A stretch of 64,000 bases of DNA from Lytechinus pictus. Taxonomy: Eukaryota. The notes below the pieces were generated by a model. That model ran no database searches. It was not told the origin of the DNA and saw only the letters and a program-made list of their open reading frames with translations. Positions 1 through 64,000 of the stretch are shown in pieces. The translations under genes and the position numbers were made by a program. Positions within the stretch are counted from its first letter, which is position 1; each line of letters starts with the position of its first letter. The DNA lies in contig NC_087253.1 in assembly GCF_037042905.1 (NCBI RefSeq), forward strand, positions 992,001 through 1,056,000. The letters run 5' to 3'.

Positions 1-316
1 GAGATTCTTTGATGGATACATGGGAGCTGCTCACATATAACCAAAGTTAAATCTTTAATCAAAAACCCATAACTTGAGATTCTTTGATGGATACATGGGA
101 GCTGCTCACATATAACCAAAGTTAAATCTTTAATAAAAAACCCATAACTTCAGATTCTTTGATGGATACATGGGAGCTGCTCACATATAACCAAAGTTAA
201 ATCTTTAATCAAAAACCCATAACTTGAGATTCTTTGATGGATACATGGGAGCTGCTCACATATAACCAAAGTTAAATCTTTAATCAAAAACCCATAACTT
301 GAAATTCTTTGATGGA
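1..316. repeat. 75-bp tandem repeat, 4 near-identical copies plus a partial one (continues beyond window start)
   Basis: Unit gagattctttgatggatacatggg...cccataactt starts at 1, 76, 151, 226 and (partial) 301. Confidence 0.95.
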
Positions 317-2688
317 TTTTCATCAACCCTCACTAATATTTTTATCATTGTTTCAGATTTTATCAAAATAAAATATAATGAAAATTGTTTTCTTTATGTA
401 TTTTTTTTTTCTTTTTAGAAGCAAAATCCTACATACCTTGTTTGTTTCTAATATAGAGCATTCTTGTTGCTTGGAGTAATCAGATCTAATCCAATTTATT
501 CCATAGATAAACCTACATTGTAACACAGGTCGAACTCTAACAGTGCAATTTTACACCATTTCAGGTGCATCTGAATATGTGAAATGACACTTTGTGTCTT
601 AATCATATAGCTCAATCTATAAAGGACAAAACAGCTTCTGATCTGTTTCCGGTTTGAAATGATAAACATTTAAACCATTCATAAAATGTCAAAGTTGGTA
701 CCAAATCTTTGCCTTTGGAATGAACACATTAGCAGTTGATATTGTACTTTGGACTGTAGTATCAGTTTGATGTGTGATGTAGAAACCTTTGTAAATATTG
801 ACTCTTTATATTTTGAAGGGTGAATATTGACTCATGGATTCTTGAATATTCGCTTAATTACACCATTAATTGAGCATGAAGTGAATCATCCGAAAGAGTC
901 ATTATAAAAACGGAAGTATTTATCTCTACCTGATTAATTCATGTTTATTGTATGTCAATAATATATCTACAATTCATGGAATTTATGATGAGGGGCAATT
1001 CACATGAATGCCATATCACAAAATCTAAAAATTTTCATTCACAAAGTTCATAACACTGTTACTCTATGTTGGATTTCCACCAAACCTTCCTATGTTTCTT
1101 AATTATTTTTGAATGTTTTTGCCTTTGAAAAAAAGCCAACATAATGTCAGGATGAATGTCCCCTTTAAACCATGATTTAAAGACAAATACCAGTTGAGGT
1201 TAAATCTAAACATGAATTTGAGCGGAATCCACTAAAATTAACAATTTTCCATGTATGAATGTAAAATATGTGCCAAATAATTTCGGTAAATATGAGTGAT
1301 TCTGTTGCAAATTTCTTATGTAAGACTGTACAGAACATTGTAAACTTATTCTATTACAACCAGAAATGTATATTATCAAATTTGAGAAGCAATATTATTC
1401 CCTGATATACTATATCATCTACTTGTGAATTGTAGACTTTTGTAAAAATACAGTCTGGGAAACTGATATGGAAAAGAAAGAAATAAAAACAATTTGGAAA
1501 TATAAGGATTACCTGCCAGCAAATATGAAAATAAATTAATGAAAAAAATGTGATAAGAAGTATGCTCCCTACGAGAGGGCTGAAGTACATGTTCATTCTT
1601 CAATAAGCTAAAACTATATTCATATGTGTGTAGCAGCGGTGAATGCTTGATTGCACAATATAAAATCAATAGAAAGAGGCAGAGATATGAAGTAAAGTTA
1701 ATTGCATTGTACACAATCCCTTTTCAAACATCTGGATATAATTTAGTTACGGCTGCCGCAATACAGCATCTAAAACCTCAAACATATTACAAGCAACTAT
1801 ACCACAGAAGTTGCTAAGCAACAACTGTTCTAGGAAAATCACCAAAGGAATGGAATGCTCAATTGAGAAAGCTGCATATACTAAAGTTCTCTATACTTGC
1901 AACCAATGTCAAATTTATCATTCATAAACAGCAAAATAAAAACTACAAATATCACAATCAAAAGTACTTCAAATGTCAAAGTCAAGGCATTATGTCACAC
2001 CCTGTACAATGATAGCACACCATTTCCTATTATACACAACTGCATTTATTCAGCTTGATAATTCTTTTCACACTAACATGTAGGCCTAATCATGGATGGA
2101 TGTCAATTGGTCAACATGTAACAAAGAATCTTATGACTAGATATAGTAAACAATGCATATTATTATTGTTCACATCTTAATCTTTGTTATGTTTGTATAT
2201 ATTTTGTAAATTACTTTCCTTTATTGTAATCTCAACAAAGTAACATCATATCAATTTAAGCTTACTCTGTAGAATCAAAGGCTGCGATGCTATAATTTAC
2301 AATCTATTACAATATCAGTTCTAAATACTGATGGATTAATTTTTACCAATGAAAATTAATGTTAACTTTTTATTGCTGAAACAGACTATAATCAGTAGCA
2401 AATTTGCAATTAATTAAACAATTTACAATTGATAGGATAATTGCAGATATAAAATGTGATTATTATTGATTGCAAGTTTGGTGCAAGAGTTGCATGAATA
2501 GAAAGTCATAATAAACACTGCACTTGATGAATGTCGGGGAGACACAAATACATATGAAACCAATGAATCAAATTATACTTCCAACAAAAGGAAATATATT
2601 AAAATTCCATTGCTTATTTAAAAATATTCATCAGTCATTGCTTCATGATACAGCAAGAAATGAGTAAAATAATTCAGTAAAAACTTAC

Positions 2689-2887
2689 CGAGATTTGGAG
2701 CACTGGAAGTCTTTTTCGAGGTGATTTTAAAGAGTCCCTTTCCAAATGAAGCTCTGGGTTTTCTTGATTCTGGTGTACCGTTGGTCGATTGCTGCTGGAG
2801 CTTGGTTGGAAGATCAAACTCTTGGTTTCTACGAGGGGAGGGCAGCGTCCTGTAACCGGAGGGATTAGATCTACCTGCTAAATCACC
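2689..2887 (-). CDS. PPFIBP1: Liprin-beta coding exon 16
   Basis: GDLAGRSNPSGYRTLPSPRR...PRASFGKGLFKITSKKTSSAPNL(x)|GTAAG; conserved FGxGxFKI...SAPNL motif. Confidence 0.88.
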
Positions 2888-5800
2888 CTGATGAGTAGAA
2901 TGGAGAGTGAAGGAGGAGGGGGCAGGAGAGTGGCAAAAAGAGGGGAGTTTTTAACAGGGGAGAAAGGAAGAATAGTAAATTATGAGAAAGGAGGGAAAAT
3001 TAGAAGTGAGAATGTTTTTAAAAAGAGGTAGACAATATGATACATGTAAATTATGTGATCAGTGAGAAAGCCACAACCAGTAGAGAGAGAGAGCGAGCAA
3101 TAAAAAGCGAAGGATAGAACAAATAAAAGAGAGAGAGGGGTTAGAGAGAGCATTAAAAAGCAAAGGATAGAACAAATGAAAGAGAGAGAGAGAGAGAGGA
3201 AGAGAGACAGAGACAAACAGATCAAGAAGGAGAGAGAAAAAAGATAATGTAATTGAAGCCAAAATGGGAGTTATACAGAAAAATAGGAGTATAAAAGTTA
3301 AGCAAAATGGAAACAAAGAAAGCAAGGTGGAAATAAAGTGAAACACACTCATACCACATACAGGCGAATATGACAGCCAAACAGACCAATAGAATGATGG
3401 ACATACATGTATGACCAAAGTTTGGCAAATATATAATCAGGAGTGAGAGAGGTAGGAAATGGCAGGAAAAAAATGTAGGAAACCAGATGTAAACACAGAG
3501 AAAGAGAAAGAGAGAGGGGTGAGTGGTAGGAGAGAATAAGAGAATAGGAAATGATTAAATTCAGTCCATATGTTATGCACAGCAAGATCCTATGTCAGAA
3601 AGTGTCAAGTAGGCCTACATATTAACAAGTAGCTTAAACATAGAAATGTGGTCATTGCCACTATAACAAAATCCCAATACCCCCCCCCCCCCATTCCCCC
3701 TTTGAAACCATAGTTGAGATGAATGACATTAAGTTTTGTGCTGACATTCATAACCATTTTTGGTAAATAAAATCATATCAAAGCAATCTAGGTAACATAA
3801 TAATCAGGCCCCTTAATCAAAAACAATGCTGAGCATAATTTAATCATAATGAAGATTTTTTTACCAATCAATGACATTGACCCATATGTACAATTTATCA
3901 CAATAAACTTGTCTGTACAAACACTTGCCAAGACCTGTAAACATACAACACCTATTAGTGTAGTTGTACACATGGTTATTAAATCAAGTAAGATTTCAAA
4001 TCCTGTGCTACCAGCACTGACTGATATCTTCTTTATATTCCATCGCTTTGATTTACTGCATAAACCTGGGCCCTGTGTTACAAAAAGTAACAATTGATCC
4101 GATCAATCTCAACTGTATGGAAATCCATCAACGTCATACTTTTTTCTTCAGAAAATTTGCACAATGTCCTTTGTATTGAGATGCACGCTGAATTTTCAAG
4201 TTAACTATGAATGTATGAAGCGTTGTGGCCCAGTGGATTAGTCTTCTGACTTTGAAACAGAGGATCGTGGGTTCGAATCCTAGCCATGGCGTAATTTCCT
4301 TCAGCAAGGAATTCATCCACATTAAGCTGCACTCAACCCAGGTGAGGTGAATGGGTACCTGACAGGAATTTATTCCTTGAAATGCCACGTGCTGTAATAG
4401 GCTGCGGGGCTAAAGCCGGGGTAATAATATCCAAGTCCTTTGGAAGTGCATAGGGACGTTATGACATAATGTGATCTGCGCTATACAAGAACTGCGTTAT
4501 TATTATCATTATTATGAATATACATCATATCTCGAAAATATTTTGAAAAAACATGAGTTTTAGATATGGACGTTGCTGGCTTTTCATAGTTGTGGTTGAT
4601 TGATCAATCATAACTCTTTGTAAGACAGGGCCTTGGGATCTCTTAGGTTAACAAAATACTTTTTTTGAAACAGATTTTTTTTTCCTCCTAATTTGGGCAG
4701 AATTTTAAGAGCTAGGGACATTTTTTTTAAATGCTAAAGCACGCCCTGGGTGGTATTTTATAAAGCGAGGGGTTGTTTAAAAAAGATTTAAGTGTGACCC
4801 CTTGTTTAAACAATTAATGCACAAATATATTGACTGGTGACCTTTTTGCATGCAAACCAGATTTTCAACAATTTAAAATCACTTAATATTTTCAAGGTAC
4901 AAAAAGTTTGTTATTTGTCAAGATCTCTTCACAATTATGGAATATTGATACTGATTATGTTAAAAAGGAAAATGTTGCCATGGATCATCAGTCATGCTTG
5001 AAATTGTGCATAATTTACAAATAGCTTTTTGAATGGCTCACTGAGCAGAGAATTTAATTTTGTTATTCTAAAATAGTACCTCCTTGTTAATGGTACTGCA
5101 GAGGCGTTAGAAAAAGTTCTATAGCAAGACTTCATAAACTGACACAAGACTGTGATATAGGGTAAACAACCAGTACCAGTAGCACAGAAATGTTGGTATT
5201 AAAAAGATAGCACTAACAGTATGCCCTGTCACATCTTTTGGATTGGAATGTCAAATGTTAATGCGTTGTTGTGACATTAGGCACTAGGCATTGCTATGAA
5301 ATTATTGGTTGTAACAGGGCTTCTGTTAGCGCATTGTTAGCGCTAACCACATTACTATGTGGCCGGTATAGTTTGATTATGGCCTATTTTTCTAACCCAG
5401 TCTATGCTTTCTATATTCATGTAGTCTAATACCCACATTACCTACAATGTGCTGCACTCAACCCAGGTGAAGTGAATGGGTACCCGGTAAGAAGAAATTC
5501 CTTGAATGTTTCAGCGCCTATATGGGCAGCACAGCTATATCCAGGGTAATAATAGCAGCGCTTTGCATCTTCAATCAATCCAGCTATTAATAGTATAATT
5601 AATACTCATTTTGTATTGATCACTTGATCTCAACTCATTTATCAAAATTGCTCATGATAAATCAATAAAATTCCATTTACCAAATTGGATACATGTATAT
5701 AAGCAAAAAGTCAAAGAAATTGTTTTTAATGTTCAAGTCACAAACCTCTTTGTCAACAATACAAAGTATAATGCATGTATATATATATTAACATGTATAA

Positions 5801-8800
5801 GGGTGTGTTATATTATAATGATGAAGGAAAATGAGCAAAAGAAATCTAATGAATAACAATAGTGCTGATGAGATTAAAATTAAGAGTATATTAAAAAAAA
5901 AAAGATTATTAAAAGCAGTGAAATTGGAGGTTAGGTATATGAAATATATACAAAATATCAGGGGTATATATAGGAAAACAGTATACATAAATATTATGTG
6001 TTCCACAAAACTTTGTCAAGTAAATGATAAGTGCATCAAATTCAAAATTGCATCTCACACACACATTAAATGAGGAAAAAAATCAGTTAAAATCAATTTG
6101 TGGCTTGCAGCTGGTCAATAAATATCTCACACAAATTTACAAGTTGATGTCTTTTGCATTGCTTATTGTGGTAATAAAAATCACAAGATAACAACATGCT
6201 ATTAAAATGCCTACAGTAACTTTTCACAAAATTTGGATAGATCTGCAGGTACATATATGGGGAACAGTGGTTGTTGAACTGACAATGTTACTCTGAATAT
6301 TAAACACATATTTTTTTAAATCTTTAACACTTATCAGGATAAAAATCAAAGTAATAAACAATATTATTCATGTCTTTATGAACTGATGGAATTAACAAAA
6401 ATGTTTGCTGTAACCAAACAAGCCCCAGTAAACCCTGTCATCTTGTTTTATTAATTAAAAATTGGCCCCAAATATGCTGACCGACCATATTTTTTTTCTT
6501 CTATTTTCTATGCTTCTTTTTGTTACAAATAAAATTGATAAAAAGATGTTGCAGCAGAACATCATCCATACTACATTAGTTAATAAAGGACACCATCCCA
6601 CTTTACAGCATACCAAGATAGCAGGGTGTACAAAATAGAGATCCTAGGGAGATTATTATCACTACTGTTTGATGCATATTTAAAGTTAAATATTCAAAAT
6701 AAAATATGCACAGAATCCAATAAAATGACCACCAAAGTGCCAGTAAGTATGAATAAAAAATTTCATGTAACTATACCAGATCTAGATCTGCAGTGTAGAT
6801 TGACAATTAAACTTGGTTTTACACACTTTCTCATGAGATGTCAGTGTTAATTGCAAACTTTCATTTATCTTTAAAATGAAGCTTTAATGAAATAACAATA
6901 TCAGAACATCTTTGAATGACCATGTACACACTTTGGTGATAAAATGACTCAATTATGTTAGTTAAAGATCAATTTAAATTTTTGGACGACACATTTTTAT
7001 GTTCATATAAAGGTAGCATCTATTAAGCCATTATTTTAGTATGTATAACATTGACAAGAAGTTAACGTAACTGTTAAATACAAAACTCTGAAGAAAATGA
7101 ATTAAAATTTGAAGAATAAAGCCATGCACCACCTGTTGCCATGGTAACTGGTTAAAAAGGGAAGCAAAGGCACAAAGAACTCAATCCTAAGTGAAGATGA
7201 ACAGTGTATTAATAAGATGGTATTATAACAACACATAGATAGCGATGAATGCAATAGGTCGATTTGATGGAGAAAAGGCGTAAGAAAGAACGGTGTGATT
7301 ACCTCTGAGTCCGTCGTTTTCTTAGGAGCAGGTAGAGTCATGTGACCTGTAATGGGGGAAACGTCACGACGGAAGTGTGCCACGTTGGCATCGTCAATGT
7401 CAATGAAGGTCAAGTCAGTTGGAGACTCTACACCATTCCCTATATGACCATTTGTGTTTGAAGGATTACTATTAGCACCCTGTGTCAGGAAAACACTAAC
7501 ATGATCGATACCCGCCCTATCTTCAAAGTCTTCCCCAACCGAGCTTCTCTGGTCATTACTGATCTCAGTCGTAGCATCCAAATCAAAATTAACCTTCTTT
7601 GGGACAGATTCCCAGGTTGGCTCATTATTGGTCGGGAATGGAGGGGTTTTATTTGATGCTGAGGTGACCACTTCTGGCAATTCTTTGGTCAGGTGTTTCA
7701 TGTCTTCGGGAAGAGAAGGATCTCCTAGCCCAGGAGATACCCTTTCAATGTGGATAGGAACATGGATCGTTCTAGGATCTTCTGTAAGAAAGGTTGAACT
7801 GTCCGCTGGAGGATGTTTCATGTCAGGGGTGGAATGGAGGGGCTGTACCGTACCATGCCCTTGGATGTGTATAGGGACATGTATTGTTCTAGGACCCTCA
7901 CTAAGAGGTCTGTCAGGGTTTTTGGTGTCAGGAGTGGGATGGGATAGGTCAGAAGGAGTTTCATTCTGTAAGGATAGAAAACATGCAAGGGAAATGCAAA
8001 TATCAAATGAATTACATAACATCCATTGGTATGATCATTCTTTATAAAAAGGTAGGTACTGTACACAAAGTCATATACTTGTCATGAATATATATATATT
8101 CACATGGTATGGAACATAGACACACTTACTGAACATACCTGTATATTATCAAGTCTATAGATATGCTATGTTTTAATTTGACATAAAAAACCCACATGAA
8201 ACACACTTTTTTAGAAAGTCAAACTGTTATCGATTTTACTTGAAAATAAACCATGGGCATATTAACATCAAATGAGTTATACAGAGTTTGAAACATACAA
8301 GTATCATTGAAAACCTGCAGAAATTCATTCTCACATTCTTGAATCCTATCTATTCTACTGGAAAGAGCAAGGCATCATTATTAATTCATCATAACGTATA
8401 AGCTTGTTGAAAGAGATCATGATGGATTAAACATTGACATCAAAATGAGTTATCAAAAGATTTCTTTCATAAATCAAGTCTATCCTATACATGCTTGCAA
8501 AGGAGTGTTTGTTACAAGAAAGCTGTATAATTGATGCATACTTAATTACTTATATGAGGAATAATATGATACATAATACATGTATATACAAATTGATAAT
8601 ATTGGTTCAAAATGCAGACATTTATGAAGCAACATACATAGAAGGGCACTGCGAATGATTAACTTGAAGATTTAATATTTAAATGATAATATATGAAAGA
8701 CAAGAGATAATGAACGTTGAAGAATGAACAATAATATGATTATGTTTGGTTAAAAGTTTCTAATTTTACCATCGTTGATTTTGCCTTTTTCATACGCTAT

Positions 8801-11800
8801 GGAACAAAAATTAGAAAATAGGGAGATTAAATTATGGACTAGTTGATTGGCAAAATGACAACAGAAATTATTATAATTGCAATTTGTTTTGGAGGTGTTT
8901 TCAAATCGAATCACAAGCAGTCAAAAGACTCAGAAAAACAAAAAAATTTGATGATACTGAAATACAGCCTCTGACAAAGGTAGTGATCCACGAAGGGTTC
9001 ATACCATGGCTCTCTCTCTCTCTCTCTTTGAAACCTGCCTTAATCCCCAAGACTAATCAGAATCAGGTTTCATGGGGATTTCAATACAATTCTCGCTACC
9101 CCAAATAGCGATTTCGCCGAGATCCCGGAAAATCCCTGTAACGCGCATTGCATTATGGGATAGCTTTTCGGTATTACAACTTCCTGTTCGGAAGTCCAAT
9201 GCACTGTTTTGCCATTCAGATCAACAGTACCGTCATGCACAACAACACAACGTTGCTTTCGCTCGGAAAGTTCGTGATCACAACCCTCTCTTTCACGATA
9301 CAGTTTAACGGCCTTTTCTGCTAAAGTCACTAATTCTGCCCGACGCTTTCCATTGCACGGTATTCATCTGTCAGTTAAGATTTTTTTAAGTTCTGAAACT
9401 GATTTTTATCCATTTTGTGGTCGACGAAAAATTGAACTAAATGAATGCTGTATATATTTAGCGTCTAGTTGAATATGATCGTGATGTCAGGCCGGTCGCT
9501 AAATGCAAAATTTTAAGATATTCATTATTTGTTTGATTTTTTTATAACCAAATAAAAACATGAATAAAAATTTTTTTCACGTGAAATGTATATTTTTTTT
9601 TTATAATTCAAATAGAATCAAAACTGACCAAATGTAATAGATTGGCATCGATTTCAGCGTGGTGGAAAACTCAGTATCGCGAACCTCGCGCGAGCATGAC
9701 TCTAAACCGGAAGTGGTGATGACGACCCGACGGAGTGACAATTATCTCGTCTCGCGCATTATGAGATTTTTGTTCCTATTTGGGGTAGCGAAAATTGAGT
9801 TTACCAAGTAACAGGTGTCGTCTATCACCTACATAGGGACAGTGATTTTCCGCGATCACGGAAAACGGACGGAATTCACGGAAATGGCCTTTTGAAATGG
9901 AAAGTGGCATTTCAAACAGAAAACATATTTTTCCTCAGAATACACAGAAAAGCAACAAAAATTTCTCCAAAATCTCAACAAAATACGAAAATGAAATGGC
10001 CACAAAACAAGATCCCACCTCACTACAATCACGACAATCCACACATCGTGACTGCTCTTCACTCCATCACACTCAATCGTACCCCTCGCCTCGGCCTTTC
10101 CTGGCGGGGTACGGTCGATCGGCCGTATCGAAAACATTCACATGAGGTTGTGTGTTGCTGCCCTCTACATTTGAAGATGTAACAGCACGATCTTGAAATC
10201 CAAAATGGCGGATAGAACAAAATCTTTGACTGCTCAAAACGATGTAAAAAACCCCCCAAATTATCGATAAAATTTCATTCAACCATAAAATAATGCTAAA
10301 AATGTGAAAGGTGAGGATGTACAGTATTCATGTTAAATGTGTTTGTCAAAATATTTTGTGTATCCGCATAGATCCGATTCTACTGCGTTGTTGGTACAGT
10401 GGCAGATACAAATTTTGACCAGCGCGAGTGTTATTGCTACTGAATGGGTAAACGGAATCGTTAATTTTTTATGCACACAAAGTCTATGGGGAAACAGAAT
10501 TTCCGTTTTCTGACATGCTGAAACGGAATTTAAGATTTTCTGAAACGGAAAATCACTGTCCCTACCCAGAATAGAATCAAATTTTATAAAATATAGGCAT
10601 TTTGTAATGCTCTGGAGCACATCTCTCTTTCTCATTCTAACCAACAGAGGGGGCTATTTAATGTATCAGTGCTGTGTGAATTAAGGTCTGAAACCATTCA
10701 GTTTTCATGTGGGATGTGCAGGTGAACCACTACACCGGGGTTTCCCAAACTCTTAGTGCTGTGGGTTCTTAACTTGCAAAGGTGGTGACTCTCCTCTACA
10801 TGGGGCCTCCATTTAACGTCCTATCCGAGGGGCAGATATACATAACATATGCTCTGTACAACTGCACATGGTAATATGATTTCCTCAATATTTGTCCAGA
10901 ACAAGCTGAAGAATGTTTAAGCCTCGACACCTAAATTTGCACTGAATGAAAGTTGTCGCTCTATTACAGGTGTCGGCAAATTGATCACCAACTCTCCAAG
11001 ATACATGTATACCAGTCACTACCTATAGGACGGCACTCAATATGTGAGTGTAGATAACACCATACAAAACTACATAGGTGCTAACTGCATGAAGGATGAT
11101 TTCATGTTGGAAGCACAATGCAGGTTGCCTAACCTAGCGCCAATATTTAATGTGACCTAACAAAAATGATCAAATTTACATTCTTGATAGCTCTGCACAA
11201 GGTGAGTGTTTCCTAAAGTTCTTCATAAGTTACGAGTGACTTTATGAACGACTGGTGATCCTTTCTTGTAGTACACCTGTAAGTGACGCACATCGGATTT
11301 CCACTGGCGTTGATTAAGTTCTTAAGAAAGGGTCACCAGTCGTTCATAACATATGAACAGCTTTAAGAAACATCCACCAGGTTCAGCTCTAATATACAAA
11401 TGGTGTAGTGATGGAGGAAAAAATTGACCAAACACCAACACTAAAACATCAACCCCAAACTTGAAATAACATGTTATACATTGTATTTTGCCCTCATCAT
11501 ATATAACTTATCATATCATAGTGTAATGTACATGGTTATTAAGTGCCACCAACTTTCATACAATATTCAAACAAACTATGTGCTTTATAATCTAACAGGT
11601 GGTTTACAGCTTGATACTACATCGTCATTTTATTCAAATCATGATGAATTACATGATAAAGGTAACTTTTGAAAGCTACTGATATAATGGTATTGATTAC
11701 CTGACCTGTGAAAGGAATTCTGTAATTTTAGAAGGGACCCTTGGTGAATGTGCATAAAGCTCTTTTGTAATTATCAAGGTGTCTGGAAATGGTTTCAATG

Positions 11801-14800
11801 TATTTCTAGAAGTATCTAGGAGTTTGACTAGGAATGGTGTTCGAGAGAAACTGAACTTTTTTCCCCCGGAGTTTGGCCAGAAATAGTTATTAAGAATGGC
11901 TTGATTGTCCATTTAGGAGTGGTGTTTAGGAGATATTTTTCCACAATATAGTGTATAGTAATGGCTTGATTATTTCTTTATCCACAAGTCTTACTTAGAT
12001 TGATGATGTCTTGACGGTTTAAGGATATGTTTCTTTTTTTTGGGACTGTTGTCGCAGAGTAGCTTGACTGTGATGTTTAATAGCATACAGACTGTCTTAA
12101 AGTTTATCAAGGTGTGACTTGATAGTGAGTGATCAAAACTGTAAACCTCCTACATGTATGTTAATTCATCTACACCACCATGCAAATACTTTCTAAATAA
12201 ATGAATTTACTCGGCACATTATCTACTGACCAATCAACATACATGCCATACTTTACAAGAGATTTACATCAAGAAGGAGACTTACCGTTGATGGTACGAC
12301 ATTGGTTTGTAGATTCTCTAGACTAGCAGATCGTCGGCTGGTATTGGAACCAAACATCTCCTCTGTCCTATCTACCATCATGGGATGGTTGAAGTCTCGG
12401 TCTGGACTAACTGGAGATGATCCTTGTGGGACCTGGCGCTGTATGGGGATAAATAATAAAATTAGTCAAACCCCTCAATAATACAAACCCATGTACATTT
12501 CATAATACATACCTCACCAAAGTTAAACAATCACTCATTCCTAAAAAACACAGGCTTCTAACATGTAACTTTCCTAGTACTTCACTGTAAAAACATATAA
12601 ATCACACACTAAGTAGTACTTTTAAAAGGAACTCATACTATTAGTGCTGAGTACTTGGGCCACATATTCCCTGCTCTTTACGGCTCATTTATTTGTGGTT
12701 TGCATTTTTTACGTTTCTATGTGATTTCACGATTTTTGGGGGATACATATGGCAGATAAACTAAAATTGATCCTCAAACTGTGTACAATTAGATTTCATG
12801 AAACAGGTAATTTTCAGAATATGTTAATGGTACTTTTTAGTAACAGTTTGCAGCTATGCTTTAGAGATTACTTTAGGAATTTATTTGTGGTTTGCATCTT
12901 TTTTTATGTTTCTATGTGATTTGGTGCTTTTGGGGGGATACATATGGCAGATGAACTAAAATTGATCCTCAAAGTGGGCATAATTACATTTAATAAAACA
13001 GATAATTTTCAGGCATCTGGTAAATGGTAACAATTAGAAATATCTAGCAAAAAGTTCACAGCTACATGTATGCTTTAGAGATTACTTACACTATCTTTTG
13101 ATGTATCTGTTTCTCCCGTCGCTGAACTAGACGTTGAAAAACTGTCTGTTCTTTGGTTTTCAATGTCAAGGAGCATATCCATGTCAACTGAAATATGAAA
13201 TCAAAGCAGAATTTATCATTTCCAAAATATTTATTTTGTCAGCTCCATAAGGGCATAACATAGCTGAATTCCATACTTTTATTGAGAGATAATTGGCCTT
13301 ATTGAAATATTGTTGTCAAGCAATCATTCTTTATTGTTAATAAGACTTGCATACATCTTTTTTAATATTGTAGCATCAAATGATTACATATTCACACAAA
13401 AATGTTGATTTTTTAATGTGAACGATGTCCAAAACAATAAAAAATAAAAATCATTATATATAAATACATACATGCCTTAGTCAATAACAATGGAAAATTA
13501 ATTTAAAGCCTACAGTCAAATTTTTCTCAAATATTAAACAAGACAAAATAAGAACAAAGTGCAGTCGACACAAGACTTTTATTATTATATCTTTTCAAAT
13601 ATGCATTTAAGTATATTGTGATAAAATGAGTGTGGGTATTTTCACAAGGGGAATCTAACTTTAATGAAAAGGTAATTTTAAACACTAGATTTTTGTAATA
13701 ACAACAAATATCAACTGTATTGAAATCAGATATATCTTGCCATAACAGGGAATTGAACCCTGGAATCACTTATCAATTTCCATTAGACTTGTAGGAAGCA
13801 CAGGCAATAGTAATATATCCCTCAGTTTTTTTAATTGAAAAACATTAAAAAAAAGGAAATAGCAAAAGCTCATTTGACCCTTCAACTTCTAGAGAAAGGA
13901 ACAGATTCTTACCTCTGCCATTAATAGCTGCCATCTCCTGGACATGGTAAAATTTTGATAATCTCTGATTCAAATCTTCTATCGTCTTATCCTGAAATTG
14001 GTGACACATTAAACAAAAACACAACTGTTACTGTTGAAAATTAAAGTTAACATGAATTTTGCACGAATACCACTTCTTTGCAAAAGCTGTAAATATGTAC
14101 ACACAGGAACATGAGAATATTCTGAGGGGGTACATGTACCACAGAAAAGTTTGCAAGATAATAATAGTTGACACTTTGCATGAATAATATCAGATGAGAA
14201 AATAATTCCATTTGATTTGCGCATGGAATCAGGCTTCAGAACGATCTCTGGTATTATGGGCAAGTTCAAAATACTAAGAACCGTGTAGACCAACCTAGGT
14301 ATCACAAAATCAGTCTCAAAATACACACGAGGCAAGAAAGCAAAATCATCAGGAAACAGCAGGTTGATTACCCTATGCATTATTGAATGACTACATGAGA
14401 CATCAAGCGTTATTCAGGTGACACTCAAACAGATAACCATTTAACAAAAATAATATCAGTCATTGATAGATTATTTGACCTTATCAGAATCTAGATCAAA
14501 TTGTGACAAGAGGAATTACAATGGGGGGGGGGGATGAGAAGAAGGGTGTCAAAGTTTGTGATATGATCTCTCTTGTTAACTGCATTTAGGAAAAAACTAA
14601 TACAACAGGTAGACACAGCTACTTATTGATGAAAGTGAAAAAAGGGTTATTTCTTCTTTTTTAAGAGTAGATTCATAATAAAAGAATTTGATCTCACCTT
14701 TTCTTTGTTACCAACAATCAGAGAATCCACAGCAATCTTTAGCTTCTCTTTCTCTACTTCTATATAACAAGAGAAAGAAATGGGAATGTAACTAAAAATG

Positions 14801-17800
14801 GACTTGGCTTGCTGTTAACTCTAGATGGACTGAAAAATACTGAACGTTATTAGACATATCAGTTACATGAGCAATGAACATTATTGGACCAGAATTTATT
14901 TGACTTATAAAAGTTTGGCAGTAAATTCTGGTCCAATAATGTTCATTGTCTAATGATGAGAGTCAACTGGGACACTTGTTGGAGAGGAAAGAAAAGGAGG
15001 AAAGAGGAGAGGAAGAAGGAATAGAACAAGGAAGAAGAGGAGGAGAAAGAAGACGACTACGAGACGGAAGAGAAGGAGGAGAAGATGACAATGATGATGG
15101 CAATGATGGCGACAGTGACAAAGAAGAAGAAGAAAAGAAGGAGAAGAAAAAGGAGAGAAGGAAGATGAAGAAAAAGAAAATGAAGAGGAAGAAGAGAAGG
15201 ACAAGAAAAATAGGAAATGAGAAGAAAGAGGAAGGAGGCGGCATCAATGATGATGAAGACAACAATGAAGAAGTAGGAGGAGACAATAATGAGGAAGAAA
15301 ATAAACTGATATAATAATTATTGTGAATCAAAAGAAACATACCTTCATCAAGAGTTTTAACTTTCTTCGATTGGAGATCATCAAGAAGAGCCTGAAAAAA
15401 AAAACATTAAAATTTCATTTGAAAATTGATATTTATAATGAAAGAATCATTAACAACTAAATTCATGAAGACTTCTCAACAATAGCCAACAAGAAGTTAA
15501 CTTGTTTACTAATGAATTCTGTATTTCTCAACTGTATTTTATTATAGTTACAATCTGAATAATGTAAACAAAAGTTACTAATAGCAGATGTTTCTTTACC
15601 TATGGTGGTTAGCTTTTTTATATATAAACTTAATTCTTTTAAAAGAAAAAATTAGAAATTAGTTTCTACCCAATGAAGACATAAAATTTTTCGAGAAAAG
15701 GGAAATGCTTTTAAAAATCATCCATAATCATTTTCATACAACTGTCTGTTATTTTGAATACAATAATAGGTAAAATCATCATGAAAGTATTTTCAACAAT
15801 TAAATCAGAGACTCTTAATGATTTTCTACCAAAAATATATGCATAAACTTTGCTGAAAATTACATTTCAAAGAAAATAAACTGTTCCTCATTTCAATATA
15901 TACTTCCCAATCTCAAAAAAGAATAAATTTTCAAACAAAAGCCCCTCATATAAAAATACTAAATATCTATTAGGGATAGAAATATCCTAAATTCTCTAAC
16001 AATTAAAATCATTTTCAAAGAATCAAATCAGAACTAATTGAAAACCAGCAAGAGATCAACCATGCAAAACAAGAAAATCAAAGTTATGAATAGAGGTAAG
16101 GGGTATTAAATGGAAAAACAGAAATGGCCAATAATTGGATTAAAGAATTGTTTTAAAAAGGTTACCAAATCATAGCTGGGTGGCATAAAATGAATATTGT
16201 CCTTTGAGAAAACATTAAAATAAATTCTGAAAAGGAAAACAATAAAAAAAAAACATACTGGCATACTTGTAATGAAAAGAAATGGTGCATTCAAAAGATT
16301 GAAATTCAATAAGAGGAAATTTGTTGGAGAGAGGAAAACATAATCCTAAATCACAATATATAGCCATAAGTCGTAAGTGGTATGTGATAGGAACGTACTA
16401 ACTGGTACATGTTAGACACATACCGTACCCAGTACCAGCCTGCTTTAACCCCATGTGACAAGACGACAACAAGATAATGTGTTCTAAGCAGTTGTTTCAA
16501 CAATGCCTTTCAGGTGTTTCAACAATACAGACATTTTCATTTGGAGACAGTTTCTCGGAGCAACAAAATAAAGTCAGATTCCAACTCTTAATGATGCATT
16601 AAATGATTATACAAAATATGTTCATTATTATACATTTTTTTTAATGAGTGAGCTCTAAAATAGCACAAATTGTTGGAAAAAACATTCTTCCAAGCATTAA
16701 ACCTAAAGTGCTCAGTCATGTATTGTGGTTCTCTGGTCAGCATTTCCATTATAAACAATGAAAAACAATCTTCAATTCCGTATGACTAATTAATTTCTGC
16801 ATTTCTTTTTTTTCTCTTCTAAATTTGAACCTATGCCAACAGCACTGATTGTCTCATGAAAAGGAAAATGAGCTTTTAGGGTTTTGATAAGAAATCAAAG
16901 AAACATGTAAATTACATCCTGTATTATAATAATGTAAAATATGCTACATACATATTTTGTAACAATAAGTATCAATGCATGTATAAACATCAAAGATGAA
17001 AAAAGAAACAATTTTCATTCCAGACAACTTTCTATGATTAATACCAGAAGCCATAGGAGAAGCCTAATCAGTCAGGAATACCTACACAGAATGCAGTTAG
17101 TGGGACTATCATACACAGTTTATATTAGTAGACACAAACTTGAAGGGAATACATGTATTTCAAATGTGCAAGAAATAAAATCTTTGCATTTCCAACATTG
17201 TAATGCATATATTTCTTTGCATAACATTACTAAGTTTCATTACAATAAACAGTAAAATGCAGCTTTCTATTAAGTGTTGTTAATTATCTACATTAACGTT
17301 ATGAGTTTCTAAATAAAACATTGTGAATTCACTTACTCTTATAAGCAATAAATAATGCAATTAGTTTGATTTTCTATTGACACTTTAGTTTGGAAAACAG
17401 ATCAACAGCTTGAGGATCGTTTCATGAAAATATTTTTTTCGTGATTTTCACTAACAGATGTGATAAGCTACTGCAATCCTTGAATCTGATTGGCTCAGAG
17501 CAACTTAGTTGGTGAAAATCATTGAAAACTTTTCATGAAACACTCCCCAAATTTGTTTCTTAAAGCACTGGATGTTTGGTTTTCATCATTCTAACAAATC
17601 TAATCTCAATCATTGATATATAGGAAACATGTCAACGTCATAATTCTTATTTATTGTAACTATCTTTAGGTTACACAATTCAGCAAAAATAACATCCTAA
17701 ATCCTACAAGTGCATTTTAAAATTCCAAATCACCAATATTCTTCTAATAGCAGAACTGCAGGTATTCAGTTTGGCTTCTCCATCTACCAAACTACATGTA

Positions 17801-20800
17801 AAGCTCAAATAATTTCCAATATTCTTGTTTTCTAACAATCTTTTCATTGACTATTTGATGTCGGTTCTAGAGATGTTTGTGACACTTACTGGGCGTGAAG
17901 GCATATGAAAGAACAGTCGTTTTTGTTTCCGAGGTTTCTTCTAAAATGAGTAATAATTAATTTGGGGTCATAACAAAAGATAATTGTAGTTTGTACAGGA
18001 TTTGATACATACAAACAATAGAAAAGAACAAACTAAATGCAAAGTTTTGAACCAAATAAAACAAAATAGATGACAAAAAACTGAAGTTTGATTCCAGAAG
18101 TGTAAGAAATAAAAACAAATCAAATGAAACAGATGAAGAAAAAAATCAATACTAACTTAGGAACAAAATAATTGATTCCATTTCCCAAAAAAATCTAAGA
18201 ATGACAGATATGTGACTGAAGTATGTAGCCAAAAATCTGTATATTTTGACTGCAGTAATGTACATGTGCATTGTACATTGTACATATTCAACCCCTGCCC
18301 ATATCTTCAGTGATTTGGTTAAAAATAAATATACAGAGGATAAGATGGGTAATTCATATATGATGCAGAAAGTAATGACAGTTTTTATCCCATAATTCAA
18401 AATGCAATAATACCTGTTTCATAAAGGACTTACAACTGTTGTAACTTTGCCATTATGGCAACTACCATGGTAACAGGGCTCAGCAGCCAATCAAAATCAA
18501 GGTTTCCATGGAAATTGCAGTAATGGCAAAGTTATCATTGTTGTAACTTTTTATTAAATGGGCCCCGTATCTTTAAACTAAATCAAAAAAAATGTTTGTG
18601 TATTCATTGTATGTAATGACATGAAAAGGGCCTTCACCATATAGGTAATACAGAAGATAAAAGATAAAAACTGTCAGCTTTCTCCATCATATGTGAACAG
18701 ACCTCAAGAAAATGTTTGATTCATTCAATAGAGTTAAGAGGGTGAGTGATAAACACTGCATTCCAAGGTGCGTACATTCCGAAGTAAGAACGTGACACAA
18801 GAGGGCGCACTCACATGGCTGTAGCGCAGACGAGCCTTAAGCTCTGCTGTCTCCGTCTGTGACCTAACTAGCTTGACCTACCAGGAAGGGGCAGGAATTG
18901 TGGGTAATAATATTGCTTCATGTTATCAAAACTACATGTTATCATTAGGGCAGGAGTCTTGAGTCTCAAATTATCAGATACATGTATATTTTGTGATATT
19001 TTATATTCACTGCACTTTGACGAGACGGATTAAAAAGGGCAAAATTTCAATTGCTCTGAAATTACAAAGAGTATAATTTTGAACAAAAACATTTATTTAG
19101 AAGTTCTTTAATACTGGTTAACTATCTTGGATCTATTCTGTAAAAGGAGATTTACCATCTTCATCCACAATCAATTGGGCAAAGCAAGTTTTTCTGAGTA
19201 TTTCATTTCATGTCTATTTCGAACAATATGGATTTTCATTTTCTTTTTTTTTTTCATCAAAAATAATGTGCCTTTTATTTTCCTCATAAGCACTATTTAT
19301 CTGATCAATGATATTTGAACACTATTCTTGTGTTCCTGTATGATATTGATCAATTTATTCAATGTAGTCTTGATTGCTGGAATATCAAACAATAAATAAT
19401 AATAATACTAATACAGTAATAATAATGATAATAATAACAATAGTAATAATAATACAGTAATAATAATAAAAAATAATAACACTAATAATAATAATAGTAA
19501 TAATAATAATACAGTAATAATTAAAGAGTTTTTTTGATAAAATACCTGTGTTTCCATATATTTCTCCTGCCATTTATGACATTCTGATTGAAGGTCTCCC
19601 ACAGTTTTCTGGAAGAAAAATGAACAAAAATCATATCTAATAATAATACAACTAATATCATAATTGTTACCATCATCATCATCTTTATTATTTGTTTGGC
19701 TCAACCCATGCATGGGAGGCCAAAGATAAATTGTATCACTGCAGGTCTGCAGGTCTCTCCTCCCAATATGTAACTGATTGTATGACTGTTGCTCTCAGGT
19801 TTCCCCCTATGTGAATAAGGTTCTTAAAATGCAAAGCTGATCATATTTGATCTAAACTTTGAGCTCTAAAGATTAACAAGTAATACCGTAAGTAATGGTC
19901 TATTAACCGCACCTTTTTCTCGGCGGGATAGAAGCAAAAGTCGGGGGTGCGGTTTATCCACGTGACAGGTCTGAGCCAGCCCGTCGTAACCCCTCCCGAA
20001 CATGTAAGACGTCTGCCAGTTCACAACACATCGAGTGGCCGGGCGTAGCCGCCCAGGGCAATGTTGTTTAGAGGGGTATGAGCCGCGGGTAATGGGAAGC
20101 GATTATTACGATCTTAATCAAATATTGTCCATAACAAACCCATTCACCTTCATGACACTAATTTCGACTTTATTCTCGATTCAAAGCAGCAAAGTTCCCT
20201 GGCTAAGTTCAAAGAGACGCCAAGCATACTCGGTAATATTTTGTCACAGCTGAGAGAGAGTTGAGTGAGCTGAGAGCTTGCGTTGTATTGTGGTTATAGT
20301 GCGACTTAAGCTGGCCCTATTCATTTTAAAGGAGAATTAAACTCTTGGAGCAAGTTAGCTTTTGTGAAAGCAGAAAAATCAAAGAATAAGATCAACAAAA
20401 GTTTGAGTAAAATAGGACTAGCAATAGAAGAGTTATGAGCATTTGAATGTCGAGGTCACTAATGCTATGGAGATCCTCCCATTGGCAATGCGACCAAGAT
20501 CTATGATGTCACAGATGAACAACTCTCCCCTTTTGGACACTGAAAATATACCCTAAAATATCTCTTTTTGCTCATTCTAATCATACGACAAACGATTCAT
20601 CAATGATATAATGTTGTGAAACCTCTGTAATTGTCCTCTCATAAAGAGAACACCTTACCTTGTGATAGACTCTATAAAAGAGAGAATATAAGTGAAATAA
20701 GTACTAAAGTAATGAGGGAGTTGTACGTGTGTGACATCACAGATCTTGGTCGCATTACCAATGGGAGGAACTACATGGCATTAGTGATCTCAATATTCAA

Positions 20801-23800
20801 ATGCTCATAACTTTCTTATTATTCATTCAATCTTCCTCAAACTTTCAACAATATGTGTCTTTGATTTTTCTCTTTGATATGGATTCAGCTGGTTTCAAGG
20901 GTTTCATTCTCCTTTAACCCCTCCCCTCCAAAGTCCCTTACCATTTCGCGCCAGCTTATTTTTTCTTTCCCATTTGCTTTTCATGAGATACCATGTACAC
21001 CACGCATGAGAGAGATGGCACGAAGCCATAAAAACAACTGGAAAAAATGCCAATTTCTTTGTTTCTTGAACCTTCCTGTAATCCCGTATCCAAAATTCAT
21101 GCTAAGACATCGAATGCTAGACAAATTCTGAAGGTGATTGTAAGGTTGTGATGCAAGAAATGTGAATGTTTCTTCCTCCTACGCCGGGAAAGACACAGTT
21201 CATAATTTGATAAGATGTACTGCCTGGTACCGTATCGTAGTTTGCAATGTACAAGAACGGCAATGCTGTGTGTGTACACTGTGACTGTGAGGTGAGTGAG
21301 TGTGTAAGTGACCAATATTTTCTTGCTAACATTTGTAGATGAATTGATCAAGAACAGCAGATTTTTGCATACCAGTAATCTCTTTGGATACTTTGAAATC
21401 TTTAACTTAATTTTTGTTTCTTCGTACAGTGTACCTCAAATATACATGTACCGGTAAATGTGAGAAGGATTTTTTATTTTTTATTTATTTTTTTAGTCCA
21501 AAGTTGGGGGTGCGGTTAATCCACGCGTGCGGTTTATAGTCCGTTACTTACGGGTATTTAAAATTAATTGTAAAATTGTGGACATGGTTTTGAAAAGATT
21601 AACAGTTATCATCAATTGTAAAATTCATATTTAAAATCAATTGTACATACATGTATAATGTTAGAAGAGGTCTATATATGATAACGTTAGTTTCATTCTA
21701 GAATGCTTGAGAACCTCTAGGCAGCGCAGCTAAACACGGGGTAGACAGGAATAACCGTCGTTTCTGGGGATTTTTTAAACAATTTCTGACATTTTACTAT
21801 AATCCCCATTCACCGACGATAGTGTGTTTGTGCGAACCTGCATGTGTAATCACGTCGCCCATTTCGGGCCTATGGTGTTTTGTCTAGATCTTAATTTTAA
21901 AGGATCGAGGATGACTATGTTTTGATCTTCATTTGAAAGGAATTTGCGGTAAATGCGGTCTAAGGTACGATATTTCTGAATTTTATACATTTTTTTTGGT
22001 AAATTCCGAAGTAATTTCTTTTTTATAATGTGACATTTTATGTACAAAAAAAAAATCCGAAAATCAGGTTTCCGCCGAATGTTAGATCTAACGTTACTGC
22101 TAATACGTTGTCTTTACGTACGGGCCAACAACTCTTCAGTCTATAAATTGGTGAGTGGAGCCAACACAGTTCAGCGGAACAACCAAAATNNNNNNNNNNN
22201 NNNNNNNNNNNNNNNNNNNNNNNNNNNNNNNNNNNNNNNNNNNNNNNNNNNNNNNNNNNNNNNNNNNNNNNNNNNNNNNNNNNNNNNNNNNNNNNNNNNN
22301 NNNNNNNNNNNNNNNNNNNNNNNNNNNNNNNNNNNNNNNNNNNNNNNNNNNNGGGCCCCTGATCATTATAAATCAATTTTACAATCAATACCTAGGTGTT
22401 GGTCTGCACACACCCCCTATAATACTAACCTGACTTTGCTGATATTTTGACATTAACTTGTTCATCTCTTGTTGCTGCTCTTCAATCTTAGACTGTGAAA
22501 GATAATAAGAAATAAACAAGTTCAGATGTTATAACAGCTCTGAACCATAGCTCTCTATTGTGCACATTACCAGTAGCAGACCTGCCAACCTCTGGGAATG
22601 AAAAACTGTATTCTGTGATACAAAAAAATGTATTTTCCCCCAAAAAAGTGTATTTCATAATAAAATGCTTGGCGCACTCGCCCATCACGGCGCTCAAGCT
22701 GCATGCAAGCTAAAATGCGCACTGCTCTTGCAGATGAAAAAAAAACCCATTGAAACTTGTGTATATCTCACCCTGGTTTTTACAAAATGATTGGAAAAAA
22801 AAAACAAGTTACCTGAAATTACATTGATCTAATAACCATATTTGTGTACGTTTTATGAAATAGAGACATATAGAGATGATTTTTCTTAATAAATTACGAT
22901 TTAAAAAAAAAAAAAAAACGTATTTTTTAAAGAAAAAACGTACTGCCGTATTTTGGTTGCAAAAACGTACTAAATACGGCTAAAACGTACTGGTTGGCAG
23001 GTCTGCAGTAGGGCACACCCCACATTTTGGATTAGACTACATTTTTGCCCCAAACATTTTATATTTTAAGAAAATGGCCCCAACTGATTCTTGGTCCAAA
23101 TCTAATATCTGAAGTAACAAAAAAAAAAATTCTTGAAAGAAGTAGAGAAACCTGACCCTATAATGAAATCATTGGCATGAGTAAAAGACTTACTATGGAT
23201 ATTTTACTCTTTAGATCAGCTAGAGACATTGTTTTTTCTTGAGTTGAAACCATATGACATGATGAGCAATGGAATCATGAGTGCAATAGTTTGTCTACAT
23301 CCCAGTCTAAAGAGTAGTTTGACCCTGCCACATTTTAGTGTGTGTTAGTGAGAGCATTATACTGAACTACACTATATTCCACTGAAGCATTTAGATTAAA
23401 TACAGTTTATTGCTAGCCTTGTTGGGACACGGTCAAAACATGATGCACATATACTAGTTTTCCTTTTGGTCCTTGTCAGGTATTGAATTCAATAAATTTA
23501 GATCTACAATAATATCCCTGAAATGCAATTAATATCTCAGTCAAACCTGTTTTAGTGGTCATCTCTCTATAGCAGACACCTGTCTATAGTGAACACTAAC
23601 TAAACCCCGCTGAGGTATATTATGTGTACCGGTATAAGAACCTGTATATACAGGCCATGTATTGTGTCAGTACAGACAGGTTTCACTGTATTTGAAGGAA
23701 TAATGTCATATGGCCTTTCTTAAATTTCTCTTCTCTTGCCCTTTTCTTTTAATAATAATGCAGAGAATTTGTATAGCGAGATGCTCATGGCACTTGAGGT

Positions 23801-26800
23801 ATTTTTTACATGCTTTTTTATGGAAGGGTAAAAAAACAACCAAAACAATACGTGGTATCAAAGTAGCACATACACTATTCAGAATAGGCATACAGCATAC
23901 AGTACTGACACAGTTTATTGCATAGCGCCATCTCTTGGTCAGGTTTCAACAGTGTATACACCAATACCAATTTATTCAAATTGTATGCATGATTCCCAAC
24001 AGTTTGTTCTGGATGACCTGTAAGCTTGATATGGGTTTATCAATAACCAATGTACAGATTTTGATCCATCAGATTTACGTTCGACTAACAAAAACACCCA
24101 TTCTTCCTGGAAAGAAACATGATAAAAAAAAACCTTATAAGGGAAATCTCATCCAAATGATTTTTTTTTTAACAAATGAAATTAAATCAGATAGTTAAGC
24201 CCCCATCACACTTATTCGGAATCAGCAGGAATCAAGCAGAAGCTTGAACGAAAATAATATTTAAAAAATCTAGAAATTTTTTGGAGGAACTTATTAATTC
24301 ACCAAACTGGAGTTGAAATTCAGTAAATTGACCAGGTGAATCATCATACACTAGTCAAAATGAACCGCAACGGAGTCAGATTGATAATTCGTGCTACATT
24401 CTTGGACATTCTAAATATTCTGTTTGCATTCTGAGTGTATTCAAAATATTTTTGTCATTTCTTTTGGCCGTCCCAAAGGTTTTGGTCATGTTCAAAACAT
24501 TCGGGGGGTATTTTCGAACGGTGTTCGAAGTAGATTTAAATAACCAAATGGTGGTCGAACAATAGTGCTTTCATTTCGGCCAATTCTGCTTGATTCGGAA
24601 TAAGTGATGGGGGCTTTAGATGGAAATTGTGAGAAAAAAAGATTCTGAGAAATTGATAAAGTTACGAATGAGTGTATGAATGTAAGAATAGCCCAAGCCC
24701 ATGACAGTTAAATTTGAGAATATCAAGAAAAACAAAATGATCTTTGCCTAAATGTATGTGCAATGTCCCATGTTTAACTTGATTCGGCCTAGAAATAGAC
24801 TTGGGTCCTCCTTATATTCAATCGTTAAAGAGTTTTTAAAAATTTAAAATCTCTATAGCTGTAAACATTTTCAAATTAGCCACATAAGTGAAATATGCAA
24901 AATGACTAAAATGTATTCTTATACAATTTTTTTTGCAATGCTATTTACCTCAGCCATAATAGCACGCTCTCTGACAACAAGAGTTTCATTCTCTACTGAG
25001 TCTAGTCTAGCTTTCAGCTTAGAAGCTTCTACTGCATAATTCTGCTGGCTCTGCTCCAATTCACAGTGGATTTCAGACTCCTATAAAGAAGGAAAAAAAA
25101 ATATTAGAATAAAATAGTATAATTTCCTTCTGATTCTAGTCCAGCTTTCAGCTTACTATGTTATTATGGTGATGAATGTGGATTTTTTTTACCTGATTGC
25201 TAAGAAAGCATGAATGCTTGTAAGCAACCAGAGGACTGATGGATAAATGTTCTCTCCGAGGGACCTGGTAATGAGGATGAATGCCTTACCAAAGGGCACT
25301 AGCGCACCAAGTGGGAAACGAACCAAGGTCACCGGGATCCGAAATCCCCGTTCTACCGACTGAGCTATTGCGCCTCTATTCAGTATTCTGTTTGTTTGAT
25401 AAAAATCAAAGCAAAGCAGGTGGCTTGATGTAAAAAAAGCGAAGTACAAACATAATTAGCTTTAGATCTCATCTTTCATGAAGTATTTATATTTTTCATA
25501 TTTTATGCCAATGATTCAAACTTTGATAACTAGTACTTTCAGATTAAAACTTTTTGAATTTTAATTTTGAATTTGTTTTCCCCCCAAGAACTCTCGACAA
25601 ACTGCCAGAGTAGGACGACATACAATACCTGTAGTAACTTAGTCTCTGAATCTGCCAACTCTTTACTTTTCTTTGCACAGGCGTACTCTAGTTCTTGTAT
25701 CTTCTCATTCTGAGCTTCTATCTGATCTGTCAAGACATTCACCTGAAAAAAAATAAAACAAAAACCCTAAACAAACAATAGAAAATAACGGGCAACTCTT
25801 ATAGTGAATGCTACTACACATAACCACAGTATGGAATGAGATTACATTTTTAAAGTCACTTGTAACCAATAACCACTTAATAATTATATTTTAAACAGTG
25901 TTCTTATGAGGTTCTCTTTTATTGGTATTGACAATGGCTTCTTCTATTGGGGCTATCTTAGATATTTCCGACGCAAATTCACAAATAACAAATCAATTTT
26001 AACTTAGGCAAATCAATTTATACTTGGTGATTGATTTTAGAACCTAAATNNNNNNNNNNNNNNNNNNNNNNNNNNNNNNNNNNNNNNNNNNNNNNNNNNN
26101 NNNNNNNNNNNNNNNNNNNNNNNNNNNNNNNNNNNNNNNNNNNNNNNNNNNNNNNNNNNNNNNNNNNNNNNNNNNNNNNNNNNNNNNNNNNNNNNNNNNN
26201 NNNNNNNNNNNNNNNNNNNNNNNNNNNAACAAACTGTACAGAGAGTCTACCTGTAGTTGCAGACTGTCTTTATCTCCTTCTAATCTCTTCATCTTTTCAT
26301 TAGACCCTGGACTCGTTGCAAGCTCCTAAGATAAAAACAAAAAGAGAGAACAATGATATTTACTGACAAATTACCAATGTTATTTTCTTAACTAGTAACC
26401 ATTTTAAACCATCATATATATGTAGAGTGGACTTCTCTCTCTGTATAAAAATAAGATAAAAACTTAATACTTCATAGAAAAGCACTCAATCACCATAGAA
26501 ACTTACACAGTACATCACCATTTCTTTTTACCGAAACTGTCACTTTATTGTAAGAAAGTCACGTACAAGAGTGTAGAGTGTGTATTCAAACATGTAGGTG
26601 TAAATTATGGATATTTTGTGATAATAAACATAAACATTGTGCAGTAAAGACTCTCCTGATATATACATGTAGTATAAATTCTCCTACAAACACAAACAAA
26701 ATATAAACGTCACAAAATCAGGTTTCAAGACAGCAATCTTGATAAGACTGCCTGTAATTCATATATTTTATCTTTTTGTTGTGTTCAGGGGCATTACCAG

Positions 26801-29800
26801 GGAACGTTGGCAGTGGCAATGATCAAAATGCATTAGCACCAGGACTAAAGTCTCTCAATTATGTCTAAACATCGCTATTTACTGGACTATATTCAAATAA
26901 GCTTATAGTCATCATGTGTGAACACCACTATTGCAACTGGGAGAAAAAAAACATATGGCCATTCATCTGATCATGCCTTTTAACTGGTTGTATGAAATAA
27001 GCTTATGGCCATCCGTCTGAACATAACTATTGCAGACTGGTACATGGTAGAGAGGAGTAAAGCATATGGCCATCACATCATATCTGAAAGCGGGTCCTTG
27101 TCAGAGATTTGGATAAAATTAGAGAGGATCTCTCGTCACTAGATCTAACGCCTCATTGGAACTTATGATGAGCTCACCAGCCTCTTATGTACAAGTGAGT
27201 TCACACATGATATAAATCATGTTTTCACCAAGACTAATCCATTCAAACAACATCATTACAAAGTATAGTTATTACTACTATCACTACTCACAGCTACATA
27301 TGTATGGCAATATGAACTGTATTAACCTTTTTTTTGGGGGGGGAGGGGTAAATGTATGTATGCCCCAGAACTAAAGCGACCAAGCTGACAAGAAAATTTT
27401 CATGTAGTGATATTCTAATTGAAATTTGAAGAGCACCTTTTTCAGTGTGTTTGGGGAAACTTTATAAACAAAATTGAGGTTTTTTAACTTTCTAGGAGCA
27501 ACTGCCCTCCCCCTGTACTTTCCTTTGCTGTCTATGGCCATGCTCAAAACAACCAGAAGAAATTCAACAATTTTGAAGGCACCCAGAATTCCATTTCTTG
27601 GTAAACATACTGCACATGAATGAGAAGATTGCTTTTGATACAACTCTACTATGTTCATTTTCAAACATGACGATCATGACAAGCTAGACCTATTCTAGGT
27701 TTGACGACAAGATCATGTAACAATGACTGAAACCCAATAATGAAGTTCATTTCTTTCGCTAGAATGGTATGCTTTTATTTCCACTTCTTTGCCTTGACAC
27801 AAATGTGTTTAGAAATATCATGTTACTAGTTTGTGAATACTTGTGAATATCCTTGCCATTATTCAAGACACATCAATGTGGAAAATATTGTGACAAGCTA
27901 CAGACTGTAACAGCGTACATTTTTTAGTGAAAGCTAAATATTTTTAGTCATTTTCAAGAAGAGAGTAATATTTATATTATATTGACTGGCCTTGAGGGGA
28001 ACATCAAATATGTCGCTCGCAAAAGAATCATATTGGCCCGAGTCTTCAGACGAGGGCAATATGGTTGTTTTAAGGGCGACATATTTGATGTTTCCTGAAA
28101 GAGCCAGTCAATATAATTATTACCTAAGGCTGTACAATGTGTAATTCAAGTCCAAATCAAGCTACTATTTGGAACAATTTACATGCCTGTTTGCATATCG
28201 CTACTTCTGATTTCAGGTTATTCACAAACTTAGCGAAGTAACCCTTAATAAGCAGTTGTGACGTAAATTGTTACCTTGCAGTCGCGCATCATGCATGGCA
28301 CGCACATACACTTAACACGTAGAAATCTACAATGCGTTGGTTCATAAACTGGTTCCAGCCAGATTTTTCAAATACTGAAAATAGCGATCAAAATCGGCTT
28401 CTACTGCACAAGCGCATTAGCAGAAATATGGCCAATATGGCCAATATTGCCCTCTGTTTTGTACAGGTTTCCTATGGGCAAAGCCCGGGGAGGGCAACAT
28501 GGCAAAGGTTTACCTCGTTGGTCTCGGATTGAAAGTAGCGAGCGAAATATGACTTTTATTATCTCCTAAAATGCCTTGTATAGGTAATAATTCTTTTTAC
28601 TTTTATAATAGATTTTAATCTATAGCAGCTAGGTAAGATCTCTGCAGCAATTGGTGCATTGGACACAAGCTTGTCAAAGCACCATTAACAACAACAATAG
28701 ATTGCAATGGTATATTAAACACAGCATGGACCTACTCACAATCATCACAGGTATGAGCAAGAAGAAATTACATACAGTGTATCCATGAAAATAGAGACCA
28801 GGGCAGGCACTAAAGTCGAATCAACAGTGTGTCTCCAGAGCAAGTGACACACAACTTCCATTTCAAATATATTACTAAAACTATCAAGATTTTATCATTT
28901 TTAATCACTTTTATTTTTTACTCTGGTTTCTTTTTCAACCCCTGAAAAGCACCAAGGGCATCTGCCCCTCCCCCTTTCCTCTCCTGCCCCACATATTTAT
29001 GTTCATTATTTGATGGCTTCCAGATAATACATGACAAGCTACTTTAAAAAGATTGTGTTTTGCTTACGACATGGTTACACCAACAAAATCAATTCTAGAC
29101 AACCTTTACGTTATTTTGAATAGTGTAACCATTAGTCGGATTAGAGTTGGTTACGTTGGTGTCTGTTTCACCCAGCAAACCCGGGCTGTTTTATAAAGAA
29201 CTTTATAAAGATTACAGTAGTAACTTACAATAGAACCCTTGGTTTTAATTGACTGAGCCCTGTTACCATGGTAGATATCATAGTTCTAATTTGTCGTAAT
29301 CTTATTCTTCATAAAACAGGCCCTAAATTGTTGAAAGTAATGCAATATGCTGAAAAATAATCCAGAATTTCACTCGATATAGTTTCAAAACCGCTTTGGC
29401 CAGCTGTGTACAAAATTTAATACTGAATTTTCTTTTCCTATTCTGTAACTTGATGAGATAGAAGAACAAAGAGGTTGTACAGTATTATTTCTTGGTGTAA
29501 ATGGGTCTCTGTGTACAGGTATGTGTGACTCTATCATGTAAACAACATGGGTTGTAGCATTCTTCACAATCCACTCATTCTTACTTATACAGAAAGCATG
29601 AAGTGAAATTGAAAATAGAGCTTACATGTATCTGTCTGGTCTGCTTAGCTTGAGAATTGGAATGATACTGTATGTTATAAAGGCAAACAATCTGGGCCCA
29701 ATAATAAACATAAAGCTTTAATAGTAATATATCAAAATCGTGGGGTTGATTTCTAATATTGACTGCATTGATTGATCAATCATTAACATCAGTACTATAA

Positions 29801-32800
29801 AGATACATTGTCAAACATTATATTACAAGGTCCTGTGCATTATCATGACATCAAGTAGTGGTCCATCCATAGGACACAGGGATATATAGAATGTACCCCC
29901 CTGCCAACAAAATTGCCTTTTAATTGGTTTTGGGGAAGGAAATAGCATATTTTCAACCCAAGGGAGAGTGAAGGGGGGGGGGGCAGTGCACTTGAGGGTA
30001 TTGTATTGTTTTGTGAGTATGATTATTTTCCCTTCTTTTCTTTCCTTTTACAATTGGGGTGGGGTTCACAACAAAATTTTCAATAAATATTGAACTTTCT
30101 GCATGCCTACTCTGTCTCTCATATTGATATCAATGATGCACTTTTACTGTAGTCATTCAGAGCATTCCATTCAATTTCTTAAAGATAAATTCCAGTTCTG
30201 GTAACGATCTCAAAATTACTTTTTACAGAATCTAATATAATGACCACCCAAGTGTCTGTTTGTATGAATAAAAAATATGTGCCAAAGGATTCTGGAAGAA
30301 ATTGTGTAATTGCTGAGAAATAAGCAAAATAAGCGTGGATTCGGTCACTTCCGTCGGGTCTTTGTTCCAGCAGTAATTATACACTGTCCCACGTGTGCCT
30401 ATCTGTGTTGGCGATTTTCAGTGTGATCGTATTTCAGCTTAGATTTTATGATTTCACAAAGTTCAGTTTATGTAACTGTATCAAATCTAGATCCACAATG
30501 ATATAGTCTTACTTAACCTTGGTTTTACAGACTTTCTCACGAAATTAGTGTTTTACTGCAACTACTATCATTTAGCTTTAAGGCTTGGTCCCACTGCACT
30601 TACGGATGCAGAGAGGATGTAAAACGGAAAAGAATCTTGCCATCCGTTGAAAAACGTTATGTATCCATTGTGTACTCTTTGCATACGTGTTTCATACGCT
30701 AGAGCTATATCCATCGAGCATCTGTCCACTGTGATTTCATTGTTCACCCATTTTGTCCATTGTCTGGAGCGGATGAAAACGGATGGAGTCGCCCCAAAAT
30801 TTTGCTTGTCCGTTATAAATACGTTTTGTGTTCGTCGGCCAGTGGGACCAGGCCTTTAGGCTACACCCCAAACAAGACAAGAATATCAAATCAAAATGCA
30901 AAACAGTTACTTCTGGAGTGTGATTAATTGTGGTCTTTAATAAACTGCAGGCAACAAAGAATTAAATTCACATTCATCTCTTTGTGAAAGAGACCCTAAT
31001 ATCCTCATTAGAGTATTTATGGATGATAATCACAGCTTTAATAGAGAACAATTTGTGAAAGCGATCTCTCCCTATCCCATTCCAGACTGGTATTCCACCA
31101 ATTTACAAAAACACCATTTTTGGAAGATGATCTTTTTGCCAGAGGAGAGTCTAGGTCATCCTGATCTTCATTATCAAACGTGAAGGATAAAGCCAAAATC
31201 AGGAGTTGGAGTGAGCAAATAATCTCAGTGTTGCCACATGATATTCAAAGGTGCATATGAAGAATTGTATTATATTATATTGAATGGCTCAGAATTATGG
31301 AATACCAGAAAAATTCCAAGAGTTTGGGAAAATATTGGCCCTAACGAGTGGAATATTTCTGGTATTTCATGAAATAAAGCCATCCAATATAATTGGCCAT
31401 GCCAATTTTGGTCATTGGCATGCGACTTACATGTAGTTCATTATGACGTCATTGAGCGTAATTGTGATCTATGCTGCGTATCGCATTGCTTTCATGGTTG
31501 TACGCGTTGTATATTTCATGAATTCATGCATGCGCCCTAGACTGTTGAATATGGTCTCATACTCAACGGTAAACTTTGTACAGGAGCCCGTGGGATATTC
31601 GACGGATTTCTGTCATTTTAGGAATACGCTCTGATACTGCACAGGCAATTGATGCAGACCAGAAATACGCGTTTTTAATGTTGGCCTATGGCTAAAACGC
31701 TCTATAGATAATTCAAAATATTACATATTCAAAAGATATCTATTGAGCATGCTCAGTTCAAAGAAAATATGTTTTTAGCGTGTAACCTATTTGAAACAGA
31801 AAAATAGTGATCATTCCTAGTCCTATATAGAAATTGTTGTTTTGACTATATAAAGTAGGCAAAAATATGTATGTCTACTTGAAATTGCCAAAATAGAGGG
31901 AGGGGGTAAGGGAAATATGAACCAAAAAAGTAAAATTTGCTGAAAATTTACTTGAAACTATTTCAAACACTTACATGTAGCTGGTCATTTTGTTGGATTT
32001 TAAGAATCAATTGTGTGATCATTACAACTTGAAACAACTAGAATTTATTGTTGATCAACACCATAGATGCTATTAGAACATGGGTCTGATACAAACCATC
32101 ACTACCAGCCCCACGCTAGGGACAGTGATTTTCCGTTTCAAAAAATTGCCTTTTCCGTTTCAGCATGTCAGAAAACGGAAATTCCGTTTCCCCATAGACT
32201 TTGTACACACGGAAAACTGACAATTCCGTTTACACATTGAATAGCAAAATCACAACACACTCGCACTGGTCAAAATTAGTATCTGCTACTGTACCAACAA
32301 CACAATAAAATCCGTTCTAATCGGATCTATGTGGGTGCATAAAATATTTTTACACACCCATTTTGCATGTATACATCCTCACCTTTCATATTATTAGCAT
32401 TATTTCACGGTGAAATGATATTTCATCGATAATTTGGGGGGTTTTTGGACATCGTTATCATCAGTCAACGGCTTTTGCCAATCCGCCATCTTGGATTTTA
32501 AGACCACGATATCGTGCTGTTACATCTTCAAACGTAGAGGGCAGCAACACATGACCGTGTACATGTAGTTGAACGATATATGTGTGCATGTGAAGCCCAA
32601 CCCGGCCGGCCGGGTACGGGTACGGTGCGGGGTACAATCGAGTGTGCTGATGTCGAGTGCAGTCACGATGTGTGAATTGTCATGATAGTAGCGAAGTGAG
32701 ATCGTGTTTTCTGGGGTTTTTTGGCCATTTAATATTCTCATTTTGTTGTGATTTTGGAGTAATTTCTGTTGCTATTCTGTGTATTTTGAGGGAAAATACG

Positions 32801-35800
32801 TTTTCCGTGATTTTCCGTTTGAAATGCCACTTTCCGTTTCAAAAGGCCCTTTCCGTGAATTCCGTCCGTTTTCCGCGATCGCGGAAAATCACTGTCCCTA
32901 GGCCCACCCCTCCCCCCTTTCCTGAGAGATGACGTCCATGTTTTGTTGTAAACAAATGCCAATATCACAGCTATTCAATATGTTTTCTTCTTCCACTGGG
33001 AAATCATAATTCCATAAATACCATGTTTATGGGGGTGGAAATTAGTTGAGATAGGTCACAAAGGACAAAATCAGGCATTTTATAGTTGCCAGTAAACCCC
33101 CATTCAGATTATAAATATACACAGTATAGAGCAGTTAATCCAGTCATCTCTGGCTGTGTTAAATCAATACTTCTCTACAATAGAACGGTTGAGGGTGTAT
33201 GCTATAGCTCAACTTCTAAAGTGCATTTTGTTTTCTTTTATTATTCACTCTCAGAAATAAACAATGGGCTTTTTAGTTTCTGCTACATGTATATTGATAA
33301 AAATAATTTTTAATGTAAACAACCATTTGGTCTCATCCCACTTGGTCTAAGAACATCTAAAACCATTGTCCAATTACCATTTGGTCTAACTGCCAATAAG
33401 CCCATAATACTATTTTGTCTAATGTCAAAAGGCCTACCAATTTCATTTAACATATCTATCCACTTCATGTAACATCACTTTATAGTCTACATGTAGCCCT
33501 GTTTATGAATCAAATTTTTATCTGAAAAAAGTGCAAATAATCAGTAGGCCTATATGAAATGGATATGGACAAAAAATATTACAAGGGGGCTCTGCCTCGA
33601 AATGCTCTAAAGAGCACTGAAAATATTAAGAGAGCCCCAGAAAATCACTACTCACTGGAATGTTAAAGTGTATCTAATGTTGCAGATTCGGCAGGAGTTA
33701 GTTTAAGAAGAACATGATTTTTTTCCCCTGATTGGAAATAAGACCATCTCGGTATTAGACTAAAAGAGATGTACATGTATGTACATTAAGACCAAGCATG
33801 GAGCTATTAACACAGAAGGAGATCCTTCTTCCAATTCCTCTGTTAATCCTTTGTTATCGCTTCCTTCTGGCGAAGGAACGATTTCTAACATCCATCGGAG
33901 AGACGCCAGGCGAAAGTAAGAGCCCGCTTACGTAATGCGATAAGCCTGCTCGTAAAATCTGAGGTCAGTGATTTTTTTAAGGTCCCTGCGATGCACCGCC
34001 ATAAACGACGTTCTTTCACATAACTTCCCTTCAGCTCTGTTTTTTTCAAAATCGAAACACGACTTGCTGTTCTTCTAATAGTAGACCGGCCAAAACGATT
34101 TTTTATACTTTGGACGGCAAAATTTGTTAATGCTTGCTAATGCTTGGCATCCCAGCTAACAGTCTTGCAAAAATACCCAGGAATAGCGTACGGCCGGATG
34201 CCAAACGCAATTTTGCGTGAACGTGTCATTTTAGCATAAAATCTGAAAGAATGTCGAAAATCACGCATTTTGATATTTTGACGGATTATCATCATATTTT
34301 TTATTATCTTTCATATGAAATTATTTTTCAAGATTTTCCAAAGGGGGGGGGCAATTTTTTGGAGGATATTTCGTCCGCGAAAAAAAATTACAAGCAAAAA
34401 TAAAGGATTTTGTACCAATAAAAAAATCGTCAGGGGGGCAGTCTGCCCCCCCCCTTTATGCTAGTGGTATATTATCTTGAAAACGGGATACTTTCAGCTC
34501 CATGTAATCCTTTCGGACACTACACATGACCTTAGGCAGCGGGGGAGGGGGGGGGAGAGGCAGTTGCGGCCAGAAATTTTGTAACTCGTTTTAAGTATGT
34601 ACTTATTCATGTAATTATGTTAACAATTTACAGTATCTTCAATTTTACATTCAAAAGGCCCCCCCCCCCCTTCCCGCTAAATTTTGCATACCCCCTTTCG
34701 GAAAATGTTTCTTCCATCTTACTTGAAAATTCTTTTAATATTTGTGACATTAGAAACGATCGATATTCAATAGATGAACCAATTTAAATCGAAGAATTTA
34801 AGTTGTAAAAAAACTTAGAACTATTGATAGTGTTCACAAACTTCTATTTTGAGTAAATCACGATTTTTTATGTCGTATTGCCATATATGTGTGTGTAATA
34901 TTCCAAATTGAAATGTATATTTAGTAGACTTATAATTTGAAACTCTGAATAAAAATAATTTCATATCAAAGATAACCAAAAATATGATGATAATCCATCA
35001 AAATATCAAAATGCGTGATTTTCGACAGTCTTTCAGATTTCACGCTAAAAATGATACTTTCACGCAAAAGTGCACTTGGCATCCGCCCGTACGTTATTCC
35101 TCAGTATTTCCGCAAGAATTTGAGCTGGGATGCAAAGAATTGACAAATTGTGCTATTCAATTAAAAACTCGCTTTAGTGTGTACATATACATGTAATTAA
35201 AAACTCGCTTTAGTACAGTATGTACTTATACATGTATGTAATAATGTACATAATGTACGTTTTTTTCAATTTTTCTTTCAAAATGCGCACCTGGTAAAAT
35301 GCACATTGTCTCCTTTCGGATAACATAAAATGAGATATATTCCATCTTACTTGAACATTCTTTTAATATTTATGGCATTAGGACATTTACTATACATTTG
35401 ATTGAGAATCGTATTTAAATCGAAGAATTTAAGTTGCGTAAAAAACTTTAAACTATTGATAGTTTTCACAAACTTTTATTTTGAGGAAATCGCGGTTTTA
35501 TGTTTCCCTGTGCCATATGTGTGTGTGTAATATTCAAATTTGAAATGCATATTTATGAGACTTATAATTTGAAACTCTGAATAAAAATAATTTCATATGA
35601 AAGATAATAAAAAATATGATGATAATCCGTCAAAATATCAAAATGCGTGATTTTCGACATTCTTTCAGTTTTTACGCTAAAATGACACTTTCGAGCAAAA
35701 TTGCGCTTGGCATCCGGCCGTACGCTATTCCTGGGTATTTTTGCAAGACTTTTAGCTGGGATGCCAAGCATTAACAAATTTTGCCGTCGAATCCTTATCT

Positions 35801-38800
35801 AGAGCACTTTTTGACTTTTGGCCGGTCTACTATAACATCCATATCTCTTCGTACGGATTCCTGATGTACGTCTTTGGTGTATGGTTGAACTTCTGAGATA
35901 AACCCTTTGCATACATACCAAATACGTTACAATCTGATTCCACCCAGCTACAGTACGTACAGAGAAAGTTGTTATTTAGTCATTTATGTCTGTCTTTCTT
36001 GCTTTATTTAAACCTTTTCCTGAATGCTCCTGTCTTAGAAATTACTATGAGGGCAAAAGGCATACTTTGAACTTTATTTCAATGCTAATATTATTTGTTC
36101 GGTCATGTACGCCTTTAAAATATAACAACGAATCTACAGGGCATTTCTACGGCGATTGTCGCATCGTCGAGTTTCCTCCGCTGCCCCACGTACTCCTATT
36201 TGTGTAAGTTGAAGGTGAGTCTGATGACGGAGCTCCGAGCTCGCGCGCTCAGCTCATTCACACAGTACAAGCCTCAGCTCCGGACCGTTTTGGAAAAATA
36301 TTAGAATTGACGAATTTGAAGAGATAAATCTAGACCTAACTTTTATGACACTTCCTTGATTATGATCTGTAAATTCTATTATTACCCATTGGGTCCGAAT
36401 ATCAGTGTTTTAAATTGCATTCGATCAACTTTCCCTATCTGATTTACGAGCGGTCTGCGCCTGTGAGTGTGAAAGTGCCGTGATGGACCACCCTGCTCTG
36501 TGGGGATTAGCGGTGCATGGGGGGTGGGGCAAAGCGTTCGAGAGAGCCAGATCTCCTTGTGTTTAATAATAGAGTGTTTTAGGAGCAGTGAACGAGAACG
36601 GCGTAGCAGTCGTCTGATTGTTTGAGTCAACGTCGTCGTCTGCCCTTGCTCACTACAGATGCGAATATTTTAGATTTCACTCGACTTGTACGTGTACGTA
36701 CGTCCACGTGAAACAGCGCGATAACCAGCGGGTCATGACACGCTGCCCAACCCGGAAGATCTGGCGTACCATCGCCTGGCGACCTGGTCGGGTGATGCGA
36801 AGGTGCACACTTGTGCACACTTGCCCTTTCACTTGCTTTGATTCCTTTTTACGTGAGTTAGGATATATATTTCGATGTATATTTTGGAGATCAGAAATCT
36901 ATTTCAAATATGATAAACAAAATGCATCATACAACTCACATTAATTTTGTGAAAAGTCAATGAAAACTGTGTTTTAAAAGGGAAAGGTTGATCTTCATGC
37001 TGAGCTTGAGCGGTTAAAATGACGTCACTCACGTGCACTTCGACTATGATTTAGGAGAACCGCAGAATGAGTGTGGCGAGGTTCTCGATTCTGATAGTCG
37101 ACGTGTGTGAGGACCTGAGGCATATGGCAGGCCAAAAAATGACGTCATCTCGTACCAGTCGTCTTATGTCGACGTACGTTTCTAAAAGTGCTCAATAGCT
37201 CCATGGACCAAGTGATAATTAAACCAAATGAATATTAACCCATACATATACATGTACTCTCCTTCCCTCTGGGTACATGTAGAAAGACTGCTAATCATAT
37301 TATTAGCTTACTATGCATCAATGAACAAACAACATCAGTACTAAACATATGACATTCAACCATACTGCATGAGTAATGACACAATCCAATAATGTGATGT
37401 TTAGCTGTAAGAAGGGCACAGGCCTTTCATGCTTTATATTGGAACATTCGCCCTTTTGCCAGGCATGACACTTTCATTACAACAATCTGTTCAGTTCTCT
37501 AAAAGCTCAAGTATGAAGACAAATACAATACGGGACTATATACATGTATGTACAAGGTATAACTGGTACTTCATGTACATGTACATGAGTGTGGATATTG
37601 TAATATCATCTTCATACAGAAGGAAATTACAACAAAAAAAACTCTTGATTGTCAAATTTCTAATAAAACTATTTGTAAGCATACATATCTCCTAAACTTT
37701 AATGTATTAAACTGAGTTATAATACTGTCAGATCCAGGGGAATAAAATTCCCTGGTCAGATTATATGATGCCACTGGGCTGTTTCAATTATTTCTAAATT
37801 GGCATGATTTTAGAGATATGAAAAAGTTTCAACCTTCTTCAGCCTAGACAGTGTTCTCTGTAGACATGAATTACTGGAATGTTTCCTTTTCAGACAATAT
37901 GAGGCTGTTGCTACATGTATATTGCCTTTTCTCAGTGGCCCTCAAAATCTTTAAAGGACAATCCACCCCTACAAAAAGTTGATTTGAATAAAAAGAAAAA
38001 AAATCCAACAAGCATAACACTGAAAATTTCATCAAAATCGGATGTAAAATAAGAAATTTATGACATTGTAAAATTTCGCTTAATTTCATAAATTAGTTAT
38101 ATGCACATCTGGGTCGGTATGCAAATGAGGGAACTGATGACATCACTCACTCACTATTTCTTTCGCATCTTATTATATGAAATATTCTAATTTTCTCCTC
38201 GTTGCCCTATGAAACAAATTTTTATTTCTCCCCAAACATGTGGAATTACAATCATTTAACATTTTATGGTTCAGTCAAGTTGGTCCTTACTGTCAAATCT
38301 GTAAAACTTGAAATATTATTTAATTCAAACAATAAAAAAAAAAAAAAGAATAAGTGAGTGAAGGAAATCATTGATTCTCTCATTTGCACGTAACTAAATT
38401 GTGCATAAACTATTCTATGAAAAATAATAAAGCGAAAAAAATTAAGATGTCATTACATTCTTATTTTACATCCGATTTTGATGAAATGTTCAGCATTATG
38501 CTTGTATGATTTTTCTCTAATATTGATTTAAATCAACAATTTCCGAGGTGGACTTGACCTTTAAATTTTGAGTTTTATCAACAGCCCAGCTGTTGTACAC
38601 AACTGCTATGTATACCAATGAATAATGATTAGTGCACTTACCTGCTTAACTTTTGACATAGGTCTCCATGTAAAACACGATTCCATAATTATACAATGTC
38701 CTGATCACAAACACCTTCCAATCCAAGATACACTACATGTACTGAGTTCCAATATTGAAGACACACAAAACTTTTCAAAAGACAAACTTTCTCTCCAATC

Positions 38801-41800
38801 ACTAATACAACATCCTTCAAAGGGTACAAATCCAATCTGGCATATCAAATCCTTCATTCCTGTCCACTGCCTGGTCTGCATACACCCACACCCCTTTTAA
38901 TCCCTTTCCCCATTACTTAATCCCACAACTGTACCTCTTCCTACACTGTCTTATCGGAAGTATTTAGATCTACCCTGCCTATTCTCCACAGACGTCATTG
39001 GTAGGTCTCTTGCGGAAATCAGTTGGGAAGCTTCACGTTGACTAATCAAGGGACATTGTCTCACAGAAGTGATTAATTATATCAATTAATAGAGATGAAT
39101 ATTAACATGTAGGCATAACCATTGACTTTGGATCAATGATATCTTACATCCCCCCCCCCCCACTCCAACCCCCACATCCAAAACAATAAGAAGCGGAAAC
39201 AAGATCGATAAACCCCAGAAGAAGAAAGAATTCGGCTTTATGTACATGTCATTGTAGAGTAAAGTTTTGGTACAAAAGGACCAATAATGTGAACTATTGC
39301 AATACTCATCTTACATCCAATCTGACTCAAGTGTGGTTGCCACTGCATTCTTTTTCAGTGACAGATTTCATGTAAAAATTTGAATGTTGAATTTAGTTTT
39401 TAATATCTTTTTTTAGTACCAGTAATTGGATATGAGAGAGCAACATGTGTATCCAAGGATCAATCCTGACATTGTCAGCCTATTCTACACTTGAGTAGTG
39501 GTTTTACAATGTTTATTTTCAAGAATACAAAAATATGCAGATATTGACATTGACATCTACAGCAGGCATCCAATCAAAATAAATGTTCCTATAAAATCGT
39601 ATAGATAAAACATCGCTTTGAGTAAAAAAATAACAATGTGACGTAAGACTCTATCTTCACTTTGAATCACTGGATACTGAAGTAAACATTTAAAGGGTCA
39701 TATAGAGACTAAAATTAGTCACATTGATGAAATCTCCTTCATATCCTGATCTAGAAGTGGGAGTCCTATCAAATCTCAGGCATCAGAATGAAGCAATGTT
39801 CAGACGGGAACAACATAATGTCTTTTCATCAAGAAACAACATGTTTCACCTTTATATCACACTTCCCTACATGTTAGTACAGGGCCTATGTGACACTGAA
39901 ACAAGTTTGGATTTTAGGCAAAAAAAAATTGTTGACTTGGCATAACAGGCCAATGAAAATTTGGGTAGATTTTTTTTGTACATGTACATTTTTAATTTCA
40001 TAAATGTTTACAGTGTATATTGTTTGAATGCGACTACCCGTTCAAGTGCTTCTAAAACTTACAATATCTCCAGCTGTTGTTCATTATCTGTCTAATTTTA
40101 GAAGTGTGCTGAAATGTTGGCAAAGTTGTTATAACGTTATGCATGTATAAACAATCAAATATACAGGACCTATAACATGTGTACATTAATTACTACAGAA
40201 TGTACAAAAATACTTACCCGGTACACAAAAAGCAGAAAAGAATGAGAGAGAAAAATATAATTGAAGATTTTGTGAAATTCCATCAATAAATAACAAAATC
40301 ACTATTTCAAAGTTAACTATAACACATAATTATTATCATCATCAACAAAAACTTGAACATTCATTAAAAATATATTTTTGGATCCTTCATCTCCCAAGAT
40401 ACATACAACCTTCTAGCTCTCAAAGTCCCCTAGTAAATGCCTTTTAGAAGGAACACACAATAAGGGGTCTTGTTTGATTTCAGAACCAATCTTCTCCCAT
40501 CTACCATCATCATAAATTTCTGTCTGTCAGAGCAATAAACAAAAAGTAAATTTCATGCATTCTTGGGCTACCAGCTGGAATGCATCATAGGGTCAAAGTT
40601 CAATTCCAAGTCCAACCAAGTTCAGAGGATTAGTCTCCAAATGCAGACCTACATGTATTGATGAGATTTTTTTTTACATTATCAATATTGTTTTTCAGGA
40701 GAGATGGGGTAACCCACAGAATATAGTCACTCTGCCAGGCAGCGAAGATAGCTAGTTTGTTTAAAAAGAATGTATAACAGAGTCACATCTAAAATTAACA
40801 AGAAAACAAAACAATGAATACTTTGGATGGTTTTCACTTAATTTCAATTAAATGTTAACTTTACATCTTTAATGTGTCATAGCTGGTATGGTCTTTTGTC
40901 TGAATGTAAATCCATGTTGGCATCAATTGATCTGGGATGCTTTCTACAAACATGTATGTGAGGGGGTTCAGATCTCTGATTGAAAAAAAGTTTCAAAATA
41001 TAGACTCACTGACATTGATTGATTACCATGAGTCATTATATGACCAATAGTAATGATACGCTGGATTAGAATAAATCTATTACCAGTATGTTTGAATTGG
41101 AAATCCAATTAGTATAAAAGCTCTGAAGATTTATCTCATACATTGAACCTATTGAGTCTTAATGTTAACAAATTTTCAGAATTTGTTTAAGATCGGTATG
41201 CTCGATCTGTATAGTCTCGTATAGACTTTTTTACTTTCTGATTCTGATCTCACAATAATGAAGTGAGGACGAAGATGATCTCACAAAATTGCGAATTCAA
41301 GATTATTAAGTAAAGGATATTAAATAATCAAAACTAGTACATATATAAAGAATCTTTATTATAGAGTTAAATACCTAAACAGAGCTGTATTATTACTCAG
41401 TCATGTAAACTAGAAGGAATTATGATGCCTAATTTTTGTCTTAGCTTAACTGCTCACTTGCCTTTTTTTTACACAGAGCAAAAAAAAAAAAATGATTAAT
41501 TTGGTTTTTAAATCATCACTTCCCACGGATATAATAAAGGAGGAACAAGTACATGTATGCTGATTTCTTTTGGGAACTTTACTGAATATACTGAAGAAAT
41601 TTGATAACTTACTTCATATTATAAAAAAAATATTGAACAATAAACTGCAATGACATCATTTCAACCAAGATTTATTCTTTTTTAAATGCATAATTTGATT
41701 TTTTTTATGCAATTCTCATGGATACAAAAAATGGGAATCATGATATTGTTGATTTCTTTTGGGAATTCTGCTGAATCGACTGAAGAAAATTGATTAAACT

Positions 41801-44800
41801 TACAAAATATAATTTCATTGTAAACCAACTTTTGAGAACTACTTTTTTAATGATGCATCCTATTTTGCTTCATTCTCATTCTATACTGCCAACCTACAGC
41901 TGGGGTAATAATATCCAAGTCCTTTGGAAGCGCATAGAGACATTATTCATAATGTGATATGCGCTATACAAGAACTGTATATTATTATCATAAATGCCTC
42001 TCTTTATTTTTTGTATGTATCTTCTAATAGTTCAACGAAAATTCAAGCTTCAATATTATGATACAAGACCTTGATATGTGTTTAATAGTCGTCACATGAA
42101 ATATCGTCTATAGATGTAATAATCATGTATCACTCTTTTCATATCAAACAAATAAAATAAAATCTGATATCATAGTTGAAGGCTGTGCATAAAGGTCGTG
42201 CTGCACTGTAAAAAATATTGGGTAAAGTTTTAACCAGCACGAGGGTAATTATGTGTCCAACCAATGTGGGGCAGTATTTTACCCAATGCGGGAAGCATAT
42301 TGTCCAGTAAGATAAAAAATAAGCAGCAATTACTTTAGAATGGGCAAATTTTTTATTAAACTGGATAGAAAACAAGTGGAATGCCTCTGGCAGTGTCGCC
42401 TGCATTATACAATTCGATATAGCAGCAGTGCTGCCTTTGAAAAACGGCTAATGAATAATTATTCACAGAAGAAAACACTATAAATATGATAATAAAATAT
42501 GTCCATTGACCATGATCATGTGACCCAAGACATGTGCAAAACAATCATTCATACTTTATTTCCTTTATGTCGTTTCATGAGCTAGATCCATAAACTTTCT
42601 ATAAAGTAATGATGCCAATTCAACGCATACTCCCAATACGGCCAGAGTTTATTGTTCTTTAAATGACCTTTGATCTTGGCCATGTTCCTGAATGCAAACA
42701 GGGTATTCAGGGATACACTGCTGCTCTTATGTCCAAGTTTCATTAACTCGATCCATAAACTTTTAAAGTTATGATGACAATTCCACAAATATCCCCAATA
42801 TTACCAAAGTTTGATGACCCTAAATGTCCTTTGACCTTGGTCATGTGACCTGAAACTGGCACAGGATGTTTAAGGACACCTGATTGCTGTTACAATGTAT
42901 GTCCAAGTTTCATGAACTCGATCCATAATATTTCAAAGTTATGATGACAATTCCTCAAATAACCCCAACATGGCCAAAGTTTGTTGACCCTAACTGACCT
43001 TAATCATGTGACCTGTAACTAAGGCAGGATCTTCAGTGATACACTATTACCTTTATGTCTAAGTTTAATTAACTAGGTCCATATACTTTCGAAGTTATGA
43101 CATTTCAAAAACTTAACCTTGGTTAAGATTTCGATATTGATTCCCGCAACATGGTCTAAGTTCATTGACCCTACATGACCTTTGACCTTAGTCATGTGAC
43201 CTGAAACTCAGGTAGGATGTTCAGTAATACTTGATTACCTTTATGTGTAAGTTTAATGAACTAGGACCATATACTTTCTAAGTTATGATATACATGTACA
43301 TGTAGTCTCGATCTGCCCATAAGAAATGTCACATGTTGGTTGGACACATAATTGCCCACATGGAGCATTTTTACCCAATATTTTTTAGAGTGTGGCTAGT
43401 ATAAACGCCAATTGTGATAACGATCTGAAAGTAAAGTGATTGTAGTAGAAACTGTGTTATTTGCTGAGAAATTAAAAAAAGCGTGGCATTCAAGCCAGAT
43501 ATCAGATCTTTTTTCCAAGCAATACAACACTGTCCTACATGTGTAAAAGTGTCGGTTATCTTCTGTGTGGTCATTATTTTGAGCTTAAATAGGTTTCCTG
43601 ATTTTACTGAGTTAGATTTATGTAAATAGACCAGGGTCCTATAACACAAAGATCAGTGATTAATCGTACGATTGTACATTGTAGTCATTGGGATCAATCA
43701 GAGAAAAATGTTCTATGATCATTGCTAAGCTTTGTGTTACACGCCCTAGATCTAGGTGTACCATGATATGGTGACAATAAACCTTGATTGTATAGACTTT
43801 GTCATGAAATCATTGTTTGCTGCAACTACTTTCATTTTTCAGTTACATGTATAATATAACAACTGTTTCATGTGATTGACAAGATGATTGCTGAAAAGCC
43901 TGATAAATCATTGCCATCACATCAGTCAAGTGCTGAGATTGCCCAGAAGTTCTCAAGTGTTTTTACAGTAAAATTCAACATTTGATATCTTCATTTTCTT
44001 CCTCTACTATTGTTGTGAAGGGGGAAGCCTGTGATCACCGTATTGAGAAGTTTGCGCCAGTTTCCCAAGCAGATGTACTAAAGATTATCAGGTCACATAA
44101 AATAAAATCATGTGACCTAGATCCTCTTCCAGCGCTAATTCTTAGCCAGAGTCTAGAGCTCCTGGTACCGGCCATTACGGACATTACCAACGATTCACTA
44201 GAATGCGGAGTCTTCCCTTCGGCACTCAAATCTGCTTTGGTCATTCCCACCCTAAAGAGACCGTCACTGGATGCAGAAAGTTTAAGGAACTACAGACCAA
44301 TTTCAAATTTACATTTTTTGGGTAAGGTAATAGAACGAGTTGTCTCAAATCAATTTACTGAATACCTTACTGCTAACTCCCTTCTCGCATCCAGACAGTC
44401 TGCATATCGAAAAGATCATAGTGTGGAAACTGCGCTACTTCGTGTTCAAGATGATATTCTACAAGCTTTGGATACCGGAGATGATGCTATCCTCATACTT
44501 TTGGACCTAACATCAGCCTTCGACACAGTTGATCACGATGTTCTTCTTTCCAGGCTGAAAACACGATTTGGTGTCTCTGGGATTGTAGCAAAGTGGTTTG
44601 ACTCTTACATCACTGGACGATATCAACATGCAGGTGATCATTGATGGCTCACGATCTGATCCTACTCTACTTAAATGGGGAGTGCCGCAAGGTTCGGTCA
44701 TCGGGCCTGTACTCTTTACATGCTACACGACACCGTTGGAAGATCTTATTCATTCCTATGGTTTCTCGTCTATGATATATGCTGATGACACACAATTATT

Positions 44801-47800
44801 TATCACATTCAAGTCTGGACAAGCTCTCCGAATGTTGCAGAAACTGAAAGATTGTCTTGGTGCCATTCGTTCCTGGATGACTGTGAACTATGTACTCCTT
44901 AACGATAACAAGATGGAAGTCCTGCATATCTCCTCCCATCGTAGACATACCCCTGAGCTACATGTACCTCCAATTCAAATTGCAAATGTTCATATACATC
45001 CCTCTAAAACGGTAACTAACTTAGGTGTTTTGTTTGATAAAAACTTTTCAATGCATCCCCATGTAAACAGCATCTCTCGTAAAGCATCCTTCGCCCTAAG
45101 AAAAATTGGTAAAATTCGAAAATATCTCTCAAAGTCATCTACTGAAGTCCTCATTCATGCATTTATTAGTTAACTTCTTGACAGTTGCAATAGCCTGCTC
45201 CATGGAATTCCAGAAAAGGATATTTCTAAGCTGCAGAGAATTCAAAACTCTGCAGCCCGTCAAGTTTCCCTCACTAAAAAACATGACCATGTAACACCTA
45301 CTCTTAAACAATTGCACTGGCTCCCCATTAAATTTTGTATACAATTCAAAATTCTACTCCTAACATTCAAATCTCTTAATGGACATGCTCCAAAATATCT
45401 CTCTGAATTAATCCAGGTATATACATGTACTGTACTCCCAGTAGGTCTCTTCGTTCCGCAAATCAAAATTTTCTAACAGTCAAAAAACCAAAAACTAAAC
45501 TTTTGGTGATAGGTCCTTTTCAAGCTCTGCCCCACGTCTGTGGAACACTCTTCCAGCTTTTCTCCGTTGTATCCCAAATATCACTTCGTTTCGATCTAAT
45601 TTAAAGACGTACCTCATGAAGAAAGCATATTCAACATAGCCCCATTTACAGTGTCCTTGATTTTTTATTTTATTTTTATTTTTTCCCTAAGTTATATGAT
45701 TTCTAATTTCACTTTCGTTTGTATATTTCGTATGTTCTACATTGTAAAGCGCTTTGATATGATTTCATAAAAAGCTATATATAAATCTAAGTTATTATTA
45801 TTATTATAACCATGGGTCCATAGCATCACTAACTGCTGGTTGTATTTGGATCCTAGTAGGGTCCATGCTTATTCATAGCATGATAACTTGTCATATTAGC
45901 CCCTTCGATATGAATGAGCAGTGATGCGTTACCATGGTAATCAGAGGATACACATCACTGACCAAGCCAGCTGGAGAAGATATCAGATATACATGTATTA
46001 CCATTCCTCTATAGTCTCTAATTTACAAATCACTTGATATGATCCATGGTATCGTGGCGATATGAATGTTAAAAAGTTCTGTTTTTTATTTCCAGAGTGG
46101 ATTACTTTTCATCAACAATAAGTCTTGGGTCAAAATACTGAGATTGTTTGTTTGTTTTTGCAGAGTATTGAAATTCTAGCAAAACTCTGGAAAATGCCAC
46201 AGTAAACATTTAAAACATGAGTGTCGCTAAGGCGAGCACATAATACGCCCGCCTTCAACATGGAAAATTGAGTTATTGGTCAAGCAAGAAAAGTGGAAGG
46301 TGGTGACTTCATATTTGACTGTCTGACCTCAAAATCAATAGAATTCCTGGGATCTATGCTAGGATCATGCACATCAAATTATATAAGCCTTGCATTTACA
46401 AGGACTGCAGAAGGCAGGGCTCCACACTAACACTTTTTTTTTACTGGTCCAACCTACATGTATTCATGTTGGACCAGTTGATACCCAGATTTTTAATTTT
46501 TTACTGGTCCAAACCTAAAATTTACTGGTCCCCAAATTAAAGGAAATCATAAAGACTTGTTTTTTTTGCTGTCTTTTATTGCCCCCCCCCCCAACACAAA
46601 CGCAACATTATTCATGAGAACCATTTCTCAATTTTGGAAAACCATTTTTTAAGGTGCCAAAGCTATTTTTATTATTTACTAAAGAGAAAATATCATTTAT
46701 ATTAGATTGATATATTTTTTACTGGTCATGTCAGACCAGTATATCTGGCTATTTCTGAAAAAGTTACTGACCCAACAGCAATTTTTACTGGTCTGGGACC
46801 GTCGGACCAGTGCCAGTGTCGCGCTCTGCAGAAGGGTAAGATGAAAACATGTCACTGTGACCTTGACCTTTTACCTTTTGACCTCAAAATCAATAGGCTT
46901 CCTGGGATCCATGCTAGTATCATACACACCAAATTATATGAGCCTAGGTTAAGTTAAACTGAAGTTATCACGTTTACAAGGACTGCGGAAGGGTAAGATG
47001 AAAACATGTCACTGTGACCTTGGCCTTTGACCTTTTGTCCAAAAAATCGATAGGCTTCCTGGGATCCATGCTAGTATCATACACACCAAATTATATGAGC
47101 CTAGGTTAAGTTAAACTGAAGTTATCACGTTTACAAGGACTGCAGAAGGTTAAGATGAAAACATGTCACTGTGACCTTTAACCTTTTGACCTCAAATCCA
47201 TGCTAGTATCATACACACCAAATTATATGAGCACAGAGCATGATACCATAATACGTCTCGTCTAGGACGGGCGTATAAAAAACTATAAATGTACATATCA
47301 AGACCTGGGGGCCTGTTTCTTAAAGGTAACAATTGTTGTAACTTTGACATTATGGCAACTACCATGGTAACCTTGATTTTGATTGGCTGCTGAGCCCTGT
47401 TGCCATGGTAGTTGCCAGAAGTTATAACAGAAGTTACAACAGTTGCAAGTCCTAATATGAAATGGTCCTCTGGATCCCTTTAACATGAGCAAGAACAGTA
47501 TGAGGAGAAGATAGATAATAGGTATAGAAAAGACGTCAGAATTGATTGGTTCTAGGTAGATTTAGCTCCAAGTGAATCAATAGTCGGCAGGGGTCATGGG
47601 CAGGATACAGGCTTATCTATCGATTGATCCTACCCAAGCTCATATCAAAGAAATCTATCATGGGATAGGATATTAAGAGAGTGATGTGGAAATCAAGAGG
47701 AAGAGGATTCTTCAAAGGGGGTAGGATGATACAGATATAAAAGGAAAAAAAATACAAGAAAACTGAAATCATACTTGTTTAATGCAATATAATCCATTCA

Positions 47801-50800
47801 ACAAATTATATAACCTTTTTGTTCTGAATTTCTGATTATGAAGTTTGTTTCAAGTTCAAAGCTCCCCATCTTTTAATAGCAAAGATTGTTTAATAGGTGT
47901 TTCAAAATAGGGGAGGGACAGCATTTCAATAAGAGTACGCATCAAAATTATTAAGAATAATACATGTACAAAATAATATTTAAAGATAAGAGTTTGGAGA
48001 TGATATAAATTGTTAAATATATTTTTTTAGATATCCAGAATGAATGGTAAGTCTACATTACCTTTCTTTCATAGATCTTCACATCCTCCCCCTACCCCTT
48101 TAAGAATTTCTTCTGTGCTCCTTCTGTCTCCAGCATGCCTGGCTACCAGCTTTCTATCATATTATATTCCTCTCCTTCCAACTTGCTGATAATTCCCTCA
48201 TCCTCCAATCTGCCTTAATCTCTCCCTTCCATTATCCCTAGGTGGTTTCAAACCGCCTCGATCACAAGAATCCCCGTTAAATTACGAGAACTTTTTTAGG
48301 CTGAAAAATACCCATTAATTATTCCTGCATTCACACCGCCCTGAAACATACCCTTCGGGATAAGTTCCTGAAGTTACGAGCATGCGCAGTATGGTCTGAT
48401 AAGCAGCAAGGCGCGAAATTCAAAATCACTAGCCCAGCAGCAACCCATGCACGGCGCCGCACCCAACGACACGCTGGGCTAAAAGTTCCCGTAATTTGCT
48501 TTCAGACCGCCAAAATACCCACGACCTTGGAAAAATCCCCGTGAAAGTTCTCGTAATTTCGCCAAGTACCTACTATTTATCGGGTATTTTCTTTCGGGGA
48601 TATTACGCGTAGTTTGCTTTCAGACCGCCAAAATACCTGGTATTTTCTGATCGGGGTAAATTTCCCGATCAGAGAATACCTGGAACTGGCGAACTTTGAG
48701 GCGGTCTGAAACCACCTCCTGAATACCTTCCTCCCTCCTTTGGTTTCCTCTTCCTGCTCCCTCTATCTCCTCTTCTTCCCTTCTTTCCTCTGATTCTTCC
48801 TAATCTTTCCATCCATAACATGCGCCCTTCCCTCTGTCCCCCTTTTATTTATAATTCCTTCTCTTTCTATCTCTCCATTCTTTCCATCCCTCCCTCATTC
48901 AGTCCAGATAAACTCCCCCGCCCCCCCCCTTCAACATTTTTTCCCCCGTTGTCACTTGTCATTAACTATCCACAGCTATAAAAGACATCGTGTTCATGTA
49001 AATTTTAAGAGGAAAATCTCAGAACTGAAATGAAATCCAAGGTGAAGATCTCCTTAATAATAAAAGCTTTCAACAATTGCTGTTTTATGAAAGCAATTTT
49101 CATTCTATACAAATGTCATTGTTTAATGTAAACACAAACCAATTTGCTAAAAAGAGACTGTCTCGTATTATTGACATTACTGGGGGTGCTGATTACTTCA
49201 TAATATTAATATTTGCCAACAGTATTTGTTGAACACAAGAGGGTAAATACCATTCAAGAAATGTTCAAATATGTTTATGATAATATCCTTACAATGTGAG
49301 TTCCATGTACACACAATAAACACAGAGTGAATGGGGGTGATAAAGATAAAACATTTTGATGTGATGTTATTTTAGAATGTTGTTTGTAAAATTGGGGCAA
49401 TAAAAGACAATGTGTTTTATTTACTGGTTGGTACAGGATATTCATAAACTTTTTAGAGAGTTATATTCTGCATGGTATAAAAATATAGCATAGCATGTTT
49501 TTTCTTCTTCTTCCTACATGTACATGCACTCTTCTTTCCATATCAATTTTCTATTCTCATGTTATATCTCTCTCTTTCTTCCCAATCCCCCACTCTTACA
49601 ACTTTCTGTCTTTCTCGCACTCTCTGTCTCTCAACTTTAATTTAACTTTTGTTAAATTTTGGAATGAAAAAGAATAAATGCAATCACTCAATCAATCAAT
49701 CATGTTATACAATGTATGTTTTAATCTTATTCTGGGATTGCCCTTGATAAGCATCTTTGGTTTTTGGCAATTCCTCCATATTCAGGTACATATATGTTTT
49801 GTTTTCTTTGGTTGTTCTTTGTAATGTTTTAAGCTTTTGATATTGCTATTTTTTTTATTTTTGTCATTTTTCAATCAACTCTTGTTTGTATTATTTATCA
49901 CGTTTTTTATATTGTTCGATTCGAATATTGAAATAAATGAATTGAATTAAACTGAAAATAACACATGAACTATAAATAAAACACCTACATGTAGGTAAAT
50001 ATACAATGCATGTGAGGTTTATTTAGATACACTGTACGTTATGTAAGTATGCAGTGTGCATAAAAAAAATAGAATTGTTAAAGCCTAATTTTGAGCTCTA
50101 TCATGGCAGTGAGAAATCTACATGTTAATAAGAAATGTAGCTAAAAGAAGGAAATGTTCATCTACTGGGAAAACCACAATATGGCATTCTTTTTGGTTTA
50201 AGAATAATATTATGTATGATGATGTGTGAACGTTGCCTTGACTCCTATATCAGCCATTACTTTCATTCTATTGTTATTCATCTATTGTGATGCCTAGTAA
50301 AGGAAACATGTTTCCCTCACCAATGCATTGCTTTCCCATCATTCCTGAACGCATGCATCGCCATGTCAACACTGTAGTCGGGACGTCAACCTTGTAAAGA
50401 GCATAATGCATTACAAGAACTCAAAACATGTTTCTAACCTCAAATGGGTGATAATTATTAAAAATTAGGTTTGACAGATCAACTATTAATTTTGTACAAA
50501 TTTTTTCTTTTATTTATTATTTATTTATCTATTTATTTTTATATTAATTTCCACCCTTTTCTTGTTAGCACAAAATCTCAAAAACTCCTCCATCAATTTC
50601 CTTTAAGATTTTGATCAGTTTAATGCGGATCTATTATGCCATGTACTGTTCAAGGTCAAAAGGTAATTGTGACATCATCTAGGCACCATTTTGTAAAATC
50701 ACATTATCAATCATATCTTCAATATAAAAAATAAATCATATTCACATCATATCAACTTCAGGTCAAATGTCAACTACCCATGTCATCAAAATCATGATGA

Positions 50801-53800
50801 GGTCATGAAAATTTTTTTAAATGCTAAACATCACTTTTTGACCAATTAGAGTACGTTTCAGGTCATTTTAAGCATTTCAAAATTTTGCACGCACGAATAT
50901 GAGCGTGTCACACCGTTAAACAACATACATGTAGTATTGCAGTTTTTTTATCATTATTATTTGTAACATTATTCTGAGGAATTTGATACCTTGATCAACA
51001 TGCTAGTATCAGTAATAAATCAATTAGCCTCAATCAAAGTTTGACGCACACGCATACCACAGGCAATATTTTTCTTATTCATTTTCATATTTTGAAAAAG
51101 GAATATGTAAAAAGCACAGGTTGAAATAAATAATAAAAGAATAATTCTAGTGTGTTATAGAGTGTAGGCTAAAGATACAGCTCAAGATGAAAATATTTTT
51201 TGACACCACAAGTAGTGCACTGGGAATTCATATTTTGAAGATTCAATGCCTATCATAATTTTTAACTTAAAATTCACAATATATTTCTGGTTGTTTGATG
51301 AAAAGATACAGCGATGTATTGAGTATGGAACCCCTTTAAATGATATGATTATAATTGCTGTTTCATAGTTAATTGCACTGAATCACAACAAACAATTTAA
51401 TAAAATAGTTTTGAAACCAATCATAATTGTGGAACTCCCCTGAGCACATACCGGTATACATGTACATGGTAGGCCTACATCAACAATATTTTACTGCAAT
51501 AACCCTTCAAAGAGCACTTTCATGACATTAAAAATGTACGCATACATAACATGTAGTTTCATTTTCATTGAATCGAGACTGTATAACTCTAAGGGGGAAA
51601 ATAATGATGTTGTTTTGAAACTTATTTGAAATATGAATTGTTAATTGAGAGTGGATAGTGGATACATGTGCATATCAAATACATTGAGCAGGTCATAAAC
51701 CTAAATATACTATGATACTTTTTGAAAGCTGCAACATAGACTGTACAAGTAAATGTACTTTTTTTTTTGGTGAATAGGCCATATAAAAAGTTATGAAGAA
51801 TTGCAGCCAAACATAACATCAAAATCTTACCTTTTTATCCCCAAGTAGACGTACGATGTACTGCCTGGTAGAATCCTCTACACGATCATGAAGAAGGTTC
51901 TCCTCTCCGTTCTCTATCGCTCTCTCTGCCGCGAAGCGTAGTTCTGAAATGAGTCGCGGAACGTCTGCGTGTGATCCGTTTTCTTTTGGATGTGTGATGT
52001 TAACTTGATTATTAGTAACTACTGGTCCATTATCATAGTCCATACCCTGTAGCCTGGTACCTACAAGAAATAGACGGATAAAAATAAAATATCCATCACA
52101 AACAAATTATCAACACCCATCATAAAAAGTACATCCGGGCTTTAAAAAGAAATTAAATTCCAATATTTGACTGGCGAGCCACACAATGAATACCCTCCCT
52201 CCTTCTTAATCTTTCTCTCTCTCTCTCTCTGGAGAAGTTTAACTGTCTTCCATATTTTTTAATCAATATTTTCTGAAACTTTCACATATATATAATCTCT
52301 AATGGATGGTTAATGTAGCACTAATGATTTTCAGTTTCACAGTAAAATTACCCATTCTCCATACCTTTATAGCCTGGTACCTACATGTATCTACTTCATG
52401 AAAATACCAGAAGAGATTTTTTTTTTAAATCAAGGAAAAAATCTTAATGTAGAATTATTTCAATAAGTTTAGGCCTTTATGTTCCCAGTAAGAGATCAAG
52501 GTTTGACCAAGTGCAGACATTCAGTTTGCTCAAATGCTACAGTAGCCTAAATTCCTAAAAGACCTCACAACTTGTCTACATGATGTAGACAAATGTATGA
52601 GGTGTTTTAAAAATTACAAAATACTTTTTTAAAGTTATAAATTGCACTTGACTTGACAAGAAAGAACCAATGAAGGTCTGTGCCTGTAGACTACATGTTG
52701 TGATAACTGTCTATTGCTATAAATATTAAGTGTACTTCATCTTGTAATGACCATCCATAATGACACTTAATATGTATTCTCATTGGTACTAATGATTTTC
52801 AGTTTCACTCATTAATTTTTTTTTAACGGAAAGTCTTTTCTAAAACATGCGTTTCAGATCTGGGGCCCGTCTTACAAAGAGTTTTTATTGATTCGATCAA
52901 TCGCAACTATGGAAAGCCAGCGAAGTCAACATCTTAAAATGCATGTTTGTTCAAAAATAATTCTTGATATGAAGTATATTCATAAATTCATTGATTTCTT
53001 GATTTCTTGACAATTTGGTGTGTTCTCCTTTGTTTATAAAGGACATTTTGCAAATTTCCTGTACAAAAAATGACACTGATGGATTTCCATAGTTACTATT
53101 GATTGGATCAATCGTAGCTTTTTGTAAGACGGGACCCTGAAGTAATTTTCACTGACAAATTTACTCTCAGCCAATCAGATGCAACGGTTTTCAGTAGCTT
53201 ATAACAGATAGTCAGTGAAATGGGAGCGCCAAGGAGTCCAGTATCAAAACAGGCGTGAGTGATTATTCATGCCCATGTATGGCATGGAATTTATCAATTC
53301 TGTGATACATGTACAGTACATTCAAATAACATGGTTTTAAAAGATTTTGTTGAGCTACACTGTTGTAGGTTTTAGGAACCATGCAGAAGAGTGAAAGGTT
53401 TTTAAAGAACTTAGAAATGGGACAGAAAATTTCAAAACTCTCATTTCAATTTATAAAGAAGATCTACTGTACATGTACAAACAAATGTCCTGTACTGATG
53501 TAGATATTTTAATGAATTAAAACAAAAGTTCAGATAATTTATCAGTTTGCCATGACATACAATAAATACAGACAGTAATTACTCACTTCCATCTGTCTCC
53601 TGGTTGATTCACAACAAATAACACAAATCACCAAACATTCCAAGATATAATGATCGTATTCCAAACTACATGTATGTTCCTATAACTAGTTCAGAAGCAT
53701 TAAAACATAAGCGTACAAGTAATACATACAATGTAATGTACAGTATGTTCTCTCTGTAAAATACCATAACAATTGCTCACATATTGTATGAGCGCAGTGA

Positions 53801-56426
53801 TGACAAAAGTTTCTCCCGTATTTGTATTAATCTACACTGCAATACCCACATTCAAGTCCCCTATTGTGTCAAATCCTGAGTTTAGAACCCGTAGAAGGTT
53901 GCTATAATTCCCCTTTCTTTCTTTTTTTGCCCTGTGGGTTTTCTTTATCTCTCATGCATGACATCAAAATAGACCTGTTTTCATCAGGCCTGTCAAATGA
54001 TTTTTACAGACAAATTTGCTCTAAGCCAATCGTAATCCCGGATTTCAGTAGCTTATAACAAATTGTCAGTAAAAAATCACCATTTGTTTCATGGAATGCT
54101 CCCCAGATTTCATCAGCACTACATTTGTATTATTAGAAATACTGTAAACTGATACTGATCTGACAAACTCACTCAATAAAATTAATATCCTAACAAGACA
54201 TTGATAACCACCATTAATTGTCATTGTTTGCCAAATGTTTTCATTGGGCATCATATCTACACATGTTCAAAGCACAAAGTATTTGATATTCAAATAAAAC
54301 AAGAAAAAAATGAGAGTGCGACATCATTGACTTGCTCACTTGTAAATCACCTGCAATGTGCATATAAATGTTGTAAAACTGAGCTTAATTTATAAAATGT
54401 CATAACTTTCCAAATCCAATTTTTTTCTTCAATATTTCTCAACTTTATTCATCATATTTTATTATGTAGAGGTGGAGTTGAGGCTATTAAAAAGAAGTTG
54501 TAATGCTGAGTAGGATTGATCAAGAACTCAAGGCTTTCAAGAGCTAATAGAGACTGATGGAAACATACAACAGAATGAATACCGGTAGTTAGAATGTAGG
54601 GTAATGACAGTCAACCTGAAAGATAGATTTATATGATATCAATCTTTGTGGATTTTTTACATTCATAATAAATGATTGTGAGTTTTTGTATTGAATTTTA
54701 TCAATTTCATAGAAATTCTCCTGAAAAATATGAGATTATATCATAGCAGAATAACAAAAGTAAAAACTGCTACATGTACATGATGCATGATATGTCAATA
54801 TTGTTGAGTCTTTGAACATATTAATACTGTACTCTAAATTTCTAAAACTATCATGAACAATCTACTGCACTGTAGGCCTATATCATTACAAAAGTTATCA
54901 AACTGAGCTTGTACAGTTTTAGTTGTCTTTTTACTTTACTTTTAAATCTCCAAGATTTTAGGCAATTCAGACGGAATTTATCTGAAAATTTTGTACCCCA
55001 TAATTTTCTTCTCTCATACATATGCACACTGAACATGTATGATCATTGATGGTATTCATCAAAAGAGATGAATTGCAAAGGCGAGGTAACTTCAATTGTG
55101 ATTTCCTAAAAATAGTTCAACACCCTATCTAGCATACCTGATAATATGATGCAAAAGAAAATATCAAGGAATATATGTGTAAAAGATGATGAATATGACA
55201 ATATAACGAGTCAGTGGAGACTATTAATTACATCTACATGCCTCATAGGTTTGGTACAATCCCCCTACTATACCAGCTCATAGGGTAATCCCATACCCAT
55301 CATACCAATAAAGGAGAACACCCTGCTGCCAAAAATAGCTTAAACAGAAAAATCACAGCGAAGGAAAATTATCATTGAGCTTTTGGAATAATTTTGGTCA
55401 CCTACATGTAGTACCGTATGAAACCTGGGGATGTTTCACAAAGATTTAAGTATGACTTGGAGTCACACTCAAATGCTTTAGTTGCGTGCTGTAAAAAGGC
55501 ATGACTGCATTGGTCAGACTATCCCAAGAGAAAGATCACTACTGTGTATTATAAATCCATGCGTCTGCATTAAAGTGCGACTCTAAGTCATACTTAAATC
55601 TTTGGTTTTAAAACGCCCCATATAGCCCTTGCCATCATTAGCATTTCAACAGGCCAAGAATCCAGATGGAATTGGTAATGTACATGGTTTAAGGTATGAC
55701 TGACATTGCACCAGTGATTGTAGTTTGGCAGGATGTGAATCAATGCTGTGAATCTCACGAATGATCCTTAAATCCTACCATCATACCATTACTCATCCAA
55801 CAACAATTAGACATTGTGCGTTACCACAAAAGAAGATTGGATATTTTGGGAGATTCTTTATCTAAATCTGTTTTACAAAAGTTAAAGTTGATCGACTCAT
55901 GAAGTCAATTCATTCATCCATCAAGTGATTTGGTCATTTATTTATACTTTAATTCATTCTTTTTATTAAATTTCTTTCTCAATATTCACATGAACAAACA
56001 TTCATTAATTCATTCATTCTGTCTTCATTCATTATTCTAAATTCCATGGATTTGCAGGTAAGTATGAGAAATGTGAATTCTCAACAAGTTTGGAGAATTC
56101 TCTTTTTTTAATTTCCCCTCACTGACAATAATACAAAACTGCTTGTTTGAAAATGGGGGTTAAATTGTTATTAAAAAAATAACTAAGGTCTATTTTCTGT
56201 TACTGAAATAAAGTTCCTAATTCCTATATTCATCTAACTTTATTATAAGTTGTATAAAGGAAGAAAACAAGTTAAACTGCTGCAAATACGATTAGTGACA
56301 AAATTTTAAGAAAGCTATGACAACAAATGGTTCAATAAAAAATCACATCTTACCTGCTATGATATCATCCATCTGTTCAAGAGCAGCAGCCAACATCTGG
56401 CTCGCATCTGATGCTAAATTTGTCAT
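2689..56426 (-). CDS. PPFIBP1: Liprin-beta (PPFIBP1/2-like) gene, 5' partial, 16 coding exons in window; 3' SAM-domain exons outside window
   Basis: Spliced translation gives liprin-beta hallmarks: MTNLASDASQMLAAALEQMDDIIAG, RLEGDKDSLQLQVNVLTDQIEAQNEKIQELE, KIAVDSLIVGNKEKDKTIEDL and SFGKGLFKITSKKTSSAPNL. All introns are GT-AG and phases are consistent (2167 nt coding in window). Family recognised from memory of vertebrate liprin-beta; PPFIBP1 vs PPFIBP2 cannot be resolved. Confidence 0.9.
2890..3550. repeat. GA-rich low-complexity tract (polypyrimidine on the pre-mRNA strand)
   Basis: (GA)n runs and purine bias directly upstream of the exon 16 acceptor. Confidence 0.85.
4069..4632. mobile_element. 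Harbinger-like MITE interrupted by a SINE
   Basis: TIRs ggccctgtgttacaaa / tttgtaagacagggcc; uninterrupted inverted sister copy at ~52863-53136. Confidence 0.75.
4216..4512 (+). mobile_element. tRNA-derived SINE, full length
   Basis: A-box tggcccagtgg, B-box ggttcgaatcc, central cactcaacccaggtg..aatgggtacc block, gcgctatacaag..(tta)n tail, TSD tatgaat(g/a)ta. Confidence 0.88.
5450..5570 (+). mobile_element. SINE internal fragment
   Basis: gctgcactcaacccaggtgaagtgaatgggtaccc..ttccttgaa matches the SINE at 4216. Confidence 0.7.
7303..7965 (-). CDS. PPFIBP1: Liprin-beta large linker exon 15 (663 nt, likely alternative)
   Basis: Inside ORF 7102..8022; ccttacag|NETPSD...KKTTDSE|GTAATC, phase 0-0, Pro/Ser/Thr-rich. 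Confidence 0.8.
9087..9797. mobile_element. Non-autonomous TIR element
   Basis: Inverted repeats caattctcgctaccccaaatag / ctatttggggtagcgaaaattg; CpG-rich interior; no clear TSD. Confidence 0.65.
9834..10564. mobile_element. hAT-like non-autonomous transposon, copy A
   Basis: TIR tagggacagtgattttccg, subterminal aacgga repeats; inverted homolog at 32117-32900. Confidence 0.82.
10710..10832 (-). mobile_element. SINE fragment with Deu-domain-like core
   Basis: Reverse strand reads ccctcggataggacgttaaatggaggcccc, resembling the DeuSINE core as I recall it. Confidence 0.5.
11201..11378. mobile_element. Short Harbinger-like MITE
   Basis: ggtgagtgtttcctaaag / ctttaagaaacatccacc ends; internal inverted ttatgaacgactggtga / tcaccagtcgttcataa. 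Confidence 0.6.
12286..12438 (-). CDS. PPFIBP1: Liprin-beta coding exon 14
   Basis: RQVPQGSSPVSPDRDF...RRSASLENLQTNVVPST|GTAAG, 153 nt, phase 0-0; a second in-frame CAG acceptor lies 6 nt inside. Confidence 0.82.
12687..13089. repeat. Local tandem duplication (2 diverged copies of ~190-210 bp) abutting the exon 13 donor
   Basis: atttatttgtggtttgcat..gggggatacatatggcagat..tgctttagagattactt occurs twice. Confidence 0.85.
13090..13187 (-). CDS. PPFIBP1: Liprin-beta coding exon 13
   Basis: (V)DMDMLLDIENQRTDSFSTSSSATGETDTSKDS|GTAAGT, phase 1 to 0. Confidence 0.82.
13913..13991 (-). CDS. PPFIBP1: Liprin-beta coding exon 12
   Basis: DKTIEDLNQRLSKFYHVQEMAAINGR|GTAAG, phase 0 to 1. Confidence 0.88.
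14698..14759 (-). CDS. PPFIBP1: Liprin-beta coding exon 11
   Basis: (E)VEKEKLKIAVDSLIVGNKEK|GTGAG; resembles the vertebrate liprin-beta AVESLMAANEEK segment. Confidence 0.88.
14980..15300. repeat. (GAA/GAG/GAT)n purine-rich simple repeat
   Basis: Seen directly; explains ORFs at 14946-15340. Confidence 0.9.
15343..15391 (-). CDS. PPFIBP1: Liprin-beta coding exon 10
   Basis: tttttcag|ALLDDLQSKKVKTLDE(E)|GTATGT; phase 0 to 1, required to put the next exon in frame. Confidence 0.82.
17890..17940 (-). CDS. PPFIBP1: Candidate liprin-beta cassette exon 9 (51 nt)
   Basis: cattttag|KKPRKQKRLFFHMPSRP|GTAAGT, phase 0-0, about 90 AG-free nt upstream. Confidence 0.55.
18412..18566. mobile_element. Short MITE with CCAAT and X-box-like motifs
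   Basis: Inverted sister copy at ~47307-47468 and a related copy at ~29182-29323. Confidence 0.7.
18815..18877 (-). CDS. PPFIBP1: Liprin-beta coding exon 8 (63 nt, possibly alternative)
   Basis: ccccttcctggtag|VKLVRSQTETAELKARLRYSH|GTGAGT, phase 0-0, GC-rich island in an AT-rich intron. Confidence 0.7.
19390..19522. repeat. (AAT)n microsatellite
   Basis: Seen directly. Confidence 0.9.
19546..19608 (-). CDS. PPFIBP1: Liprin-beta coding exon 7 (63 nt)
   Basis: ttttcttccag|KTVGDLQSECHKWQEKYMETQ|GTATTT, phase 0-0. Confidence 0.8.
19886..21554. mobile_element. Tc1/mariner(pogo)-like non-autonomous element, TA TSD, with a nested MITE
   Basis: TA|ccgtaagtaatggtctattaaccgcac ... gtgcggtttatagtccgttacttacgg(g)|TA. 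Confidence 0.8.
20330..20913. mobile_element. TTAA-TSD MITE (Kolobok/piggyBac-like) nested in the mariner-like element
   Basis: ttaa|aggagaat...attctcct|ttaa; long imperfect inverted arms (gagcatttgaat..gcgaccaagatct..tgatgtcac). Confidence 0.85.
22190..22352. other. Assembly gap
   Basis: Run of N. Confidence 1.
22430..22492 (-). CDS. PPFIBP1: Liprin-beta coding exon 6 (63 nt)
   Basis: tttcacag|SKIEEQQQEMNKLMSKYQQSQ|GTTAGT, phase 0-0. Confidence 0.8.
22577..23005. mobile_element. MITE with apparent 6-bp TSD
   Basis: cagtag|cagacctgccaacc ... ggttggcaggtctg|cagtag; subterminal aaaacgta repeats. Confidence 0.85.
23538..23688. mobile_element. Degenerate pogo/Tigger-like MITE
   Basis: cagtcaaacctgt ... 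acaggtttcactg|ta. Confidence 0.55.
24198..24615. mobile_element. PIF/Harbinger-like MITE, TTA TSD
   Basis: tta|agcccccatcacacttattcggaatc ... gattcggaataagtgatgggggct|tta. Confidence 0.85.
24949..25080 (-). CDS. PPFIBP1: Liprin-beta coding exon 5
   Basis: ESEIHCELEQSQQNYAVEASKLKARLDSVENETLVVRERAIMAE, 132 nt coiled coil; GAG|GTAAAT. Confidence 0.88.
25185..25376 (-). mobile_element. tRNA-derived SINE (second family)
   Basis: Reverse: ggcgcaatagctcagtcggtagaac..ggttcgtttccc..gtgccctttggtaaggcat..ccctcggagagaac..A-tail. Confidence 0.78.
25629..25742 (-). CDS. PPFIBP1: Liprin-beta coding exon 4
   Basis: VNVLTDQIEAQNEKIQELEYACAKKSKELADSETKLLQ, 114 nt; ttttcag acceptor, GTATTG donor. Confidence 0.92.
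26050..26227. other. Assembly gap
   Basis: Run of N. Confidence 1.
26251..26325 (-). CDS. PPFIBP1: Liprin-beta coding exon 3
   Basis: ELATSPGSNEKMKRLEGDKDSLQLQ, 75 nt, phase 0-0; conserved RLExDKxSLxLQ. Confidence 0.9.
27976..28591. mobile_element. Bipartite repeat: ~140-bp hairpin plus an adjacent inverted-repeat-bounded body
   Basis: attatattgactggc..acatcaaatatgtcgc / gcgacatatttgatgt..gccagtcaatataat, then attattaccta..taggtaataat. Confidence 0.65.
30183..30577. mobile_element. TTAA-type MITE
   Basis: ttaa|agataaattccagtt ... aactactatcatttagct|tta; partial related copy near 1180. Confidence 0.7.
30581..30855. mobile_element. PIF/Harbinger-like MITE, TTA TSD
   Basis: tta|aggcttggtcccactg ... 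cagtgggaccaggcct|tta. Confidence 0.85.
31274..31695. mobile_element. Bipartite repeat (hairpin plus body), same architecture as 27976
   Basis: attatattgaatggct..aataccagaaaaattcc / ggaatatttctggtatt..agccatccaatataat. Confidence 0.55.
32117..32900. mobile_element. hAT-like non-autonomous transposon, copy B (inverted relative to A)
   Basis: tagggacagtgattttccg ... cggaaaatcactgtcccta. Confidence 0.82.
33797..37205. mobile_element. P-superfamily-like non-autonomous element, 7-bp TSD, 3.4 kb including nested insertion
   Basis: gaccaag|catggagctattaacac ... gtgctcaatagctccatg|gaccaag. Confidence 0.78.
34079..35832. mobile_element. Academ-like foldback element, TAA TSD, nested in the P-like element
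   Basis: taa|tagtagaccggccaaaa ... ttttggccggtctacta|taa; ~215-bp inverted arms and an internal ~450-bp direct duplication. Confidence 0.78.
37955..38560. mobile_element. TTAA-TSD MITE (Kolobok-like)
   Basis: ttaa|aggacaatccacc ... ggtggacttgacct|ttaa; long inverted arms ttcatcaaaatcggatgtaaaataag. Confidence 0.85.
41899..41990 (+). mobile_element. SINE 3' fragment
   Basis: ggggtaataatatccaagtcctttggaagcgcatagagac..gcgctatacaagaactg. Confidence 0.8.
42204..43392. mobile_element. CACTA/EnSpm-like MITE (TG TSD) containing a minisatellite-bearing Helentron-like insertion (~42370-43290)
   Basis: tg|cactgtaaaaaatattgggtaaa ... tttacccaatattttttagagtg|tg; internal ~165-185-bp repeats with tgaccttg..catgtgacc..aagtttcatgaact. 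Confidence 0.75.
43870..45808 (+). mobile_element. 5'-truncated, decayed L2/CR1-group LINE (reverse transcriptase pseudogene), antisense to the host gene
   Basis: ORFs 43982..44644 and 44598..45173 carry NYRPISNL, LLDLTSAFDTVDH, GVPQGSVIGP and YADD; frameshifts and stops; 3' gtaaagcgcttt..ctatatataaat..(tta)n tail. Confidence 0.93.
46213..47281 (+). mobile_element. Helentron/HINE-like element with ~158-bp tandem array
   Basis: 5' aaacatgagtgtcgctaaggcgagc; repeat units near 46830, 46987 and 47145; 3' hairpin atacgtctcgtctaggacgggcgtat followed by an A-run. Confidence 0.7.
46415..46828. mobile_element. hAT-like MITE nested in the array
   Basis: cagaagg|cagggctccacact ... agtgtcgcgctctg|cagaagg; many tttactggtcc subterminal motifs. 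Confidence 0.78.
48240..48717. mobile_element. PIF/Harbinger-like MITE, copy A, CCT TSD
   Basis: cct|aggtggtttcaaaccgcctc ... gaggcggtctgaaaccacct|cct; close inverted copy at 59772-60247. Confidence 0.9.
51831..52060 (-). CDS. PPFIBP1: Liprin-beta coding exon 2
   Basis: ttcttgtag acceptor; (G)TRLQGMDYDNG...LISELRFAAE...IVRLLGDKK; AAG|GTAAG; phase 1 to 0; overlaps ORF 51819..52043. Confidence 0.88.
52863..53136. mobile_element. Harbinger-like MITE (empty sister of 4069-4632)
   Basis: ctg|gggcccgtcttacaaa ... tttgtaagacgggacc|ctg. Confidence 0.8.
55427..55619. mobile_element. Harbinger-like MITE
   Basis: ggggatgtttcacaaagatttaagtatgact / agtcatacttaaatctttg; sister copy at 58458. Confidence 0.75.
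56354..56426 (-). CDS. PPFIBP1: Liprin-beta coding exon 1 (ATG; exon extends 5' to acceptor at 56489)
   Basis: MTNLASDASQMLAAALEQMDDIIA(G); donor G|GTAAG, phase 1; upstream acceptor ttctttccatttgatag. Confidence 0.92.
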
Positions 56427-56430
56427 CTTT

Positions 56431-56444
56431 GTCGCTATGGTAAC
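56431..56444. promoter_or_regulatory. RFX X-box consensus match just 5' of the start codon
   Basis: gtcgctatggtaac; another match gttgctatggaaac at 57497-57510. Confidence 0.35.
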
Positions 56445-56814
56445 ACTAGTTTTCTAACAGATTAGAATGAATTCTGAAGCTTCATGTACCTATCAAATGG
56501 AAAGAAATAAACAGAAATCTAATCGTTTTATTTCTTGATGTGTTTTTTATTAAATTTTCAGGAATTTCACTGCAAATCACTTTAACAACTCATTATCAAA
56601 TTAATTACTATCAATATTACCGGGTAATTCAAAAGAATAGATTAATCTTAAACTTGAAAAGAGGAAGGTATATTTCAATAGACAGTTTATCATGTTCAAT
56701 TCCCTTTTTAAAAAAATATTGAAAAAAATAAAGATAAACCAGTGCATTTTAAAAAGTATATTTGTATCAACATAATTGTGCAGCAGACATACTGCCTCAG
56801 GGAGTAGAGTACAT

Positions 56815-57036
56815 GTATGTAATGGTACTCAAAAGTGAACCCCACAAGAAAATGAAAGTGTTCATTTTCTGCCATGTTTTAGATATTAATCTGTGAAGTA
56901 AGGTGATGAAATATTACATTTAATAATGCTTGATTCTCAAGGCCCATCAAACATTGTATTGTTGTTGTCTGCATTCAACAGTCCGCATGAAGGAGTGCAT
57001 TTTGCAGTGGGGTTCACTAACTTTTGAGCACAACTG
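56815..57036. mobile_element. Tc1-like MITE remnant
   Basis: Right end reverse-reads ta|cagttgtgctcaaaagt..gtgaaccccac; left end ctcaaaagtgaaccccac. Confidence 0.6.
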
Positions 57037-57239
57037 TATGTGCCAGAATCTGATTTTAAAGAGAACCTTTAATATGCCTATCATCATATTTCAACTGAAG
57101 GATATTTCAAGATCAATCCATAGGCTGAATTACAGTCACATAAATTAAACTGTTCAAAAATGATAACAGGTTTTTCCAATATGAAAATGGAAAACGTAAC
57201 TTGGTAAAAAAGCTTTTTGCTTGCTAATGGCTATAGAGA

Positions 57240-57242
<3 letters not shown>

Positions 57243-57269
<27 letters not shown>
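57243..57269. repeat. (GT)n microsatellite
   Basis: Seen directly. Confidence 0.95.
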
Positions 57270-57270
<1 letters not shown>

Positions 57271-58457
57271 GTAGAGTGACAAATAAGGAGAGAGAGAGAA
57301 ATAATGACCTATAAAGTTGTAATCCTCATAAAAACAGGCCAATCCCTTCCCTACTAGCAATTTCAAGTCACGTTTATGCTTCAACTCTGAAGAGGAGAGG
57401 TCACAAGACCCAGCACGTCTCTACAGCTATTGACGCAGTTCCTTCTTCTATTATCCATCATAACCACACAGAGACACAAGTATGCTGCTTCCATCAGTTG
57501 CTATGGAAACGACATCATCTTCTTCACTCCCACATCAATTAAAAAACAAATCCTCCAAGTCCTAATGCTGCCATTAATCTAAAAGCTCATACATTTATTC
57601 ATGTGCTTACCATAGATTTTCCCAGGCTTCTATTTGCTCACCCAGATCTCTAAGGATTCCAATGGTTGTGGCTCAATCGAAGAGTGGTGTGGTCTTGACA
57701 CCTTCTTTCCACCAATAACTCAGCTTTCAACAACAAGTTGGTCGCATTACCAGTATACTTTTACAGTGATATTCTAGTCAATCCACTTACTCCTTGCTTC
57801 TAAAATAGTCTTTGAAACTGTCAAAGGATGTCACGCAGCGGACGATTTCCCTGATGGTATCAGTGCACCCTGCCACCACCTCTCCCACCCCTAACGTCCT
57901 GGGAGTTTAATAGGTAGATGATGCTGTCTATAAAGTAGGGGATATCATTAATGGGATGGTCTCAATGATGAGCGGCTCTCCCACCCTTGGCCACTCCACG
58001 TCCTGGAAGTTTGAATCCAAGTCACAGCCCAAGAAACTGATGCTGGCTGATAGGGAAGTCAGGATGATGTCATGATAACACTGCCAGTCAGGTGCTGGGC
58101 ATGGAATGTCTTTGATCTCTTGAGACGGACAGCAGAAAATAGATTAGGGTCATATGACACAGTGAAACCGTCTCACCTTTTCATTCCTGTAGCAGGAGAG
58201 AGAGCGGAAAAGAATGATCATTAATGATAAAACACAAGGCAAATAATTGTACCTTTATAACACTGTGCTGTCGCAAAACTAACAATTTTAAACCATGCAG
58301 ATACATGTACACTATACACATTTACATCAAGATTTATTTACTTTTCCTCCAGAAATTGGCAACAATCATTAATATTTATATTTGTTTTCATAGTTTAAAA
58401 AAAGAACATGCACAAAAAAGAGCGACATATTCTGAATTAATTAATTAATGAGACCTG

Positions 58458-58654
58458 GGGGGTGCTTCACAAAGATTTAAGTATGACTTATACCGAGTTG
58501 CATACGGTATGAAAGGCTTGACCCCATTGGTCAGATCGTGTCATGAGGACGCGCACTAATGCGTATCTATTAATAAGATCGCGCGTTGCATATCATGTCC
58601 GCGTCGGCATTTAAGTGCGACTTAAGTCATACTTAAATCTTTGTGAAACACCCC
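58458..58654. mobile_element. Harbinger-like MITE, CTG TSD
   Basis: ggggtgcttcacaaagatttaagtatgactta ... taagtcatacttaaatctttgtgaaacacccc. Confidence 0.8.
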
Positions 58655-59771
58655 CTGCTAAATTACCTATAGGCTGTGTAAATTCATAAGTAATTAAAAT
58701 GGTAACCTGTTACTAATGCAATCTTTCTTGTTATGAAAGCATTTAGTAGCTCATAACGATCCTATATGAAGCCATGCCCAGCAGGTACACCAGCATGCAT
58801 TGTTAATTATCACTGTTTGTTTTCAAAGCCCAATCTAATTAACCAAACCAAGTAGTGAAATGTCAATGAAACAATGACCAATAATGTTTCTGGTGTAGAC
58901 TGTAGAGTAGTTATAGTCTATGGTTGCCCCCACACTCCACCTTCCCCCTTTAAAATCTTTTTTGTTTCTCCCTTCCTTTCTTTCTCCCTCCCTCTTGCTC
59001 ACGTTCCCCCTTTCTTTTTTCTTTCATCTCTCTCCTCTCAAACCCCCCCTCCTCTCGTCTTTCTCCCTCTCTTTCCTCACTTTTCTTTTCCTCTTCTCTT
59101 TCTCCCTTTCATTACCCACTACCTCTTTCCTCTCTTCTCAATTTGCCCCCCCCCCCACCCGCTTACTCACTGCTTACTTTCTTCCTTGCTATCATCAGCT
59201 GATCAAATAAATTTTGTCTCAAAAAGCAAGCACTGTCATCTAAAAAAAGCAAGCACTGTCATAACAATCAAACTTTAAATTCAATTTTTAAGTGTTGTTT
59301 CATCAAAATCTTTCTGTTGATGAAAGATTGCTCTTCATACAAACCCAAATTAAATTTAACTTGGCAAATTTCCGAGTTCAAAACACACTAGTCTGTCGAT
59401 TCATTTAAGAATTTTAATCTTTAAAAAAAGGCATCAAGAAAAGAAAAAAACTGATGTTGCTGATTTGAAGAACAAGGACTGATACAATTCTGACATAAGA
59501 TGATAAAAAGGTTGTGCATGAAGCCTGTCACAAGCAATTTGATATGTGTCCCATTGGATAAGTCTCTAGACTTTGAAACCGACGGTTGTGGGTTCAAAAT
59601 CCCAGGAATGGTGTAATTTCCTTCAGTAAAAAATGTTATGCTTCACTTGACCCAGGTGAGGTAAATGGGTACCTGGTAGGAATTAATTCCTTGAAATACT
59701 GTGCACTGTCAATAATTTTGGCCATCAGCTAAAGCCAGGATAATAATATCCAAGTCCTTTGGAAGCACATA

Positions 59772-60247
59772 AGGTGGTTTCAGACCGCCTCGAAGTTCGT
59801 CAGTTCCAGGTATTCTCTGATCGGGAAAGTTACCCCGATCAGAAAATACCAGGTATTTTGGTAATGTGAAAGCAAACTACGCGTAATTTCCCCGAAAGAA
59901 AATACCCGCTAAATAGTAGGTACTTGGCGAAATTACGAGAACTTTCGCGGGGATTTTTCCAAGGTTGCAGGTATTTTGGCAATGTGAAAGCAATTTACGG
60001 GAACTTTTAGCCCAGCATGTCGTTGGGCGCGGGAGCCGTGGGTGGCTGCTGGGCTAGTGGTTTTGAATCTCGCGCCTTGCCTGCTTATTAGACCATACTG
60101 CGCATGCTCCTAACTTCAGGAATTTATCCCGAAGGTTATGTTTCGGGGCGGTGTGAATGCAGGAATAATTAATGGGTATTTTTTATCCTAAAAATGTTCT
60201 CGTAATTTAACGGGGATTCTTGTGATCGAGGCGGTTTGAAACTGCCT
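59772..60247. mobile_element. PIF/Harbinger-like MITE, copy B, ATA TSD
   Basis: ata|aggtggtttcagaccgcctc ... gaggcggtttgaaactgcct|ata. Confidence 0.9.
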
Positions 60248-60267
60248 ATAGAGACATCGTAGTCATA

Positions 60268-62192
60268 TACCCCTTTCAGACTAGCCTCTTCATTTTTCCC
60301 CGGCGAACTTCTCCGGCACGCATTCCTCACTTCCCCGGCGAAAAAAAAAGTACCTTTTCGCACTGACATCTCTTCCCCAGCGAAAGTCAACTGGTGATTG
60401 CTCGGAGGCGGAAGTAAGTGCAAACCTGGTGTCAATGAAAGCGCGTTTTTTTTTTAATTTTAATTTTAATCGTACTCTTTCCTTATTAATTGCAGATACC
60501 TAATTAATTTTATCACTGAAGTTTTGGAGATGACGTCTGATAAACACTTCTGAGCAGCAGCTGCTGATCAGCTTAATCGGACGAAAAAACGAACGAAAAG
60601 AAAAGAAAATTGTAAACATTGCTTCTTACCGATTACCAACCAAAAAATTACTTTTTTTCTTTCCAGGGCTCTTTTTTGAGAAACTTAAAAATTTTCCAGG
60701 GCTACTTTTTCATTTTCCAGGGCTCTTTTTCCACTTTCCAGGGCTACAATTTCTGGAGCTATTTCGCGGCTTTTTTGCGTTTGTGTGTGTCTGTGTGTGT
60801 GTGGGGGTGTGTGTGTGTGTGTGTGCCACATTGAAGGGATGCTGGTCAGCAGTGCAGGGCTGCTCTGCTTTAACAAGATGTACTGTACATGCGGTGCGTT
60901 CAACGCTAGCGGGCGTGTATATTTTGCTTATTACATGACGTCATCCAGCCACTGCCGAGAGCCAATTTATGAATGAAAATATAGTAAGCATGCGCAGTGC
61001 AAGCCTTCCATAACCCCACACAGTATTCCACCAAAACAAGTGTGCAATACTCTATCACCTCGTACCAAAATCGACCTAGAATTTCACTTTCCTATAATTT
61101 ATATGAATTATGAAAGGTATTCTCGGAGGATCTATTTTCTCACCGATACCGAACAGGTAAGCGAATTTCGATTACTTCTTGATTTTCGGTCAAAATCTTA
61201 CGAATTAGCGTTGATATAGCATCGTGTTCGTTGGAGTCTGTAGAGTCTATCGCAACGTGTACAAAGTCAATTGATTTCCGGGTTTCGGAGCGTCGCGTGA
61301 ATATGCATGAAATTGCCAAGTCTCGATAATTTTCGATCGATACTGGAGCGATCCGATCACGAACCAAGACCATTTCCCGCGTAGACAATGTGACCGGATA
61401 TCGTTATCGCTATCGATACTTTCGCACGCAGTCCGAAGGAATTATTTTGGCGACCACGTAGTCATGACGTGATCTGCGCGATTGGCCAATCAGCGGTCTC
61501 CGATTCGCTGAGCCGAGACGGTCTATTCGTTGTACACAGTCTATGGACAATTTGCCACTGTGAAATATACAGTGTTGACGGGGGCGATTATGAGTTTTGC
61601 AGTCGCCCTCGTGTGAATGTTTTTAGCCCTTTTCCGGGGCTCTTTTTGGACTTTCCGGGGCGAATTCGCCCGCCGCCCCCGTGTAATTTTTTGGTTGCCG
61701 ATTACAAAAAGGTTTTAAAAAAAATGAAAATATATTCTAGAAATATTAGAAGTAAAACAAAAGAAGAATCAAAGTATTTTGTAATTTTTAAGCGCATTTT
61801 TAGCATGTAAACTAGCTTTTAAAATAAATATCTCTAGTGGAAAAACCAAACTGTATGTTCGAGGGTATTTAACTATGGAATGATCGAACAGCTCATAAAG
61901 CGTGGCCTTCTACATTTAGCCGCGGAAATAATAGCTATAGCTAGCGCGCGGAATCTCAGTTCAGGGGATTTCGGGGAGTAAAAAAATGACATCTGACGTC
62001 ATTAAGGAGGGGAAGTTCTCCGGTTTGCTTTCATACTGGCTGTTTCACCGGCGAACTTTGCCGGGGAAACAGTTCATCGGCGAAGTTCTCCACCTCTAGA
62101 GGTGGAGAAGTTCTCCGGTGTACCTTTCATACTGGACACTTTCCCCTTCGCTGGTGAACTTCGCCGGGGAAAAGTGCAATATGAAAGGGGTA
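60268..62192. mobile_element. Harbinger/ISL2EU-like non-autonomous element, 3-bp TSD
   Basis: ata|tacccctttca ... tgaaaggggta|tta; ccccggcgaa subterminal repeats at both ends. Confidence 0.8.
60637..61697. mobile_element. Non-autonomous TIR element with 8-bp TSD (P- or hAT-like)
   Basis: ccgattac|caaccaaaaaattac ... gtaattttttggttg|ccgattac; tttcc(a/g)gggct repeats. Confidence 0.88.
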
Positions 62193-64000
62193 TTAATGTG
62201 ATATGTGGTGACACGACATCTCCTCCTACGACATTTGCTCCGGTCTTAATATCTCAGAAGGCATACATGTAGGATTAGAATTAGGATTGTAATAGAGTTT
62301 TAGGTTCAGAATATTGTCATGATTACGATTAGGGTTTATTTAGTTTTGGAGGTTAGGTTTTATGTTCCGCTTGTAGATTTTCCATCAGAGCAAATTACAT
62401 GGAAACATGATACATATTGCTGTACAAGTTACATAAAGCTTAGCGATTGATTGTGGGAGTGATTTCTAAGATCAATTAAATTGATTATTGTATGATCAAT
62501 CTTATTTCATTTCCATAATCAATGTATGCTAGCTATATTTAATAGGGCCCTGCTTGTTTTATGTAGGAAACATCGTTTCTGTCAGTCAGTGAGGCAAAGA
62601 TCTGAGAACTTCTGAAATAAAGTGATGTTGCCAATTTTAAGAACAAATGCTGATCAATACCTTTACATAAATTCCAACACGAATGTGTTCTAGTCTGATG
62701 GGAGTAATGGCATGATCTGATTGTTGTGTGCAGGAAATATTGTTTCTGTCAGTCAGTGAGGCAAAGATCCGAGAACTTTCCTATCATGAAACCTTCAGGA
62801 AACAATTGGGTTGGGCAAACCTCCGATACTCACATCCGCTCTTTATTCATTCATCTTTTATCTACATGTAGTTCGGACTTTCACTTTGGTTCTTTGCAAT
62901 CAGATGAAGTGCACTCACAATGGCTATAGCTCTATCCTAATTTTGGTATGAGCTTAAAAAATGATTAATTATAAAGTATTATTTACAAAGCCATAGTTGG
63001 TTGTTCGACCGGGGAAATAACTCTTGCTTGTATACAGATGTCAATGGCTTAACCAACGAACGTAGAGGGCAGCAACACACGGCAGCGTTGCTTTTAGGAA
63101 GGTCCACTTCGCTCAGATTTTGTGACCATTTTCTCCCAGAGCACTTTTTTGGAAGATTGTAGAGTTGATTTTTTTGGGGGGGTTCAATTTCACTATTTTT
63201 GATGGATAATGAAACCTCCAAGAAAATATGTTGAATAATATTATTTTAGTATATGTGTATTAAAAAAAAAAATGTAAGACAAAAGATTATCATGATTCTT
63301 GTAGTTTACATATCAATAAAAATAAAATACATAGACTGATGACATTTCTGTTACCGTTTTTCTGCTTAATTTCGCTGCCCCTACCAAATCTACACAAGCT
63401 AACGCCAGAGCCAAGACCGTGATGTTCTGGTCTGGCCGCGCCAAAACTTCCCCGGTCACCTCGGTGCGCGTACTGCGCTGCGCGAATTATATGCTGGCCG
63501 CATTCGCACTGCACTGGCAGGATAATCTTGACGCAACTCGTCTTAGCTAGACCAAAGATATAGACTTGGTCTGTTATTGATGTGGCACTATGGGGGATGA
63601 GCAACGATAAAGATTTAAGGTTAGAATTTTAATTTTCACTTACAGTGTAGATTGTAGTCTAAAAATCTAAAATAATTATGCTATATCCACAAATCCAACC
63701 CACATTTTGCAATACATCAGGCAGGATCGAATACGGCCACTAAACTAGCAAAGCCAAATCCTAGTCTAACGTAGGTTAGACCTAAATATTAGAAAGAAAT
63801 TATCTGGTTCAGTATCGAGCTATGTATATTCCGAAGGGTCTTGACTTGAGAACTATCAAGGGGCGAGGGTCTATGTCACATCTACTATTTTCATTCTATA
63901 ATTTTACAAAAATTTTTGTTAGCATATGCATGCAGCCAATCGTACCCTACCTCAGCACCGACCGGCCCGGGGCGCCGGCGCGGTATGCCAGCCATGGCGA

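Follow-up and report, generated by a model that had tools for sequence, protein, structure and literature searches.

A palindromic TA-CATG-TA word dispersed through the Lytechinus pictus genome as a probable excision footprint of Tc1-type transposons

The window analysed here, a 64-kb stretch of the Lytechinus pictus genome (contig NC_087253.1, positions 992,001 to 1,056,000), contains a 5'-truncated LINE copy, a mostly repetitive segment at 33200-38800 that includes a polymorphic MITE and a +4 at 35232, and a palindromic 8-mer, TACATGTA, scattered throughout. A search of the window returned neither a remnant of a Tc1 transposase nor a copy of the young Tc1-like element described below. All coordinates are positions in the window and, the LINE copy excepted, the features carry no strand.

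1..64000, no strand: dispersed TACATGTA words (n = 54), recognised by their excess over expectation and their unrelated flanks
43858..45813, + strand: 5'-truncated LINE copy with RVT_1, carrying the scars at 44959 and 45422; delimited by Pfam RVT_1 and by the extent of paralog homology

The 54 copies correspond to 0.84 per kb, with 3 to 7 copies in every 4 kb of the segment from 28 to 56 kb, in line with the original prediction, which had counted roughly 50 copies by eye and inferred about one event per kb; the twelve positions that it quoted were all correct within 1 nt. Its composition-based expectation was two to three copies; in our analysis the number expected in the window ranged from 1.7 to 4.9 depending on the background. 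Dinucleotide-preserving shuffles gave a mean of 1.74 copies and a maximum of 8, and Markov models of order 1, 2 and 3 gave 1.7, 3.2 and 4.9 copies, respectively, so that the enrichment persisted at orders 2 and 3. The maximal-order Markov expectation was dropped as uninformative because sub-words of TACATGTA themselves carry the excess; we therefore used the lower orders together with a motif-masked background, which predicted 2.55 (order 2) and 2.91 (order 3) copies. TACATGTA is the top over-represented non-simple 8-mer of the window, and it is the only TA-NNNN-TA word there with a large excess. Genome-wide, 224,046 copies of the word were counted over 812 Mb, compared to about 29,000 occurrences expected from our composition estimate and 85,448 occurrences of the reversed word ATGTACAT. 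Its density in the window is about three times the genome average.

The sequences around the 54 window sites are unrelated to one another, and all-against-all BLAST found paralogs for few of them; within 268 kb, any paralog at all was present for 8 of 79 sites. Unrelated flanks and scarce paralogs indicate that the copies do not belong to one repeat family. Passive carriage of most of the words in dispersed repeats, with inheritance by copying, is accordingly very unlikely, all the more so as numerous paralogs, where available, lack the word. Such carriage does occur locally: the words at 35188 and 35229 recur in further copies of the MITE that holds them, also in a run from another species, and were thus carried inside that family rather than made in place. 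Likewise, three of the four window copies of TACCATGGTA, a word that is 10-fold over its control genome-wide, derive from one repeat family, and we did not count them as independent scars.

Beyond TACATGTA, the other palindromic TA-N4-TA words are also over-represented in the window (28 observed compared to 8.1 expected), in contrast with the non-palindromic ones (78 compared to 82), and CATG with other flanking dinucleotides shows a small excess at most. Scars also share TAs: six pairs with one TA in common were observed, compared to 0.32 expected. The stacked forms and a shorter scar type include the following.

21443..21456, no strand: stacked TA-CATG-TA-CCGG-TA
22083..22096, no strand: stacked TA-GATC-TA-ACGT-TA
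53306..53318, no strand: stacked TA-CATG-TA-CAG-TA
53465..53477, no strand: stacked TA-CTG-TA-CATG-TA
35214..35220, no strand: TACAGTA of the 3-nt type, a window-private +5 at a TA in a MITE copy; contigs from four runs lack the 5 nt at 35212

The 3-nt type had been predicted as the product of elements that cut 3 nt inside their ends. Two single cases, at 45430-45434 and 35212-35216, could indeed be polarised as insertions, but a general contribution did not materialise: in the window TAC(A/T)GTA is enriched only 1.8-fold, and genome-wide TACAGTA and TACTGTA (82,422 and 82,994 occurrences) show no excess over their control (154,920 and 155,347). The half footprints TATGTA and TACATA were not enriched either. 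Two points weigh against the excision reading set out below: this near-exclusive retention of exactly 2+2 nt implies that repair is unusually uniform, and some arrays, TACATGTACATG-NN among them, lack a terminal TA, so that a further step has to be invoked for them.

The direction of change could be read at three window sites (44959, 45422 and 46455) and at two sites elsewhere, with 3 to 37 repeat paralogs per site as the reference, and it was always a gain of 6 nt at a TA. No origin of TACATGTA by substitution was found among the sites with informative outgroups. These results agree with the proposal that the word is a later insertion at a TA rather than the outcome of point mutations. The relevant window features are these.

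13063..13070, no strand: TACATGTA, borne by one of the paired units in a local tandem duplication of about 195 nt; its partner shows a plain TA at 12855-12856
44959..44966, no strand: TACATGTA scar of +6, private to the LINE copy that also carries 45422; 10 to 21 paralogs are exactly 6 nt shorter at the TA
45422..45434, no strand: stacked scar TA-CATG-TA-CTG-TA, whose 11 additional nt (45424-45434) interrupt the reading frame of the LINE
46455..46462, no strand: TACATGTA inside a high-copy repeat, a private +6; in 37 of 38 paralogs the 103-110 nt around the site are shorter by exactly 6 nt

The LINE copy, a candidate member of the L2/CR1 type whose RVT_1 matches lie in two frames and which has many 5'-truncated paralogs, provides an internal control. 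Positions 45387-45422 read APKYLSELIQVY and positions 45437-45457 read PSRSLRS; between them lie a split Thr codon and the 11 nt at 45424-45434. Deletion of these 11 nt (CATGTA+CTGTA) restores the frame and the C-terminal motif of the LINE exactly, as originally predicted. All 29 paralogous LINE copies read ATA|TAC without the 11 nt, and the 8-mer is absent from every one of them. Scars account for four of the approximately 20 private insertions of at least 4 nt in the LINE family. Outside the window, TACATGTA at the L014 site is a +6 relative to 25-28 paralogs and at the L029 site relative to 3 paralogs, a single TA being ancestral at both. In the tandem duplication, one unit reads cagcTAtgctttagag and the other cagcTACATGTAtgctttagag. 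The extra letters have a TA on both sides, while the LINE paralogs, L014, L029, the tandem duplicate and the allele described next provide the alternative with a single TA.

A second copy of the locus lies on contig C27. The two copies are 94-98% identical, and C27 probably represents the other haplotype. We compared them through the length differences of short queries and through explicit predicted alleles. The LINE copy is absent from C27, where homology ends at the LINE 5' junction and picks up after the LINE. Two window features differ between the copies in an informative manner.

43291..43304, no strand: double scar TA-CATG-TA-CATG-TA, which is TACATGTACATGTA; C27 has a plain TA and is 12 nt shorter over 125 nt
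51449..51477, no strand: scar hotspot in which TACCGGTA, TACATGTA, CATGG and TAGGCCTA adjoin one another; the C27 counterpart is shorter by 6 nt

The empty allele predicted for 43291..43304 was found with 0 mismatches at C27:1235188-1235209, its sole occurrence, thereby extending the expected polarity from repeat paralogs to an orthologous allele. For the hotspot, the allele minus one CATGTA was found at C27:1244618-1244638 with one mismatch. C27 is also shorter by 2 nt at 47961, by 19 nt at 49515 (76% identity) and by 9 nt at 53306, where a search for the predicted allele minus 11 nt found no match. Six further TACATGTA sites are common to the window and C27. At 46455..46462 the two copies are equally long and thus share the +6. 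Overall, about one third or more of the tested scars differ between the two copies.

These data bear on two further explanations. A TACATG microsatellite seeded and expanded by replication slippage would account for tandem forms such as 43291-43304 and 37565-37590, for the one-unit difference at 51457, and for the approximately 3-fold genome-wide enrichment of ATGTACAT, which arises largely through overlap with tandem forms. However, the founding CATGTA enters where the ancestor had a TA only, with nothing local to copy, and slippage explains neither the flanking preference reported below nor the other palindromic cores, which makes it highly improbable as a general explanation. Scarcely credible is the idea that the word is a selected palindromic binding motif of introns or an artefact of assembly or sequencing. 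TACATGTA is a perfect palindrome, and it is denser in the window, which we take to be gene-rich, than genome-wide; yet the same +6 arises in a dead LINE and in repeat copies, and the word is present in independent run contigs and in two separately assembled copies of the locus. One such contig, from run X17, matches 33200-33824 without differences and spans three TACATGTA sites. Palindromic additions derived from hairpins were considered and rejected, as the inserted CA and TG are not copied from the flank.

The flanks of the scars carry a target-site signature. In the window, half-sites have A at -3 in 55% of cases compared to 33% in the background (p = 2e-6) and T at -1 in 6% compared to 31% (p = 3e-10); A at -3 amounts to 51% genome-wide, and C at -3 to 7% in the window and 11% genome-wide. 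Sleeping Beauty has the target consensus ANNTANNT, in which A occupies -3 and T occupies +3 (PMC8934666), and the scar flanks fit this Tc1/Sleeping Beauty signature.

The genome contains a matching source of ends. A young family of about 275 Tc1-like elements, approximately 99.5% identical to one another and coding for an intact 342-aa transposase, was found genome-wide, so that the predicted intact Tc1 transposases with CA..TG ends do exist. The element is 1.9 kb long, with inverted repeats formed by the first ~38 nt of its ends. All 44 ends examined are TA-flanked and have CA...TG termini (TA|CACTAC...GTAGTG|TA), and 548 TA-flanked ends of the family were counted genome-wide. The transposase, encoded at L033:1060-2085, contains the domains HTH_Tnp_Tc3_2 (PF01498, 6.8e-19) and DDE_3 (PF13358, 7.9e-20), and its nearest Atlas clusters are Tc1/Tcb1 transposases. 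The family thus combines TA duplication, terminal inverted repeats and a Tc3-type HTH with a DDE domain, the features of a Tc1-like element. At least 150 DDE_3 matches were scored in the genome, and the frame is open over 364 aa in most of them. Insertion half-sites of the young family resemble those of the scars at -3 (A in 59%) and in the avoidance of T at -1 (2%). However, A at -1 reaches 86% in the young family compared to 43% in the scars, and for this reason the young family cannot be the sole source of the scars. Scars outnumber its copies by about 700 to 1, which also counts against the reading proposed next, and the main scar makers may be older or other families.

We consider that TACATGTA is the excision footprint of transposons of the Tc1 type (IS630-Tc1-mariner) with CA...TG ends, a reading to which we assign a probability of roughly 85%. 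The cuts made by Tc1 and Tc3 are staggered by 2 nt, and the excision junction in C. elegans is TA-CA-TG-TA. By the same route, an element would integrate at a TA and duplicate it, yielding TA-element-TA. Cuts in the non-transferred strand, placed 2 nt into the element at both ends, would then leave TA+CA on the left and TG+TA on the right, and end joining without resection would produce TA-CATG-TA, so that the original TA gains a net 6 nt. Repetition over time could have generated about 2 x 10^5 scars genome-wide, and scarred TAs that are hit again would give rise to stacks. The rarer TA-palindrome-TA scars probably come from additional families that differ in their terminal dinucleotides; ends of the form GG..CC, CC..GG, GA..TC and AC..GT would match TAGGCCTA, TACCGGTA, TAGATCTA and TAACGTTA, respectively.

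That resident Tc1 elements with a 2-nt stagger made the scars is something we infer from anatomy, which leaves room for another TA-specific insertion process, be it pogo-like, another family duplicating 2 bp, or a nuclease followed by end joining, with the resident Tc1 elements as bystanders. The weaker -1 preference of the scars and the enrichment of several different palindromic cores would suit such a process. Nevertheless, we regard it as unlikely, since the inserted CA and TG are the exact termini of the resident Tc1 elements and the flanking signature is that of Tc1-type integration; moreover, we know of no other process that places CATG de novo between duplicated TAs.

Comparison with known systems is consistent with Tc1-type excision. 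As in the footprints of C. elegans Tc1 and Tc3, both TAs are kept together with two terminal nucleotides of each inverted end, resulting in a palindromic +6, and the genome harbours resident elements with CA...TG ends and a Tc1-type transposase (HTH_Tnp_Tc3_2 and DDE_3). Unlike in C. elegans, where footprints were read from revertant alleles, about 2 x 10^5 of them are read here from the genome sequence. Sleeping Beauty shares the TA target, flanked by A at position -3 and by T at position +3 (PMC8934666), and the breaks left by its 3-nt staggered cut are likewise joined with the overhangs retained (PMC7827188). In contrast, its TAC(A/T)GTA footprint is a +5, a form represented here by the single polarised cases and lacking a genome-wide excess. 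In rice, excision footprints of Stowaway/mariner-like MITEs are reported from genome comparison (PMC4423477); these too stem from TA-targeting elements and were recognised by comparing related genomes. The present case differs in that the genome is an animal's and one footprint word is the top complex 8-mer. The mechanism is textbook; what is new is scale and recency. A search of the open literature, incomplete in coverage, returned no description of such an excess of TACATGTA.

Regarding recency, the excess of one-mismatch neighbours of TACATGTA is about 0.3 of the exact excess, which corresponds to d of approximately 0.037. This decay of the word implies a mean scar age near 0.04 substitutions per site. 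Since a third or more of the tested scars differ between the locus copies, decay is low and a 99.5%-identical family with an intact transposase is present, the process is recent and probably still ongoing.

Transposon copy number tells nothing of turnover, while the scar word counts excisions directly, about 2 x 10^5 of them; at this locus, a third or more are younger than the divergence of the two 94-98% identical copies. Several quantities thereby become measurable from sequence alone, namely the flux of DNA transposons through the genome, their regional preference (the presumably gene-rich window having about three times the genome-wide density), how often target sites are used again, and the transposons' share of the indel spectrum. 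In practice, TA/TACATGTA polymorphisms are to be expected when indels are modelled, sequences aligned or variants called in this species, and the 342-aa transposase found in the genome is a candidate for a Tc1 element with natural activity. We tentatively propose, as a possibility somewhat short of even odds, that Tc1 excision repair is a leading and ongoing source of small insertions in gene bodies, adding scars at about 1-2% of the per-site substitution rate at this locus and creating self-reinforcing TA hotspots, and that the scars amount to a dated, genome-wide map that exceeds the surviving elements in number by a factor of hundreds. Should scar density track germline transcription or chromatin state, the evolutionary history of germline chromatin would be written into this map too.

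The palindromic 8-mer TACATGTA (TA-CATG-TA), read in the original prediction as an excision footprint ("scar") of Tc1-type transposons, occurs 54 times in the 64,000 bases of the window (0.84 per kb). The claim of about 50 copies against 2-3 expected was borne out, and every position listed for the word proved right within one base. Dinucleotide-preserving shuffles of the window gave a mean of 1.74 copies (maximum ≤8), while Markov models of order 1, 2 and 3 predicted 1.7, 3.2 and 4.9 copies, respectively; the enrichment was kept at orders 2 and 3, whether or not the motif was masked from the background (2.55 and 2.91 expected with masking). Among the 256 TA-NNNN-TA words only TACATGTA was in large excess in the window, where it is also the top over-represented non-simple 8-mer, and CATG flanked by other dinucleotides was in small excess at most. 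Flanks of 30 nt show no relationship among the 54 sites. All-against-all BLAST of the window and 59 other loci (268 kb) revealed a paralog for only 8 of 79 sites, indicating that the excess does not stem from one dispersed repeat. A contig from an independent sequencing run (X17) is identical to window 33200-33824, with 0 differences across three sites, and six window sites were found again on a second copy of the locus that was assembled separately, confirming that the words are real sequence.

Genome-wide, TACATGTA has 224,046 copies (812 Mb, 368 contigs), compared to 85,448 for the reversed word and about 29,000 expected from our own composition estimate. Scar density is strongly regional: the window is about three times as dense as the genome on average (0.28 per kb), and fetched TE-rich loci carry the word at only 0.12 per kb. 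A very dense cluster lies on another contig (G000:C1:497800-516000), with about 30 matches of the class with A at position -3 alone in 19 kb and some copies 6 nt apart; the next megabase is sparse.

In every polarised case, the word appeared as a 6-nt insertion at an ancestral TA, as had been proposed, and no origin by substitution was found among the polarised sites. A 5'-truncated LINE copy (43858 to ~45810), host of scars at 44959 and 45422, had been put forward as an internal test. Translation gives APKYLSELIQVY for window 45387-45422 and PSRSLRS for 45437-45457, with a split codon plus 11 nt (45424-45434) between them. In all 29 paralogous segment copies fetched, ATA is directly followed by TAC without any of the 11 nt, which identifies these as a later insertion. 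All-against-all comparison of LINE copies and site-centred BLAST provided three more cases: the word at 44959, on the same LINE copy, represents a private +6 that 10 to 21 paralogs lack, the LINE copy L014 bears a private +6 missing from 25 to 28 paralogs, and locus L029 has, within another repeat, a +6 relative to three paralogs. At 46455 the word sits inside a high-copy repeat, and 37 of its 38 paralogs fall short of the window by exactly 6 nt across the surrounding 103-110 nt. A local tandem duplication has a plain TA at 12855-12856 in one unit and TACATGTA at 13063 in the other. Among private insertions of at least 4 nt in the LINE family, about 4 of 20 are of the scar type, most others being ordinary tandem duplications. 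The words at 35188 and 35229 also occur in other copies of their host MITE, indicating that they were inherited by copying; such copied-along sites are a minority class. Directly 3' of the word at 35229, a private +4 (TGTA, 35232-35235) makes TACATGTATGTA; this represents a half footprint (TA-TG-TA) or else a tandem duplication of 4 nt.

The second copy of the locus, on contig C27 (~1,227,600-1,246,560), is colinear with window 37195-53408 at 94-98% identity (long query). This fits the low share of words common with other runs, which implies that individuals differ by ~5%, and the C27 copy is most likely the other haplotype, probably an unpurged alternative. Site states in C27 were read from the length difference of short queries and from explicit predicted alleles. 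Of the 14 sites compared, six are shared, three differ and two lie on the LINE, which is specific to the window's contig (C9); the other three are 47961, 49515 and 53306.

Window scar sites and their state in the C27 copy
37249, 37274, 46455, 49986, 50926, 52382: same length, scar common to both copies
43291-43304, double scar: C27 12 nt shorter, predicted empty allele at C27:1235188-1235209 with 0 mismatches
51457: C27 6 nt shorter, predicted allele minus one CATGTA at C27:1244618-1244638 with one C-to-T difference
47961: C27 2 nt shorter
49515: C27 19 nt shorter
53306: C27 9 nt shorter

The empty allele predicted for 43291-43304 had this single match in the genome. Homology to C27 ends at the LINE 5' junction and restarts beyond the element, and the coordinates add up; the missing LINE carries two TACATGTA scars plus one CTGTA. 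The C27 copy also lacks a 479-nt repeat (48239-48717) and carries an additional ~3.7 kb at 1238936-1242635. In the window, a high-copy repeat at 43236-43291 (653 candidates) stops precisely at the TA that bears the double scar.

One-mismatch neighbours of TACATGTA in the window numbered 66 against 50 expected, and the exact word 54 against 2.6 in the same comparison. The former excess, ~0.3 of the latter, gives a noisy estimate of mean decay of ~0.037 substitutions per site, in agreement with the C27 comparison. The scars are young, and scar-making is probably ongoing. About five C9-specific scar units in ~16 kb over ~2% lineage divergence would put the scar rate at this locus roughly at 1-2% of the rate of substitution per site.

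Tc1 and Tc3 make a 2-nt staggered cut. Such a cut would leave CA and TG on the flanks, the simple joining of which would yield TA-CA-TG-TA. The stagger of Sleeping Beauty, whose footprint corresponds to the overhangs, is 3 nt (PMC7827188), compared to the 2 nt proposed for the scars here. We read each scar as two half-sites, with all TA sites in the window as background, alongside insertions of a resident young family of Tc1-like elements with CA...TG ends.

Base frequencies at half-sites
A at -3: window scars 55% (p = 2e-6), background 33%, young Tc1 insertions 59%
C at -3: window scars 7%, background 18%, young Tc1 insertions 0%
T at -1: window scars 6% (p = 3e-10), background 31%, young Tc1 insertions 2%

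Genome-wide, scar flanks have A in 51% and C in 11% of cases at -3. Tandem forms (ATG-TACATGTA) supply part of the signal for A at -3, which we estimate from site listings at ~45-50% without them. The preference for A at -3 is shared with Sleeping Beauty, whose majority consensus is ANNTANNT, A at -3 and T at +3 being the best conserved flank positions (PMC8934666). At -1, A reaches 86% in the young Tc1 family but 43% in the scars, indicating that this family is not their sole source.

A genome search with Pfam DDE_3 returned 729 candidates, of which 150 were scored; every one of these passed the cut-off, most with an uninterrupted 364-aa open frame. Fetched copies of the young Tc1 family are ~99.5% identical. 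The 1.9-kb element, the first ~38 nt of whose two ends are inverted repeats, codes for a 342-aa protein matching HTH_Tnp_Tc3_2 (6.8e-19) and DDE_3 (7.9e-20), with Tc1/Tcb1 transposases as nearest Atlas clusters. All 44 ends examined read TA-CACTAC...GTAGTG-TA, and 548 TA-flanked ends genome-wide correspond to ~275 elements. The suggested search for intact Tc1 transposases with CA..TG ends was thus successful; no young Tc1 element was found within the window. At loci L031-L060, many copies pair two transposase frames head-to-head, 1.2-1.7 kb from each other, with an end-to-end span of 1.5-4.3 kb, typically ~1.9 or 2.9 kb (for example G000:C9:712162-714088 and C7:40028258-40029962). These are 'twin' or rearranged elements still bearing both TA-flanked ends.

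The inverted-repeat structure of the element ends means that a scar of this kind has to be palindromic between its two TAs. With TACATGTA and words with AT-only cores left out, the palindromic TA-N4-TA class numbered 28 in the window against 8.1 expected (including TAGGCCTA 5, TACCGGTA 4, TAGATCTA 6 and TAACGTTA 4), and the 82 non-palindromic words 78 against 82 expected; these palindromic cores, when flanked by other dinucleotides, gave ratios of 0.6-1.9. In a genome sample of TASSSSTA matches, TAGGCCTA accounted for 33 of 100. The 3-nt footprint TAC(A/T)GTA, also predicted, held in part: two polarised insertions were found (45430-45434 and 35212-35216), with no genome-wide excess. Six scar pairs in the window share one TA, against 0.32 expected by random placement.

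Stacked scars in the window
21443, 22083, 43291, 45422, 53306, 53465: scar pairs with a shared TA
51449-51477: run of four scar units

Genome-wide, TACCATGGTA occurs 6,642 times against 629 for its reversed control, a 10-fold difference. The window has four copies (18463, 29264, 47360 and 45930), three of which occupy an identical position within a single repeat family, and in two of these three the sequence after the word is inverted relative to each other. TACGCGTA has identical flanks at window 48604 and 59878 and in a fetched locus (L008:947), in inverted copies of one repeat, indicating that the word is carried by the repeat rather than being an independent scar.

The window also holds, at 34076-35832, a 1,757-nt Harbinger/PIF-like non-autonomous DNA transposon nested in another repeat. 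Its terminal inverted repeat is perfect over 18 nt, its subterminal inverted repeats measure ~195 nt, and it is flanked by a TAA duplication. In contigs of three runs, 34075 is followed immediately by 35833, showing that related copies exist without it. A ~1.06-kb repeat at 60637-61698 has dozens of copies genome-wide, whose 95-99% identity indicates a very young family; no TACATGTA occurs within it.

Judged from sequence comparison, the TACATGTA words are very probably Tc1-type excision scars (probability roughly 0.85), in support of the original prediction. No prior description of such an excess was found in the searchable literature, the coverage of which is incomplete. The excision mechanism itself is textbook, and the novelty lies in how numerous and how recent its traces are in this genome and in their regional density.
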